Below, in pieces: positions 1-64,000 of a stretch of DNA of 64,000 bases; the first letter of the stretch is position 1, and each line of letters begins with the position of its first letter. The notes under the pieces are model-generated. The model saw only the letters and a program-made list of their open reading frames with translations. It did not search any database and was not told where the DNA came from. The stretch is from assembly GCA_964583975.1 (NCBI GenBank), contig CAZOXU010000001.1:35552-99551 (forward strand), read 5' to 3'. The DNA comes from an uncultured Planctomycetales bacterium. GTDB taxonomy: Bacteria > Omnitrophota > Gorgyraeia > Zapsychrales > Fredricksoniimonadaceae. Made by a program: the position numbers and the translations under genes.

Positions 1-480
1 AGGCAAAAGTGTCTCCGGATTTAATTCCAGGCGAAAATACCTTCATCTGATTTAATTGAGGCTGTATCATTTGAAATTCTTGCCGATTCAAATTTGGCTT
101 TATATGATCCACTGTAAAATTGAAGAAATCTTTGGAAGAAAACTTAGCATAAAAAACAACCGAAAGATGTTTGGGAACATCCGTTTCCATAGCATCCGAA
201 GATGGCACATTAGAAGGCAAATACAAACTTGCAATAAAAACCCTAATCATAAACAAAGTTTTAACACCAACACCTCTCAAGGTTAAAATCTCCTTATGAC
301 TCGCCTTAGGTTCCGCCCTAGGAATCTCCTTTGATTCAACTTTAGAAACTTTCTCTGCAATTACTTGAGACTCTTGTTCATAACTTTTAGGAAACTCATC
401 ACCTTTCAAACGCCACCCAGAAGAAGCGCATGATGAAAACAAAAGACAACAAAGCACAAAACTTAAATGTTTCTTAATCA
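1..480 (-). CDS. Partial lipoprotein running off the window edge, possibly of the chalcone-isomerase-like family. The ATG at 478-480 overlaps the upstream stop as TAATG.
   Basis: Reverse translation from 480 reads MIKKHLSFVLCCLLFSSCASSGW (lipobox LFSSC) and then ...LTLRGVGVKTLFMIRVFIASLYLP, continuing in frame to position 1. It is absent from the ORF track because no stop lies inside the window. Confidence 0.4.
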
Positions 481-1587
481 TTAGGCAATCCTTTTTCCAA
501 AATGTTTGATACTTAAGACAATCACAATGACTGCCATCAATAATAACGGCCATACCTGGTCCACTAAATCCCAAAAACCCATGCCTTTGAGAATAATCCC
601 CCGGACAATTTTTAAAAAATAGGTCATGGGCAAGAAATACCCAATATGATGAACCCACATGGGCATCGTTTCTCGAGGAAAAATAAAACCAGAAAGTAAA
701 ATAGATGGCATGGCAAAAAACATGACCGTTTGAGAGGCTTGCTGTTGGTTCGAAGAAACGGTAGACGCCCACAAACCAATCCCTAAGCAAACCACCAAAT
801 AGACCAAGGTCAAAAGAAAAAGCGTCAAAATATTACCACGAATAGGAACCTGAAACATAAAATGCATCGACATGACAATACTAGAAGCAATTAAGATCCC
901 AATACCTACATAGGGAATAATTTTGCCCAAAATTAATTGGTACGGCTTAATCGGCGTGACCAGCAACTGTTCAATATTTCCCTGCTCTTTTTCGCGCACG
1001 ATGGCTGTGGCCGTAATCATCGGAACGATTAACTGTAAAACTAAGGCAATTAAGCCTGGCAACATAAAAAAGGTGCTTTTAAGTTCAGGGTTGTACCAAA
1101 GGCGTGGACGAAAATCAATGGGCAGCACCGGAACATGGACCAGCCCCTGTTTTTGCATGAACGATGTTACGATCGACTGACTGGAATTCAAAGCCACATT
1201 GGCAGGATTAGAATCCGTTCCATCAATGAGCATCTGCAGCTCGGCACCCTTTTTCTTCAAGATATCTCCTGTAAAATTGGGAGGAATAACAATAGCTACT
1301 TGTGCCAATCCTTTATTTAAACCATCTTTAACTTCTTGCAGAGAGTTAACATTTTTCTTAACGGCAAAATAATCAGACTGGACGAAAGCATCCACTAAAC
1401 AACGGCTTAGATAGGTCCTATCTTGATCGTAAATATAGGTACGTAAATGACGAACATCAGTATTGACACCAAAACCATAAATCACCACTTGCAAAACCGG
1501 CATCAAGATCACCATCATCAAGGTTTTTCGATCCCGCATGATGTGAATCATTTCTTTATATATTATAGCCTTAATATTACGAAACAT
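481..1587 (-). CDS. ABC-2 type transporter permease. The start was moved to the internal MFRNIK Met to remove a 62-nt overlap with the upstream ATPase gene.
   Basis: Six-TM ABC-2 permease architecture with a large periplasmic loop after TM1. It is the last gene of the efflux operon. Confidence 0.7.
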   Translation of the reverse strand: MFRNIKAIIYKEMIHIMRDRKTLMMVILMPVLQVVIYGFGVNTDVRHLRTYIYDQDRTYLSRCLVDAFVQSDYFAVKKNVNSLQEVKDGLNKGLAQVAIVIPPNFTGDILKKKGAELQMLIDGTDSNPANVALNSSQSIVTSFMQKQGLVHVPVLPIDFRPRLWYNPELKSTFFMLPGLIALVLQLIVPMITATAIVREKEQGNIEQLLVTPIKPYQLILGKIIPYVGIGILIASSIVMSMHFMFQVPIRGNILTLFLLTLVYLVVCLGIGLWASTVSSNQQQASQTVMFFAMPSILLSGFIFPRETMPMWVHHIGYFLPMTYFLKIVRGIILKGMGFWDLVDQVWPLLLMAVIVIVLSIKHFGKRIA

Positions 1588-2311
1588 GGGCTCCTTGGGA
1601 CTCCAAAATTGCAAATGCTTCTTCCAATGTTGGAGCAATTTTCTTATATTCTGCTACTGTTCCTAATTTTAAAAGATGCCCATTGCTTAAAAAACCAATA
1701 CTGTTACAACGCTCAGCCTCTTCCATATAATGAGTTGTGACAAATAACGCCGTACCTTCTTTGGCCAACTGAAACAATAAATCCCAAATTGCTTTTCGAG
1801 ATAAGGGATCTATACCTGCCGTTGGCTCATCTAAAAATAAAATACGAGGTTTATGTAAAATACCATTCGCAATGGCCAACTTCTGTTTCCACCCTCCTGA
1901 AAGATGAGCCGCCAAACGGTCTTTAAATTTGTCTAGTCCTGTCAAGACGAGTACTTCCTCAACACGATGCTTTAAATGATTATCGGTTAAACCATAAATT
2001 TGCCCGTAAAATAATAAATTCTCCATCACAGTTAGATCAGAATACAAACTAAAACGTTGTGACACATATCCAATAGCTGTTTTGATTTGCTCGGATTGAT
2101 TATTAATATCAAAGCCTGCTACGGTGCCTGTGCCACTGGTAGGAGCAAGGATGCCGCACAGCATGCGGATCGTTGTACTTTTACCAGAACCATTGGCCCC
2201 TAAAAAACCAAAAATAGAACCATAAGGTAGGCTAAAAGAAATACGATCAACCGCTGTAAACTTACCGAATCGACGGGTCAACTCATTAGCTTGTATAGCA
2301 ATATCATTCAT
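1577..2311 (-). CDS. ABC transporter ATP-binding protein
   Basis: Walker A GANGSGKST, ABC signature LSGGWKQKL, Walker B ILFLDEPTAGID. Confidence 0.85.
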   Translation of the reverse strand: MNDIAIQANELTRRFGKFTAVDRISFSLPYGSIFGFLGANGSGKSTTIRMLCGILAPTSGTGTVAGFDINNQSEQIKTAIGYVSQRFSLYSDLTVMENLLFYGQIYGLTDNHLKHRVEEVLVLTGLDKFKDRLAAHLSGGWKQKLAIANGILHKPRILFLDEPTAGIDPLSRKAIWDLLFQLAKEGTALFVTTHYMEEAERCNSIGFLSNGHLLKLGTVAEYKKIAPTLEEAFAILESQGAHVS

Positions 2312-2982
2312 TATTTAAAATCCACTTCAGCAGACACTCCTGGATGAACACTATCATCAGGATTATCTAAGGTGACTTTGACAGCAAACACCTGTGTCAT
2401 ACGATCTTCTTTGGATTGTAAATTACGCGGGGTAAACTCACCTCGGGTAGCAATATAACTAACATGACCTTGGTACGTCTTGTTGACCCCATCAACCACC
2501 ACAAAGGTTTTCTGCCCCATCTTAATTTGTCCAATTTGGCCTTCTTGTAAAAATACTTTAATCCACTGGTTCTTGGGATCACCTACTACAACGACAGCAG
2601 CACCTGCAGATAATGTTTCACCAATTTCAGCGGATTTCACTAGCACCACCCCATCAATCGGAGAAGAAATTTGCTGATCTTCTAATGCTAGTTTGGCATA
2701 TTCTACCGCCTGGGCATTGCTGCCCCCTGTATTAAAAAGCTCGACAATACGCTCATAATCTTTTTTAGCTTGTTCATAATGATCCAAGGTGGCAATCATC
2801 TGTCCAGCCTTAACACCATCACCTTCTTTGACCTGAAGACTAGTTAATCGGCCTGCAGCCTTAACGCCTAAGACATGCTCGGTTAACTCAAGTGTTCCTG
2901 AATAATGATTGTGATAAACATCATTGTTTGATGAGCACCCAAATATCAAAAACAACCCCAGAGTAAGAATTATTTTTCTCAC
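2311..2982 (-). CDS. HlyD-family periplasmic adaptor lipoprotein (membrane-fusion protein)
   Basis: Lipobox LIFGCSS at the N-terminus, then a biotinyl/lipoyl-like beta hairpin and a coiled coil. It lies between TolC and the ABC ATPase. Confidence 0.7.
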   Translation of the reverse strand: MRKIILTLGLFLIFGCSSNNDVYHNHYSGTLELTEHVLGVKAAGRLTSLQVKEGDGVKAGQMIATLDHYEQAKKDYERIVELFNTGGSNAQAVEYAKLALEDQQISSPIDGVVLVKSAEIGETLSAGAAVVVVGDPKNQWIKVFLQEGQIGQIKMGQKTFVVVDGVNKTYQGHVSYIATRGEFTPRNLQSKEDRMTQVFAVKVTLDNPDDSVHPGVSAEVDFK

Positions 2983-2996
2983 AGTGACCTCCTAAA

Positions 2997-4331
2997 TTAA
3001 TTCCCGCCAGAGGCGGGTCCCTGCCCGTCCGGCAGGCGGGCGCCTTTGGCGGAAAAAAGTTCTTCAATCCTTCCCATCGCATGTGCCAAATTTATTTTTG
3101 CTGTCCAATAAAGCGCCTGGGCCTCATTTTTCTCATCTGTAGCAAGGGCCTTTAAAGATTGAAAGTGATGTGTCTCAAGCCTATCTCCTAAACCTGTTTT
3201 AAGACGATTTTGATTAATCACTACTTGTTCGGTAGCATAGTTCAATTGTTCCACTTTAGCTTTTAAATAAGCCTTGGCTTTTGTCAAACTATCAATAGCT
3301 TTACGGATTTTAATTTGCGACTGCTCTTGAGTATCAGATAAAAGAATTTCATTCTCTTTGATCTTATCATTAGCTTGTCTTAGCCTTGCTTGCTTCGATC
3401 CACCCTCCCAAAAGGGCACGTTGACCGCTAAACCCATACTGTAAGTATTACTTGAAGAACCGACCGACTTGCCTGATCGCCCTAAATCCCCTGCAACAGC
3501 AACCTTAGGTAAAAAACTTCGCTTAATTTCAGCAGCCTCGGCTTTACTTTGGTCTAATTGAGCAAATAATACGGCTTCATCGGGAGTTAAAGGAGCTTGT
3601 TGCAAATCCCTATCTGCCCAGCTCTGGTTTTCTTCAAATACAATAGGTTGATTCAATGGAATTTTTAAGGCTGAAGCTAAATCTAGCTTTGTTTCATTAG
3701 CATAAACTTCTGCTGCTTGATAGGCATATTGGGCCATGACTAAATTCGCTTTTGCCTTATTGAAATCTGCCTGGGAGCCTAGCCCTTGTTTCAGACGCGT
3801 CTCGACAACTTGACTCTGTAGTTTGACTTCATCTAAAGAAACCTGAGCAAGCTCCAAAGCTTGCTGGCCACGCTGCGCTTCAAGAAACATTGCACCGACC
3901 AAAGCCAGGACATCTTGTTTAACCTTAGTTAATTGTGCCTGGGATAATTTCTCACTGGCTCGGGCTGACTTAATACGCCCTACTGCCTCGGGATCAAAAA
4001 TTTCAAGGGTCAGCCTGGCTCGAGTATCAAAACTATTAAATGGCCCAACATGCGGATCACCCGGAATACTAATCCCTGAACTTCGAAGATCTATGGTTTG
4101 CCTTTTTACAGCCAAGGCGCCTGAAACTTGGGGTAGCAAGGCAGCGTTATGAACGGAAATATTATCTAATGCCTGCAAAACTCTCTGATTGGCGACAAGA
4201 ACTTGTGTGTTTTGTTGAGATGCCCTAAACATAGCTTGTTTGAGGTTCAAATGTAACGGCTGCAAATCTTGCGCTTGAGCATTAATTAGATAAAAAAAGA
4301 ATAAAATAAAACTACAAAAAACATTCATCAT
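2997..4331 (-). CDS. TolC-family outer-membrane efflux protein
   Basis: Signal peptide, two tandem TolC-like repeats with coiled coils, 444 aa. The C-terminal tail PDGQGPASGGN is encoded by a GC-rich palindrome. Confidence 0.75.
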   Translation of the reverse strand: MMNVFCSFILFFFYLINAQAQDLQPLHLNLKQAMFRASQQNTQVLVANQRVLQALDNISVHNAALLPQVSGALAVKRQTIDLRSSGISIPGDPHVGPFNSFDTRARLTLEIFDPEAVGRIKSARASEKLSQAQLTKVKQDVLALVGAMFLEAQRGQQALELAQVSLDEVKLQSQVVETRLKQGLGSQADFNKAKANLVMAQYAYQAAEVYANETKLDLASALKIPLNQPIVFEENQSWADRDLQQAPLTPDEAVLFAQLDQSKAEAAEIKRSFLPKVAVAGDLGRSGKSVGSSSNTYSMGLAVNVPFWEGGSKQARLRQANDKIKENEILLSDTQEQSQIKIRKAIDSLTKAKAYLKAKVEQLNYATEQVVINQNRLKTGLGDRLETHHFQSLKALATDEKNEAQALYWTAKINLAHAMGRIEELFSAKGARLPDGQGPASGGN

Positions 4332-4765
4332 GCCTTTCGTTGCCTCATTGATAAACTTAATTTATTAATAATGGCCTGAAATTGTTCCAACTCTTGATTG
4401 TTAAGCACACTCAAAACCTCTACCCATCGTTTGGCGATAATAGATTTAAACAATTTTAAAAATCGATCTGCTTTTGGTGTTAAAGCAATAACTATTTGCC
4501 TTCGATCTTCCAAATGAGGCGATCGTTTAATATACTTGGCTTCAACTAATCGATTAACCAAACCTGTAACCGTAGGCATGCTGACCTTTAAATGAAAGGC
4601 TATATCTGACATCGTACAAGCACCCCTAGCATGCAAAGACACAAGAATCAAAAACTGCGTCTGAGTCATTGAACGCTTGGCAAAAACACCCAAATGCGCA
4701 CCCTGCATAATATGGGGCATTAAAATTGAAATGGCTTGAGCTGTTTGCTCACGTTTGGTGGACAT
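4328..4765 (-). CDS. MarR-family transcriptional regulator
   Basis: 145 aa with a winged-helix core (SDIAFHLKVSMPTVTGLVNRLVEAKYIKR). It is the first gene of the efflux operon and overlaps tolC by 4 nt. Confidence 0.75.
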   Translation of the reverse strand: MSTKREQTAQAISILMPHIMQGAHLGVFAKRSMTQTQFLILVSLHARGACTMSDIAFHLKVSMPTVTGLVNRLVEAKYIKRSPHLEDRRQIVIALTPKADRFLKLFKSIIAKRWVEVLSVLNNQELEQFQAIINKLSLSMRQRKA

Positions 4766-4789
4766 GTATTCTTTAACTCCTGCTAAAGA

Positions 4790-4803
4790 TTAGCATATGC
4801 TAA
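4790..4803. promoter_or_regulatory. Perfect 14-bp palindrome TTAGCATATGCTAA in the marR/PEGA divergent promoter region; candidate MarR operator.
   Basis: Seen directly in sequence, 25 nt upstream of the marR start codon (minus strand). Confidence 0.45.
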
Positions 4804-4874
4804 GTATTATGTCAATTTGAGTTTATATTACTTAATTGACTTGTAGCGACGAATGGATTAAGATTTAACCGTTT

Positions 4875-6119
4875 ATGCCACATTTAAGAAAAATTGTCTT
4901 TTACATCTTTGCCGCCATCTATCTGGTGGTCTGTCCATTGCTAATTTTGCGCTTATTAGGGTTTATTTTTGATCCTCAAACCTATCGATTTGTTAAAACA
5001 GGCATTATTTATGCTTCTAGCAATCCTCCAGGCGCAGACGTTTACGTTAACCATATCCGAGCTCCTGAAACAACCCCTACTGTCATTCGCGACCTTACCC
5101 CCGATAACTACACCATCACATTAAAGCTAGATGGCTACCAAGAGTGGAAAAACACTATTCCGGTAGTAGCACGTAAAGCAACAATCCTTGAAAACATTTT
5201 GCTTACTCCCCCTCAATGGATTATTAAACCGCTTAATGGTACTACTTTTGAGAACATGCTTCCCTTGGGAGAAGAGAGTTCTCTTTTAATCTGGCACAAA
5301 AAAACCGTCAAAGACCTATATCATCTACGTCTTAATAAAACTTCATCAGAAGATATCAACAACAAGATTGAAAGCTCTTTAATATCTCCACTTTTTCCAG
5401 AAGAATTTATCTACAAAGATGCTCAGATAACCCGTTTCTTTACCATTGAAAAAAGTCCTTTTTTCATTATCCATATTGTGGTTGATTCCAAAGACAAATA
5501 TCTATGGATAGATCCCCGAGACCGCCAAGTTCATATTGAAGATATCAGTGACCTCATTCCTCTTGAACCTGACAAAATTTGGTGGGAACCTGGTGATGAG
5601 AAAATTATTTATGTCTACTACCCAACTCAAGTTAACCGCGTTGATATTAAAGCCAAGGCCATTTATCCTGACATTCAACTCAAAGATGTCCCTATCCCCA
5701 AAAAGCCCCTATTTAATGTAGCTAATATAAAAGGCAGCGTACCAGATGAAAATCGAAGCCAATGGCTTTTATTTACCAACACTAAAATTGGCATATGGAA
5801 TAATAGTTCTAAGTCTCTCCTGTGGATTTTTCAAAATGGGCGCAATATTCAAAAAGTTTTCTGGGCCAACAATGCCAGCACAATTCTATTTCAAGATAAC
5901 AAGGACATTTATTTGTTGGATAAGGTCATATTTGGCCAAACACGCATACAAAAAATCACCACGATTCGGGCTGATGCCTCCTTTTTCTATAGTGAAAAAA
6001 CAGGTAAGATTTATTTTATTGAACCTCATGAGAATTTACTTTCGACTGTGCAAGTCTTAAGACATACAGCTCTTTCACCTCGAATCATTGCTGAGAAATT
6101 AAGATTACAGGATCTATAA
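4875..6119 (+). CDS. PEGA-domain membrane-anchored protein
   Basis: N-terminal TM helix, then a PEGA motif block PPGADVYVNHIRAPETTPTVIRDLTPDNYTITLKLDGYQEW. The C-terminal ~300 aa are of unknown fold. Confidence 0.55.
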   Translation: MPHLRKIVFYIFAAIYLVVCPLLILRLLGFIFDPQTYRFVKTGIIYASSNPPGADVYVNHIRAPETTPTVIRDLTPDNYTITLKLDGYQEWKNTIPVVARKATILENILLTPPQWIIKPLNGTTFENMLPLGEESSLLIWHKKTVKDLYHLRLNKTSSEDINNKIESSLISPLFPEEFIYKDAQITRFFTIEKSPFFIIHIVVDSKDKYLWIDPRDRQVHIEDISDLIPLEPDKIWWEPGDEKIIYVYYPTQVNRVDIKAKAIYPDIQLKDVPIPKKPLFNVANIKGSVPDENRSQWLLFTNTKIGIWNNSSKSLLWIFQNGRNIQKVFWANNASTILFQDNKDIYLLDKVIFGQTRIQKITTIRADASFFYSEKTGKIYFIEPHENLLSTVQVLRHTALSPRIIAEKLRLQDL

Positions 6120-6121
6120 AA

Positions 6122-7759
6122 ATGCGCTTTCATTATTCCAAAGAAAACCTAAAACCCAGCGAAGCCCGATGGCAAAGAAGACTAGAAATCCTTCCCGGCT
6201 TGATTAGCTGGAGCACCCTTCTAGGCATGGCTTTTCTGGCCATCTTTTATCCATTTACAGCAGCTATTATTACAATCTCTTTTTACCTATGCTGGCTTCT
6301 AAGACTTTTATACCTGACTCTTTTTCTTCTTCTGTCCTATATCCGCTTAAACATGGAAAACCAGACTAACTGGATGGATCGGGTCCATGATGTTGATCGC
6401 TTAATCAGCAAAGAACCCGAAGTATTATCGATTACCAAAAAATCTTATTCTCTGAAAATGCATCAGCGACAATTGATCAAACTTAAAGAGAGCAAAGAAT
6501 ATTCAGCCTTATCTAAGGATCTTTACCACCTTGTAATCTTTCCTATTATCAAAGAATCAAAAGAGGTCATCGATCCAGCGATTAAAGCCATTAGCCGCCA
6601 ACAATTTCCTTCTAAGCAAATTATTGTTGTCTTTGCCTTGGAAGACAGAGCTGAAGATGTGATTAAAAAAGGAGTTTACGACACCGAAAGTCGCTACAAA
6701 TCATTCTTCTATAATTGTTTTAACGTTGTTCATCCTAGCGATATTCCTGGTGAAGCCCGCGTTAAGGGTGCTAATGTCACTTTTGCAGCCAAAAAAGCAG
6801 CTGAATACATTCACCAACAAAATATCCCTATTGAGAATGTCATCGTTTCGTGTTTTGATGCTGATACGGTGGTGGACGAAGATTATTTCTCCTGTTTGAC
6901 CTATCACTTCATGATTACACCTACTCGCCAGCGAGCCAGCTTCCAACCAATTCCGGTTTATCACAACAATATCTGGCATGTGCCGGGATTTGCTCGTGTG
7001 GTAGAAACAGGTTCGTCATTCTTTCAACTCATTGAAGCGACCAATCCCGAGAGATTGGTAACCTTCTCTTCTCATAGTATGAGTTTCAAAGCTTTAGTGG
7101 ATGTCAACTACTGGCCTGTAGATATGATCTCTGATGATTCGGCTATTTTTTGGAAATGTTACATCCATTATGATGGTAATTATCAAGTCATCCCTATGTA
7201 CGTCACTCTGTCAATGGATATTGTCAGTGCCCGCAACTGGTGGGATACGGTCAAAAGTGTTTATAAACAAAAACGGCGCTGGGCCTGGGGCGTTGAAAAC
7301 ATTCCTTTGGTATTGCGCGGATTTATTAAAAACAAAAAAATTTCATTATGGGAAAGATTTAGGCACGCTTTCAAATTACTCGAAGGCCACTGGTCCTGGG
7401 CCACCTGGGGATTTATGTTGTCTTTCGAAGGATGGCTTACAGCTATTTTTGCTCGGCAAGAATTTACAAGCTCTGTGGTATATTATAATATTCCTCAAAT
7501 TTCAGCCTTAATCTTTAATTTAGCTTCAGGTTGTTTAATTATCTCAATCATTTTAAGCATAGCTCTTCTTCCCAAAGCTGATGTCCGCTATCCTTTCTTA
7601 ATAAAAATCGGTCATGCCTTAGAATGGCTGATGCTTCCTTTCATTCTCGTCTTTTTAAGCGCACTGCCCGCCTTGGATGCTCAAACTCGCTTAATGTTTG
7701 GTAAGTATCTAGAATTCTGGGTCAGCGGTAAAGGAAAAACCAAAAAACGACAAAAATAG
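6122..7759 (+). CDS. Membrane-embedded family-2 glycosyltransferase, processive-synthase type
   Basis: N-terminal TM pair, cytoplasmic GT-A domain with the DxD motif CFDADTVVDEDYF and the Q(K/R)RRW motif (VYKQKRRWAWG), then C-terminal TM helices. Confidence 0.7.
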   Translation: MRFHYSKENLKPSEARWQRRLEILPGLISWSTLLGMAFLAIFYPFTAAIITISFYLCWLLRLLYLTLFLLLSYIRLNMENQTNWMDRVHDVDRLISKEPEVLSITKKSYSLKMHQRQLIKLKESKEYSALSKDLYHLVIFPIIKESKEVIDPAIKAISRQQFPSKQIIVVFALEDRAEDVIKKGVYDTESRYKSFFYNCFNVVHPSDIPGEARVKGANVTFAAKKAAEYIHQQNIPIENVIVSCFDADTVVDEDYFSCLTYHFMITPTRQRASFQPIPVYHNNIWHVPGFARVVETGSSFFQLIEATNPERLVTFSSHSMSFKALVDVNYWPVDMISDDSAIFWKCYIHYDGNYQVIPMYVTLSMDIVSARNWWDTVKSVYKQKRRWAWGVENIPLVLRGFIKNKKISLWERFRHAFKLLEGHWSWATWGFMLSFEGWLTAIFARQEFTSSVVYYNIPQISALIFNLASGCLIISIILSIALLPKADVRYPFLIKIGHALEWLMLPFILVFLSALPALDAQTRLMFGKYLEFWVSGKGKTKKRQK

Positions 7760-7761
7760 AA

Positions 7762-7795
7762 AAACCCCATTCACATTTGAATGAGGCTTTTCAAC
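7762..7795 (+). terminator. Weak rho-independent terminator candidate after the GT2 gene
   Basis: cccattcacatttgaatgagg stem-loop followed by cttttc. Confidence 0.3.
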
Positions 7796-7813
7796 CCAAC
7801 CGGGTTAGGTTTC

Positions 7814-8164
7814 CTAGGCCATAAACACCGATTTACTGGGAGAAACCAACGCAGACTTCCAATGCAATAAAATCCTTAAAGTATGATAATACCCCACCTT
7901 GACCAAACGGCGGTTTCGATTCACATAAAAGAACCCTTTCACACGCATGGTAAACTTCTCATTACGATTTAAGCTATCATAGGATTTACGTACATGGACC
8001 TCTGGCGCGCCAGGGTCTTCTTGCTGATCAACCTCATGGGCTAAATAAAGAAAATTCTTACGAATATCTGATACACATTCTTTATCCTGAGAATGCTCAT
8101 GGATGACAATTCTTTTTCCACGGCCTTTTAAAATTTCTTTTGTCTTATGCAGTACGTCTTTCAT
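7814..8164 (-). CDS. Hypothetical protein, 116 aa
   Basis: An ORF only; I recognise no motif. It is flanked by AT-rich non-coding DNA, with a GC palindrome immediately 5' of its start. Confidence 0.3.
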   Translation of the reverse strand: MKDVLHKTKEILKGRGKRIVIHEHSQDKECVSDIRKNFLYLAHEVDQQEDPGAPEVHVRKSYDSLNRNEKFTMRVKGFFYVNRNRRLVKVGYYHTLRILLHWKSALVSPSKSVFMA

Positions 8165-8371
8165 TTGGTTCCCCCTGCCTGCCAGCAGGCAGGCTATCTA
8201 TTTGCAACTGCTAAACTTATGTTGATTAATAGTTCCCTCATCCCTTACTACTATTGAAAGTATAGCACCTGTCAAGGTCAAAACAAGGCGATTTAGCCTG
8301 TTTTGAGAAAACGTTTTCCTTGTAAGAAACAGCTTAAAATATAAGAAATAAATGTTTATTACTGTTTTTTA

Positions 8372-9004
8372 TTATTTTTTAAAATACGGCAGGTGAACGC
8401 GGTTTTCCTTACCCTGAATTAACCGCGTAATATTGGAACGATGGCGAAAAACGATGAAAATACATAACACAATAGACATAATCTTAAACTCAATAGGGGC
8501 ATCAAAAACAACCATACAAACAGGCAGGCTTATGGCAGCCACAATAGAGGCCAAAGACACATACCCTGACAAGAGGAAAATCACAGCCCACACACCTAAG
8601 ACAATCAATAACACCCAGCGCAATCCAGGTAGCTGAATGGCAAACCCAATTAAAACACCTAAGGTTGTGGCAATACCCTTTCCACCTTTGAAGTTTAAAA
8701 ACACAGTCCAGTTATGCGCAGCAACCGCGATCAAACCATAAACCACCAACATCAAAGGACTGTTAAAACCTGAGAAATTAGCAAAAACAGTGGTGGGAAT
8801 GATCCCTTTTACAATATCTATGATTAAAACAATACTACCAGGCCCTTTACCTAAGACGCGAAAGGCATTGGTAGCCCCCACATTGCCTGAACCATGCTGA
8901 CGAATATCAAGATTCTTCAAGACACGCCCAAAAATATAAGCGGTGGGTACAGCTCCCAATAAATAGGTCACAATAAGACTAATGACTAGCAGAACTATGT
9001 TCAT
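8372..9004 (-). CDS. plsY: Glycerol-3-phosphate acyltransferase PlsY
   Basis: GSGNVGATNAFRVLG signature and a multi-TM topology. Confidence 0.85.
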   Translation of the reverse strand: MNIVLLVISLIVTYLLGAVPTAYIFGRVLKNLDIRQHGSGNVGATNAFRVLGKGPGSIVLIIDIVKGIIPTTVFANFSGFNSPLMLVVYGLIAVAAHNWTVFLNFKGGKGIATTLGVLIGFAIQLPGLRWVLLIVLGVWAVIFLLSGYVSLASIVAAISLPVCMVVFDAPIEFKIMSIVLCIFIVFRHRSNITRLIQGKENRVHLPYFKK

Positions 9005-9548
9005 TGATGGATTGAATCCCTTTTTTAATGTAAATCACACCTGAGATAATTGTTGCTATCAAAGCCAGATACCAAAACACTTTTGTAAACGGCCACTGCA
9101 AAAGCATTCCTAACACACAAACAACTTGCAAAAACGCGGTCGTTTTCCCCGAACGATTCGCTTCCATATCTAATTTGCCTGTGACCAGCTGAACAATCGA
9201 TGCTCCTATAATCAGAATAATATCGCGAGAGATAATGGCAACCACAAACCAAAGAGGAAAAACAATCTCTTCAAAATTCCCTCGACGAATATAAAGGCAA
9301 ATAAAGGCGCTGATTAATAGAATTTTATCAGCCAGTGGATCGAGAATAGCTCCTGCCTTGGTTTTTTGATGAAAAGTGCGAGCCACATACCCATCAATAA
9401 TATCTGAAATAACAGCTGTTAAAAAAAGTCCTAAAGCAACCCAACGTAAATAGGGGCGCTCAGGGGACAAATACAATACAGTAGCAATAAAAAATGGCAC
9501 CAGAAGAATACGTCCAACTGTAACCTTATTAGCAAATGTAAGAGACAT
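8979..9548 (-). CDS. pgsA: CDP-diacylglycerol--glycerol-3-phosphate 3-phosphatidyltransferase (CDP-alcohol phosphatidyltransferase)
   Basis: DGYVAR...GAILDPLADK CDP-OH phosphotransferase motif. Confidence 0.8.
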   Translation of the reverse strand: MSLTFANKVTVGRILLVPFFIATVLYLSPERPYLRWVALGLFLTAVISDIIDGYVARTFHQKTKAGAILDPLADKILLISAFICLYIRRGNFEEIVFPLWFVVAIISRDIILIIGASIVQLVTGKLDMEANRSGKTTAFLQVVCVLGMLLQWPFTKVFWYLALIATIISGVIYIKKGIQSINEHSSASH

Positions 9549-9553
9549 GATTA

Positions 9554-9907
9554 TTATTCATCCACTGATTTTAATTTGACTTTATGTGTCGGACAAACTT
9601 CCACAGACGAATCAAAGCGCTGCCCATCTATAGGACAATATTTCACACCGGTTTGCTGCACACTCAAAGCTCCATTAATAGACTCAACAGCTGATCGAGT
9701 TTTAGGATCCTTTTCTACCTGCACAGCCAAATTCTTCAAATCTTTTTGAGAAATATTTTGATTGGTTAAACCTTCGGTCACGGTGCCAAACGCAGCGATG
9801 GTCTGCGCCATGGATTCTTTTTGAGGGGGAGTTTTTGGTTGAGCACCTTGGCAGCCAACCAAAAAAAGTATGGGTATACAAAAAATAGGATAGATTGATC
9901 GGATCAT
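9554..9907 (-). CDS. Lipoprotein with a C-terminal Cys-pair (zinc-ribbon-like) motif
   Basis: Lipobox LFLVGCQG and a C-terminal YCPIDGQRF...VCPTHKVK. Confidence 0.45.
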   Translation of the reverse strand: MIRSIYPIFCIPILFLVGCQGAQPKTPPQKESMAQTIAAFGTVTEGLTNQNISQKDLKNLAVQVEKDPKTRSAVESINGALSVQQTGVKYCPIDGQRFDSSVEVCPTHKVKLKSVDE

Positions 9908-10563
9908 TAAAGTAATCGAATACGGTTAAATGGAAAAAATAGAAGATCTGCTTTACCAACAATATCGCTTTCTTCTATAAAACCCCAGTAACGACTATCA
10001 TGACTTGAACCACTATTATCCCCTAACATAAAATAATGCCCATCAGGAACAGTTACTGACATTCCTTCTTGACCATAATCCCCACGATTGTAGTAATACA
10101 CATTCTTAATACGAGGATCCATGATCTGCTGGCCATTAATAAAAATTCCACCGTCCTTAATCTCAACGTGATCTCCTGGAAGACCGACAAGGCGCTTGAT
10201 AAAGTCCTTGGTACGATCCTCAGGGAATACAAACACTACAATATCTCCTCGTTGAGGCTTACCAAACCCCGGCAAACGTACCTTAGCCAAAGGTTTCAAA
10301 AAATCAGCCCACTGAATATCAAAATCAGCACCGAACCATTGCCTTAAAAAATCAGGTGAGTGTAATTCAGGCAAAAGAATAGGACCATAACGCAATTTAT
10401 TAACGAACAAATGATCGCCTTCAACGAGCGTCATGCGCATCGAACCGCTAGGAATTTTAAACGGCTGAAAAAAATACGTACGAATAAAAATAGCTAATAC
10501 CAAGGCTATCAGAACCGACTCAACCCACTCACGCAAAGCTGATTTTGGTTTATTATTTTTCAT
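9907..10563 (-). CDS. lepB: Signal peptidase I
   Basis: Catalytic Ser box SGSMRMTL, the GDHLFVNK box and GDNSGSSHDSRYWGF. It lies immediately downstream of lepA, the classical arrangement. Confidence 0.85.
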   Translation of the reverse strand: MKNNKPKSALREWVESVLIALVLAIFIRTYFFQPFKIPSGSMRMTLVEGDHLFVNKLRYGPILLPELHSPDFLRQWFGADFDIQWADFLKPLAKVRLPGFGKPQRGDIVVFVFPEDRTKDFIKRLVGLPGDHVEIKDGGIFINGQQIMDPRIKNVYYYNRGDYGQEGMSVTVPDGHYFMLGDNSGSSHDSRYWGFIEESDIVGKADLLFFPFNRIRLL

Positions 10564-10564
10564 A

Positions 10565-12355
10565 TTAAATTTTTAAAGCAGCCAAGAATGCCTCTTGCGG
10601 GACCTCTACCCGACCGATTTGTTTAAGCTTCTTCTTTCCTTCTTTTTGCTTCTCCCACAATTTTCTTTTACGGGTGATATCTCCCCCATAACACTTAGCA
10701 GTTACATTCTTTCCAGCCGACTTAATTCGAGCACTGGAAATAATTCGCCCATCTGCAGTCGCTTGAATACGGATTTCAAACAATTGTTGGGGAATTAAAT
10801 CTTTAAGTTTACTGACTAAGGCCAAACCCTTGTCATAAGCCCTATCTTTATGGACCATGCAAGAAAAAGCATCACATGGGTCATCGTTAATTAAAATATC
10901 CAACTTAGTGATCTGAGAAGGGATATATTCTTTAAAATCATAGTCGATCGAACCATAACCACGGGTAGCTGATTTAATCAAATCATTAAAATCAACAATA
11001 ACTTCTGATAAAGGAATATCAAAAGTAATCTTCATACGGTCGCCAATAAATTCACTTTTTTGATAAACACCGCGCTTGCGCTTGGTCAATTCCATGACCT
11101 GATCCATATAAGTGACCGGTGTAAAGATAGCAACAGACAGGATTGGTTCTTCAATACGGTTAATTTCTGACCCATTGGGTAAATCTGAAGGGTTTTCTAA
11201 GTCCATCACACTGCCATCACGTTTAATAATTTTATACCCAACGTTCGGAGTTGTTAAAATGAGATTCAAATCATATTCACGTTCCAGACGTTCTTGCACA
11301 ATTTCCATATGCAATAACCCTAAAAATCCACACCGAAACCCATGTCCGAAAGACAAGGATGTTTCATGTTCATAGGTAAAACTAGGATCTGATAATCGCA
11401 ACTTATCAATTGCCTCTCGCATGGTTGCATAATCGCCCGCATTGACGGGATAAACACCGCAAAAAACAAAAGGCTTTAATTGACGATACCCATCTAAAGG
11501 CTGGGCTGTTGGATTAGAGACTTCGGTTACAGTGTCACCTACACGCACTTCTTTAGGATCATGCAAATTACAGGTAAGATAACCAACTTCACCAGCGGCT
11601 AGTTGCTTAACTGTCTGGGCTGTAGGAGCAAATACTCCTACTTCTTGTACAACAAATTCCGTACCAACGTTCATAAAACGAATCTTGGTGTCCGGCTTGA
11701 TCGTTCCTTCCATAATTCGAACATAAATAATGATCCCTTTATAGATATCATACTTCATATCGAAAATGAGCGCTTTAAGCGGAGCCTCAACATTGGCTTC
11801 AGGAGGCGGGATAAACGACACAATCTTCTCAAACAACAAATCAATATTGATACCCTCTTTGGCTGATACCAATTGAACATCTTCGGGTTTAAACTTCAGA
11901 ATGTCCTTAAACTGACGCTTGGCTTCATCAATATCAGCGTTAGCAATATCAATTTTGTTAATGACAGGCAAAATTTCAAGATTATTGTCAATGGCCAGAT
12001 AATAATTGGCAATGGTCTGAGATTCTACACCTTGAGTCACATCAATAAGGAGTAAGGCACCTTCACAGGCGCGCAAAGATTTCTCTACTTCATAAGAAAA
12101 GTCCACGTGGCCCGGAGTATCAATGAGGTTTAAAATATAATTCTTTCCATCCTTGGCTTTATAGTTTAAACGCACCGCAGAGGCTTTGATCGTAATTCCT
12201 CGTTCACGCTCCAAATCCATATCATCAAGCATTTGATTACGAAACTTACGTTCATCAATAGCTCCTGCAAAAAGCATAAGCCGATCAGCCAAGGTGCTTT
12301 TGCCGTGATCAATATGAGCTATGATGGAAAAGTTACGGATATTTGATTGGGACAT
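10565..12355 (-). CDS. lepA: Elongation factor 4 (LepA)
   Basis: N-terminal IRNFSIIAHIDHGKSTL, GTPase motifs and a LepA-specific C-terminal domain; 596 aa. Confidence 0.95.
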   Translation of the reverse strand: MSQSNIRNFSIIAHIDHGKSTLADRLMLFAGAIDERKFRNQMLDDMDLERERGITIKASAVRLNYKAKDGKNYILNLIDTPGHVDFSYEVEKSLRACEGALLLIDVTQGVESQTIANYYLAIDNNLEILPVINKIDIANADIDEAKRQFKDILKFKPEDVQLVSAKEGINIDLLFEKIVSFIPPPEANVEAPLKALIFDMKYDIYKGIIIYVRIMEGTIKPDTKIRFMNVGTEFVVQEVGVFAPTAQTVKQLAAGEVGYLTCNLHDPKEVRVGDTVTEVSNPTAQPLDGYRQLKPFVFCGVYPVNAGDYATMREAIDKLRLSDPSFTYEHETSLSFGHGFRCGFLGLLHMEIVQERLEREYDLNLILTTPNVGYKIIKRDGSVMDLENPSDLPNGSEINRIEEPILSVAIFTPVTYMDQVMELTKRKRGVYQKSEFIGDRMKITFDIPLSEVIVDFNDLIKSATRGYGSIDYDFKEYIPSQITKLDILINDDPCDAFSCMVHKDRAYDKGLALVSKLKDLIPQQLFEIRIQATADGRIISSARIKSAGKNVTAKCYGGDITRKRKLWEKQKEGKKKLKQIGRVEVPQEAFLAALKI

Positions 12356-12369
12356 ATCTTTACTTACAT

Positions 12370-12447
12370 GTCATTCCCGAATGTTTTAATCGGGAATCTA
12401 GAACTTTCTAATTCCTGGGTCCCCGACTAAAACTTTGGGGACGACAT
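12370..12447. repeat. Double-hairpin intergenic repeat, copy A (GTCAT-YCCCGAAT stem-loop-CTAG-second stem-loop-GACGAC)
   Basis: gtcattcccgaatgttttaatcgggaatctag...gtccccgactaaaactttggggacgacat. It exactly fills the cmk-stop to lepA-start gap. Confidence 0.7.
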
Positions 12448-13122
12448 CTATATTTTTATATACTTCATAATAACATCAACACTTTGTTCCACGTTAAGTC
12501 CTGAGGAATCAATAGTGATGGCATCGTCTGCTTTTTTTAATGGACCAACGGCCCGTGTAAAATCTTTCTGGTCACGCTCATGCATATCTTTTTTTAAATC
12601 TTCAATATTGACTTGTTTCCCAGCAGCTTGAAGTTCTTTTAATCGACGCATGGCACGTTCTTCAAAGTCCGCATCAACATAAAATTTATAATTAGCTTGA
12701 GGAAATACAACTGTCCCCTGGTCTCGGCCATCAGTCACCAAAGAACGTCTGGAAGCAATATCCCTCTGCCATTTAACCATGAGCTCTCGGACTCCAGCTG
12801 TACGGGCAGGATAAAAGGTATTGTTGGTAACTTCCGAGCTTCTTATGTCTTGGGCTACATCTTGGCCATCTAAGGTCACATTCATACTACCATCAGGAGA
12901 TTCTTTAAAATCAATCACAGTCTTTTTAGCTAAATCTGTCAGAGCCCCTTCATCTTCTAGATTAACTTTTAATCGAAGAGCCTTAAGGGTCAACGCCCGA
13001 TACATAGCGCCAGTATCCAGATAAGAAATCCCCAATCGTCGGGCCAGACCTTTAGCAACAGTGCTTTTACCCGCCCCGGCTGGACCATCAAGTGTAATAA
13101 CTAAGTGTTTATGTTTTTCCAT
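12448..13122 (-). CDS. cmk: Cytidylate kinase
   Basis: ITLDGPAGAGKSTVAKGLARRLG P-loop and the Cmk fold. Confidence 0.9.
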   Translation of the reverse strand: MEKHKHLVITLDGPAGAGKSTVAKGLARRLGISYLDTGAMYRALTLKALRLKVNLEDEGALTDLAKKTVIDFKESPDGSMNVTLDGQDVAQDIRSSEVTNNTFYPARTAGVRELMVKWQRDIASRRSLVTDGRDQGTVVFPQANYKFYVDADFEERAMRRLKELQAAGKQVNIEDLKKDMHERDQKDFTRAVGPLKKADDAITIDSSGLNVEQSVDVIMKYIKI

Positions 13123-13981
13123 GCGAACCTTCTATGCTTTCTCGTTTAGCTTTGGCAGCTTTAAAAATTTCTTCTAACACAGCTGCATCCGAAGTAACAA
13201 TGGCCTTACGGATGGCAGCTAAAACCTTCACCGTTTCATCTACAGATTTAAGTACATTCTTTTGATTAGATAACACGATATCACGCCAAATGCTTGCATC
13301 CGACGAGGCAATGCGAGTCATGTCGCGTAAGCCTTGCGGAGCTAATTCCAGATGTTGATCTGGGACGGCTTTCATCAAACTAAATGCAATCATATGTGGC
13401 AGATGACTGACAAAAGCTAAACTCTCATCATGTTCTTGAGGAGACATGGTCTTGACTTGTGTTCCCAATTGTGACCAAAAGTGTTTTATTTTTTCTTTAG
13501 CTAAACGATTAGTCTTATCGGTTGGCGTCATGATACAGCTGGCATTTTCATACAAATTAGCATTAGCATAGGTTGGACCTTTTTTCTCAGAACCGACCAA
13601 AGGATGAGATCCTACAAAAAGCACAGAATGATGTAACACCTTTTCTGCTTTCTCAACAATGGCATGCTTGGTACTGCCTAGATCGGTCACAATACAACCA
13701 CGCTGATGTTCTTTAGCCAAAAAATCTAGGGATTCTAAAATAGCGTTCACAGGAGTGGCTAACACAATGAGATCGGCACCAATAATACCTTTTTTAATGT
13801 CCAAAAAACTCTCATCAATGGCCCCAACATCGGTCGCTTCTCTTAAAGCAGTTTCGTGACGGCCAATCCCAACAACCTGACTCGCCAGGGCTTTCTTTTT
13901 GATGGCCAACCCCAAAGAAGCACCCATGAATCCTGTTCCTACAATAGCAACTCGACGAAATAATTGTTTTCGATTAAACAT
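13109..13981 (-). CDS. tyrA: Prephenate (arogenate) dehydrogenase
   Basis: Rossmann motif VAIVGTGFMGASL and the TyrA catalytic region HPLVGSE. Confidence 0.8.
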   Translation of the reverse strand: MFNRKQLFRRVAIVGTGFMGASLGLAIKKKALASQVVGIGRHETALREATDVGAIDESFLDIKKGIIGADLIVLATPVNAILESLDFLAKEHQRGCIVTDLGSTKHAIVEKAEKVLHHSVLFVGSHPLVGSEKKGPTYANANLYENASCIMTPTDKTNRLAKEKIKHFWSQLGTQVKTMSPQEHDESLAFVSHLPHMIAFSLMKAVPDQHLELAPQGLRDMTRIASSDASIWRDIVLSNQKNVLKSVDETVKVLAAIRKAIVTSDAAVLEEIFKAAKAKRESIEGSHGKT

Positions 13982-13996
13982 AGTGTTCCTTAAATT

Positions 13997-15016
13997 TTAT
14001 AGATCTCTATCCACGGCTTGAGCTACGCGTTTACAAGAAACCATTAATTCGGCAAACTTATCTGGCATGAGTGACTGGGCTCCATCAGAAAGAGCTTCTT
14101 CTGGATTATCATGCACTTCAATCATTAAAGCATCACAACCAACGGCAATTCCAGCTCTTGCACCTGCAGCCACATATTCCCAACTTCCAGTTCCGTGGCT
14201 CGGATCAACAACGACTGGCAAATGAGTTAATTTCTTAGCCACCGCCACAGCATTAACATCCAATGTGTTACGGGTAGCTGTTTCAAATGTACGGATACCA
14301 CGCTCACAAAGCATGACATCAAAATTTCCATGAGCCAAAAGATACTCAGCTGACATTAACCATTCTTTGACCGTTGTCGACATACCACGTTTGAGCATCA
14401 CCGGTTTTTTAGAAGCACCAACTTCTTTTAACAACGAGAAGTTCTGCACATTACGTGCGCCAATTTGCAAAATATCGACATACTTAGCCACCAATTCCAC
14501 CTGACGCGTATCCATAACTTCAGAAATCGTACAGATGCTTTCTTCACGGCCAACTTGCTGAAGGATCTTTAAACCTTCTTCTCCCATGCCTTGAAAATCA
14601 TAAGGTGATGTGCGAGGTTTAAATGCGCCACCACGTAAAATATTCGCTCCTTGCTTTTTAATCATCTTGGCAAGCGACTTCATGCCATCATAACTTTCAA
14701 TCGAACAAGGACCTGCCATCACCGCTATTTTCTTGCCTCCCACCTGAGTATTAAATGGAAGCTTAATAATAGTGTCCTGACCTTTTTTAAACTCACGAGA
14801 AACCAGCTTGTAAGGAGCTAATACTTGAAGAACTTGCTCGACCCCAGGAAACACTTCTAAGGGGATCTCACGAAGAGCATCTTCTTTACCAATAAATCCT
14901 ATGACCGTGCGCTCAATACCTCGCGACACATTACTTTTAAGTCCTAGTTTGTTTGCACGATCAACAATATGCTGGATCTGTGCCTCGGTTGCATCCGAAC
15001 GTAAAATAACTATCAT
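13997..15016 (-). CDS. aroF: 3-deoxy-7-phosphoheptulonate (DAHP) synthase, type I-beta, with an N-terminal ferredoxin-like regulatory domain
   Basis: DAHPS/KDO8PS TIM-barrel motifs (KPRTSPY, GARN, VVVDPSHG) preceded by a ~70-aa ACT/ferredoxin-like N-domain. The aromatic gene neighbourhood favours DAHPS over KDO8PS. Confidence 0.7.
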   Translation of the reverse strand: MIVILRSDATEAQIQHIVDRANKLGLKSNVSRGIERTVIGFIGKEDALREIPLEVFPGVEQVLQVLAPYKLVSREFKKGQDTIIKLPFNTQVGGKKIAVMAGPCSIESYDGMKSLAKMIKKQGANILRGGAFKPRTSPYDFQGMGEEGLKILQQVGREESICTISEVMDTRQVELVAKYVDILQIGARNVQNFSLLKEVGASKKPVMLKRGMSTTVKEWLMSAEYLLAHGNFDVMLCERGIRTFETATRNTLDVNAVAVAKKLTHLPVVVDPSHGTGSWEYVAAGARAGIAVGCDALMIEVHDNPEEALSDGAQSLMPDKFAELMVSCKRVAQAVDRDL

Positions 15017-15064
15017 ACTTCCTCCTGTAATGTACGGGCGGGTTCTAAACCCACCCTATATTTA

Positions 15065-16162
15065 TCAGGCAGGTTTGGAACCTGCCACTACACCTTGTAA
15101 TGTTTTTATGAATCTCTTATTTTCTGGCGCTGTTCCAATTGATACTCGAATATAATCTGACAATCCCCAGACTGCCATGTCACGAATAATGACTCCTTTT
15201 TTCAAAAGGGCCTGGGCCACTGCAGAAGCATTTCTCACTTTCACTAATATAAAATTCGTATGACTCTCTTCATGTCTTAATCCCAAATCTTGCAAGCTCT
15301 GATAAATATATTGACGCTGACGTTCAACGTCTTGGGCAATGCGACGATAATAACCCTGATCAGACAAGGCAGCCACCGCAGCTACCTGGGCCATGGAATT
15401 GACATTAAAAGGTTCACGTAAACGATTTAGAATATCAATAATGTTCGGGGCGCCAATCCCATAACCTACACGCAACCCTGCTAAACCATACATCTTTGAA
15501 AAGGTGCGAATGGTCATTAAATTGGGGTATTTCTTCATGAGCTTAAGAGTGTCAGGGTAATCCTTGGCATGCACGTATTCAAAATAAGCTTCATCAAAAA
15601 ATACCAGAGTGTCCTTGCCTACAGCCTTCATAAAATCCTCGGCTTCTTTGGCATTAATATAACTACCCGCTGGATTATCAGGATTTCCAATAAACACAAT
15701 CTTAGTGTTCTTAGTTAATTTAGCTTTCATGCCGGCTAGATCATAGCGAAAATTCTTTAAAGGTACTTCATGGATGCGGGCACCTGCCAGACGACAGGCA
15801 ATTTCATAGATTAGAAAAGAAGGTTTAGCAATGATAACCTCATCACCTTTACCTACAAAAGCTTTAACAGCTAAGACGATAATTTCATCTGAGCCATTAC
15901 CAAAGATTAATTGATTTTCATTGATTTTAAGGTGTCGCGCCAGGGTCTGACGCAGCACAAAGCATCCGCCATCAGGGTAACGGTTAATCTCTTTAGCCGC
16001 TTTACTTAAAGCTGCAAGCACCTTAGGTGATGGTGGATAGGGATTTTCATTCGAAGCAAGCTTGATCACACTGCTTAATTTCAGCTCACGTTTGACTTCT
16101 TCAATGGGTTTTCCCGGAACATAGGGCTTAATGTCAAAAATATACTTATTAGCAACCTGCAC
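15065..16162 (-). CDS. hisC: Histidinol-phosphate / aromatic-amino-acid aminotransferase (class II PLP enzyme)
   Basis: HisC-family fold with PLP lysine region TFSKMYGLAGLRVGY. It sits between pheA and the DAHPS gene, suggesting an aromatic aminotransferase role. Confidence 0.8.
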   Translation of the reverse strand: MQVANKYIFDIKPYVPGKPIEEVKRELKLSSVIKLASNENPYPPSPKVLAALSKAAKEINRYPDGGCFVLRQTLARHLKINENQLIFGNGSDEIIVLAVKAFVGKGDEVIIAKPSFLIYEIACRLAGARIHEVPLKNFRYDLAGMKAKLTKNTKIVFIGNPDNPAGSYINAKEAEDFMKAVGKDTLVFFDEAYFEYVHAKDYPDTLKLMKKYPNLMTIRTFSKMYGLAGLRVGYGIGAPNIIDILNRLREPFNVNSMAQVAAVAALSDQGYYRRIAQDVERQRQYIYQSLQDLGLRHEESHTNFILVKVRNASAVAQALLKKGVIIRDMAVWGLSDYIRVSIGTAPENKRFIKTLQGVVAGSKPA

Positions 16163-16207
16163 TTTAGTTAAATCCTTCTTAAATATAGATTTATAAAGGA
16201 AGGATGC

Positions 16208-17269
16208 CTACTCTATGACCGGATAGGAACCGAGGATTTTCAGGAATTTGCACATGCCTTCTAACTGTTTTAAGGCACGTTTGACATGAGGAGAGTCTTG
16301 ATGACCTTCAAGATCAATGAAAAAATAATAATCCCAGGCCCTTTTCTTAGATGGTCTGGATTCTATCTTGGTAAGATTGATTTTATTTCTGGAAAATGGG
16401 GTCAACATGGCATGCAAAGCCCCCACCTTGTCTTTGATGGAAAACACCAAGGAAGTACGATCTTTACCTGTAGGTGGCGTATCACTGTTAGAAAGCACTA
16501 AAAATCGCGTAATATTATGAGCTCTATCTTGGATATTCTTCTTTACGATATTTAAGCCGTACAACGAAGCAGCAATTTCTGAACCAATGCAGGCTATCTT
16601 TTTATTTTTAGAAGCTAATTGAGCAGCCTTGGTAGTGGAATCTGCTCCAACTACAGGAACGCCAGGCAAATTCTTCAAAAGCCATTGACGACACTGACCC
16701 AATACCTGAGGATGAGAACAGACCTGAGTTACACCTTTCAATGATCCCTTGGCCATCAAATTATGCGAAATATCCAACAAAATTTGAGAACAAATCTTAA
16801 GATCAGAATCGACCAAAAGATCAATCGTATGCGTCACCACACCTTCAATTGAATTTTCAATAGGAACAACGCCATAATCGCAATCGCCGTGCTCCACCTT
16901 GCTAAAAATTTCCGAAACATTATCACAAGACACATGCTCAACAGAAGATCCAAATCTCTTAAGGGCTGCTAAATGTGAGAAGGTCGCTTCAGGACCCAAA
17001 TAAGCAATACGTAAGGGTTTCTCTAAAGCTAAGGAAGCAGACATAATTTCTCGATAGATGGCTTCCAGCGCCTCTTTATTCAAAGGGCCCTTGCTTAATT
17101 GTTGAATGCGATCGAGCACCTGCTTTTCGCGGGCAGGAGCGTAAATCGAAGCTTTATTTTTAATCTTGTGCTGACCAACCTCTAAGGTAATGGCTGCTCT
17201 TTGATTAAGAAGCTCAACAATTCGGGAATCTAAGGCATCAATCTTTTTTCTTAAATGTTGTAGATCCAT
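16208..17269 (-). CDS. pheA: Bifunctional chorismate mutase / prephenate dehydratase
   Basis: N-terminal CM domain (LRKKIDALDSRIVELLNQRA), a PDT domain and a C-terminal ACT domain. Confidence 0.85.
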   Translation of the reverse strand: MDLQHLRKKIDALDSRIVELLNQRAAITLEVGQHKIKNKASIYAPAREKQVLDRIQQLSKGPLNKEALEAIYREIMSASLALEKPLRIAYLGPEATFSHLAALKRFGSSVEHVSCDNVSEIFSKVEHGDCDYGVVPIENSIEGVVTHTIDLLVDSDLKICSQILLDISHNLMAKGSLKGVTQVCSHPQVLGQCRQWLLKNLPGVPVVGADSTTKAAQLASKNKKIACIGSEIAASLYGLNIVKKNIQDRAHNITRFLVLSNSDTPPTGKDRTSLVFSIKDKVGALHAMLTPFSRNKINLTKIESRPSKKRAWDYYFFIDLEGHQDSPHVKRALKQLEGMCKFLKILGSYPVIE

Positions 17270-17272
17270 ATA

Positions 17273-17971
17273 TTAATTGCTTGCTGTATTTTCTTGAGGC
17301 ACTTCAGCCTCTACTCTTGATTGTCCACTTGTTTCTTGAGCAACTGTCTCGAGTGTTTCTGTCACTGGAGCACTGGCAGTCTGTGGGATTGGTCCAATAT
17401 TATCATTAGCACCAGCCACAATCACTGTTCCCTCAGTTGGAGTTAATTGAGATAGTTGTTCTAATTTAGGCAAATCTTCTAAAGACTTTAAACCGAAATA
17501 TTCTAAAAATGCTTTAGTAGTCCCATAAAGAAATGGACGACCAGCGACTTCTTTGCGGCCAACAATTTCAATAAGTCCTTTATTTAATAAATGAGCGACC
17601 GGGCCGTCACAGTTAACGCCACGGATGACTTCCAAATCCCCACGGCTAACGGGTTGCTTATAAGCAATAATTGCTAGCAGCTCTAAAGCTGCGCGTGACA
17701 ATTTCTCTTTGGACTTAGTTTTATAGAATTCGCGAATATATCCAGCTGCATTGCTATTAGAAAGCATTTGCCATCCACCAGCGATATCTACAATCACTAT
17801 CCCTGCCTCGCGATTCACATATGCTTCTTGAAGCTCTTTAACAAGACCTGAAATCTCAGCGGGTTTAAGTTCTGGAAAAACTGTTTTAAATTGCTCTAAC
17901 ACAACTGGTTTATCACTTACAAATAACAAGGCTTCAATACCGCTTTTATAAAGTTGTAATTGGGCGTCCAT
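17273..17971 (-). CDS. scpB: Segregation and condensation protein B
   Basis: Tandem winged-helix ScpB domains (EALLFVSDKPV..., ...GRPFLYGTT). Confidence 0.8.
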   Translation of the reverse strand: MDAQLQLYKSGIEALLFVSDKPVVLEQFKTVFPELKPAEISGLVKELQEAYVNREAGIVIVDIAGGWQMLSNSNAAGYIREFYKTKSKEKLSRAALELLAIIAYKQPVSRGDLEVIRGVNCDGPVAHLLNKGLIEIVGRKEVAGRPFLYGTTKAFLEYFGLKSLEDLPKLEQLSQLTPTEGTVIVAGANDNIGPIPQTASAPVTETLETVAQETSGQSRVEAEVPQENTASN

Positions 17972-17989
17972 TATTTTAAAGTCCTCTGT

Positions 17990-18631
17990 TTATCCCCTCA
18001 TGCCGGGGACTTTTCGTTGGTTGTAAATTTCGTTTAACAATTCTTCAGATGTCATAATTTTACTGTTTCGTTCAACTGCTTTTTGGATCATTTCTTGCGC
18101 TTCAGCTCGTTTATATTGCAATTGTAACAAAATATTTAAGGCTTCTTCCTCTATATCTAATAAATTTAATTTAGGTCTGGTTTCAACGACCTTATCACGA
18201 ATGAGCGTGTATTTGCCCATCTTGCTTTGCAGTTTGGCCACAATTTCCTTGGCCTTCTGCTCGCCTATACCAGGCAAAGTCTTTAAATATTTAGTATCGG
18301 CACGATCGATGGCTTGAGCAATTTCACCAATCGATTTATTCAATGCTTTGACCGCAGCCCGAGGCCCAATTCCTGACACCTTAATAAAGTCGAGGAAGAA
18401 ATCCCGCTCAACTTCATTTAAAAAACCCACCAAAATCTCATTAGCACTGGCCGGGGTTATCTGTAAATAATGATACGTAATTAAGCTGACATTGCCATCG
18501 CTATCTTGATTTTCTTGCAAACGTTGTAAAACAGACGCTGAAACAAAAACCTCGTAGCTTAACGCCCCCGTATCGACGATCACGGTGTTTTCTAAATATT
18601 GAGTAATCTTTCCCTTAATAGATGCAATCAT
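17990..18631 (-). CDS. ruvA: Holliday junction branch-migration complex subunit RuvA. The start was moved to MIASIKGKI because the upstream Met lies inside repeat copy B.
   Basis: RuvA OB-fold N-domain, HhH motifs (LPGIGEQKAKEI) and a C-terminal RuvB-binding domain. The last 5 codons are encoded by a small GC palindrome. Confidence 0.85.
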   Translation of the reverse strand: MIASIKGKITQYLENTVIVDTGALSYEVFVSASVLQRLQENQDSDGNVSLITYHYLQITPASANEILVGFLNEVERDFFLDFIKVSGIGPRAAVKALNKSIGEIAQAIDRADTKYLKTLPGIGEQKAKEIVAKLQSKMGKYTLIRDKVVETRPKLNLLDIEEEALNILLQLQYKRAEAQEMIQKAVERNSKIMTSEELLNEIYNQRKVPGMRG

Positions 18632-18641
18632 GCTGTCCTCT

Positions 18642-18709
18642 GTCATTCCCGAATATTTTAATCGGGAAACTAGTGCTCTAGGTCCCCAATAAATACATTC
18701 GGGGACGAC
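18642..18709. repeat. Double-hairpin intergenic repeat, copy B
   Basis: gtcattcccgaatattttaatcgggaaactag...gtccccaataaatacattcggggacgac, between ruvC and ruvA. Confidence 0.7.
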
Positions 18710-18713
18710 AAAT

Positions 18714-19199
18714 CTACATTAATTTCATTTTCAACATATGCGCATGCCCCAGCGCGAGCGCCAAAGCATCGCTTGTATCTAGTGTAAGTGTTGCTTTTTC
18801 AATGTGAAGAAGTCTTTTAACAAACATTTGCACCTGCTCCTTGGTGGCATTGCCATTTCCGACCAGGGCCTGACGGATGCGCTTAACGCTGTGTTCCTGT
18901 AACTCAACCCCGTGTTTTTGGGCCACTAAACAAATCACCCCACGAACATGACCTAAAATACAAGCTGTCGTAGGGTGTTTATAGTGTGCGTAAAGTTTTT
19001 CTAAAACCAATACATCAGGTTTATGCGTAGCGACAATCTCTGAGAGCAAATCAAAAACTTTGGCAATGCGATTCTCGAATAAAGCTTTTTGATTTGGTTC
19101 AATACTTCCAGCGTCGAGCACTTTAATGCTTCCTGCTCTTATCTCCACCAGCCCAAAACCGGTAGCCCTAAGGCCAGGATCAACGCCTAATATGCGCAT
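18714..19199 (-). CDS. ruvC: Crossover junction endodeoxyribonuclease RuvC
   Basis: MRILGVDPGLRATGFGL N-terminus with the catalytic Asp/Glu, and HALALALGHA at the C-terminus. Confidence 0.9.
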   Translation of the reverse strand: MRILGVDPGLRATGFGLVEIRAGSIKVLDAGSIEPNQKALFENRIAKVFDLLSEIVATHKPDVLVLEKLYAHYKHPTTACILGHVRGVICLVAQKHGVELQEHSVKRIRQALVGNGNATKEQVQMFVKRLLHIEKATLTLDTSDALALALGHAHMLKMKLM

Positions 19200-19202
19200 A
19201 GT

Positions 19203-19958
19203 TTATTCTTCAGCTGCCATCTTAGCCATTTCTTCTTCAGAAATGTCAAAGTTCGCATGAACATGTTGAATATCTTCGTGATCTTCCAAAGATTCCATCA
19301 AACCCAAAACATTTTTTGCATCAGAACCCTCTACTTTGACCGTAGAATTAGGAATCATGGTCACTTCGGCAGAAGCTGTTTCGATCTTCTTAGCACCTAA
19401 AGCACTCTTAACTGCTTCAAAGGCTGACGGATCACAAATAACTTCAATGGTATCCCCATCAGCTTTAATATCATCAGCGCCAGCCTCTAGGGTCGCTTCC
19501 ATGACAGCATCTTCGCTAGATTTGGATTTATCAATGGTGATATAGCCTTTTTTGGTAAACATCCATGCGGTTGAACCTGCACCCGCTAAAGAACCGCCTT
19601 TTTTACCTAACAAATTACGAACTTCAGCAGTTGTACGATTTTTATTGTCAGTAAGACCTTCAATTAACATAGCTACCCCACCAGGTCCATACGCATCAAA
19701 AACAACTGTTTCATAAACAACGCCTGGTAATTCTCCTGTACCTTTTTTAATCGCATTTTCGACGTTGCTTTGAGGCATATTGCATTCACGGGCACGAGCC
19801 ACGGCAGCACGCAATCGGAAATTGGTATCCATGTTACCGCCGCCTTCTTTAGCAGCAGCTGTAACCTCTTTACTGACCTTGGTAAATACGGCTCCGCGCT
19901 TGGCGTCTTCCGCACCTTTTTTATGTTTAATTTTTGCCCATTTTGAATGACCTGACAT
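19203..19958 (-). CDS. yebC: YebC/PmpR-family DNA-binding transcriptional regulator
   Basis: MSGHSKWAKIKHKKG N-terminus, diagnostic of the YebC family. Confidence 0.9.
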   Translation of the reverse strand: MSGHSKWAKIKHKKGAEDAKRGAVFTKVSKEVTAAAKEGGGNMDTNFRLRAAVARARECNMPQSNVENAIKKGTGELPGVVYETVVFDAYGPGGVAMLIEGLTDNKNRTTAEVRNLLGKKGGSLAGAGSTAWMFTKKGYITIDKSKSSEDAVMEATLEAGADDIKADGDTIEVICDPSAFEAVKSALGAKKIETASAEVTMIPNSTVKVEGSDAKNVLGLMESLEDHEDIQHVHANFDISEEEMAKMAAEE

Positions 19959-20003
19959 TGTAAAAACCTCCTAAGTACTATTATTCACTTCCGTTGATAA
20001 AAA

Positions 20004-20370
20004 TAAACAAGTCAATAAGCCGAGTTTTGTGATCCCCACGTCTTGCTGTCGCAAGACAGCTGTGGGGACGATGACCATTTGACTAACTTTCACGCTTACG
20101 CATGAACATCTTGCAGCCTACCCGAGAATACAAGCGAGCCGGATTGCTCTCTTCTCCTATTTGGCATTGCTCCATGCAGAGATTGCTCGTTTCACTCCCA
20201 TTTAAGGGCATCGTCACTGTAGCTCTCCAGCCAAAGGCTGGTCCGCTTTTGGCGGAAATCCTCATCTATCTGACGATAGACGGTCTCGCATTATCGAGAT
20301 GCATTATCCTTTGGAGCTCGGACTTTCCTCCCCGATACCTTTAGTACCAGGGTGGCCATCCTGACTTGTT
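20004..20370 (-). ncRNA. rnpB: RNase P RNA (bacterial type A), ~367 nt. The 5' ~67 nt overlap the 3' end of the rnhA ORF.
   Basis: The minus-strand transcript reads GGGGAGGAAAGUCCGAGCUCCAAAGG (P4 5' strand, near identical to the universal GGAAAGUCCGGGCUCC), and a P3 hairpin CCCUGGUAC-UAAAG-GUAUCGGGG sits just 5' of it. It carries a GCCAAAUAGG motif and a P18-like hairpin GCUGUC-UUGC-GACAGC inside an outer GUCCCCAC/GUGGGGA stem. The P4 3' strand is CUCGGCUUAU. The 5' AACAAGUCAG pairs with the 3' UUGACUUGUU as P1/P2, followed by a U-tract. Confidence 0.7.
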
Positions 20371-20756
20371 TTTAAACCCTGACAAGCAAGTTTATCAGCC
20401 TCTTTATTTTGTTCCCGAGGCACATGCTTAAACTCTACTTGTCTAAAACCTTCGATTAATTTCTTAACTTCTTCAAAGAGCGGTCGGATATTCTCATGCT
20501 TTACTTTGTAATTACCCATAATCTGTTCGTACATCAACTGACTATCGGTCCTGACTAAAACTTCATCGGCTTTTAATTTTAAGGCTTCCTGCAACCCGCA
20601 AATTAATGCCGTATATTCTGCAATGTTATTGGTAGCCAACCCAATGCTCTGGGAAATTTCTTTAACGATCTGTTGTTGATTCCTGATAACCACACCGATG
20701 GCAGCAGGACCAGGATTACCAGAACAAGCCCCATCCGTATATATTTCTAGTCTCAT
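20304..20756 (-). CDS. rnhA: Ribonuclease HI
   Basis: MRLEIYTDGACSGNPGPAAIGVVI and catalytic D/E/D residues; 150 aa. The C-terminal ~23 codons are co-linear with the rnpB 5' region. Confidence 0.85.
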   Translation of the reverse strand: MRLEIYTDGACSGNPGPAAIGVVIRNQQQIVKEISQSIGLATNNIAEYTALICGLQEALKLKADEVLVRTDSQLMYEQIMGNYKVKHENIRPLFEEVKKLIEGFRQVEFKHVPREQNKEADKLACQGLKTSQDGHPGTKGIGEESPSSKG

Positions 20757-21478
20757 AAATCATCTTCAAGATAAAGAATACGAGCACACTGATCACAGCT
20801 CACTAACTGATCATTCATTTTAATCTGATGAATAATCTGCTCTGTCAAATGCATAAAACATCCGCCACACGCATGATCCTTAACAGGAACTATTCCTAAA
20901 CCTTCTTTATTTTGCAAAACTCTTTCGTAACGGCTTAAAATATCCGGACGCACATCGGGGGTTACACGAGCTCTTTGGGATTCCTTTACCTTTAACTGAT
21001 CACCCGCAACGGCAATGGCATCCTCAAGCTGTTTTTTCTTGATATTGAATTCTTTCTCAAAAGTTGCTACAACAGCCTTTTCAACTTCGACAGCCTTGCG
21101 TGCAGCTTCAATCTCATCCATACCTAAAAGAAGTTTTTCTTCTACTAAAGATTTATCAGCCTTAATATTTTCAATCTCCATCAATTTCGCCTGATATTCT
21201 TTGTTGGTCTTTAAAGCCAATAGTTGCCCATCAGCCTTAATAATGCCTTCTTCTTTGGATTTAAGATCACCTTCTAATTCTTTTTGTTTTAAAAGGACCT
21301 GTTTTAACTGATCCTCAAGACTTTTAAATGTAGATTTTTTTGATTCAAATTCTTGCTTTAGCGCTTCGATCTCTGATGGTTTATCTTTGAGTTCCATCTT
21401 AAGACGATAGGCTTCAAAGTCCATAGCTTGTAATTCTATAAGTTTTTTGATCTGATCTTTTATTGAAATGGTCGTCAT
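20753..21478 (-). CDS. COG1579-type zinc-ribbon / coiled-coil protein (putative nucleic-acid binding)
   Basis: A long coiled coil followed by a C-terminal C4 zinc ribbon (CGGC...CDQC). Confidence 0.65.
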   Translation of the reverse strand: MTTISIKDQIKKLIELQAMDFEAYRLKMELKDKPSEIEALKQEFESKKSTFKSLEDQLKQVLLKQKELEGDLKSKEEGIIKADGQLLALKTNKEYQAKLMEIENIKADKSLVEEKLLLGMDEIEAARKAVEVEKAVVATFEKEFNIKKKQLEDAIAVAGDQLKVKESQRARVTPDVRPDILSRYERVLQNKEGLGIVPVKDHACGGCFMHLTEQIIHQIKMNDQLVSCDQCARILYLEDDL

Positions 21479-21490
21479 ATTTTTCCAAAA

Positions 21491-21564
21491 TGGACTCAGT
21501 AGGACTTGAACCTACGGCCTTCGCCATGTGAGGGCGACGCTCTAACCAGCTGAGCTATGAGTCC
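21491..21564 (-). tRNA. tRNA-Val (anticodon CAC)
   Basis: Reverse-complement GGACUCAUAGCUCAGCUGGUUAGAGCGUCGCCCUCACAUGGCGAAGGCCGUAGGUUCAAGUCCUACUGAGUCCA. It folds as a cloverleaf with anticodon loop CUCACAU; no encoded CCA. Confidence 0.85.
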
Positions 21565-21578
21565 GTTACCACATTAAG

Positions 21579-21652
<74 letters not shown>

Positions 21653-21747
21653 AAAAATACTTTCACAGGCCTGTTAAAGAAGGGACAATATTAGCATAAT
21701 TTATATATAGAGGGAAAGGAAAATTTCCTACGCATCCAGCTTTTAGA

Positions 21748-22440
21748 TTACTTTTCCATTTTTTCTAAAGCTGAGACGGCTTCGGGGCCTAGATTGGTAA
21801 ATTGGACTCTAATGCGGTATGTTTTTCCAGCTACAATGTCTTCACAATCTAAAACTTCCCCTTCAATGGCCGTAATTTGGGGATAAGAAAAAGGAAATTG
21901 GATATTAAAAACAAGTACGGTTCCTGCTGGATAAGGCTCCAAAGAAAAAAACTTTAACCCTCCGCGACTTATATCCTGAAACCAAGCTAAAGTATGTATG
22001 CCATCTTGTTTGTCTTTCAAATAAAAAAGAGCCATGAATTTCTGTTCAATACGCACATGGGCCCGCTGTTCGGGTGGCGGAGTCTTTTCTAAATTGTAGC
22101 GCTCCATTTGCTCCAAGGCAGCAGTTGCTTCAGGAGACAATTGTATAAACTTAACTCCTATCTTATGCACATTATTGGGAACGACCTTTTGCACATTGAC
22201 CACTTCGCCTTCCATAGCCACTTCGCCATCATAAGGAAAATTGACGATGAGACTAAATATGGTGCCGTTTGGGTAGGAATCGAGTGCAAAGAAACTTAAA
22301 CCGCCTTTGGAAATGTCTGATAATTTAGATATATCAAAAACTTTCTGAGGGCTATTTTTAAGCGCAAACTTGACAACAAATGATTTTCGAAAACGCGTAT
22401 GAATACGATTATCTTTCATAAGATATCTTTTACCACGCAT
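21748..22440 (-). CDS. Tandem PilZ-domain protein (c-di-GMP receptor)
   Basis: Two repeats, each with RxxxR (RFRKSF, RIEQKF) and D-x-S-x-GG (DISKGGLSFF, DISRGGLKFF) motifs. Confidence 0.7.
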   Translation of the reverse strand: MRGKRYLMKDNRIHTRFRKSFVVKFALKNSPQKVFDISKLSDISKGGLSFFALDSYPNGTIFSLIVNFPYDGEVAMEGEVVNVQKVVPNNVHKIGVKFIQLSPEATAALEQMERYNLEKTPPPEQRAHVRIEQKFMALFYLKDKQDGIHTLAWFQDISRGGLKFFSLEPYPAGTVLVFNIQFPFSYPQITAIEGEVLDCEDIVAGKTYRIRVQFTNLGPEAVSALEKMEK

Positions 22441-22478
22441 CCATATAAAAAACCATCTAAAACCTTGAATAAATAAAC

Positions 22479-25400
22479 TTAGATCTTCGCCACTTGCTCA
22501 AATGAGCGAGTATCTTCTAATCCTAAGATAGGTAGGACACTGTTAAGAGGAGTAATACGAAGAATAACGGGGATAACGCCTGAAAAATCTCCTTTTTGAA
22601 ATTCTGCAACCATCGCTGGATTTCCGCCAAAGGCGGACCAGCCTCTGGCTGGAAACTTCACTGCAACACCTTGAGCATCTTTAGTGATATCCAGCCCCAT
22701 ATTCTTAGCGTTTAAGTCAATACCACCTTTTGCAGCCACTTGAGCTGGATCTTCGCGCTCTGCTGTATCATCAACCCTTTTGAATTCAACCATCGCTGCA
22801 TCTGAAGCATTTAAACTAATTTCTGAGGAAACCCTATTAGAGAAAAACTCTCCGGTAAAGCCAAATCCAAATAACATGTCAGGAAAACGAGCCTTAAGGA
22901 ATGCTTTTAATGTTTCATTCAATGCTGTCCTCACCTTTATGAACTGATCGTGATCAATCAAAGACACCCCATCCCCATCTGATCGCTCTTCTTGTGAAGA
23001 ACCCGCACGCACTAAATTAGTAATATTAATTTCAAGACCAAGGACACTATTGCTGACTTCCAAATCTTTAGCTTCGATCCCCAGATCCAATCTGGTGTTC
23101 AAATCAACCAGAATCTTATACTTGTATTTTTCAATTCCTATCTTTAACGCTTCTTGTTCCTTTGCAATCTGTTCCTTTATTTGATCTTTTGAAATTTGAT
23201 CTAATAGCCTGCTCAAGAATCTTGGATCACTACCTTCTAAAACCCAAGGGTGAGATCTTTCAAAAATTCGAACAAGCCTCCATGCTTCTTTGTACCGGCC
23301 GGCTGCTTTCAAAGACTCAAAATCTATTTCTAATTTCTTTAAAAGTCTTCGTTGTTTTGACTCCAGATGAACATTTAATTCCAATAAAACATCTTCCTCA
23401 TCCATATACAACAGAGGATTTTGTTCTTTAAATCTAATGATTAAATCTTCAGCTCCTTTGAAATCGTCCCTCTCTACAAATTCTCTAACATTCGAATTCA
23501 GCACCCTCAAAGATTCTTTCCTTTCAGATTCTTCTTTAGGAAAATCTGCTTTGCGATGTGCCAAAATAATTTGTTGAGCAATAATTACTCTTTGCGCATT
23601 CGTTGTTGGACCATACTGTTTTTCTTCCTCGATGACGCGCATTTTCCACTCATCAAAAAGACTAGAAAAAACGACTTGCGGATTATTTTTAAGATATTGA
23701 TCATCATCTAACGGAAGCTGATCATCAAACCTTCCCTGTCTCATTTCAATAAGAAATCCATTAAAATAAAACAACTCATCTTCATCTTTAACAGAGAAGC
23801 CTTTGACAATCCTATCCCTATCTTGATCAAAAATATCTCTGCGTTTCTTTTGTATAAATCTCTCCCCAGCGCTAATCATGTTCTCTTTAACGAAGTTTTT
23901 AGTTCCAATTTGGATTTGACGCCTTAATATGTCAACTCTCCAGGCCCAATAAAAAATGGATGAATAATAATCTTCAACTGGCAACTGAAAACTATTTTTC
24001 TCTTCTAATCTCATACTTTGACTATTCAATGGCCACCCACTCTTCACAGCAATTAAAAACATATAAAAATGATACAAGGCTTCTCGCTCATCATAGATCG
24101 TTGGATCTGGCTCTAACAATTTTTTATTTCGTTCTAAAATAGCATTAATGACCTGATTAAATCGCTCTGGCGTAGCTTCATCTGCAAGCCCTTCTACTTC
24201 ATCAATCATTTGAACTGTTTCTTTAGATGGATCCCTATCAAACGCTTTCCTAAAATTCACCTGTGTTTGACCTTCCTTATATTCTTCAAAATTGGTTGAT
24301 ATCATCCACTGGACATAATCAATAAAATCTTTAAACGCAAGAAGTTGCGGACTATCCGGGGCAGATGCATTCATCGCTGCATCAGAAAACTTTTCAGCAG
24401 CTTTGGCATCAACAACATAGGTTACATTAGAATGAGCCTGCAAATAGGAGGCTGAGCTTTCAGGTGAGATTGAACCTGTTACAGATTGATATACAGCCTC
24501 AGCTTTCTTATCTCCGGTGGCTGCAATCATAACTTCTTGAGCGTCCATAATGGTTCCAATACCCACACTCAAGGCTTCGACTGGCATCAAAGAAACATCA
24601 TCTTTAAAATACCTACCGTTATCAATGATGGTTTGAATCGCCAAATAGACATGCCTGGTCCGTGAACGGGCAATTTCTTGAGCATTTTCAAACTTAACAT
24701 CATTAGGATTAAGGCCTAGTGATCCAACGGCATCACGAAACACTTGGAGGTTTTGATAATCTTGAGCATCTAAATAAATGACGGTTTTCTGCTTCCTGAT
24801 CTTGCGAGTTAAACGTTCGATAGCTTCAGGTATTTGAGGATTATTGGCCGCAACAAATTTCTCGGTTAAAAACCTAATCAGCTCTACTTCTTCTCTTAAT
24901 TGGGCATGCCTTTGCAAAACTTGCTTAACCTTCTCAACTCCACCTTTAACATAGAACTCATTGAATCCTCTGAGATTTTCAATATTCCCAGCTTCAGCAC
25001 CATTAATCACAATAATCGGTTCATTAAATGCTATATGACGGTCTGTACCAATCCCGCCATAGGCTAGCTCAACGCCACCAGCATCCCTAATAACCTTTTC
25101 ATAACGCTCTACCTCTGCCTCGATATCTGTAGCATTACCATTTAAAAGATGCGCATTTTCTTCCTTCCATCCCAAATCCAATTTCCTCAATTTGCTAAAT
25201 AAATGTGTTTCCATATATTGCCTGTAGCTTTGGGAATTCTTGTCCCACTGCTCAGCTTCAGGCCCTACATAATATTCATCCATGTTAATAGTAATCAAAT
25301 TAGAAAGATCGATTTGTTCAGCTTTGACAATTTCTACAAATAATCTATAAAATTCTTCCTGGGTTCCGCCCGTAGGTAAAATAACTACTGTTTTCTTCTT

Positions 25401-26975
25401 TAAATGATTATTGATCTTAACAATTTCAGCCATACGTCTGGCAAAACGATAACCAACAGATTCAGGCAGGTCATATGTTTCGCCTTTAACTTTACCTACA
25501 TTCCATTTAGATATTTTAAGATGATTGCTTACCTTCCATCTCCTCATTGCTCTGTATAAGGTTAGGTCACCACCTTCAGATTTGCGCTTATTTACTAAAA
25601 TTCCAGAATTATTAGGCACACTATCAATTAATCGTCTTTCTAATTCTCTACTCGTCGATCTCTGTGTGGGATAAAGTTTTGTAGTTGGTAAAGGTATTTC
25701 AAAATCTTGCGCTGCTTTATACAAAGTCTGATCTCCACCATTTTCTATCGTTTCATGAATTAAAAAACTCGCATTATTAGGCAACCCTGCCTTGTCTCTT
25801 TCTGCCAACTTTGCTACCACTGATTCTGGAGTCGGATACTTTATACTCATGGCTCGATCAACCGCCACTGTAGCTATAGCTAAATCACCGACAGCCTCTG
25901 TGCTTTCGCCAGCTTGTAAACTTTGCACCCTTTGAATTAAACGATCAGGGGCGATTTCAAAAAACTTTTCTCCACCAGAGAAATACTTGCGAGCAATAGG
26001 TTGTTTGCTTACCGCATCCATATCTTCCTTTATATAATTAAACACACCTTTTTTATAAGCCTTCAGATACTGCTCATAAATTTTCTCTTTATCTTTTACG
26101 TCATCAGAGAGAACGCCGCCAGTCTTAGCCTTATTGCTGTAAACTTGATTCAAGAGAGCATCTTTCAAAGCTAGCTTGTACCAGGAAGCTAGGATCATAG
26201 AATGAAAAATCTGACGTAAAGGAGCGAAGTTTTTGCCCTCATTAACTTCTTTTTCTATTTCTGGAAGGATGAGATCGCGAACGATTTGATTTGAATCCTG
26301 TGCCCGTACGGCATTCTTATTCATCGCCAAATAATCTTCTTCCAACATCACCTTCAAATGCGAACCAACCACATAGGCTGTATTATTACGTTCTAAAATC
26401 TTAGCCTTATCAGCCATGATCCAAACCTTATTGAAGGTATTAACAGGCACCTCTTTGTCACCATAGAGTTGCTGGGCTTTAGCATAGATTCTGCTCCAAA
26501 ACTCCTTACCCAATTGCTTCTCTGGGTAGATTAACGAGGCAGTTAATTGTTTAAGGATATAATCCTGAGCCAACATATCCCGACCCAGCTCAGTTTTGCC
26601 TAATTCCTCTGGAACGATCCTATCTTTCTCATAGGGAGATAAATTGACCCACAAGTCTGCCTCGGGGATAGTTAAAGCGGCTAGAAAATATTTGATTAAT
26701 TTCTGCGATTCTAATTGTAGGGGCGAGGCGCCTGCCGACGAGGCAGGGATTTGCACAGATAATCCCGAATGACCTGTATCTAGGATAAAATCGAATAACA
26801 ACGGATTCTCAGGATGGACCTTCAGGCCTTTGATCAGCACAGGAGTATAGGTAGAGCTCAAATTTACCATGGTGCCCGGCTCGGGCAAAGGAGTCGAAGC
26901 ATAGCTGCGCTGAGGAGCAATGACCGAAGTAGATATAAAGCTAATAATAAGACATAGGGAAATAATACGTTTCAT
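22479..26975 (-). CDS. Large secreted protein (1498 aa) with an internal glucosamine-6-phosphate deaminase / 6-phosphogluconolactonase (NagB-fold) domain
   Basis: Signal peptide MKRIISLCLIISFISTSVIA. Central region matches NagB/Pgl motifs (VVILPTGGTQEEFYRLFVEIVK, INMDEYYVG, YGGIGTDRHIAFNEP, SVGIGTIMDAQEVMIAATGDKKAEAV). The N- and C-terminal ~450 aa each carry no motif I recognise. Confidence 0.6.
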   Translation of the reverse strand: MKRIISLCLIISFISTSVIAPQRSYASTPLPEPGTMVNLSSTYTPVLIKGLKVHPENPLLFDFILDTGHSGLSVQIPASSAGASPLQLESQKLIKYFLAALTIPEADLWVNLSPYEKDRIVPEELGKTELGRDMLAQDYILKQLTASLIYPEKQLGKEFWSRIYAKAQQLYGDKEVPVNTFNKVWIMADKAKILERNNTAYVVGSHLKVMLEEDYLAMNKNAVRAQDSNQIVRDLILPEIEKEVNEGKNFAPLRQIFHSMILASWYKLALKDALLNQVYSNKAKTGGVLSDDVKDKEKIYEQYLKAYKKGVFNYIKEDMDAVSKQPIARKYFSGGEKFFEIAPDRLIQRVQSLQAGESTEAVGDLAIATVAVDRAMSIKYPTPESVVAKLAERDKAGLPNNASFLIHETIENGGDQTLYKAAQDFEIPLPTTKLYPTQRSTSRELERRLIDSVPNNSGILVNKRKSEGGDLTLYRAMRRWKVSNHLKISKWNVGKVKGETYDLPESVGYRFARRMAEIVKINNHLKKKTVVILPTGGTQEEFYRLFVEIVKAEQIDLSNLITINMDEYYVGPEAEQWDKNSQSYRQYMETHLFSKLRKLDLGWKEENAHLLNGNATDIEAEVERYEKVIRDAGGVELAYGGIGTDRHIAFNEPIIVINGAEAGNIENLRGFNEFYVKGGVEKVKQVLQRHAQLREEVELIRFLTEKFVAANNPQIPEAIERLTRKIRKQKTVIYLDAQDYQNLQVFRDAVGSLGLNPNDVKFENAQEIARSRTRHVYLAIQTIIDNGRYFKDDVSLMPVEALSVGIGTIMDAQEVMIAATGDKKAEAVYQSVTGSISPESSASYLQAHSNVTYVVDAKAAEKFSDAAMNASAPDSPQLLAFKDFIDYVQWMISTNFEEYKEGQTQVNFRKAFDRDPSKETVQMIDEVEGLADEATPERFNQVINAILERNKKLLEPDPTIYDEREALYHFYMFLIAVKSGWPLNSQSMRLEEKNSFQLPVEDYYSSIFYWAWRVDILRRQIQIGTKNFVKENMISAGERFIQKKRRDIFDQDRDRIVKGFSVKDEDELFYFNGFLIEMRQGRFDDQLPLDDDQYLKNNPQVVFSSLFDEWKMRVIEEEKQYGPTTNAQRVIIAQQIILAHRKADFPKEESERKESLRVLNSNVREFVERDDFKGAEDLIIRFKEQNPLLYMDEEDVLLELNVHLESKQRRLLKKLEIDFESLKAAGRYKEAWRLVRIFERSHPWVLEGSDPRFLSRLLDQISKDQIKEQIAKEQEALKIGIEKYKYKILVDLNTRLDLGIEAKDLEVSNSVLGLEINITNLVRAGSSQEERSDGDGVSLIDHDQFIKVRTALNETLKAFLKARFPDMLFGFGFTGEFFSNRVSSEISLNASDAAMVEFKRVDDTAEREDPAQVAAKGGIDLNAKNMGLDITKDAQGVAVKFPARGWSAFGGNPAMVAEFQKGDFSGVIPVILRITPLNSVLPILGLEDTRSFEQVAKI

Positions 26976-27023
26976 AGGTACAAAAAAGATATCACATAAT
27001 ATATATATTAGCCAATTCTCGAC

Positions 27024-27062
27024 AAAAAAATCCCCTTAACTCCTTTAAAAGAAATTAAGGGG
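27024..27062 (-). terminator. Rho-independent terminator after glnK
   Basis: On the minus strand, ccccttaa-tttcttttaaaggag-ttaagggg followed by a TTTTTTT run. Confidence 0.55.
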
Positions 27063-27073
27063 AAAATACCATT

Positions 27074-27415
27074 CTAACCAATGGCCTTAGAACCTTCTTC
27101 ACCCGTGCGGATACGAATACACCGAGGCAGATCCAAAACAAAGACCTTACCATCACCGATCTTGCCTGTTCGCGCTCCTTTGATAATAGCCTTAATGGTT
27201 GGCTCGACATAATCCTCATTAACAGCTATTTCAATCTGAATCTTCCTGAGCAAATTACCTGTTTCCTTAACACCTCGGTAATACTCATCAACACCTACCT
27301 GACGGCCGTGCCCTAAAACTTCACTAACCGTAATCAAATTAACCTCGGCTGCATAGAGCTCTCTTTTGACATCTTCAAGTCGATGCGGTTGTATAATAGC
27401 GATGACCAATTTCAT
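27074..27415 (-). CDS. glnK: Nitrogen regulatory protein P-II. The start was moved to MKLVIAII to give the canonical 113 aa.
   Basis: P-II fold with T-loop RGVKETGNLLRK (the Tyr site is replaced) and a C-terminal GDGKVFV. It is paired with amt. Confidence 0.85.
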   Translation of the reverse strand: MKLVIAIIQPHRLEDVKRELYAAEVNLITVSEVLGHGRQVGVDEYYRGVKETGNLLRKIQIEIAVNEDYVEPTIKAIIKGARTGKIGDGKVFVLDLPRCIRIRTGEEGSKAIG

Positions 27416-27433
27416 TATAATCTCCTTTATCTC

Positions 27434-27503
27434 TGTCATCCCCGAATGTATTTATCGGGGATCTAGTTCTCTGGATTCCCGACAAAAGCTTTCGGGAATG
27501 ACA
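27434..27503. repeat. Double-hairpin intergenic repeat, copy C
   Basis: gtcatccccgaatgtatttatcggggatctag...attcccgacaaaagctttcgggaatgacat, between amt and glnK. Confidence 0.7.
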
Positions 27504-27510
27504 TTTTGTT

Positions 27511-28749
27511 TTAATCTAATATCGTGTACGCTCTTTCGTGATGCTGCGTTAAATCCAATCCCATAATCTCATCTTCTGCGCTCACACGAATTGGAATGAT
27601 ACGATTAACCACATAACAAATAATCCAAGTCACACTTGCACAATAAACAATGGTGATTAAAGCACATTTAGCCTGAGTTACAAACTGAGCTGGATTACCC
27701 AGCAGCCAGCCATCTGCTCCTGCAGGGTTAACAACCTTAGTTGCGATCACCCCCGTAGCTAATATTCCCCAAAAACCACCAACAGCGTGTACCCCAAAAG
27801 CATCCAAGGAGTCATCATATTTAAATTTCTGCTTAATAACTCCTACAGCAAAATAGCTGATAATACTTACAACCAAACCAATGATCAATGCTCCTGAAAA
27901 ATTCACAAAACCTGCGGCTGGAGTTATAGCTACCAGTCCTGCGACTGCCCCGGTTAAAGCACCAAAAAGAGTTGGCTTTCCTGTTAAATACCACTCCAGA
28001 GCAGCCCAACCCACGGTTGCTGCTGCAGCTGCGGTATTGGTCGTTATAAAAGCATTGACCGCAACAGCATTGGCAGCCAAGGCAGAACCTGCGTTAAAAC
28101 CAATCCAACCAAACCACAGCAAGCTTGCTCCTAAAGCAACAAAAGGAACATTGTGTAAACTTGGTTGTGTAACCCCGATACGACGACCCAAAAATAAGGC
28201 GGTTACCAATCCAGCAATACCACAGTTAATTTCAACAACGGTACCTCCGGCAAAATCTAAGAGTCCCCAGTTACGAAAAAGCCCGCCAACTCCCCAGGCC
28301 ATATGAGCCACAGGACAATAGACAAAGGTTAACCATAAAACCGTAAATAGTAAAAATGCGGAGAACTTCACTCGTTCGGCATAGGAACCAACGATAACTG
28401 CAGGTGTGATAACAGCAAACATGCACTGAAAAAGCATGAATGCAGCATGAGGAATGCTAGAGGCATAATCGGGATTAGGCGCTGCCCCGACACCGTTTAA
28501 CATTAGATAATCGAATCCACCAAAGAGCGAATTGCCTGGGGCAAAGGCCAGAGAGTATCCATAAATCCCCCAAAGCACACTGATTAAGGCCAAACAGGCC
28601 ATACATTGCATCAAAATTCCAAGAATATTCTTACGACGAACCATCCCTCCATAAAAAAAGCCCAGCGCTGGAGTCATTAATAATACCAAGGCTGTTGAAA
28701 CCATTACCCATGCCGTATCGCCGGCACTGATTTGATTGACTGAATCCAT
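27511..28749 (-). CDS. amt: Ammonium transporter
   Basis: An 11-TM Amt/MEP family protein with the DFAGGTVVEINCG signature. Confidence 0.9.
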   Translation of the reverse strand: MDSVNQISAGDTAWVMVSTALVLLMTPALGFFYGGMVRRKNILGILMQCMACLALISVLWGIYGYSLAFAPGNSLFGGFDYLMLNGVGAAPNPDYASSIPHAAFMLFQCMFAVITPAVIVGSYAERVKFSAFLLFTVLWLTFVYCPVAHMAWGVGGLFRNWGLLDFAGGTVVEINCGIAGLVTALFLGRRIGVTQPSLHNVPFVALGASLLWFGWIGFNAGSALAANAVAVNAFITTNTAAAAATVGWAALEWYLTGKPTLFGALTGAVAGLVAITPAAGFVNFSGALIIGLVVSIISYFAVGVIKQKFKYDDSLDAFGVHAVGGFWGILATGVIATKVVNPAGADGWLLGNPAQFVTQAKCALITIVYCASVTWIICYVVNRIIPIRVSAEDEIMGLDLTQHHERAYTILD

Positions 28750-28865
28750 ATAGAAACATCTCCTTCATACAGCTCTCCTTAATAAAATTCTCCATCAATG
28801 GATCCGTGAGCTTCTTTGCTCTAAAAAGAGAACGTCAATGCCCTCTTTGAAATGAATTTGGCGAA

Positions 28866-28872
28866 ATTATAA
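28866..28872 (-). promoter_or_regulatory. Extended -10 element (TGTTATAAT on the minus strand) upstream of amt
   Basis: TGnTATAAT match ~115 nt upstream of the amt start. No convincing -35 element. Confidence 0.25.
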
Positions 28873-28915
28873 CAAAAAATTCTCAAAAAGAAATTACAAA
28901 AAATCTTAAAAGGGA

Positions 28916-29617
28916 TTATTTATAGTAAAACTTCAGGTGAGATTGCAGCGTTCGCACATCAATTTGCCCAGGAGCGGTTGGTTTGTGCAAGAAAGTATAA
29001 GCAAACAAGCTCCCAGCTGCTGGAAGAATCAATCGAGATATACTGCCTAGGGAACCAAGGCAAAGCGTAATCAACGGATGCTTGCGATGTGTTTGAGTAA
29101 AAGCAATCATACGAAACATATCTTCATACGAATTAGCTTTTGCAGCGATTTTGACGATATCTCCTCTGGTGCTTAAAGCTTTCTTAAAAATATTCTCTAA
29201 ATGAGATGGAGTGTGACCAAAATCATGCATTGAAACAATGATGATTTTCTTGAGTCGGCGCGCTTTTGTTAAAACATCCTTCAGTAGCCTTGAACTTAAT
29301 TCAATGTCTACCATATCCACAAAAGGCAAGGCTGCTTCGAGAATATCGCGCTTTTTGGCATCAGACCAATCCTTCGCAGCGCCTTCTTTTTTTTGATTAC
29401 GCACTGTTAATAACAATGGAATGCGAAGCTTACGGCGATTTTCAATCTGTTTTACTACATAATTTGCATCGAGTTTACGGAACAAATCAACCCGTAACTC
29501 TAAAACATCCACCTTTAAAGGCTTAATTTGAGCGTTAGTTTCTCGGTCTGTAATAGATAAAACAATTTGCGGATTCATAAGTGTTATTAACATAACCTTA
29601 TCAAAGGATTTTGGCAA
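28916..29617 (-). CDS. aroD: 3-dehydroquinate dehydratase, type I
   Basis: Type I DHQase pattern (VDVLELRVDLF, LLLTVRN, IIVSMHDFGHTPS). Confidence 0.75.
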   Translation of the reverse strand: MPKSFDKVMLITLMNPQIVLSITDRETNAQIKPLKVDVLELRVDLFRKLDANYVVKQIENRRKLRIPLLLTVRNQKKEGAAKDWSDAKKRDILEAALPFVDMVDIELSSRLLKDVLTKARRLKKIIIVSMHDFGHTPSHLENIFKKALSTRGDIVKIAAKANSYEDMFRMIAFTQTHRKHPLITLCLGSLGSISRLILPAAGSLFAYTFLHKPTAPGQIDVRTLQSHLKFYYK

Positions 29618-29648
29618 CTGGATAATTAATTTAAACTTAAAATCCTTT
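29603..29648. promoter_or_regulatory. 10-bp inverted repeat AAAGGATTTT-N26-AAAATCCTTT in the aroD / T2SS divergent promoter, upstream of a TATAAT (29656-29661) and an SD GGAGA
   Basis: Seen in sequence; candidate regulator site for the T2SS-like operon. Confidence 0.3.
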
Positions 29649-29690
29649 ATTCTTTTATAATTATATATAAAATTAGCCTGGAGAATTTAT

Positions 29691-31388
29691 ATGAAACCCC
29701 GATCTACCGCCCTATTAGGCCAACTATTAGTTGATAATAAAATTATCACTTCTGAGCAGCTTGAAATTGCCCTCAAGAAACAAAAAGAAACTGGCGATCC
29801 TTTAGGCATTACCCTCTTAAAGCTCGGATTTGTTGATGAAGAAAACTATGTGCTTCCCATTGTAGCCAACCAAATGGGAGTTTCCTATGTTAATCTCAAC
29901 CAGATGGAAATAGCCAAGGAAGTTATCAATAAAATCCCAGCCAAGATTGCCATTTACTACAAATTAATCCCCATTGACTATAGTGATGGGATTTTAACAA
30001 TAGCCACGACCAAACCTTTAGATATTAACATCATTGATGGCGTTAGTTTGGTTGTCAGCGACAAAATCAGAACTGTGCTGGCTAGCGAGAAAGAAGTTAT
30101 CGAAAATATCCGCACCTACTACGGAGTCGGAGCAGAAACCATCGACCAAATGATGGAAACTGCCCAAATTAAACCAACCCCCGAAAAAGAAGAAGATATT
30201 GCGGAAATTGACTCTGAAGCCACCATTGCTAAATTCTTAAATCAAGTTTTTATTGAAGCCTATGAGAGCCGGGCTACTGATATTCATATTGAACCCTATG
30301 AAAATGAATTAAAAATCCGTTACCGTATTGATGGCGTTTTATCTGACACGCAACTGCCAGCCAACATCAATCACTTTCGCGATTTCATCAATGCCCGTAT
30401 TAAAATTATGTCGAATCTTAATATTGCTGAAAAACGCCTTCCCCAAGATGGCCGATTTAAAGTCAAAATAGGTGATATTAATTTGGATTTACGTGTATCT
30501 TTTTTGCCAACCCAATTTGGAGAAAGCGTTGTTATTCGTTTATTGCGTTCTTCTTCCCTTTATAACCTCAAAGATTTAGGTTTATCCCCTGAAGATCTCA
30601 AAAGGTTGGATGGTTTACTTAGCAAACCCCATGGTATCATTTTTGTTACCGGCCCAACTGGTTCAGGAAAAACGACCACTTTGTATGCTTGCCTTTCCCA
30701 TATCAATAAAGCCGATAATAAAATTATTACGATCGAAGATCCTATTGAATACCAGCTCAAAGGCATTATGCAAATTCAAATCCATCCTGAAATAGGATTA
30801 ACATTTGCACGAGGGTTACGATCCATGTTACGTCACGATCCCGATGTCATGATGGTTGGCGAAGTCCGTGATGTGGAAACAGCCCGGACGGCCGTACAAA
30901 TAGCCATGACTGGTCACTTGATTTTCTCAACCCTGCACACGAATGATGCTGCCAGTGGTGTGACCCGCCTCATTGATATGGGTATTGATCCTTACTTAGT
31001 CACCAGTTCGGTAGAATGTTTTATTGCTCAACGTTTGGTCCGCCTATTGTGCCCTAAATGTAAAACCCCTGGAAAATTCTCTGAAGATGTTGTTAAAGAT
31101 TTTGGATTAGATCCTCAAATCGAAAGAAACATTACGATCTATGAAGGCACCGGCTGCAAGGCCTGTAATTTTAGCGGTTATTATGGCCGAGAAGGAATTT
31201 ATGAATTTTTAGTTCTAAATGATGAAATACGAGAAATGATCATGCATCGCTCCTCTTCAACCCAAATTAAGAATAAAGCTACCTCTTTAGGAATGACTAC
31301 TCTTCTTCAATCTGGATGGGAAAAGGTTAAACTGGGGTTAACCTCGGCTAGTGAAGTGATTCGTGTAACGAAAGAAGATTATAAATAA
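29691..31388 (+). CDS. gspE: Type II secretion / type IV pilus assembly ATPase (GspE/PilB family) with an N-terminal MshEN-like domain
   Basis: Walker A GPTGSGKTT, Asp box, His box and tetracysteine CPKC...CKAC. The N-terminus carries two ~24-aa MshEN-type repeats (LLGQLLVDNKIITSEQLEIALKKQ and LGITLLKLGFVDEENYVLPIVANQ). Confidence 0.9.
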   Translation: MKPRSTALLGQLLVDNKIITSEQLEIALKKQKETGDPLGITLLKLGFVDEENYVLPIVANQMGVSYVNLNQMEIAKEVINKIPAKIAIYYKLIPIDYSDGILTIATTKPLDINIIDGVSLVVSDKIRTVLASEKEVIENIRTYYGVGAETIDQMMETAQIKPTPEKEEDIAEIDSEATIAKFLNQVFIEAYESRATDIHIEPYENELKIRYRIDGVLSDTQLPANINHFRDFINARIKIMSNLNIAEKRLPQDGRFKVKIGDINLDLRVSFLPTQFGESVVIRLLRSSSLYNLKDLGLSPEDLKRLDGLLSKPHGIIFVTGPTGSGKTTTLYACLSHINKADNKIITIEDPIEYQLKGIMQIQIHPEIGLTFARGLRSMLRHDPDVMMVGEVRDVETARTAVQIAMTGHLIFSTLHTNDAASGVTRLIDMGIDPYLVTSSVECFIAQRLVRLLCPKCKTPGKFSEDVVKDFGLDPQIERNITIYEGTGCKACNFSGYYGREGIYEFLVLNDEIREMIMHRSSSTQIKNKATSLGMTTLLQSGWEKVKLGLTSASEVIRVTKEDYK

Positions 31389-32599
31389 TGCCTCTTTTTT
31401 CTTATACAGCTAAGCAAGGACCCAAAAAAACTGTCCAAGGACAGATAGAGGCAGAAAGTGTAGACACAGCCATTCGAAAGATTATGGAATTGGGATATAC
31501 GCCTATTGATGTCTCTAAACAAAACCCAACAAAAACACCTCGTTTTGAGTTTATCTTAAACCAAAAAATCCCAAACAAAGAAATCATCTTATTTACACGA
31601 CAATTAAGCGATCTCATTGAAGCTGACGTGCCTCTTTTAAAATCCTTAAATCATATCTTCAAACAAACTAAGCATCCTATATTTAAGGCTATGCTTCAAA
31701 AGATATGTACGGCGGTTAAAGACGGATCCATGCTTTCTGAATCTTTAGAAAAATTCCCAGAAACATTTCCAACAGTATACGTTAACATCATTCGATCAGG
31801 AGAATTTAGCGGTAATCTTACTGCTGTTTTGCAACGTCTAGCAGATTTTAGTGAGCGGCAACAAGACATTCAAAACCAAATCAGGGCCAGCTTGATTTAT
31901 CCTGCCTTAATTCTGAGTGTCGGAGCAGCTACCATTTTTGTCTTACTCACTTGGGTTATTCCTCGTCTAACAGCTATCTTTGAAGATCTGAATCAAGCCT
32001 TACCCTTGCCAACTCAAATTTTATTAGCCACTAGTGACTTCTTTGTACATTTCTGGTGGCTCATTGTATTTATTCTGGCTACTCTAGGATTTGCTTTGCA
32101 GCAATTGAATCGCACACCCGCAGGAAAATTGAAAATAGATCGATTTAAACTCCAAGTTCCTTTTTTAGGCAATTTCTTGAAAAATGTGGAGATTGAACGT
32201 TTCAGCCGCACCTTAGCGACATTGTTAGAAAATGGCGTTACGATTATTTCTGCTTTAAAAGCAGTGGCACTGGTTACTGAAAACCAAATCTTTAAAGATG
32301 TGATCAAAAAAATTGAATCAGATGTCAGCAATGGAGAAAGTTTGGCCAAGGCTATTGAAAAAACCACATTATTTCCTGAGACAGCTACTCAAATGATTAC
32401 GGTTGGTGAAGAAACTGGTCACATGACTAAAGGACTCCATAAGCTTGCCCAATACTATGAACGATTGATTCAGAATTTTATAAAGAGTATGACCACCTTA
32501 ATCGAACCCATTTTGATACTTGTATTAGGAACGGTTGTTGGTTCGGTTGTTTTAGCTATGCTATTACCTATTTTCCAAATGAATTTATTGATCAAATAA
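31388..32599 (+). CDS. gspF: Type II secretion system inner-membrane platform protein (GspF/PilC family)
   Basis: Duplicated T2SF domains, 3 TM helices, 403 aa. Confidence 0.85.
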   Translation: MPLFSYTAKQGPKKTVQGQIEAESVDTAIRKIMELGYTPIDVSKQNPTKTPRFEFILNQKIPNKEIILFTRQLSDLIEADVPLLKSLNHIFKQTKHPIFKAMLQKICTAVKDGSMLSESLEKFPETFPTVYVNIIRSGEFSGNLTAVLQRLADFSERQQDIQNQIRASLIYPALILSVGAATIFVLLTWVIPRLTAIFEDLNQALPLPTQILLATSDFFVHFWWLIVFILATLGFALQQLNRTPAGKLKIDRFKLQVPFLGNFLKNVEIERFSRTLATLLENGVTIISALKAVALVTENQIFKDVIKKIESDVSNGESLAKAIEKTTLFPETATQMITVGEETGHMTKGLHKLAQYYERLIQNFIKSMTTLIEPILILVLGTVVGSVVLAMLLPIFQMNLLIK

Positions 32600-32621
32600 T
32601 AACAAAATTCGGAGGCATTCA

Positions 32622-33065
32622 ATGTCACAATCAAACAAAGGCTTTACGCTCGTTGAAATTCTTTTAGTGGTCATCATTATTGGTATTCTAGCAGCCATGA
32701 TTATCCCTAATATTGCTGGACGCGGTGAAGAAGCCAGACGTGGTGCAGCTAAGGCAGATATCATGGCTAATCTTTCCTCGGCCTTAGATATGTACGAAGT
32801 TGATAATGGCCGGTACCCAACCACTGAGCAAGGACTGGCTGCTTTATTGAGCGAACCCAGCACCTCTCCTACGCCTACTCACTGGAGAGGACCTTACCTC
32901 AAAAAGAAAAAACTTCCTATTGATCCTTGGGGTAAGAATTACATTTATGTCTGTCCTGGTGTACGCAACCCTGATAGCTACGACCTGTCTTCTTCCGGTG
33001 CTGATAAAATTGAAAGCCCTGATGATATCGTCAACTGGGAAGACAATTCTTCGATCCAAAAATAA
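32622..33065 (+). CDS. gspG: Major pseudopilin GspG
   Basis: Prepilin leader KGFTLVEIL with E+5, plus the GspG hallmarks AKADI...LDMYEVDNGRYPTTEQGL...W.GPY. Confidence 0.85.
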   Translation: MSQSNKGFTLVEILLVVIIIGILAAMIIPNIAGRGEEARRGAAKADIMANLSSALDMYEVDNGRYPTTEQGLAALLSEPSTSPTPTHWRGPYLKKKKLPIDPWGKNYIYVCPGVRNPDSYDLSSSGADKIESPDDIVNWEDNSSIQK

Positions 33066-33508
33066 TGAAAGCTTTTACCTTAACGGAGATGCTCTTAATT
33101 GTGGTGCTGCTTACCGTAGCAGCAGGTTTGTCGCTTCCCAATTTTAGTAAATCTTACACAAAGCTACAATTAGACACTTCTGTTACGACACTCACTCATA
33201 TGATGCGTTATGCGCAAAGCAGGGCCATTACTCAAAACAAGAAAATACGACTTTTATTTAATGATCCCACTGAGAAATACCAATTGTTTGAAGAAAAAGA
33301 AGAACAATATGTACCTTTAAACGGTCGCTGGGGAAAAGTTGTTAGTTTTCCTAAAGGCATTACTGTAAAACCCCTTCACCTATCTATAGATTTTTTCCCA
33401 CGAGGTGAAATTGAAAAAACCGACGTACAAATCTGTCAGGATAAAGATTGTGCTATTGTTACAACTCAACAACAGCGCTCGCAAATAGAGGTTTTATATG
33501 CCAATTAA
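33065..33508 (+). CDS. Minor pseudopilin, GspH/FimT-like
   Basis: Prepilin-type N-terminus MKAFTLTEMLLIVVLL; 147 aa. Confidence 0.55.
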   Translation: MKAFTLTEMLLIVVLLTVAAGLSLPNFSKSYTKLQLDTSVTTLTHMMRYAQSRAITQNKKIRLLFNDPTEKYQLFEEKEEQYVPLNGRWGKVVSFPKGITVKPLHLSIDFFPRGEIEKTDVQICQDKDCAIVTTQQQRSQIEVLYAN

Positions 33509-33914
33509 AACGATCCCTCACAACCAAGGAGCTTTGTTGCTAGAAGTCTTGATGGTGATGGTCATTCTTGCGGTTGGATTAACATGTATTATTCAATCTC
33601 TTTCTTCTAGCATGAAAGCATTAAACTATGCCAGTAATTATTCCCAGGCCGCCTTTCTAATTGATAACAAACTATCTGAAATACTTATTAATCAATCTAT
33701 CGAAGAAAATTTCCAAGACAGCGGCAACTTCAATCCTCCTTTTGAGGCTTATCATTTTCAAATTTCGACTGAACCGATGAAATGGACTGATGATCCATCG
33801 CCTTCCGAAACAGTCAGCCAAATTCGACTTAGTGTCGATTGGCCCGTTGGCACTAAAAATCAAGAGATTTCTACAGCCCTCTGTTTACTCCATGCAACGG
33901 AGGATAAAAATTGA
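33498..33914 (+). CDS. Minor pseudopilin, GspI-like
   Basis: Prepilin-type hydrophobic N-terminus QGALLLEVLMVMVILAV with E+5; 138 aa. Confidence 0.5.
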   Translation: MPIKTIPHNQGALLLEVLMVMVILAVGLTCIIQSLSSSMKALNYASNYSQAAFLIDNKLSEILINQSIEENFQDSGNFNPPFEAYHFQISTEPMKWTDDPSPSETVSQIRLSVDWPVGTKNQEISTALCLLHATEDKN

Positions 33915-34684
33915 TCATGAAAATAAAATCAAATATGGCTTTTACTCTGATTGAGTTCTTAATTGCGTTTGCTATTTTCTCAACCATTGCTTTGAGTGTT
34001 TATGGCACTTTCTACAGCGGTATGCAAATAAACAAGAAAGCCAAGAATTTTGAACTCTTCTATCGCAATATCTACTGGTCTTTTGATCTTATACAGCGCG
34101 ATCTAGAAAATATGGTCGCTTTTAACGATGCCGATAAGAGTCTGAAGGCATTTTCAGGCAATGCTGATGGGTTTTCCCTAGTCATCCCTACAAATTCAGG
34201 ACTCAAAAAAGTCAGTTACCGATTATCCGAACCAAATAAAATTCAAGTACATAAAACCCAACTAGGATATCACACCTCAAAAAACGTTCCCATAACTACC
34301 GGTCACATTCAAAATGAGGATCAAATTAATTATCTTGTCCGACAAGAACAAAGTTGGGGTCAAATCAGCCCTGAAGATGAGATCCTTAACAAACAAGTGC
34401 TCAACAATTCTTTAAAAATTTCTTATGCGAGCGCTGATAAAGAAACAGTCCTCTGGCATGAGGAATGGACCGATGATGGTTTTCCTGTTGGAGTACGCTT
34501 GGAAATGACTTTTATAGATCCAGACAACCCTAAACATTCCGTAGTGATTCGCAAGATTATTCCTATTTCTTTGAGAACAAATAATACTAATCCTGTATTA
34601 AATCAAAATCCTTTGTTTGATCTGAATAATTTATTAAACCAAAATACTAATCCTTTAGGAAATTTACTAAAAATTAACCAATGA
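33911..34684 (+). CDS. Minor pseudopilin, GspJ-like
   Basis: N-terminus MAFTLIEFLIAFAIF; 257 aa. Confidence 0.5.
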   Translation: MIMKIKSNMAFTLIEFLIAFAIFSTIALSVYGTFYSGMQINKKAKNFELFYRNIYWSFDLIQRDLENMVAFNDADKSLKAFSGNADGFSLVIPTNSGLKKVSYRLSEPNKIQVHKTQLGYHTSKNVPITTGHIQNEDQINYLVRQEQSWGQISPEDEILNKQVLNNSLKISYASADKETVLWHEEWTDDGFPVGVRLEMTFIDPDNPKHSVVIRKIIPISLRTNNTNPVLNQNPLFDLNNLLNQNTNPLGNLLKINQ

Positions 34685-35670
34685 TGCTCAGAACCAAAAA
34701 TAATTCTGGTATAATACTAATTGTTGTCTTGTGGATCATGGTCATTTTGACCTTGCTGACGATCGGCATAGGATGGCAAACCCATATTGAACTTACCCTA
34801 GCTAAGAATTTCAGAGGGAAAGTTCAATCCAAATATATTGCCCTTTCTGGCCTGACCTATGCCATGGATCTTATAAAAAACAGCACAAACAATAAAGACC
34901 TTCACAAACCGGATGTTCTAAATTCGCAAGTTTTTTCAAAAACTATACCCTTAGGAACAGGTTATTTTAAAGTGAAAAGTATCCAAGACGTAGAAAGCCG
35001 AATTAATCTTAATGCTATAGATCCAAATAATTATCGAATTCTAACTAATCTCTTAGAAAAATTAGGCATTGATCGCGAAACCGCTATGACCATCACTTAT
35101 TCTGTTATTGACTGGAAAGATACTGACAAGACTGTTTTGAATCCACCCTATGGAGCAGAAAATGACTTTTATCAAGAGATTGGTTATAACGCCAAAAACC
35201 AACCCTTGGAAAGCGTTGAAGAAATCCTCCTAATTAGAGGAATGAACAAAGATATTTACCAAAAAATAAAAGATTTTATTACAATTTATCCCACTAGTGG
35301 CGCCTTATTAATTAATATAGATACTGCTTCTGAAGAAGTATTACGGGCCTTTGCAGAAAATTTTGCCGGACCTTTAACAAATACAAGTATCGAAGATGCA
35401 AGCAGCCTTGTTGATAAGATTATGGAATACCGAAGAACACTAACAGATACAAGTACGACTGCCCAAGAACGGGCTGTTGAAACTAATAAAATGAGCCTCA
35501 ATTCTAAAGAAAATAGTATTTTCCTTACCATGCAGTCTCAAAGACAAAGAACTTCTCAATATTTTAATATTCAAGTTGTAGGGGTTGATGAAGAATCTCA
35601 GGCCTCAACAGAAATTTCAACTACTATTCAAATCAAAGATTTGGCTGTTCTAAGCTGGCACAGAAATTAA
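34681..35670 (+). CDS. Minor pseudopilin GspK-like
   Basis: Hydrophobic N-terminus without E+5, a large ~330 aa size, and the VESRINLNA motif typical of GspK. Confidence 0.55.
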   Translation: MMLRTKNNSGIILIVVLWIMVILTLLTIGIGWQTHIELTLAKNFRGKVQSKYIALSGLTYAMDLIKNSTNNKDLHKPDVLNSQVFSKTIPLGTGYFKVKSIQDVESRINLNAIDPNNYRILTNLLEKLGIDRETAMTITYSVIDWKDTDKTVLNPPYGAENDFYQEIGYNAKNQPLESVEEILLIRGMNKDIYQKIKDFITIYPTSGALLINIDTASEEVLRAFAENFAGPLTNTSIEDASSLVDKIMEYRRTLTDTSTTAQERAVETNKMSLNSKENSIFLTMQSQRQRTSQYFNIQVVGVDEESQASTEISTTIQIKDLAVLSWHRN

Positions 35671-35671
35671 T

Positions 35672-37096
35672 ATGATTAAAGATAATCGCACTATCATTGA
35701 AATCACAAGTACCTATATCAAGGTGTTACAGGTATCGGTCCAACGCAATAATCCCATCCTTAGTAATCTAGAAATCATTGAAACTAAAAAACATACTGAA
35801 CCACAAATCATTGAGAAACTTTCTCGCTTAAATCTTAAAACTAAAAACACCCTTCTGGTATTACCTAAACGTAATGTAATTTTAAAAAACTTCTCCCTTC
35901 CATCCCAAAACGAAGATGAAATTAAAAAAATATTATCTCTTAAAATCCTTCAGGAAATTCCTTTCAGCCAGGAAGAAATTGTCTTTGATCACCTCATTGT
36001 TGATAAATTATCTGATGGATACACCAAGGTTCTTGCAGCTATTAGTCCCTTGGATCAGATTTCAACCAATCTTAAAATATTAAAAAAAGCGGGCTTAAAT
36101 GTTACAAGCGTACTGATTAATTCTTTTGGTATTATTGGATGGTTTCGCCAACTCTTACCCCAAGAAAAGAAACCCATTAGCATTCTAAACCTTGATTGTG
36201 ATGGTGCTGAACTATGTTTTTGCGCGCAAGGGAAATTCCTGTTTTCGCGCAATTTTAATTTTAACCTTAATGATTTAAATGATCAAAATATTGCTGACAT
36301 TCTCAACCAAATAGAATTAACTCACAAAGCCTATCAAAATGAATTCCCCAAACTTAATATAGAGAAAATCTTTATTGCTTCTGACATATTCCAAATTGAA
36401 ACATTGAAAAAAAGTATCCTTGATCACTTTAATCTGCCTGTTGAGGTTATTAAGCCCTCTGAACGAATCACCTGCGAATTACAGGCCCTCTCCTTAATCA
36501 AAAATAATCCAATGATTTCTATTACAGGTAGCTGGGGATTTGTTGTTGCTGCTGGAGACCATCAAATTGATCTGATGCCACGCTCTCTTAAAATCGAAGA
36601 ACAAACGCCTTTAACTATAAATCGATTTCTTCCCTTTTTGCTGTCTGCCAGCATACTACTAGTCTTAATTGTTATTGCTTCTTCCATGGGGATTTATCAA
36701 AAATATTTGCACCTTGAACGACTGCAAAAAACCTATTCAAGCATTCAAGAGACAACAAAAACTGGAAATACAAAACTTAACGATATACGCATATTTCGTC
36801 ATTTACTTGATCAACACCTGCCCATGGCCGATGTATTACGTGATATTTATCTAAAAACACCTGCGGGAATTACATTTCGCTTTATTAACTTTAATAGAGA
36901 TTATTCTTTCACCATTGATGGCGTAGGTCCTTCGCAAGAAGCTATTAAAGACTTTCAACAAAGGCTTACGGATTTACCTTGGTTTAAGGATGTAAATATT
37001 GAATTTAGTAACCCTAGGCAATATAACAAACAAGAACTATTTGATTACAGAATAGCTTGTCAGATTATTGGGCCTGAAGAATTTAAAAAACAATGA
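35672..37096 (+). CDS. GspL-like assembly protein (cytoplasmic PilM/actin-like domain + TM + periplasmic PilN-like domain)
   Basis: A ~310-aa cytoplasmic domain, a single TM (FLPFLLSASILLVLIVIASSMGIY) and a ~150-aa periplasmic tail. Confidence 0.55.
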   Translation: MIKDNRTIIEITSTYIKVLQVSVQRNNPILSNLEIIETKKHTEPQIIEKLSRLNLKTKNTLLVLPKRNVILKNFSLPSQNEDEIKKILSLKILQEIPFSQEEIVFDHLIVDKLSDGYTKVLAAISPLDQISTNLKILKKAGLNVTSVLINSFGIIGWFRQLLPQEKKPISILNLDCDGAELCFCAQGKFLFSRNFNFNLNDLNDQNIADILNQIELTHKAYQNEFPKLNIEKIFIASDIFQIETLKKSILDHFNLPVEVIKPSERITCELQALSLIKNNPMISITGSWGFVVAAGDHQIDLMPRSLKIEEQTPLTINRFLPFLLSASILLVLIVIASSMGIYQKYLHLERLQKTYSSIQETTKTGNTKLNDIRIFRHLLDQHLPMADVLRDIYLKTPAGITFRFINFNRDYSFTIDGVGPSQEAIKDFQQRLTDLPWFKDVNIEFSNPRQYNKQELFDYRIACQIIGPEEFKKQ

Positions 37097-37641
37097 AAAA
37101 AATCCACGCTCCTAACATCATTTCGACCAATAAAGAAAAACGCATCTTTATTTTAGGCTGTCTATTACTCATTACGTTTTTTATCTACCGGGGGGTCTAT
37201 TTACCGTTGATGAATGCCAAAGAATCCTTGGAAGAGAAAGTCTTATTATTTGAAAACCAGATCTATAAATCAAATCGCGTCATCTCCCAAGTGGAACCAT
37301 TTCAAAAAGAATATTTGGAAGCTACCAAATGCTATAAACAGGCCCTTTCTGACAAACAAGAATTGTCGAATATATCTTCAGAACTACAAAGTATTGCTCA
37401 AAGAACTCAGCTTAAGATAACAGCAGACCTTCCCAAAAAATCTAAAGCCACCCTCTATAAAAACGACTTTACAATTAATCTACTTTTGGAAGGTAATTCT
37501 AAAAATATCCTGGAATTTCTCTATGCCTTGCAAAACTGCCCTCATTTATATAATGTTAATGAATTGAGGATTTTCACGTCTCCATCCAACGACTCCCAGT
37601 TGCAATGCCAGCTGGTTTTGACCAAATCTTTAATTAAATAA
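37093..37641 (+). CDS. GspM/PilO-like bitopic inner-membrane protein
   Basis: N-terminal TM helix plus a ~140-aa periplasmic domain, positioned after the gspL-like gene. Confidence 0.45.
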   Translation: MKKIHAPNIISTNKEKRIFILGCLLLITFFIYRGVYLPLMNAKESLEEKVLLFENQIYKSNRVISQVEPFQKEYLEATKCYKQALSDKQELSNISSELQSIAQRTQLKITADLPKKSKATLYKNDFTINLLLEGNSKNILEFLYALQNCPHLYNVNELRIFTSPSNDSQLQCQLVLTKSLIK

Positions 37642-37725
37642 ACTATTCTTAGATCTAGATTAATAGAAAGCGTATTATCCGATTGACACTAGTTTTTATT
37701 TATGTCAAATTAGGTCTACTAAACC

Positions 37726-38241
37726 ATGTTTCAATTTAGATTACCCTTATTCAATAGCAGCAATATATTTGATTCCCTAACCAAGGTTCTTGCGTTAGTT
37801 TCCGTTTTACTATTTATATATATACTAGCTAGATTCTTTGCTATCAATAAAGAAATGGCAACGTTAAACCCAAATTCTATGACTACGACAGCTTCTATCG
37901 ATTCTAAAAATAAAATTCTACCGTCTTTCCCTCCTTTTACTCAATATGCCCAAGCTGTGGAAGGACAAAACTTTTTCCAAACACCTAAAATAGTCGTAGC
38001 AGAAGCTACCCCCGAAGTCCCTAAGGAACCTACACCTCAAGATTTAACTAAAAACATTAAAGTGCTTGGGATTATGTTATCTCAAAAGCCTCAGGCCGTT
38101 GTGCTCAACCAGACTACTAACCAAACACTTATTCTGTCGTTAGGGGACACTATCAACAATTTAAGACTAAGCGAAATCCAAAAAGACCAAATAATTTTTG
38201 ACCATGATGGACAGTTGTTAAAAGTCCATTACACCAAATAA
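37726..38241 (+). CDS. PilP/GspC-like secretin-interacting protein
   Basis: N-terminal TM, a Pro/Thr-rich linker and a C-terminal beta domain (VLGIMLSQKPQAVVLN...LKVHY), immediately upstream of the secretin. Confidence 0.4.
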   Translation: MFQFRLPLFNSSNIFDSLTKVLALVSVLLFIYILARFFAINKEMATLNPNSMTTTASIDSKNKILPSFPPFTQYAQAVEGQNFFQTPKIVVAEATPEVPKEPTPQDLTKNIKVLGIMLSQKPQAVVLNQTTNQTLILSLGDTINNLRLSEIQKDQIIFDHDGQLLKVHYTK

Positions 38242-39947
38242 TGACACGACATAAATTTATATTATTGATAACTATATTAATCCTAAGCGGACCTATAGTT
38301 CCTTGCTTAGCCCAAGGAAAGAATCAATCCCAAAAGGATTTACTTATCGAAAAGACCCTTGATGCCTTTACTCCTCCCAATATCTATCAGGAGACTGTCT
38401 CGGATAATGAGTCTTCCATTTCACGCTCTAACTCCCAAGAATTATCCTCCACATCTGTTTCGCCTGATCAAGCGGATGCTGACGTCAATGCCGATGGTTC
38501 TCCTGCTGTCAAGAATACCGATGATATTCCCAACGATGAAACTATTGATATGTTGGAATTAAAAGATGTAGATATATCCGATGTACTTAAATTACTTTCC
38601 CAGAAAAGCGGATTAAATATTATTGCTAACCAAAATGTTCAAGGAAAAGTGACAGTCTTCTTAAAAGATGTAAAACTCAAAGATGCTTTAGGTATAGTTT
38701 TAGATTCCAACAACCTGGCGTATAAGGTTGAAGAAGGCATCATTAGAGTTATGCCTGCTCGCGAATTTGAAGATAGATATGGATATAAATTTGGAGGCAA
38801 TGTCAAAAATCTGGCTGTCCATTTAAACTACGCTAATGTCAACGATGTGACTGCTATTTTGATGCAAATAAAAAGTTTCTCAGGAAAAATTCTTGCCGAT
38901 ATTAAATCCAACACCCTGGTCCTCATTGATTCTTCTGAGAAATTAAACATCATGGAGAATTTAATTAAGAAAATTGATGTCCCAGTGCAAACCGAAGTAT
39001 TTGAACTGCTCTATGCTCAAGCTAAGACTGTCTCGGAAAAATTGGCAGAAACCCTCAACAAAGATACTGGTAAGGTCCGTTTTGATGAACGCACCAATAA
39101 AATAGTTGTTACTGACACGCCTTCTAAGATCAAAGAAATTTCTAAACTTATTAAGGCTTTTGATGTTAAAGAAACACAAGTTCTTATTGAAGCTAAAATT
39201 ATTCAAGTGACTTTAGATAAACAAAATCAATTTGGGATTGATTGGGAAGGATTAATCAAGAAACATAGCAATATTGACTTTAAATCTAATTTCAAAGTTA
39301 TACCTGATACAGCACCTAATTCTGGTTCATTACGTATCGGCACCGTCAGTGATAATCAATATGGAATACTTTTGCAAGCCTTGCAAACCTCGACCCACTC
39401 AACCATTCTTTCATCCCCAAGCATTACAGCTTTAAACAATCATGAGGCCAAAATATTGGTGGGTACCACTCAGCCTTATGTGACATCAACAACAACAACG
39501 CCCTCTTCTGGACCAGCTACGACTGCCGAAAGTATTAACTTTATTGATATAGGCGTTAAGCTTTACGTTACACCAACCATTCATCAAGATAATTTTATTA
39601 CAATGAAAATCCGGCCTGAAGTAAGTTCGGCTGGAACTTCCTTAACCACCAGCAACGGCAATAAAATTCCAATTGTAGACACCTCTCAGGCGGAAACTAA
39701 TGTTTCTGTTAAAGATGGGGTGACCATTATCATTGGTGGGCTTATTAAAGACCAATTAATCAAATCATCTAACAGGGTTCCCGTGCTAGGCAATATTCCA
39801 TTGTTAGGTGCAGCATTTCGCAACAGTGATGACCACCCTATTAAATCTGAAATTATCATCTTCCTGACCCCTAAAATTGTGACAGGAGATGTCCCTGTTG
39901 AAGTAAAAACCCGCCAGTATCCTGATAACGATAAAAAATCTAATTAA
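38241..39947 (+). CDS. gspD: Secretin (GspD/PilQ family) outer-membrane channel
   Basis: Signal peptide, N0/N1-type domains and a C-terminal secretin domain (VPVLGNIPLLGAAFRN...IIIFLTPKIV). Confidence 0.85.
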   Translation: MTRHKFILLITILILSGPIVPCLAQGKNQSQKDLLIEKTLDAFTPPNIYQETVSDNESSISRSNSQELSSTSVSPDQADADVNADGSPAVKNTDDIPNDETIDMLELKDVDISDVLKLLSQKSGLNIIANQNVQGKVTVFLKDVKLKDALGIVLDSNNLAYKVEEGIIRVMPAREFEDRYGYKFGGNVKNLAVHLNYANVNDVTAILMQIKSFSGKILADIKSNTLVLIDSSEKLNIMENLIKKIDVPVQTEVFELLYAQAKTVSEKLAETLNKDTGKVRFDERTNKIVVTDTPSKIKEISKLIKAFDVKETQVLIEAKIIQVTLDKQNQFGIDWEGLIKKHSNIDFKSNFKVIPDTAPNSGSLRIGTVSDNQYGILLQALQTSTHSTILSSPSITALNNHEAKILVGTTQPYVTSTTTTPSSGPATTAESINFIDIGVKLYVTPTIHQDNFITMKIRPEVSSAGTSLTTSNGNKIPIVDTSQAETNVSVKDGVTIIIGGLIKDQLIKSSNRVPVLGNIPLLGAAFRNSDDHPIKSEIIIFLTPKIVTGDVPVEVKTRQYPDNDKKSN

Positions 39948-39954
39948 TCTAGCA

Positions 39955-39993
39955 ATAAAAAACCCTGCACCAAACGGTACAGGGTCTTTTATT
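39955..39993. terminator. Bidirectional rho-independent terminator between the convergent gspD and rpoD genes
   Basis: aaaaaa-accctg-caccaaacggta-cagggt-cttttatt. Confidence 0.5.
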
Positions 39994-40011
39994 AAACTTC
40001 ATTAACCTTGA

Positions 40012-41613
40012 TTATATAATCACTTCCCCATCTTTAGCAGCCATATCTAAGAATGACTTGATACGACGGCTACGTGTGGGATGACGTAACTTGCGAAGGG
40101 CCTTGGATTCAATTTGGCGCACGCGTTCACGCGTAACGCTAAACTCAGCCCCTACTTCTTCCAGGGTGCGGCTTGTGCCATCATGGATCCCAAAACGCAA
40201 TTCCAAAATCTTGCGTTCACGTTCATCCAAGGTCTGCAATACTGAAGTAATTTCATCTTTTAACATCGAATGCAAGGTTGCATTAGCAGGCGATACAGCT
40301 TTTTTATCTTCGATAAAATCACCGAAATGTGTATCACCTTCATCACCAATCGGTGTTTGTAAAGATATAGGAACCTGAGAAATCTTAAGGATTTCCTTAA
40401 CCTTTCCTATAGGCATACGCATTTCCAAAGCAATTTCTTGAGGTGTCGGTTCACGGCCGTATTCTTGTACCCACACGCGTGAGACACGAATGATCTTATT
40501 AATCGTCTCAGTCATGTGTACTGGAATACGAATGGTTCTTGCTTGATCAGCAATCGAACGAGTGATAGCCTGACGAATCCACCAAGTGGCGTAGGTTGAG
40601 AATTTATACCCGCGTTTGTATTCAAACTTTTCTACCGCGCGGATAAGACCCATATTCCCTTCCTGGATAAGATCCAAGAATGAAAGACCACGATTAATGT
40701 ATTTCTTAGCAATTGAAACGACCAGACGCAAGTTAGCTTCCACAAGGAGCTTCTTGGCCTTATTAAAACGAGACTGACGTGTTTTTATTTCACGCAGTTG
40801 ATTTTTAACGGTCGCAACTGGCTCACCTAATTCTTTTAATAAAGCTTCTCTTTGCTTTTTAAACTCAGGAGCATTGAGAGCATTCTTTTTAGCTTTCAAA
40901 ATACGGTCAATGCGTTCGATATTCTCAATGATCTCGGTGATCTTGATAACAATATCTTCGTTAACGGTGGACGTTAACTTAAACTCTGCAATGGATTTTG
41001 AAGAGATATCTGATCCAACGCGTGTATGACGAACTTTCTCTAAGATCTTGGCCAAATCTTTAACCAAGCGTCCTCGACGTTCAAGTTCATCCTTGATAAC
41101 ATCTTCGGCATTGATTTCTTCCTTTAAGACGGCATTGATCATGGCAATCGCTTCTTTACGAGCGAAATACGTCTTAAATAAAGCTTCGGCAAATTTGATT
41201 TCTGCTTCTTCGATACGTTTTGCCAAAGCAATTTCTTCTTCGCGGGTCAACAAAGGAATTGATCCCATTTGTTTCAAGTACATTTTGACAGGATCATCTA
41301 AAGGAATAAATTTGTCTGAGTAAACATCTTCTTCCTTATTTTCTTCCCTGACACGACGAACTTGCTGTTCACGGGTCTCTTCATTGGAAGCTTCTTCACC
41401 AGGGGTAGCAGCTGCTTCTTCATCAGAATCAACAACCTTGATTTCCTGGCCGTCTAAAATATCAAACACTTGATCGACATCATCCGAAGAATCAATGGCA
41501 TCAGAAAGAGTTTCATTAACCTCATCATAGGTCAAGAAACCTTTCTTTTTACCTAAGGACACTAACTTGTCCAAATCTCCTTGAATATCTCTGTCTTTAA
41601 CTTGTTCTGCCAT
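40012..41613 (-). CDS. rpoD: RNA polymerase sigma-70 factor RpoD
   Basis: Regions 1.2 through 4 are present; the 2.4 and 4.2 motifs are conserved. 533 aa. Confidence 0.95.
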
Positions 41614-41659
41614 GGTAAGTCCCTCTATCTTTAATTGAAGTTTAACTTCAAAGTATTAA

Positions 41660-43438
41660 TTACATTTTTATCAAATCTTGAAACTTGGCTCGTAATACTT
41701 CTATGTTTGAACTGTCCCCTCGAGTTTCAGCTTCTTTAATTTGTTCCATCAGTTCTTGTTTTTGTTTCTTCAGACGCTCTTTTTGAATACGTCCGATACA
41801 ATCATCAAAAACTTGCTGCATTTGTCCCAACTTAGCATCTTCTTGATTGACTAACTTAGTCAAAAGATTATGGGTTGCTACATCTTCAATGTGCATCAGA
41901 AGATCATGGACTGACCATTCTGGGCTTTCCTGACTTAATTGCCAGATCGTTTCAATGATACCCCGCATAGGGCCAGCTGAAAAATCTTGCGGGCCAATGA
42001 ATGCGCGAGCTTGAGCAACCCATGACGGATCTTTTAGAAACAATGCCAAAAGCATGGTTTCAACGGCCGGGGTCTTATAGTTTTGAGATGCGATCGGGCC
42101 TTTGGCCTCTTCTCTCACTTGCCCTTTGGGTTGTGACAATTGCCCTGATTGTTTAAATACCACAGATTCGGGTAGACTTAAACGTGCAGCCAATTGCCGA
42201 CTGAGCTCATACTTGATGACCTCATCTTTATAATGACCGATCGTTGCTAACATTTGCTGACAGATTTGGGATTTACCCTCTACGGTTTGTATTCCGTACT
42301 GTGTTGTCAGCCAATTAAGTTTGTAGTCAAACAACGACACCGCTTGGTCTAGGCGTTGACGAAAACGCTCTAGCCCCTGTTGCCTTATAAATGAATCCGG
42401 ATCTTGGGTCTCTTCAAGTGTGACGACCTTCACATTCATCCCTTCATCAATCAACAAATCTAAACTGCGAATGATCGCTGATTGACCTGCGGGATCTGTA
42501 TCAAAGAGCATTACCACATTGGATGTATATCGTCTTATGAGTCTTATTTGATCGACGGTCAATGCCGTCCCTAAAGACGCGGCGATATTTTCAATGCCGT
42601 GAGTGAAAGGCATAATCATGTCCATATAGCCTTCCACAATCACGATATGGTCAACATCTCCGATGGACTTTTTGGTCAAATTAAGACCAAATAAATGCCG
42701 GCCTTTTGTATATGCCGGTGTCTCGGGAGAGTTGATGTATTTAGCCCCTTCAGCGTCATTTAAGGCGCGAGCGCCAAACGCTAAAGGGTGACTATTAATG
42801 TCAAAAATCGGAAAAATAATGCGGCCCCGAAATCTATCGTAAAAGCCGCCTCGTTCACGGGCTATGACCAAGCCCGCTTGCTGCATTAATTCTAAGGTAA
42901 TACCTTTATTTTTTAAAACCCCGATCAGAGATTCCCACTCATCGGGAGCAAATCCAAGTTGAAACTTCTTAACCGTTTCTAAATCAACACCGCGACCTTT
43001 TAAGTAATCCCTTGCTGCTTTAGCTGCTGGTTCACGACTAGTTAATAAGGTCTGATGAAAAAATTCTAATGCCAACTGGTTGATCTTATAAATCTCATCT
43101 TTTAACTTCTTTGAGGGATTTACAGTAGCTCGATCTTCCTCAATGATCTCAATACCAGCTAGTTCAGCTAAAAATCGTACTGCTTCTGGAAATTCCAGAC
43201 GTTCCTGACGCATCACGAATGATACGACATTGCCTCCTACCCCGCATCCAAAGCAGTGAAAAATCTGCTTGTCAGGATTTACGACAAATGACGATGTTTT
43301 TTCATTATGAAATGGACAAAGAGCTTTAAAATTACTTCCTGCTTTTTTGAGCGTCGTGTATCGACTAATAACCGCTACGATATCCGATCGGTCAATGACC
43401 TGACGAATAATATCTTGCCCAATTAAACCCACATCCAA
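41660..43438 (-). CDS. dnaG: DNA primase
   Basis: Zinc ribbon CPFHNEKTSSF...CFGCG, a TOPRIM domain (EGYMDMI) and a C-terminal helicase-interaction domain. Confidence 0.9.
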   Translation of the reverse strand: MDVGLIGQDIIRQVIDRSDIVAVISRYTTLKKAGSNFKALCPFHNEKTSSFVVNPDKQIFHCFGCGVGGNVVSFVMRQERLEFPEAVRFLAELAGIEIIEEDRATVNPSKKLKDEIYKINQLALEFFHQTLLTSREPAAKAARDYLKGRGVDLETVKKFQLGFAPDEWESLIGVLKNKGITLELMQQAGLVIARERGGFYDRFRGRIIFPIFDINSHPLAFGARALNDAEGAKYINSPETPAYTKGRHLFGLNLTKKSIGDVDHIVIVEGYMDMIMPFTHGIENIAASLGTALTVDQIRLIRRYTSNVVMLFDTDPAGQSAIIRSLDLLIDEGMNVKVVTLEETQDPDSFIRQQGLERFRQRLDQAVSLFDYKLNWLTTQYGIQTVEGKSQICQQMLATIGHYKDEVIKYELSRQLAARLSLPESVVFKQSGQLSQPKGQVREEAKGPIASQNYKTPAVETMLLALFLKDPSWVAQARAFIGPQDFSAGPMRGIIETIWQLSQESPEWSVHDLLMHIEDVATHNLLTKLVNQEDAKLGQMQQVFDDCIGRIQKERLKKQKQELMEQIKEAETRGDSSNIEVLRAKFQDLIKM

Positions 43439-43484
43439 CTCCTACTTAATATCCTCTGCCTACCGGCAGACAAGTTCAAACGCT

Positions 43485-44081
43485 TTACTTTGAACGCTTT
43501 CGATCATCGCTATTTGGTGAAATCACCTTAAAAACATCTTCGTTAAGTCTTTCTTCTGTAAAGACTTTCCCAATAAAATTTCGATAAATAAAAAAATAAG
43601 TGTTGGGGGCCACTTTTAAAGCCAGTTTTTGCGAGGTGGAACTAAAGGTTTGGCGCTGTAAGAATTCCAGATTACTTAAAAGCATACCATACATAATTAA
43701 ACTTGCCAAAAATACGGCTCTGACCACTGAAAGGATGCCTGCTCCCCATTGGTTAAAGCCTGCATGGGTCGTTTCAAACTTAAAAAGGATAAGAAACCCA
43801 TCTCGCAAATACTTAATAATGATAACCAAAACCACCACTAATAAGACAAAGAACGTAATTTCTAGCCAGTTGAGCGACCAACCTGTTTTTTTAGCGATAA
43901 ATGCCGACAAACCGCTATAGTAATGCAAACCAATAAAAACCGCGCATAAAATTCCAAAAAGCTTGAAAAGCTCTGTAACAAAGCCAGTTTTGACTCCAAT
44001 GAAAACTATGCGGATAAGCAAAATCAGCATAGCTACATCAACCCAGTTAATACTCTTTAAAATATGTGTAAATGTGTTCAT
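43485..44081 (-). CDS. cvpA: CvpA-family membrane protein
   Basis: Four-TM CvpA architecture with the N-terminus NWVDVAMLILLIRIVFIGVKTGFV. Confidence 0.65.
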   Translation of the reverse strand: MNTFTHILKSINWVDVAMLILLIRIVFIGVKTGFVTELFKLFGILCAVFIGLHYYSGLSAFIAKKTGWSLNWLEITFFVLLVVVLVIIIKYLRDGFLILFKFETTHAGFNQWGAGILSVVRAVFLASLIMYGMLLSNLEFLQRQTFSSTSQKLALKVAPNTYFFIYRNFIGKVFTEERLNEDVFKVISPNSDDRKRSK

Positions 44082-44097
44082 TTCTGGGATTTAGTGG

Positions 44098-44130
44098 AAG
44101 TATAACATGCTCCCCATGGCAGTGTCAAGG
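44098..44130 (-). promoter_or_regulatory. Candidate sigma-70 promoter for cvpA (TTGACA-N17-TTATAC on the minus strand)
   Basis: The minus strand reads cTTGACActgccatggggagcatgTTATACt ~15 nt upstream of the cvpA ATG. Confidence 0.3.
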
Positions 44131-44250
44131 AAGCGCTCCCTACTTTCTTAAGATTTAATAAAGTATTTATCCTATTCATATTTATAGAGTTATAGCATAA
44201 TGGGGATTAAAAGAAAAGCTTTTTCTTTAAAGGGGATTCCGATACCTTAT

Positions 44251-47200
44251 TTATACAGCCATGGCTGCTTCAACAGGTTGGGCAGGCTTAGATTGTGAAG
44301 CCGCTTCTGAAGGAGATTCCTTAAACTTAACAGATACAATACGAGAGACGCCTCTTTCTTGCATGGTCACCCCGTACATAATATCGGCCACACCCATGGT
44401 CTTTTTGTTATGAGTAATGACCACAAATTGGGCAATTTTGGCAAATTCTTTCAAAAGGTTGGCAAAACGACCCACATTGCTTTCATCCAAAGCTGCATCA
44501 ATTTCATCGAGTACGCAGAATGGTGAAGGATTGACCTTAAACACACCAAAAATCAAGGCAATTGCAGTCAGGGTTTTCTCACCACCTGATAAAAGGCTAA
44601 TATTTTGTAATTTCTTGCCTGGTGGCCGAGCTACAATATCAATACCGCATTCCAAGGCATTTTCAGGATCCAACAAGATTAATTGGGCCTCTCCGCCTCC
44701 AAAAAGCATGCGGAAATAGATCTGGAACTCTTCATTGACCTTAACAAATGTATCAGTAAACATCTGCCGGGTGGTACGATTAATTTTCTGAATGGTTGAC
44801 ATCAACTGCTCACGGGCAGTCAAAAGATCGCTTTGCTGTTTGGTCAAGAACTCAAATCTGCCTTTAAGCTCATCGAACTCTTCGATTGCAACTAAATTAA
44901 CCGCTCCATAAGATTCACAACGTTTCTTCAATCGTTCAATTTCAAGCGCCAATTCTTCTTCATTCATTTGAGGAATAGCGATGGCATTAGCTTCAATATT
45001 TGAAGGCACACTATTTTCAGAATTCTCAACCGTTTCAGATTGTTGAGCTTGAGCTGTTAATTCAGGTAATAGCGCCCCTTCAGCCATCCATTGATCCCAA
45101 TCAATCTTGTAAGACTGCAATAGACGTTCTTTCAGTGAACGCTGAGTAAACTGTAATTCTTGCTGACGCATTTGAAGATTATGTAATTCTGTTTTGGAAT
45201 TAATAATTTCATCTTCAATCGCCTTAGCGTTAAGACGGATTCCATTTAAACGCTGAGCCATCTCTGCTTTTTGAGCAACAGCTTGATCCAAAGAAGTATT
45301 CAATCCCTCTTTTTTAGATTTCAAATGTTCAATGGCCACTTGCAAATTAGTGATGTCGTCATTGATTTTAACTTTCTTGGCAATAGATTCTTGATACTCT
45401 TGATCAAAACGACTGATATCAGAAAGATCACGTTCTAAATTTTGGGAATGCAAATTAAGATTATCTTGCGCATTGATTTGCTGACCTTGCAATCCATTTA
45501 ACTGTTCTTGCAACTGGACAATGGTCATATTCCATTCTTCACGCTCTTTTTGACGACGCTCAATGTCTTCTTGTTTGATTTTAATTTCTTCTTCAATGAG
45601 CTTGATTTGTCCGTCGATACCTTGCAATTCTACCGTTAATTGAGATTCCTGCACTTTAAGTTCAGCTAATGCTGATTCGATTTGCGCAAACTCCATATGA
45701 ATCATATCTAATTCACCAACAATTTTACCCGACTGAAGTTCGATATCATTTTTCTGAGCTTCCAAAACTGAAAGCTTCTTTTCTTGTTGTTGGATATCTT
45801 TCAATGCGATATCGATTGATTCATTCAATTGTTTTACATTTTGAGATAAAACATCTTTCTGGGCATTCTCAGCAGTCAATTGAGCATCGACCATAACAAT
45901 GCGATCATCCATATGGGCCAAATCTAATTCGACATACTTGGTTTCATAAACAATTTCATACCCTCCTGCTACTTCTTGAATGCTTTTGATTTTTCCAATG
46001 ATACCGGTTTGCAATTCCGAAGGTTTAACCGGCGCAATGAAACGACCTTCAACCACAGGGTCAGGATTATCCTGATATTGACGCTGCATTCTGGCGATAA
46101 AATCTTTTTGGGACATCAAAAAGACTCGAGACTTTTCTAATTCATCAATCTTAGCTTCAGTCTGTGACAATTGATCTTTCAAATTAACTTCGCTTTGGCG
46201 TTGATCATTTAAAGCGACCCATTGTCCTTCAAGTTGCTTTTGAACATCATTAATAGCAATGTTAATAGATTCAAATCTTTGATTGACCTGGGTCTTTTCT
46301 TGACTGACCTTACTATTTTCTTGTTCCAATCGACTCTTGTGGGCGTTTTCTTCCAAAACACGCTTCATATTTTCTGTTAATTGATTTTTCAGTCGAACTT
46401 GGCTGCTATTAAACTCAAAAATTCTAGCTGAAGAAGCATCAACAAAAGAATTAGCCTCATTAATAAAAATCATCAAAGCATTTAAACCACGACGTTTTTC
46501 ATCGAGGGAGACTGTCAATGAGGCAACCGATTCAGTGATCAAGACCAACTGAGCTTTAATATCTTCAATTTTACCTTGATGTCCGCTGCAACGTTCCAAT
46601 GCTGCTTTTTTGTCAGACTCCAAACGCAGCATGGTTTGATCAATATTTTGTAAACGTTCATCATTAAACCCAATTTGACGAACATTAACCTCAATATCAT
46701 TATCCAAACGGATCTGTTGGGCCTTAAATTCATTGATTTGTTCATCTAATTCTTCGATTAAGGCCGTTTCATGTTCGATGCGTTCATTGAATTCTTGTAA
46801 ACGTAAAAGCCCTTGCTGTTCTTTGTTGTGCAGATCCTGCAAAGAGTTAGCAATACCATCATATTCACGCGCAAAACTTTCCATTTGGCTTTTAGCCACG
46901 ATCAATTCAAATTGTTTAAGACGTTCAAACTCTTCCTTGTAGCGCTGCGCTTTTTTGGCTTGGCGTTCGATGGTTGCAATCTGGCGTTTAACTTCCACCA
47001 CAATGTCATTGATACGCACGAGATTGTCTTCAGTTTCTTTAAGCTTATTGAGAGCTTCTTTTTTCTTAGCTTTATACTTGGTGATACCGGCCGCTTCATC
47101 GAAAATTTGACGACGATCATCGGGTTTCGCAGAAACAACCAAGTCTACCTTACCTTGTTGGATCAAGGAATAGGCTTCTGCACCAACACCCGTGCCTAAA

Positions 47201-47583
47201 AACATCTCAACAATGTCTTTCAATCGGCAAACAGCTTTATTAATTAGATATTCACTCTCACCAGAACGGAATAAACGGCGGGTTACAATGACTTCTTCTG
47301 TTTCTAGAGGCAAAATTTTAGATTCATTTGAGAAGATTAAAGAAACTTCGGCAAATCCAAGGGCAGATTTCTTATCTGTGCCATTAAAAATAACATCTTC
47401 CATGGAAGATCCACGGAGTTCCTTGCTGCTTTGCTCACCTAATACCCAACGCACGGCATCAAAAACATTACTTTTGCCGCAACCATTAGGTCCGACGATA
47501 ACAGCAATACCCTTTTGAAATTCCAAAACGGTTTTCTCAGCGAAGGATTTAAATCCAAAAATTTCTAAACGCTTAAGATACAT
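44251..47583 (-). CDS. smc: Chromosome partition protein SMC
   Basis: N-terminal Walker A GPNGCGKSN, long coiled coils and a hinge, and a C-terminal signature LSGGEKTLTAIAL plus Walker B; 1110 aa. Confidence 0.9.
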   Translation of the reverse strand: MYLKRLEIFGFKSFAEKTVLEFQKGIAVIVGPNGCGKSNVFDAVRWVLGEQSSKELRGSSMEDVIFNGTDKKSALGFAEVSLIFSNESKILPLETEEVIVTRRLFRSGESEYLINKAVCRLKDIVEMFLGTGVGAEAYSLIQQGKVDLVVSAKPDDRRQIFDEAAGITKYKAKKKEALNKLKETEDNLVRINDIVVEVKRQIATIERQAKKAQRYKEEFERLKQFELIVAKSQMESFAREYDGIANSLQDLHNKEQQGLLRLQEFNERIEHETALIEELDEQINEFKAQQIRLDNDIEVNVRQIGFNDERLQNIDQTMLRLESDKKAALERCSGHQGKIEDIKAQLVLITESVASLTVSLDEKRRGLNALMIFINEANSFVDASSARIFEFNSSQVRLKNQLTENMKRVLEENAHKSRLEQENSKVSQEKTQVNQRFESINIAINDVQKQLEGQWVALNDQRQSEVNLKDQLSQTEAKIDELEKSRVFLMSQKDFIARMQRQYQDNPDPVVEGRFIAPVKPSELQTGIIGKIKSIQEVAGGYEIVYETKYVELDLAHMDDRIVMVDAQLTAENAQKDVLSQNVKQLNESIDIALKDIQQQEKKLSVLEAQKNDIELQSGKIVGELDMIHMEFAQIESALAELKVQESQLTVELQGIDGQIKLIEEEIKIKQEDIERRQKEREEWNMTIVQLQEQLNGLQGQQINAQDNLNLHSQNLERDLSDISRFDQEYQESIAKKVKINDDITNLQVAIEHLKSKKEGLNTSLDQAVAQKAEMAQRLNGIRLNAKAIEDEIINSKTELHNLQMRQQELQFTQRSLKERLLQSYKIDWDQWMAEGALLPELTAQAQQSETVENSENSVPSNIEANAIAIPQMNEEELALEIERLKKRCESYGAVNLVAIEEFDELKGRFEFLTKQQSDLLTAREQLMSTIQKINRTTRQMFTDTFVKVNEEFQIYFRMLFGGGEAQLILLDPENALECGIDIVARPPGKKLQNISLLSGGEKTLTAIALIFGVFKVNPSPFCVLDEIDAALDESNVGRFANLLKEFAKIAQFVVITHNKKTMGVADIMYGVTMQERGVSRIVSVKFKESPSEAASQSKPAQPVEAAMAV

Positions 47584-47662
47584 GCATTTCTCCCGTAAAA
47601 AAGTCGAATAACAATACTTTATTAATCTTTCGTCGGAGTGTCAATTGTGAAATGAAATATTT

Positions 47663-48856
47663 TTACGAGAGAGGGACTTCAGGATTGACATCGGCATTAT
47701 AGTCTACGCCTGGAAGGCCAAAACCAAAAAGCTTTAAGAAGTCTTCATTGTAGCCATTCACATCCGCCACTTTGAGAAGATTTTCATCGCTCACTGTTTT
47801 CCAAACCAAAGCCACTTCATCTTGAACATCTTTTCTCATTTCTAATTCATCCACGCGTACACGCCCCTTATCATCCACAGGGATTTGATTTAAAGGACGT
47901 TTATTAAACAAACGATCGGCAAAAAGTCGGTAAATCTGATGAATACAGTCCTCATGAATGCCTTTTTGTTTCATAATCTTCATTAAAATCACAAAATATA
48001 ATGGAATAAATGGAATAGCTGAGGAACTTTGGGTCACCAAAGCTTTATTGACTGAAACAAATGCGCGACCGCCAATTTTCTTCAAAGATGCATCTAATTG
48101 ATGGGCTGTCGCTTCCAGATGATCCTTAGCCGCACCAATAGTACCGTTACGATACACAGGAGTTGTCACATCTGGACCAATATAAGAATACGCTACTGTT
48201 ACAGCGTTAGGGGCCAATAAATTTTGACTTACTAAGGCCTCAATCCATAATTGCCAGTCCTCGCCCCCCATAACCTTGACTGTTTCTTGCACTTCTTCCT
48301 CCGAAGCAGTCTCAAGAGTTACTGTAATGACTTTATTAGATTCAAAATCAATACTCTTATTAGTATAGGCAGCGCCTTTTGGCTTAAGAACTGACTTATA
48401 AATATAACCTGTCTTAGAATCTACTCGACGTGGCGAGGCTAAAGAATAAATAACACAATCTGCCTGTCCCCAATCAGCCTTAATGGCCTGACATACATCT
48501 TGGCGCATTTGATCTGAAAAGGCATCGCCATTAAAACTCTTAGCATAAAGACCTGCTTTCCTAGCAGCAGCCTCAAAAGAAGTAGAATTATACCAGCCTG
48601 CAGTAGCGGTACGCTTACCATCGGAAGCTTTTTCGAAAAACACACCCATGGTCGCAGCCCCCGCACCAAAAGCAGCTGTAATACGAGAAGCCAATCCATA
48701 ACCTGTAGAAGCTCCAATGACTAAAACCTTCTTAGGAGCACCTGTAATAGGCGCTTTAGATTTGATGTAGTCAATTTGCTGTTGGACATGAGCAGCGCAG
48801 CCTATTGGATGGGCTGTTGTACAAATAAATCCACGAATTTTAGGTTGTATAATCAT
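47663..48856 (-). CDS. fabV: Trans-2-enoyl-CoA/ACP reductase (NADH), FabV/TER family
   Basis: N-terminus MIIQPKIRGFICTTAHPIGC and the GASTGYGLASRI nucleotide motif, typical of FabV. Confidence 0.85.
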   Translation of the reverse strand: MIIQPKIRGFICTTAHPIGCAAHVQQQIDYIKSKAPITGAPKKVLVIGASTGYGLASRITAAFGAGAATMGVFFEKASDGKRTATAGWYNSTSFEAAARKAGLYAKSFNGDAFSDQMRQDVCQAIKADWGQADCVIYSLASPRRVDSKTGYIYKSVLKPKGAAYTNKSIDFESNKVITVTLETASEEEVQETVKVMGGEDWQLWIEALVSQNLLAPNAVTVAYSYIGPDVTTPVYRNGTIGAAKDHLEATAHQLDASLKKIGGRAFVSVNKALVTQSSSAIPFIPLYFVILMKIMKQKGIHEDCIHQIYRLFADRLFNKRPLNQIPVDDKGRVRVDELEMRKDVQDEVALVWKTVSDENLLKVADVNGYNEDFLKLFGFGLPGVDYNADVNPEVPLS

Positions 48857-48895
48857 AAATAAAATTTTAAATGGTTTTTAAAACGGGATAATTTA

Positions 48896-50086
48896 TCATA
48901 TTGGCGTTTTCTTCGCAACAATAACTATGCCAGATGTGGTCAATACGAATCTTTTACGGTCTTGTTCCGCATCAAAACCAATCTTTACCCCTTCAGGAAT
49001 TTGCACATCTTTATCAATGATAGCATTTTGAATACGGGCATTTTCTCCCACACTCACACCATCCATAATGACAGAATTTTTAATGACTGCGCCATTTCTA
49101 ATCACCACATTAGTCGCTACCACTGAATTATTGACTTCAGCACTTTCTAAGATACACCCACCAGCAACGATAGAATTAATTACACTACCCGGTTTAGATC
49201 CCGTAGTATAGGCACGCATCGGTGGGTAATGATGGTGATGCGTCCTTAAAGGCCAAACTTTTTGAAAAATATTAAATTTGGGATTTTCTCCCAACAAATC
49301 CATATTCGCCTGATAATAGGCATCGCGTGTTCCAATATCCCGCCAATAATTATTACCGAAATTATAAGCCAAAACCTTCATCTTCTTCTCGACCATTTGG
49401 GGAATAATATTTTTACCAAAATCGTGATCTGAATCCGTACGCTTAGCATCAATTCCTAGTTCTTTCTTTAGCACTTCTGAATTAAATAAATAAATCCCCA
49501 TAGATCCCAATATTGAATCTGAATCCCCGGGAATAGTCTTAGGATTAGTAGGTTTTTCCTGAAAACCAATAACCATATTTTTCTTATCGACTTCTACAAC
49601 CCCGAAATGAGCAGCTTCTGATTTAGGCATTTGAAGACAGGCGACCGTCATATCCGCATGGCAATTGCTATGCGCTTCAATCAATTTACGATAATCCATC
49701 TTATAAACGTGGTCCCCTGCAAGAATCAAAATAAACTTAGGATCGTAATCATGGATCATATTAAGATTCTGATAGATCGCATCGGCAGTCCCCCGGTACC
49801 AATCTGTAGAAACACGCTGTTGGGCAGGAATAACATCAATAAACTCACCTAACTGATTTGAATAGATGTTCCAACCTTCAAAGATATGCTTTTGTAAAGA
49901 AAAGGATTTATATTGAGTTAAAAGAAAAATACGTCGAAGGCCGGAGTTAACACAATTGGATAAAGTAAAATCAATAATACGATAAATACCACCAAAAGGT
50001 ACGGCGGGCTTGGCTCGATCGCGGGTCAAGGGGTCTAAACGTTCTCCCTTGCCTCCTGCTAAAATAAAAGTTAATACATCACGCAT
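48896..50086 (-). CDS. glgC: Glucose-1-phosphate adenylyltransferase
   Basis: LAGGKGERLDPLTRDRAKPAVPFGG N-terminus and a C-terminal left-handed beta-helix. Confidence 0.85.
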   Translation of the reverse strand: MRDVLTFILAGGKGERLDPLTRDRAKPAVPFGGIYRIIDFTLSNCVNSGLRRIFLLTQYKSFSLQKHIFEGWNIYSNQLGEFIDVIPAQQRVSTDWYRGTADAIYQNLNMIHDYDPKFILILAGDHVYKMDYRKLIEAHSNCHADMTVACLQMPKSEAAHFGVVEVDKKNMVIGFQEKPTNPKTIPGDSDSILGSMGIYLFNSEVLKKELGIDAKRTDSDHDFGKNIIPQMVEKKMKVLAYNFGNNYWRDIGTRDAYYQANMDLLGENPKFNIFQKVWPLRTHHHHYPPMRAYTTGSKPGSVINSIVAGGCILESAEVNNSVVATNVVIRNGAVIKNSVIMDGVSVGENARIQNAIIDKDVQIPEGVKIGFDAEQDRKRFVLTTSGIVIVAKKTPI

Positions 50087-50092
50087 AATTTC

Positions 50093-52237
50093 TTATTTCT
50101 TTGAGTCACTTTTAGGATTTTTATTTTTTTCAATAATATCACGAATTCGCTTAACAGCAACCTTATCTTTAGGGTCTAATTCCTGCGCTTTCTTCAAATT
50201 ATCCAGGGCTTTAGAAGTCTTACCCTTCAAAGCAAAACCTTCAGCAAATCCAAAATAGACCTTAGCACTCTTGGGATCTATTTCCCAAGCTCGATCGAAT
50301 TGCATCAAAGCACCATCATAATCTTTTAAACGCAAATAAGACCTAGCCAACTGCAAACGGACCTTAAGATCATACGGCCTTAAAATGACCGCAATACGAA
50401 AATTCTCAAAAGCCCGTTGATAATCCTGCTTGCTCTCATAAATTTCCCCTAGAATTCTAAAAGAATCCGCATCATAAGGATTAACTTTTAAAGCCTCTTG
50501 GGAAAGTTTAAAGGCCAAATCATTAAATCCTAAGGTCCTTAGCAAATAGGCACGATTGGTTAATGGAACAGGATCCAAACGTTTACTAGCTAGGCGTTGC
50601 AGATCAAAACCTTTGGCCTGCCACTTTTTCAAATCAACACCAAAGCGATCAATCAATGGTTTATTTTCCGGCGTATTTTTTAAGAAAATGATGGCATCAT
50701 AATCAAAATAGACGATTTTCCAATCCGGGAACTGATAAAACATTTTGAGGACTTTTTCTGGGACTAGTTGGCTATTATTATTTAAAAAAGCTCCCGTAAT
50801 ATTATATTTTTTGGCATCAGCTAAGAACACCTTACTGTCCCCATCTCTCCAAATCTTTAAATAACGTTCAAAAAATTCAGCTCCATACTCCTCGGTGCGA
50901 CCATCAATATATACTTTAATATTAGGGAAACACCGTCCGATCAAATAAGCGCCAGAATTAAAATCATTATAAAAATTTCCTTTAATTTGATTTTTGACAA
51001 GAAAATCAACAGCGTGGTAAGGAAACGATCTTTTTGACACATCCCAGAACTCACTCTTGCGCTCAAAAGTGTCAAAATCATAATAGCCATTATCCGAAAT
51101 CTTCACGCCTTGATTAACAATCCAGAAAAGGAGCAATCCTTTTATCATAATGCATGTGATGAATTTAAATTTCTGTTGAGAGAAATAAATAGGAACAATG
51201 TTTTGCCAAACAATGGTTGCCGCATTAGCCATCGTCACTAAATAGGCCGCAACCGCAAAGAAAACCATATTACGAGAAGCCACCAAAGAAAACACCAAAA
51301 AACTGCCCCAGATAAAAACAGTGCTAATATCGATCTTACGTCGATTAAAAATCAAACTCATGGTTGAAATAAGGATCAAAAGCTTATAGTGCACATACTG
51401 ATTAGTCCAAATAGTTGCCTGGGTTATAGGCTTTTGCAGTTCCGTGATATGGTCAAAGAACACTTTTGAATCACCCGAACCGATGTGAAATAAAACACCA
51501 ATAGGATACCACGCTCCTTTAAAGGTCAATGGATTGGCACAACAAGCTAAAAGAAGAACCGGAAACAATTTTTTGATACGTGCATACTCGTCATCGCTCA
51601 GACGTGCTGTTTGATTCCACTCCCAGGGCAAAGGCACACGTCTTTTAATAAATTCCGACATCCATGCAACTCCTACAATCAAAGGACCAAAAAAGAAAAA
51701 TCCATGCATATTGGTCCATACGATCTGGATGGCTACGAGCAACCACATTGACCATGAACGGCTAATAAACCAAGATAGGATCCAAATAAAACTTACAAAA
51801 AATAAAATAGAGAAAATATCCGGACGGATGGTAAAGCGTGACTGAAATACAAATAACACTAACAACAAAGTCAGGGCTGTTAAAAATTGGCGGTCTCGAC
51901 TATAGCCTAATAACAGAAGAATCAAAAAGGTCAAAACCACGACCCAAACTTGCATGTTGATTAATCCATTAAAGCCCCACAAATGTTGGATCTGATAAGC
52001 AATATACTGAAACAACCACTCATGATTGACCCAAGGTTTACCATTTAAAGCACAAGAAAGAATATCGTGATCAGGAACAAATCCATTCTCACTGATAAAC
52101 TTGCCCATTTTCAAATGCAGCCACAGATCTAAATCTTTAATTTCCAAGCTGGCCATGTAGGTGGTTAGACCAAAAACAGCCCCAATGGCCATAATCCCTA
52201 AAATGAAATTTAATCGATCCCAGAATTTCTCACTCAT
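50093..52237 (-). CDS. Polytopic membrane protein with C-terminal TPR repeats (putative GT-C-fold glycosyltransferase, ArnT/PMT-like)
   Basis: ~11 predicted TM helices in the first ~350 aa with conserved acidic/aromatic loop residues (DHD..HEW), followed by a ~250-aa periplasmic TPR array. Confidence 0.5.
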   Translation of the reverse strand: MSEKFWDRLNFILGIMAIGAVFGLTTYMASLEIKDLDLWLHLKMGKFISENGFVPDHDILSCALNGKPWVNHEWLFQYIAYQIQHLWGFNGLINMQVWVVVLTFLILLLLGYSRDRQFLTALTLLLVLFVFQSRFTIRPDIFSILFFVSFIWILSWFISRSWSMWLLVAIQIVWTNMHGFFFFGPLIVGVAWMSEFIKRRVPLPWEWNQTARLSDDEYARIKKLFPVLLLACCANPLTFKGAWYPIGVLFHIGSGDSKVFFDHITELQKPITQATIWTNQYVHYKLLILISTMSLIFNRRKIDISTVFIWGSFLVFSLVASRNMVFFAVAAYLVTMANAATIVWQNIVPIYFSQQKFKFITCIMIKGLLLFWIVNQGVKISDNGYYDFDTFERKSEFWDVSKRSFPYHAVDFLVKNQIKGNFYNDFNSGAYLIGRCFPNIKVYIDGRTEEYGAEFFERYLKIWRDGDSKVFLADAKKYNITGAFLNNNSQLVPEKVLKMFYQFPDWKIVYFDYDAIIFLKNTPENKPLIDRFGVDLKKWQAKGFDLQRLASKRLDPVPLTNRAYLLRTLGFNDLAFKLSQEALKVNPYDADSFRILGEIYESKQDYQRAFENFRIAVILRPYDLKVRLQLARSYLRLKDYDGALMQFDRAWEIDPKSAKVYFGFAEGFALKGKTSKALDNLKKAQELDPKDKVAVKRIRDIIEKNKNPKSDSKK

Positions 52238-52935
52238 AGACGATAATCAAAGGCAGATTTAATCAGAGTCTGCGTATATGGCTCCTTTGGTTGTTTAAAA
52301 ATCTCTTCTGCTCTTCCCATCTCAACGATTTTTCCTTGGTGCATCACGGCTATTCTATCACTAAAATTTTTAACTATTTTCAAATTATGAGAAATAAAAA
52401 TATAGGTTAAATTAAATTTTTGTTTAAGTTCTGCTAAAAGATCCATAATCTGTTTTTGCACCAAAATATCCAAAGAAGATACCGCCTCATCTAATATTAA
52501 AATTTGTGGATTCTTTAATAAAGCCCGGGCAATCGCAATGCGCTGGCGCTGACCACCACTAAATTCATGAGGAAAACGCTCAAGCATCTCTGGTGCCAAT
52601 CCCACTGCTTTAAGTATACCTTCTAATCGTTGGGTTTGCTCCTTGGAAGAAAGCTTCTGCCCCAAAAGAGCCTCGGCCAATATAGAACGAATAGTCCATA
52701 AAGGATCTAGTGAATTATAAGGATCCTGGAAAACCATTTGAATGCGACCCTCCACACGCACCTGCCCTTTATCTGATTTTGATATCCCCATAATAATTTT
52801 GGCCAAGGTCGACTTACCACAACCAGATTCTCCAATAATCGATAAGTTTTCCCCTTGAGTGACTGTAAAACTAACACCATCCACAGCCCGCGTGGCGCCA
52901 AAAGATTTCTCAATACGGTTTACCTCTAAGATCAT
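52234..52935 (-). CDS. Peptide ABC transporter ATP-binding protein (OppF/DppF type)
   Basis: Walker A GESGCGKST and signature FSGGQRQRIAIA. Confidence 0.8.
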   Translation of the reverse strand: MILEVNRIEKSFGATRAVDGVSFTVTQGENLSIIGESGCGKSTLAKIIMGISKSDKGQVRVEGRIQMVFQDPYNSLDPLWTIRSILAEALLGQKLSSKEQTQRLEGILKAVGLAPEMLERFPHEFSGGQRQRIAIARALLKNPQILILDEAVSSLDILVQKQIMDLLAELKQKFNLTYIFISHNLKIVKNFSDRIAVMHQGKIVEMGRAEEIFKQPKEPYTQTLIKSAFDYRL

Positions 52936-53687
52936 ACAAAAGCTCCCATTAAGGCCTTGGTATAGGCATGCACGGGTTTATTCTTGATCGATTGAACCGA
53001 GCCAGACTCAACAACAGAGCCATTTTCTAAGATCACCATATCATCGGCCAGATGCGACACAAGTCCCAGATCATGTGAAATAAGCAATATGCTTAAACCC
53101 TCTTTTCTAAACTCTCTAAATAAATCCATGATCTTAGCTTGTACGGTTACATCTAAATTGCTGGTTGGCTCATCGGCAATCATAAGCTTAGGATCGCTGA
53201 CTAATGCCTGAGCAATCATGGCCCGCTGACGTTGTCCGCCGCTTAATTGATGCGGATAACGATCGAAAATTTCCTGAGCATTAGACAATTGCACTCTTTG
53301 GAGGGTCTGCAAAATCTTTTGCTTCCTGCTACTTCGATCCATCCTTGTATGAGCAACCAACACCTCATCGATTTGCTGTCCAATAGTCATTAAAGGATTA
53401 AAAGCCCCTAGAGGTTCTTGAAAAACCATGGCTATTTGAGCACCACGCAAACGACGCATCTCTTGTTGGTCTAATAACAGCAGGTCTTGCTGGTTAAAAA
53501 GAATTGATCCTCGAATGACTTTAAAGGCTGGCGATAAAATTCTCATAATACCATTGGCGATCGTTGTCTTACCGCTTCCTGAGCCTCCCACAATGGCCGT
53601 AATTCTTCCTTGGGCTGCCGTAAATGTGACATCCTTAAGGATTAATTGGTTAGCCACCCCAACTGTTAGTTGTTTGATCTCTAGCAT
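52932..53687 (-). CDS. Peptide ABC transporter ATP-binding protein (OppD/DppD type)
   Basis: Walker A GGSGSGKTT and signature LSGGQRQRAMIA. Confidence 0.8.
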   Translation of the reverse strand: MLEIKQLTVGVANQLILKDVTFTAAQGRITAIVGGSGSGKTTIANGIMRILSPAFKVIRGSILFNQQDLLLLDQQEMRRLRGAQIAMVFQEPLGAFNPLMTIGQQIDEVLVAHTRMDRSSRKQKILQTLQRVQLSNAQEIFDRYPHQLSGGQRQRAMIAQALVSDPKLMIADEPTSNLDVTVQAKIMDLFREFRKEGLSILLISHDLGLVSHLADDMVILENGSVVESGSVQSIKNKPVHAYTKALMGAFV

Positions 53688-53693
53688 AAAGTC

Positions 53694-54734
53694 CTAACCT
53701 TCTTTAAACATTGGATCAAAAGCATCACGTAGCGCATCGCCTACGATATTAAAACAAATTACGGTCATAAAAATAAAAATTCCTGGAATCATAATCCATG
53801 GAGCAAATTGGATTTGTACAATGCCCATAGCATCTGAAAGCATATTCCCCCAACTGGGAATTGGATCTTGGATGCCTAAGCCAAATAAACTCAAACCCGC
53901 CTCGAGCATAATATAGGAAGGAATCGTTAACATAACCGCTACCAGTGAATACGAGAGCGTGTGCGGTAATATATGTGTAAAAATTATTCTTAAATCCGAT
54001 ACGCCCAATGCCTTGGCTGCCAAAACAAAATCACGCTGACGCAAAGATAAACTCATCCCCCGAATAATCCGAGCCAGAGAAGCCCACCCTAAGAAACTTA
54101 ATATCAAAATCACCATGAAATAGATCTGCAAGGCGCTGATATTATCTGGAACCACACTACGCAAGGCTAACATTAAATAAAATGATGGGATTAACATTAA
54201 CATTTCACAGACACGCATCAATACTGAATCAACCCATCCCCCAAAATAGCCAGCCACCCCTCCGATCAAAAGGCCCAAAGAGAATGAAATCAAGGTCCCC
54301 AATAATCCAATGGACAACGAAATGCGGGCCCCATGCATCAGCCTTGAAAACATATCCCTGCCTCGCGAGTCAGCTCCCCACAGATAGATACGACCCGGCT
54401 TATCCACACCAAAAAGATGGCCATTAGCAAAAAGTTTGATGGGATACTTTTGGCTCTGATCAATTGTAAAAACGCGTTTATGATTAGCATCAAAACTTAA
54501 AATCTTTCCATAAACAAATGGCCAGGTTACTTGGCCGTGGGCAATGAATTCAATGCTTGTCGCAGAGCAATAAGAGTAATTACGATCTTCATCATCAAAT
54601 CGATATGGAGAGATAAAATCAGCTAGAATCGCACAGGCATAAAGAATCCCAATGAAACAAAAGCACCAGCGAGCCAGAGGTCGACTCCAAAAATGATCCA
54701 TGGCCATTGAAAATTGGCTTTTAATCTTTACCAT
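53694..54734 (-). CDS. Peptide ABC transporter permease (OppC/DppC type)
   Basis: BPD transport-system inner-membrane component with an EAA-like loop. Confidence 0.8.
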   Translation of the reverse strand: MVKIKSQFSMAMDHFWSRPLARWCFCFIGILYACAILADFISPYRFDDEDRNYSYCSATSIEFIAHGQVTWPFVYGKILSFDANHKRVFTIDQSQKYPIKLFANGHLFGVDKPGRIYLWGADSRGRDMFSRLMHGARISLSIGLLGTLISFSLGLLIGGVAGYFGGWVDSVLMRVCEMLMLIPSFYLMLALRSVVPDNISALQIYFMVILILSFLGWASLARIIRGMSLSLRQRDFVLAAKALGVSDLRIIFTHILPHTLSYSLVAVMLTIPSYIMLEAGLSLFGLGIQDPIPSWGNMLSDAMGIVQIQFAPWIMIPGIFIFMTVICFNIVGDALRDAFDPMFKEG

Positions 54735-55692
54735 AACGAATCCTTGGATCTAAACGTGCAAGAGCTAAATCAGCCAGCAGATTACCCAACAGCAGCAAGA
54801 AGCTCACCAACATCAAATTAGCCATGACGACATAAATATCTTTCGAGCGAACGGCCGTTAACATTAATGAACCCAAACCAGGCCATGAGCAGACGATTTC
54901 GATAAGCGCCGCACCACTGATAAGCCCTGAAAGTTCGTAGCCTAATAAGGTCACTAAGGGATTAAAGGCATTCTTAAGGGCATGAACGTAAATCACCCGA
55001 TTCTCAGGCAAACCCTTTGCTCGAGCGGCAGTGATATATTGCTGACGTAACACAGAAAGCATATTGCCCCTCATAATGCGCATAAGCGAAGCAATCGAAG
55101 CTAAGGAAAGCACCACAGTTGGGATGACCAGATGTCGAGCCAGATCGATCTGCTTATCAAGCCATGAGAAACTCTCATAATCTGGGCTGTGCATACCTCC
55201 TAAAGGCAAAATTCCCCACTGAGCGACCATATACAATAAAATCATGGCTAAAAAGAAGCTCGGGGTTGAAAACGCAGCAAAAGAAAATAGCGATAATGCC
55301 CTGTCAGCCAAACGATTACGATGTAAAGCAGCTAAAATACCTAAAGGAATAGCCACGGCCCAGGTTAATAAAAATGAAGCCATGGATAGAATTAAGGTAT
55401 TGCCCAACCGACCGACAATCAAATCAGTTACCGGAACGTTATAATAAAAAGAATATCCCAACTCTCCTGTAAAGAAATTCATGAGCCATCGGCTGTATTG
55501 GACTAATAACGGCTCATTCAATCCATACAAAGCCTCGTAGCGAGCAATGGTCTCTTGGGAAATCTGTGGATTGAGTTTGAGCGAATCAAAATAATTACCC
55601 GGTGTCATATGCATCAGCCAAAAGGTAAAGAAACTGATTCCTATTAACAGCAGAAAAGCGATAGCGATTCTTTGAAGGATAAATTTGATCAT
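54721..55692 (-). CDS. Peptide ABC transporter permease (OppB/DppB type)
   Basis: BPD permease fold; N-terminus MIKFILQRIAIAFLLLIGISFFTF. Confidence 0.8.
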   Translation of the reverse strand: MIKFILQRIAIAFLLLIGISFFTFWLMHMTPGNYFDSLKLNPQISQETIARYEALYGLNEPLLVQYSRWLMNFFTGELGYSFYYNVPVTDLIVGRLGNTLILSMASFLLTWAVAIPLGILAALHRNRLADRALSLFSFAAFSTPSFFLAMILLYMVAQWGILPLGGMHSPDYESFSWLDKQIDLARHLVIPTVVLSLASIASLMRIMRGNMLSVLRQQYITAARAKGLPENRVIYVHALKNAFNPLVTLLGYELSGLISGAALIEIVCSWPGLGSLMLTAVRSKDIYVVMANLMLVSFLLLLGNLLADLALARLDPRIRYGKD

Positions 55693-57392
55693 GGCTTATT
55701 GCTCTTAATATAAATTTCTTCCGGATTATGAAACGCGCCAGCATAGGCTGAGGGTTTAAGATTACCAAAACGGTTTCTTACAGCAAAAATATCAGCAGCC
55801 AATACGGTATAAATTAAAGGAAGCTGCTCAGCAGCAATCACTTGAAATTCATCATAAAGGATTTTACGTTTATTCTCATCTAGCTCGGAGGCTCCTTGAT
55901 TGTAAATTTCATCCAAACGTCTCTCCCAGTCTGTTGCAGGCTTACTTTGCTTAGGATTCCACACATGTAATTGTCCTGAGGAGGCCCATACATTGCGGCC
56001 AAAGTGTGGCTCGACTCCCCCGGTTAAGCCAATCAGCACAGCATCCCAATCGTAACTGGCCATCAACTTACTGACCAAGGTATTAAATTCCAGCGGCAGG
56101 AAGTTAACTTTAATTCCAAGTTTCTCTAAATCGGCCCGAATCATATACGCCATTTGAATGTTTTCGCTGTGCTGCGCGCTGGTGCTGGTATACAAATTAA
56201 ATTCTAAAAGGTGACCATCCTTATCATAAAGAAGCTTGTCTCGATAAATAAAGCCTCCTTGTTGCAGTGTTTGCCTCGCTTTTTCTAAATCATAGGAGTA
56301 TCCCTTAACCTTCGAATTATAAAAGAAGCCACTCGATGGACTCATAGGTCCATCTTGGGAATACCCCAACTCATTAAATAGAATCTGGATTATCTTCTTT
56401 TTATCAATGGCTTGGGCTACAGCTCGTCTAAAATAAACATTCTCAAACCACGAACGTTTGATTGGATCCAAAAAAGGCTTTTGGGTTTTAGGATTAATGC
56501 CTGGGTTTTGATTAAAAACGATAAAGCTGCTGCCGAAATCAGCACCAGCCTCATAAATCGTAAAGTTTCTTTTAGTCTCCAAAGGTTTCAATAAAGGATA
56601 GTTCTGTCCACTAACCCCAATCGAATCTAATTCCCCATCAATGAATTTAAGCACACCGGCATCAGCATCAGGGATAATTAAATATATAATCTTGTCTAAA
56701 TACGGTAAAGCATCGCCTTGAGCTGATCGCTTCCAATAATGAGGGTTGCGCTTAAATACCAAGCGCTCCCCAGGTCGATATTCATCCAAATAAAATGGAC
56801 CTGTTCCTATAATCTCGCGAGGTTTTGTATTAACACCCCAAGTAAAAGCAAATCTATCTTGGCTAACAATTTTTTCAAGGCAATGTTTGGGCAAAATCGA
56901 TTGGGACATGCTTCGCAAGAAAGGTGCAAACTTGACTGGTAGATGAAATTCAACCGTGTAGTCATCTATCTTCTTAACTTCAAGAATTTTGCCATCTATT
57001 GTAAAAATATCTCTGGAGGGTGCGGGAATTTTGGGATTATAAATCAAATTCAAAAAGGTAAAAACAACATCATCAGCCTTCAAAGGCTGACCATCAAACC
57101 AGCGCACATCCTGGCGTAGATAAAAAGTCCATGTCAGTCCATCCTCTGACACCTTCCAGCTTTGAGCAAGATTGGGGATGACTTTCAAGGTAAACGGGTC
57201 AAGCGTAGTCAAACCTTCAAAGAGTATTCCCGTAACTAAAGAACTCGAGGTTTCAGAAGCGGTGATTGTATTAAATGTTTTAGGATCGGAAGGGGCAGAT
57301 AAGACTAGCTGTCCGCCGTAATGATTCTCTGCAGCATAGGCAGAAAAGCTTAAAAACAAGACAGCTAGAAGAACGAAGAAAGGTTTTAACAC
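55689..57392 (-). CDS. Peptide/nickel ABC transporter substrate-binding protein (family 5)
   Basis: Signal peptide, SBP_bac_5 architecture, 567 aa. Confidence 0.75.
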   Translation of the reverse strand: MLKPFFVLLAVLFLSFSAYAAENHYGGQLVLSAPSDPKTFNTITASETSSSLVTGILFEGLTTLDPFTLKVIPNLAQSWKVSEDGLTWTFYLRQDVRWFDGQPLKADDVVFTFLNLIYNPKIPAPSRDIFTIDGKILEVKKIDDYTVEFHLPVKFAPFLRSMSQSILPKHCLEKIVSQDRFAFTWGVNTKPREIIGTGPFYLDEYRPGERLVFKRNPHYWKRSAQGDALPYLDKIIYLIIPDADAGVLKFIDGELDSIGVSGQNYPLLKPLETKRNFTIYEAGADFGSSFIVFNQNPGINPKTQKPFLDPIKRSWFENVYFRRAVAQAIDKKKIIQILFNELGYSQDGPMSPSSGFFYNSKVKGYSYDLEKARQTLQQGGFIYRDKLLYDKDGHLLEFNLYTSTSAQHSENIQMAYMIRADLEKLGIKVNFLPLEFNTLVSKLMASYDWDAVLIGLTGGVEPHFGRNVWASSGQLHVWNPKQSKPATDWERRLDEIYNQGASELDENKRKILYDEFQVIAAEQLPLIYTVLAADIFAVRNRFGNLKPSAYAGAFHNPEEIYIKSNKP

Positions 57393-57399
57393 CGTTTTT

Positions 57400-57753
57400 T
57401 TATTTTGCTGCGTTAGTGATGACCTGTTCTACTGGTTTTGGTTCACTTACCCTAACTGTTGGTTCTTCAGCCTTAGGCGTTGCTGGGGCTGCGGCCACAG
57501 GTAATTTAGCATTGGACATCAAAGATTTGTGTCCTTTACTAGCATTGAGCGCTAAAAATAATGAAGTGCTAAAAAAGATAACTGCCAGAATGGTTGAAAA
57601 TCTCACCATAAATGAATTGGTCTGCGTACCAAACATGGATTCTGCTGAAGTAAAGCTTTCAGCCAAACCTCCGCCACGGCCAGCTTGCATTAAAATAGTA
57701 ATGACCAACAAAATACAAACAACAATGTGAACAAACATGATAAAACCAATCAT
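57400..57753 (-). CDS. secG: Preprotein translocase subunit SecG
   Basis: TM1 plus LMQAGRGGGL (the LLQ.GKG.GL motif). It is adjacent to tpiA, as in many bacteria. Confidence 0.8.
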   Translation of the reverse strand: MIGFIMFVHIVVCILLVITILMQAGRGGGLAESFTSAESMFGTQTNSFMVRFSTILAVIFFSTSLFLALNASKGHKSLMSNAKLPVAAAPATPKAEEPTVRVSEPKPVEQVITNAAK

Positions 57754-57768
57754 CGATTTCTCCTTCGA

Positions 57769-58527
57769 TTATTTCTTAGCAGATTTAACAATCGCTGCAA
57801 AAGATGGAGCTTTTAAACTTGCTCCCCCTACCAAAGCCCCATCAATATCAGACTTGGCAATTAAAATCCCAATATTTTCTGGTGTCACTGAACCACCATA
57901 TTGAATACGCACCGATTGAGACACTTCTTTTCCAAATAATTTGCTTAATAGTTCTCTAATATAAGCATGCACTTCCTGGGCCTGCTCAGGTGTTGCTGTC
58001 TTACCTGTTCCGATAGCCCAGACAGGTTCATAAGCTAAAACAATTTTCTTCATTTCATCGGAAGTCAGGTTCGCTAATGACCCCTCGCAGTGGTTCTTAA
58101 TTACATCAAAAGTCTTATTGGATTCACGTTCAGCTAAATTCTCCCCTACACACACAATAGGAGTTAAACCATGCGCTAATGCGGCACGGATACGCTTATT
58201 GACGGTTTCATTGGTCTCACCAAAAAATTGACGACGTTCGCTATGACCAATAATCACATATTGGACACCTAAATCTTTGAGCATCGGAGCTGAAACCTCA
58301 CCAGTAAACGCGCCACTGTCCTGCCAGTAAACATTTTGAGCTCCTAAAGAAATATTTGTTTCCATGACAACTTCTGAAACATCTCCCAGGGCTGTAAATG
58401 GTGGGCAAACCACAATATCAACGCCATTAATATCTGACACTTCTCGTTTTAATTCCTCGACCAAGCTCATGGCTTCGCGAGAAGTTTTATTTAATTTCCA
58501 ATTTCCAGCAATAATGATTTTTCGCAT
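57769..58527 (-). CDS. tpiA: Triosephosphate isomerase
   Basis: AGNWKLN, the catalytic IIGHSERR, and YEPVWAIGTGKTA. Confidence 0.95.
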   Translation of the reverse strand: MRKIIIAGNWKLNKTSREAMSLVEELKREVSDINGVDIVVCPPFTALGDVSEVVMETNISLGAQNVYWQDSGAFTGEVSAPMLKDLGVQYVIIGHSERRQFFGETNETVNKRIRAALAHGLTPIVCVGENLAERESNKTFDVIKNHCEGSLANLTSDEMKKIVLAYEPVWAIGTGKTATPEQAQEVHAYIRELLSKLFGKEVSQSVRIQYGGSVTPENIGILIAKSDIDGALVGGASLKAPSFAAIVKSAKK

Positions 58528-58540
58528 ATACCCTCATCAT

Positions 58541-58608
58541 GTCATTCCCGAATGCTTTTGTCGTGAATCTAGTGTCTGGATCCCCGATTAAAATATTCGG
58601 AGACGACA
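58541..58608. repeat. Double-hairpin intergenic repeat, copy D (the most degenerate copy)
   Basis: gtcattcccgaatgcttttgtcgtgaatctag...atccccgattaaaatattcggagacgac, between pgk and tpiA. Confidence 0.65.
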
Positions 58609-58618
58609 GCTAGTTCAA

Positions 58619-59803
58619 TTAATTCTTGTCGTTCAATGCTGCGATTCCGGGAAGTTCCTTACCTTCTAAGAATTCCAAAGAAGCACCGCCACCTGTTGAA
58701 ATGTGAGTCATTTGATCTTCTAAACCAAATTTAGCAACGGCTGCGGCAGAATCACCACCGCCGATAATGGTTGTCGCATTCTTTAATCCTGCTAAATAAT
58801 CAGCAATCTCTCGGGTTCCCTTGGCATAGGCTTCGCGTTCAAAAACGCCTAAAGGTCCGTTCCAAACAATCGTATTAGCTTTAGATAAGATTTTTTTATA
58901 ATACTCCCTGGTCTTAGGACCAATGTCTAAACTTTCCCAACCAACAGGAATCGTATCAGAAATCTTGCAATCATCGCTTGTGAAAGATTGTGTGATCACA
59001 AAATCAGTAGTCAAGGCAAGCTCGACACCAGCTTTTTTGGCCTGTTCCATCAAATCTTTAGCCATATCAATCTTATCTTTCTCAAGTTTAGAATTACCAA
59101 TCTCAATTCCCTGAGCTTTCAAAAAGGTATACGCCATGCCTCCACCAATGATAATGGTGTTGGCTTTAGGGATTAAATTTTTAATCAATTCGATTTTATC
59201 GGAAACCTTGGCACCGCCTAAGATCACAACCAAAGGACGTTTGGGGTTATTGATAGCACTACCTAAATATTGAAGTTCTTTTTCGATTAAAAAACCTGCT
59301 ACGGATGGAAGATACTGGGTAATTCCTGCGGTCGAAGCGTGAGCACGATGGGCAGTACCGAAGGCATCATTAACATAAATATCAGCTAAAGAAGCTAATT
59401 CTTTGGCAAAGGCAGGATCATTCTTTTCTTCGGATTTATGAAAACGTAAATTTTCTAACAAAACAACACGCTCTTTAGAAGAAGCGATGGAATTTTTGAC
59501 TGTCTCGCCAACACAATCACTAAGAAAAGCTACTTTTTCCTTTAATAATTGTTCTAAGCGAACGGCTACTGGTTTGAGGCTGAAATCAGCTTCAAAACCT
59601 GTACCCTTAGGACGACCCAGATGGCTCATTAAGATGACCTTAGCAGCCCCTTCTTTTAATGCATATTGGATCGTTGGCAAGGCAGCTGCGATACGACGAT
59701 CATCGGTAATATTAAATTTTTCATCCAATGGCACGTTAAAATCGACGCGGATGATAATTTTCTTGCCCTTAACACTAGTGTCTTTGATTGTCTTTTTATT
59801 CAT
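58619..59803 (-). CDS. pgk: Phosphoglycerate kinase. The start was moved to MNKKTIKD.
   Basis: RVDFNVPL, the hinge region, and the GGGASLE C-terminal motif. Confidence 0.95.
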   Translation of the reverse strand: MNKKTIKDTSVKGKKIIIRVDFNVPLDEKFNITDDRRIAAALPTIQYALKEGAAKVILMSHLGRPKGTGFEADFSLKPVAVRLEQLLKEKVAFLSDCVGETVKNSIASSKERVVLLENLRFHKSEEKNDPAFAKELASLADIYVNDAFGTAHRAHASTAGITQYLPSVAGFLIEKELQYLGSAINNPKRPLVVILGGAKVSDKIELIKNLIPKANTIIIGGGMAYTFLKAQGIEIGNSKLEKDKIDMAKDLMEQAKKAGVELALTTDFVITQSFTSDDCKISDTIPVGWESLDIGPKTREYYKKILSKANTIVWNGPLGVFEREAYAKGTREIADYLAGLKNATTIIGGGDSAAAVAKFGLEDQMTHISTGGGASLEFLEGKELPGIAALNDKN

Positions 59804-59852
59804 GATTTCCCCTTCTATTAAAGCGCTCATTATAGCGAATTAGCCTCTTTTG

Positions 59853-61807
<1,955 letters not shown>

Positions 61808-61811
61808 GAAA

Positions 61812-63236
61812 TTAATAGGCCCCCTTACCCTTGATCACCACTGGCAATGTCTGAAATAAAATATAAAGATCCAAACCGAACGACCAATTATTAATATACC
61901 AAATATCCCATCTTAAAAAACGCTCGAACGACACATCACTACGCCCTCTGATTTGCCATAAACCTGTGATTCCTGGACGAATATTTAAACGTCGAAGCTG
62001 CCGCAGATCTTCTCTTTCAATCTGTTCAATGGGCAAAGGTCTTGGCCCCACAAGACTCATATCACCTATAAGCACATTAAAAATTTGGGGCAGCTCATCT
62101 AAACTATATCGACGAAGTATGGCCCCCACACGAGTGATACGCGGGTCTTTCTTCATCTTAAAAATAGGTCCATCAGCTTCATTTTTATCTTTGAGTTCAG
62201 GTAAAAGATCTTCGGCATTAACCACCATGCTGCGAAACTTATACATATTAAACATTCTCCCCCCCTTACCATAACGTCGGGAAGAATAAAAAATAGGACC
62301 AGGACTATCTAATTTAATCCAAATACCAATAAAAATAAAAATGGGTGATAAAACAAGTATGCTTAAGAAAATTAAACATAAATCAAATATTCGTTTAGCC
62401 TGTTGACGGAAACTAACTTCGATATGGGTATACTCTAGGATAGGAATAAGACCAATGTTATAACGATTAACATCTTTGGACATCCATTCAAACCCTTGAG
62501 GCACCACCTTGACAGCAATGCCCATTTGCTTAGCTTGTTCGAGAATTTTTAAAAGCATCTTGTCATCCGGATGGATTGTCACAAAAACTGTATTAATAAA
62601 AAGCCGTCGAGCTAAAAATACAAAATCATCAACCTTGCCTAAGATGTCTTGTTGATTACTTTTCACATCTTTAAAATCATCCAGAAATCCTACAATCTTA
62701 ATTCCCAAGCCGGGACGTCGTCGGATTTCATCTTCCAATAATCGGCCGATCTTACCAGCCCCAATAATGAGAGTGTTAAAATTATTGTATCCATGGGCCA
62801 CAATGTAATCAACCATACCCTTCTTAACGACACGCCAAAGCGACAAAAACACAACAAGTAAGACATCGCTGATAACCACAACGCTACGAGGAAAATCCTG
62901 GACTCTTAAAAGGTAGGTAAAAACAATGAAAATGAGAGTCGCACCAATGACAGACTTTACCACCTCCCAAACTTCGATCGTTTCTAACATTTCCCGACGG
63001 GTTTGGTATAGACCATGGGTTTGATTAAAAAATAAAATAACTGCCAACCAAAGGAAAAACACCAAGCGGTAAGGATTTTGAGGGCTAAAAAAGAAATTTT
63101 CTAAAGAAACCGGAAAGGCAAAAACAGCAGGCCTTAAAAGACATGCTAAATAAAAGGCCAAGGTAATAAATACCACATCAAATAAAATATAAATTAAACG
63201 AATAAGACTCGTTTGCCAGTAATCACGGTGCATCAT
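61812..63236 (-). CDS. Undecaprenyl-phosphate sugar phosphotransferase (WbaP/exopolysaccharide priming transferase family)
   Basis: N-terminal 4-5 TM, a central Rossmann-like domain, and the C-terminal bacterial sugar-transferase domain ([13 protein letters not shown]). Confidence 0.8.
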
Positions 63237-63991
63237 CGACTTTTACCCTTAAATAACAGCTCTTTAGAAACATAAAAGACAAACAAACTATTTCCAATAA
63301 TATACCTTCGCCACAAACGTTTTGGCTCAGAACATAAGCGAAACAGCCAACCCAAAGCTATGTTTTGCATCCACTGAGGTGCTTCTGGTTTAGCTCCAGA
63401 TAAAAAATCAAATGCAGCACCTGAACCTACCATCACAGGAACATTTAATAAGGACCTATGGATATTCATCCAAAAATCCTGTTTGGGAGACCCTAACCCC
63501 ACCCACAATACATCTGCTTGAGCATCATTGATCAACTGCAAAATTTCTTTACTTTCCACCTCGGCCTGAGGACGAAAAGGTGGTGCATAAACGCCAGCTA
63601 TTTGAATTTTAGGATAGCTAGCCTTTAAACAATTTTGCAATTGTACCAATGTCTGCTCAGTCCCGCCATAAAAAAAATGTCGTAACCCTAAAGATTGGCC
63701 TTGGTTACACGCCAGTCGCATTAAATCTGGACCATAGGTACGTCCTATTTCCTGAGCTCCTCTCATTCGAGCAAACCAGACAACAGGAACACCATCTGGA
63801 GTTACCATACCTGCAGCATTGACAACCTGGCGATAATTAACATCTCGTTTGGCATCAACTAAGGTAGATGCAGGAGCCACACAAACGTAGGTCTTACATC
63901 TGTCTTTAACCCATTGACAGATCTGTTGATACGCAAGAGTGAGCGTCACACAACTGACTTCAACTTCTAGAAGAAGGATATTTTTAAACAT
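63233..63991 (-). CDS. WecB/TagA/CpsF-family glycosyltransferase
   Basis: Glyco_tran_WecB fold, 252 aa. It is translationally coupled to the priming transferase. Confidence 0.75.
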   Translation of the reverse strand: MFKNILLLEVEVSCVTLTLAYQQICQWVKDRCKTYVCVAPASTLVDAKRDVNYRQVVNAAGMVTPDGVPVVWFARMRGAQEIGRTYGPDLMRLACNQGQSLGLRHFFYGGTEQTLVQLQNCLKASYPKIQIAGVYAPPFRPQAEVESKEILQLINDAQADVLWVGLGSPKQDFWMNIHRSLLNVPVMVGSGAAFDFLSGAKPEAPQWMQNIALGWLFRLCSEPKRLWRRYIIGNSLFVFYVSKELLFKGKSR

Positions 63992-64000
63992 AATTTTTGA

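Follow-up and report, generated by a model that had tools for sequence, protein, structure and literature searches.

A probable Xps-like type II secretion operon in Omnitrophota whose assembly ATPase carries a c-di-GMP-type motif

An eleven-gene operon on the chromosome of an uncultivated Candidatus Omnitrophota bacterium probably encodes a complete type IV-filament machine that spans the outer membrane and belongs to the type II secretion (T2SS), Xps-like kind, with probable gating by c-di-GMP at its ATPase, E. The machine is a mosaic of T2SS and type IVa pilus (T4aP) parts. G, I, J, K and the GspC-type HR protein N/C are T2SS-type members, L and M resemble PilM, PilN and PilO more closely than they do GspL and GspM, and by score E (GspE or PilB) and D (GspD or PilQ) are ambiguous. 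A sequence-only reading of this DNA had hesitated between a secretion system and a non-retractile pilus, and its caution was justified because the system is such a mosaic.

Eleven tightly packed ORFs occupy the plus strand at 29691–39947 of the window, the 64,000-nucleotide stretch that was analysed, with exactly the coordinates that the sequence-only reading had given (Table 1). Their order (5′ to 3′) is E, F, G, H, I, J, K, L, M, N/C, D, and the junctions are overlaps of 1–11 nt or gaps of 1–84 nt, which fits a single operon. The locus is flanked by aroD and rpoD-dnaG, with no giant gene between them. The claim of a complete T2SS/T4P-like operon was borne out by matches to T2SSE, T2SSF, GspG, GspK and Secretin far beyond chance, and each component assignment was upheld by HMM, profile-versus-PDB and fold tests; the weaker calls (I, J, N/C and M) were confirmed with profiles of Omnitrophota orthologues against PDB sequences. 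The NCBIfam T2SS equivalog cutoffs were missed by E, F, L, M, N/C and D. In the Pfam scan of the window, which covered 56 of the 57 ORFs that are non-nested and 100 aa or longer (all except the 161-aa ORF at 18714–19199 on the minus strand), neither a prepilin peptidase (Peptidase_A24) nor the retraction ATPase PilT was detected, in agreement with the sequence-only reading. Neither a PilY1-like adhesin nor an AMIN-type PilQ was found in the window, and neither a substrate nor a diguanylate cyclase is visible there. The same window holds a di-PilZ protein (21748–22440), which suggests that the organism uses c-di-GMP.

Table 1. Genes of the operon and subdomains of its ATPase, in window positions.
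Feature	Position	Strand	Basis
E: gspE/pilB-type assembly ATPase, 565 aa	29691-31388	+	T2SSE, 441 bits (Pfam)
MshEN_N four-helix c-di-GMP-type motif region, residues 8-61 of E	29712-29873	+	NF053729
MshEN C-terminal subdomain of E, residues 63-147	29877-30131	+	Pfam MshEN PF05157
F: gspF/pilC-type inner-membrane platform, 403 aa	31388-32599	+	T2SSF
G: gspG major pseudopilin, 147 aa	32622-33065	+	TIGR01710
H: gspH-like minor pseudopilin, 147 aa	33065-33508	+	Pfam GspH
I: gspI-like minor pseudopilin, 138 aa	33498-33914	+	Orthologue profile vs PDB
J: gspJ-like minor pseudopilin, 257 aa	33911-34684	+	Orthologue profile vs PDB
K: gspK minor pseudopilin, 329 aa	34681-35670	+	NF037980
L: PilM-PilN fusion, GspL architecture	35672-37096	+	Pfam, profile, AF2 fold
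M: GspM/PilO-like bitopic platform protein, 182 aa	37093-37641	+	Orthologue profile vs PDB
N/C: GspC-type HR-domain protein, 171 aa	37726-38241	+	Orthologue profile vs PDB
D: secretin, 568 aa	38241-39947	+	Secretin, Secretin_N, STN, GspD N0

E carries a Walker A motif (GPTGSGKTT) and a tetracysteine motif (CPKC...CKAC). It scored nearly alike on GspE (TIGR02533, 577.8 bits) and PilB (TIGR02538, 573.4 bits), each under its cutoff. Its top PDB sequence match was Geobacter PilB (478 bits), EpsE matched its core at 390 bits, and the best PDB matches of both the N-terminus and the whole-length protein were PilB and PilF. The platform protein F was matched twice by T2SSF (214 bits) and scored higher on GspF (TIGR02120, 391 bits, cutoff 424) than on the PilC models (323 bits).

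The proposed MshEN-type N-terminus of E was confirmed by two models, Pfam MshEN at residues 63–147 (43.8 bits) and the NCBIfam c-di-GMP motif at residues 9–52 (56.8 bits, cutoff 38). Aligned to Vibrio cholerae MshE (5htl), motif I spans L8–Q31 and motif II P37–Q61, separated by the 5-residue spacer KETGD. Both of the 24-residue peptides that had been proposed as the motifs are present (residues 8–31 and 38–61), but the second was off register by one, since motif II has 25 residues, with one extra in the alpha3-alpha4 loop; it is thus one residue longer than in MshE, and in GSPII-B of Thermus PilF motif II is one residue shorter. E shares with the MshEN receptors (V. cholerae MshE, the Pseudomonas aeruginosa T2SS ATPase PA14_29490, and PilF GSPII-B and GSPII-C) the two tandem helix-turn-helix motifs, the spacer length, L-G at positions 2–3 and the terminal Gln of both motifs (Q31, Q61), and the hydrophobic LxxxL/VxxxV positions of V. 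cholerae MshE are also kept. It differs from them at position 1, where Arg is replaced by Leu8 in motif I and by Pro37 in motif II, and at two contact Leu positions, which are Val. The AF2 model of the N-terminus (pLDDT 85.7) has helices at 9–15, 21–34, 38–44 and 50–62, and its top fold match was MshE with bound c-di-GMP (5htl, E 1.7e-11), followed by PilF GSPII-B. Across 62 orthologues, conservation reaches at least 90% at G10, L24, L28, Q31, L38, G39 and G46. Residues 1–61 probably form an MshEN-type four-helix bundle that binds one c-di-GMP.

The loss of both Arg residues, the longer motif II and the Val substitutions would also suit a degenerate, purely structural N-terminus resembling PilF GSPII-A or the XpsE N-domain, with no c-di-GMP control at the ATPase, a reading that we consider somewhat unlikely. 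When a 159-residue N-terminal query was used, the best single PilF domain match was indeed GSPII-A, whose MshEN-like motif does not bind c-di-GMP even after its consensus was restored, so that motif similarity is insufficient for binding; in an engineered construct, moreover, reversion of Arg to Ser at position 1 of motif II abolished binding (PMC12002112). The XpsE N-domain (2d28/2d27) matched the N-terminus of E weakly (E 0.03). Against this, the curated c-di-GMP-motif model was passed by a wide margin, and the 71-residue motif region as the sole query best matched the binders GSPII-B and MshE. The Gly at position 3 and the terminal Gln, loss of which disables GSPII-A, are retained in E and conserved in its clade. 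Leu at position 1 increases the affinity of PilF GSPII-B (KD 6 nM for the wild type, 2 nM for K167L), and GSPII-C, with Pro at position 1 of motif II, binds at about 500 nM (PMC11731258). Because both replacements thus occur in proven binders, c-di-GMP binding by the N-terminus of E is plausible, and T2SS-type systems with c-di-GMP-binding ATPases are already known (PMC5013675). Second-messenger control of the ATPase is a prediction, as GSPII-A shows that an MshEN-like motif need not bind.

The T2SS character of the machine is seen in its pseudopilins. G scored 145.8 bits on GspG (TIGR01710, cutoff 88.85) and 106.6 bits on the T2SSG domain, and its C-terminal part is GspG-like (DPWGKNYIYVCPG...YDLSSSGAD). 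Prepilin leaders are readable in all five proteins (G, KG|FTLVE; H, KA|FTLTE; I, QG|ALLLE; J, MA|FTLIE; K, SG|IILIV), that of K being without Glu5, as in GspK. The minor pseudopilin calls of the sequence-only reading held up. K passed NF037980 T2SS_GspK (136.6 bits, cutoff 130) and matched T2SSK_1st (72.6 bits). H passed Pfam GspH (21.7 bits, cutoff 21), with sub-cutoff scores on ComGD (56 bits) and GspH TIGR01708 (33.8 bits), and its position is kept in orthologous operons. I was sub-cutoff on GspI (TIGR01707, 32.8 bits), and its orthologue profile found the GspI structures 5bw0_B (E 1.3e-3) and 5vtm_V. The J profile found EpsJ (2ret_B, E 3.6e-6; 3cfi_B) and GspJ (3nje_A, 5vtm_W); its start codon is TTG, with an in-frame ATG two codons further downstream.

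L consists of a cytoplasmic actin-like region (~1–300), one transmembrane helix (~316–343) and a periplasmic ferredoxin-like PilN region (~385–470). Its description as a GspL-like fusion of an actin fold with a transmembrane segment was correct for the architecture, but by sequence and fold L joins PilM and PilN of the type IVa pilus in one protein. Pfam matched PilM_2 (54.6 bits) and PilN (28.4 bits), with T2SSL at 20.6 bits, under its cutoff of 25.5. A 40-sequence profile searched against PDB sequences found PilM (3jc8_Ma, E 7e-34) and PilN (3jc8_Na, E 1.7e-4) and no GspL/EpsL at E ≤ 1, and the top folds for the AF2 model (pLDDT 72.7) were PilM (E about 1e-17), with the GspL cytoplasmic domain at E about 1e-10. 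M was sub-cutoff on both PilO (19.4 bits) and GspM_XpsM (22.7 bits), and its orthologue profile found Myxococcus xanthus PilO (3jc8_Oa, E 9e-5). N/C, which has a transmembrane helix at its N-terminus and lacks a PDZ domain, was likewise sub-cutoff on T2SSC (22.5 bits) and GspC_delta (24.1 bits); its orthologue profile found the GspC HR domain (3oss_C, E 1.1e-6), OutC (6hcg_e) and 2lnv_A, and longer orthologues matched GspC models only. D has a signal peptide, ~100 aa of low complexity, N0/STN, two Secretin_N domains and the secretin domain (163 bits); the domain scan found no AMIN domain in it. It scored marginally higher on PilQ (TIGR02515, 270 bits, cutoff 284) than on GspD (TIGR02517, 257 bits, cutoff 351).

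With the T4aP machine (PilB, PilC and PilMNOPQ of Myxococcus, Geobacter, Pseudomonas and Thermus) the operon shares the PilB/MshE-like ATPase with its MshEN N-terminus, the cytoplasmic PilM and periplasmic PilN parts of L and the PilO-like M. These matches, the slightly higher PilQ score of D, the T4aP clusters reported from nearly all Omnitrophota, for which host attachment has been argued (Seymour et al., PMC10066038), and an AAA_22 ATPase between M and N/C in most orthologous operons would fit a non-retractile type IVa-like or MSHA-like adhesive pilus, in which G would form a surface filament for host or prey attachment and c-di-GMP would control extension, as it does with V. cholerae MshE. 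We regard such a pilus as unlikely. G is pseudopilin-sized and above the GspG equivalog cutoff, K is a genuine GspK, and N/C, the linker to the secretin, matches GspC HR domains and not PilP; AMIN domains, a PilY1-like adhesin and PilT are all absent from the window, and the gene order is that of Xps. The operon also differs from the T4aP machine in its GspG/H/I/J/K-type filament subunits and in having PilM and PilN joined in one polypeptide, as in the GspL architecture. A competence DNA-uptake pseudopilus of the Com/HofQ/PilF kind, to which the ComGD match of H, a HofQ match of D (188 bits) and the appearance of the DNA-uptake ATPase Thermus PilF among the closest N-terminal matches of E might point, is very improbable, as the Com and HofQ scores are far under their cutoffs and also under the Gsp and PilQ scores, ComEA, ComEC and DprA were not seen adjacent in the window, and GspK and GspC, both T2SS-specific, are present.

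The Xps-like secretion system preferred here has a close counterpart in Xanthomonas xps, which comprises the 11 genes E, F, G, H, I, J, K, L, M, C, D, with GspO outside the cluster and no pilotin (PMC11981180). The sequence-only reading had correctly placed the ATPase first and the secretin last but had taken this order for non-canonical; it is the known xps order, and the Omnitrophota operon has the same gene content, a GspC-type HR protein directly before the secretin, G and K of the same families, a prepilin peptidase outside the cluster and no pilotin. The Omnitrophota genes differ from xps in forming what appears to be a single packed operon. In addition, L and M find their matches in PilM-PilN and PilO, whereas XpsL and XpsM are of the GspL/GspM family, and E passes the c-di-GMP-motif model, the XpsE N-domain being only a weak match to it.

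By analogy with homologous systems, hexameric E would dock onto the PilM-like cytoplasmic domain of the bitopic L through the C-terminal half of its N-terminal domain. This subdomain (residues 63–147) is the probable docking surface; over a local stretch its fold weakly matched the N1 domain of EpsE in the EpsE:EpsL complex (2bh1_X, TMt 0.67, 65 columns, E 0.29). The PilN-like periplasmic domain of L would pair with M, and E, L, M and the platform F would polymerise GspG into a short pseudopilus in the periplasm, with H, I, J and K as the tip complex that primes it. Processing of the prepilins would require a prepilin peptidase whose gene must lie elsewhere in the genome. N/C would connect the platform to the N0 domain of D, through which folded periplasmic proteins would be driven out. 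Since the N-terminal bundle of E probably binds c-di-GMP, the bound nucleotide may gate assembly or activity.

Homologues of GspD, GspE and GspF are conserved throughout Omnitrophota, and pilZ genes have been reported near large genes (West-Roberts et al., 2023; Seymour et al., 2023, PMC10066038). The TXSScan-based survey of Seymour et al. reported T4aP clusters but not T2SS, and its counts may include this operon. The 'T2SS-like' locus that West-Roberts et al. (2023) reported next to giant genes in the same phylum is Tad-like, because RcpC and Rotamase_2 genes were described in it; these and the giant gene are all absent here. Among loci of other Omnitrophota species that were long enough to judge, 24 of 45 showed the identical gene order, and most of the remainder miss a call for one small pseudopilin or are truncated where the locus ends. 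Most other Omnitrophota versions carry MerR and AAA_22 genes inserted between M and N/C. The AAA_22 ATPase, found at this place in 33 of 80 orthologous loci and presumably resembling ExeA/GspA and MshM, is the sole further family conserved with the operon; outside the operon no neighbour family occurs in more than 6 of the 80, and nearly all of them have no second E-family ATPase within ±10 kb. The operon is well conserved in the phylum Omnitrophota and is an ordinary example of a known machine type.

An operon of 11 plus-strand genes had been proposed in the sequence-only reading, and the ORF ends agreed with it exactly (see table). Neighboring genes overlap by 1–11 nt or are separated by gaps of 1–84 nt, and the start ATG of the ATPase gene, E, is preceded at 8 nt by a GGAG ribosome-binding site. 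The operon sits in housekeeping surroundings, with divergent aroD on one side and convergent rpoD-dnaG on the other. Promoter-like sites (35 versus 33.6 expected) and terminator-like sites (7 versus 7.6 expected) occurred at chance level, and no c-di-GMP riboswitch or other regulatory RNA was detected near the operon in an Rfam scan. Elsewhere in the window, tRNA-Val(CAC), tRNA-Met(CAT) and a bacterial class A RNase P RNA (135 bits) were seen, the 5' end of the last overlapping the 3' end of an RNase H/RVT_3-like ORF.

Coordinates of the operon genes and of other features; L-numbers denote orthologous genome loci, other rows refer to the window
Feature	Coordinates	Strand	Description	Source
E	29691-31388	+	ATPase	ORF listing
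F	31388-32599	+	platform protein	ORF listing
G	32622-33065	+	major pseudopilin	ORF listing
H	33065-33508	+	minor pseudopilin	ORF listing
I	33498-33914	+	minor pseudopilin	ORF listing
J	33911-34684	+	minor pseudopilin	ORF listing
K	34681-35670	+	minor pseudopilin	ORF listing
L	35672-37096	+	PilM-PilN fusion	ORF listing
M	37093-37641	+	GspM/PilO-like	ORF listing
N	37726-38241	+	GspC-type	ORF listing
D	38241-39947	+	secretin	ORF listing
J tail	34575-34684		residues about 222-257	
D low-complexity stretch	38310-38540		residues about 25-100	
PEGA/glycosyltransferase pair	4875-7759	+	414 aa and 545 aa	
RNase P RNA	20000-20372	-	class A	
tRNA-Val(CAC) and tRNA-Met(CAT)	21491-21652	-		
RNase H/RVT_3-like ORF	20304-20756			
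di-PilZ protein	21748-22440	-	230 aa	
Large ORF	22479-26975	-	1498 aa	
Second cluster, L007	1-9790			
AAA_22/MerR insert, L028	12076-12888			
AAA_22/MerR insert, L029	17998-18237			

Profile searches with Pfam and NCBIfam, made as a check on the proposed components, gave strong matches for E, F, G, K and D. F matched T2SSF (214 bits), G matched GspG (TIGR01710, 145.8 bits, cutoff 88.85; leader G/FTLVE), and K matched GspK (NF037980, 136.6 bits, cutoff 130). The secretin D contains a Secretin domain (163 bits) together with N0/STN and two Secretin_N domains. As single sequences, H, I, J, M and N gave sub-threshold matches only, H lying at the Pfam threshold. Because of these low scores, orthologue profiles were built for I, J, M and N by grouping the orthologues found at 80 related genome loci with iterated HMMs and aligning them; the profiles were then searched against PDB sequences. 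The I profile matched GspI (5bw0_B, E = 1.3e-3), the J profile EpsJ (2ret_B, E = 3.6e-6), and the N profile the GspC HR domain (3oss_C, E = 1.1e-6) and also OutC and 2lnv_A. N orthologues matched GspC models exclusively, with all single-sequence scores below cutoff, and no PDZ domain was found in N. Class III leader motifs were legible in all five pilin-like proteins, and K lacks Glu5, as does GspK. Given the pseudopilin profile matches and the legible leaders, the alternative that the proposed minor pseudopilins are unrelated small membrane proteins was not upheld. Two low-complexity segments were seen in this set: an N/Q/L-rich C-terminal tail on the GspJ-like J, and an S/D/N-rich stretch of ~75–100 residues between the signal peptide and N0 of D, at the position where PilQ proteins carry AMIN domains.

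The remaining two proteins, L and M, resemble pilus proteins in sequence. L has the architecture of GspL (a cytoplasmic actin-like domain, one transmembrane helix and a periplasmic ferredoxin-like domain), and this part of its earlier description as a GspL-like actin-fold/TM fusion stood; GspL identity at the sequence level did not, the sequence being that of PilM plus PilN. Pfam assigned PilM_2 and PilN, with T2SSL at 20.6 bits, under its cutoff of 25.5. A 40-sequence L profile matched M. xanthus PilM (E = 7e-34) and PilN (E = 1.7e-4) in the PDB sequence search, with no GspL or EpsL match at E ≤ 1. The best fold matches of the AF2 model (pLDDT 72.7) were likewise PilM (E about 1e-17), followed by GspL cytoplasmic domains (E about 1e-10). 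The two domains lie on a single 474-aa ORF here and also in 59 orthologues of about 450–550 aa. PilM:PilN is already established as the GspL counterpart (PMC4471445); judged by sequence profile and predicted structure, L is PilM and PilN physically fused, each still recognizable. L drifts rapidly in sequence (28% identity where E has 68%); a word-seeded homologue search found only 6 proteins because of this divergence, and L orthologues were taken from the loci instead. M scored 22.7 bits with GspM_XpsM (cutoff 60), and the best PDB match of its orthologue profile was PilO (3jc8_Oa, E = 9e-5).

The sequence-only reading had called the gene order non-canonical. It does differ from the gspC-O arrangement, but it is a known one, that of the Xanthomonas Xps system, whose eleven genes are XpsE, F, G, H, I, J, K, L, M, C (formerly N) and D, with GspO elsewhere (PMC11981180). 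Here, no GspO/PilD was found within the 64 kb window, and a prepilin peptidase would likewise be encoded elsewhere. The Xps order, the scores of G and K above T2SS equivalog cutoffs, and the matches of I, J and N to Gsp structures support a T2SS, and on these sequence grounds we favor, with moderate confidence, the prediction of a T2SS-type secretion machine.

That the operon encodes a T4aP-type pilus, and not a secretion system, we consider unlikely. L and M, as PilM-PilN and PilO, speak for a pilus, and E, which carries a T2SSE domain (441 bits) with Walker A GPTGSGKTT and a tetracysteine Zn site (CPKC...CKAC), is as near to PilB as to GspE: it scored about equally with GspE (TIGR02533, 577.8 bits, cutoff 630) and PilB (TIGR02538, 573 bits), and its best PDB match was Geobacter PilB (478 bits), with EpsE matching the core at 390 bits. 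D, too, scored 270 bits with PilQ (TIGR02515, cutoff 284) versus 257 bits with GspD (TIGR02517, cutoff 351), both below cutoff. However, the equivalog scores, Gsp structure matches and Xps order already named count against a pilus, as do the absence of separate PilM and PilN proteins, the GspG-type major subunit, and the lack of an AMIN domain in D. No PilY1-like ORF was found in the operon and no PilT within the window, and in nearly all of the 80 orthologous loci no second E-family ATPase was found within 10 kb on either side.

It is also doubtful, in our estimate, that the operon represents a distinct, vertically inherited, phylum-wide type IV-filament subtype between T4aP and canonical T2SS. 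In such a subtype, an alignment complex of T4aP type, in its fused PilM-PilN state, and a PilB/MshE-like motor that senses c-di-GMP would be paired with a pseudopilus of T2SS type (G and H-I-J-K) and a GspC linker. If this were true, those Omnitrophota that are ultra-small and putatively parasites or predators might use the machine, with c-di-GMP as the control, to bring lytic enzymes to their hosts. 'T4aP' clusters were reported in nearly all Omnitrophota in a TXSScan survey (PMC10066038), and T2SS-like loci adjoining giant genes were described in the phylum by West-Roberts et al. (2023); either may or may not correspond to the present operon, which, on this reading, might have entered published counts wrongly as 'T4aP'.

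The proposed MshEN-type N-terminus of E was borne out by both models, the c-di-GMP-motif model NF053729 (56.8 bits, cutoff 38, residues 9–52) and Pfam MshEN (43.8 bits, cutoff 23.1, residues 63–147). The reference pattern is (R/K/L)LGxxhhxxGhhxxxxLxxxLxxQ, 24 residues, occurring twice with a 5-residue spacer. E residues 8–70 were aligned by HMMER to residues 9–70 of V. cholerae MshE (5htl). MshE R9, L10, G11, L25, L29 and Q32 correspond to E L8, L9, G10, L24, L28 and Q31, and MshE R38, L39, G40, G47, L54, L58 and Q61 to E P37, L38, G39, G46, V54, V58 and Q61. Motif I (L8-Q31) departs from the extended consensus only in K at position 10 and is followed by a spacer of 5 residues; motif II (P37-Q61) has Pro at position 1, one added residue in the alpha3-alpha4 loop, and VxxxVxxQ. 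Of the tandem 24-residue motifs claimed earlier, motif I keeps that length, but the extra loop residue makes motif II 25 residues long and had put the second peptide one position out of register. In an alignment of 62 orthologues, G10, L24, L28, Q31, L38, G39 and G46 were at least 90% conserved. A regular-expression count gave mostly Pro/Leu at position 1 of motif I and Leu in motif II, where its register is ambiguous; our reading of the motifs relies on the HMMER alignment to 5htl and the 62-sequence alignment, not on this count. The AF2 model of E residues 1–160 (pLDDT 85.7) has a four-helix N-subdomain and an alpha/beta C-subdomain. Its top PDB match was 5htl, c-di-GMP-bound MshE (E = 1.7e-11, TM 0.54–0.62), followed by GSPII-B, one of the three MshEN-like domains (GSPII-A, -B and -C) of Thermus PilF, so that structure prediction also gave an MshEN fold.

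Binding of c-di-GMP by this N-terminus is plausible, and we predict it with fair confidence, because the replaced position-1 residues have precedent in PilF binders. For GSPII-B, whose position-1 residues are Lys and Leu, the KD is 6 nM (2 nM for its K167L variant), and GSPII-C, which shares with E the Pro at position 1 of motif II, binds at about 500 nM (PMC11731258). Two observations count against binding: GSPII-A did not bind c-di-GMP even with the consensus restored, from which it follows that motif similarity is insufficient, and an Arg to Ser change at position 1 of motif II abolished binding in an engineered construct (PMC12002112). Examples of T2SS/T4P ATPases that bind c-di-GMP date back to 2015–2016 (PMC5013675).

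A di-PilZ protein encoded in the window suggests that the organism uses c-di-GMP. Its gene lies directly downstream of a large ORF whose sole recognizable part is a split NagB/glucosamine-6-phosphate deaminase-like domain (residues about 484–867); pilZ genes are conserved downstream of very large Omnitrophota genes (West-Roberts et al., 2023). A PEGA-domain protein and the family-2 glycosyltransferase that follows it, weakly matched to PgaC, may form an exopolysaccharide synthase pair, on which no MshEN domain was detected.

The nearest homologues of E (60–93% identity) are from Candidatus Omnitrophota MAGs, and the best 80 genome loci were all from Omnitrophota or similarly binned MAGs. The order E-F-G-H-I-J-K-L-M-N-D was identical in 24 of the 45 loci that continue for 11.5 kb or more downstream of E; most of the others lacked one small pseudopilin call or were cut at the locus end. 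The only other gene conserved with the operon encodes an AAA_22 ATPase (271–291 aa), found in 33 loci, where it separates M from N and is often preceded by a small MerR-family gene (80 aa); such inserts occur in L004, L008, L016, L021, L028 and others. Its best NCBIfam match was the PEP-CTERM-associated ATPase TIGR03015, below cutoff, and we take it to be ExeA/GspA/MshM-like. This ~275-aa gene had been a candidate for the missing prepilin peptidase, which its AAA_22 identity ruled out. The window lacks the pair, as do its nearest relatives, L002, L003, L007, L012, L015, L024 and L039. Neither rpoD, dnaG, PilT, PilD nor F-type ATPase genes were conserved neighbors, flanks not being conserved past the closest relative; the operon is a conserved, self-contained module of 11–13 genes. 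In L007, the canonical operon has immediately upstream of it a second, divergent cluster of paralogues, E-F-H-L-M-N-D-I-G, and rearranged versions (L-M-AAA-N-D-E, E-L-M-AAA-N-D, AAA-N-D-E-L-M and E-F-L-M-G-I-K) occur among other lineages (L031, L058, L067 and L077).

We conclude that an Xps-ordered, T2SS-like operon with a T4aP-like platform (fused PilM-PilN, and PilO) is conserved across Omnitrophota, and that its ATPase is probably c-di-GMP-sensing, as predicted. The earlier finding was real and its interpretation right in outline. Current understanding stands, since both MshEN-bearing T2SS/T4P ATPases and this gene order had already been described. For the origin of GspL, the PilM-PilN fusion is a useful case, and E residues 1–150 offer a concrete target on the question of c-di-GMP control. 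Omnitrophota are uncultivated, mostly ultra-small bacteria that are suspected to live as parasites or predators. Their genomes inform on interactions with hosts mainly through the envelope machines that they encode, and the T2SS-type pseudopilins help set this probable secretion system apart from the pili reported for the phylum.
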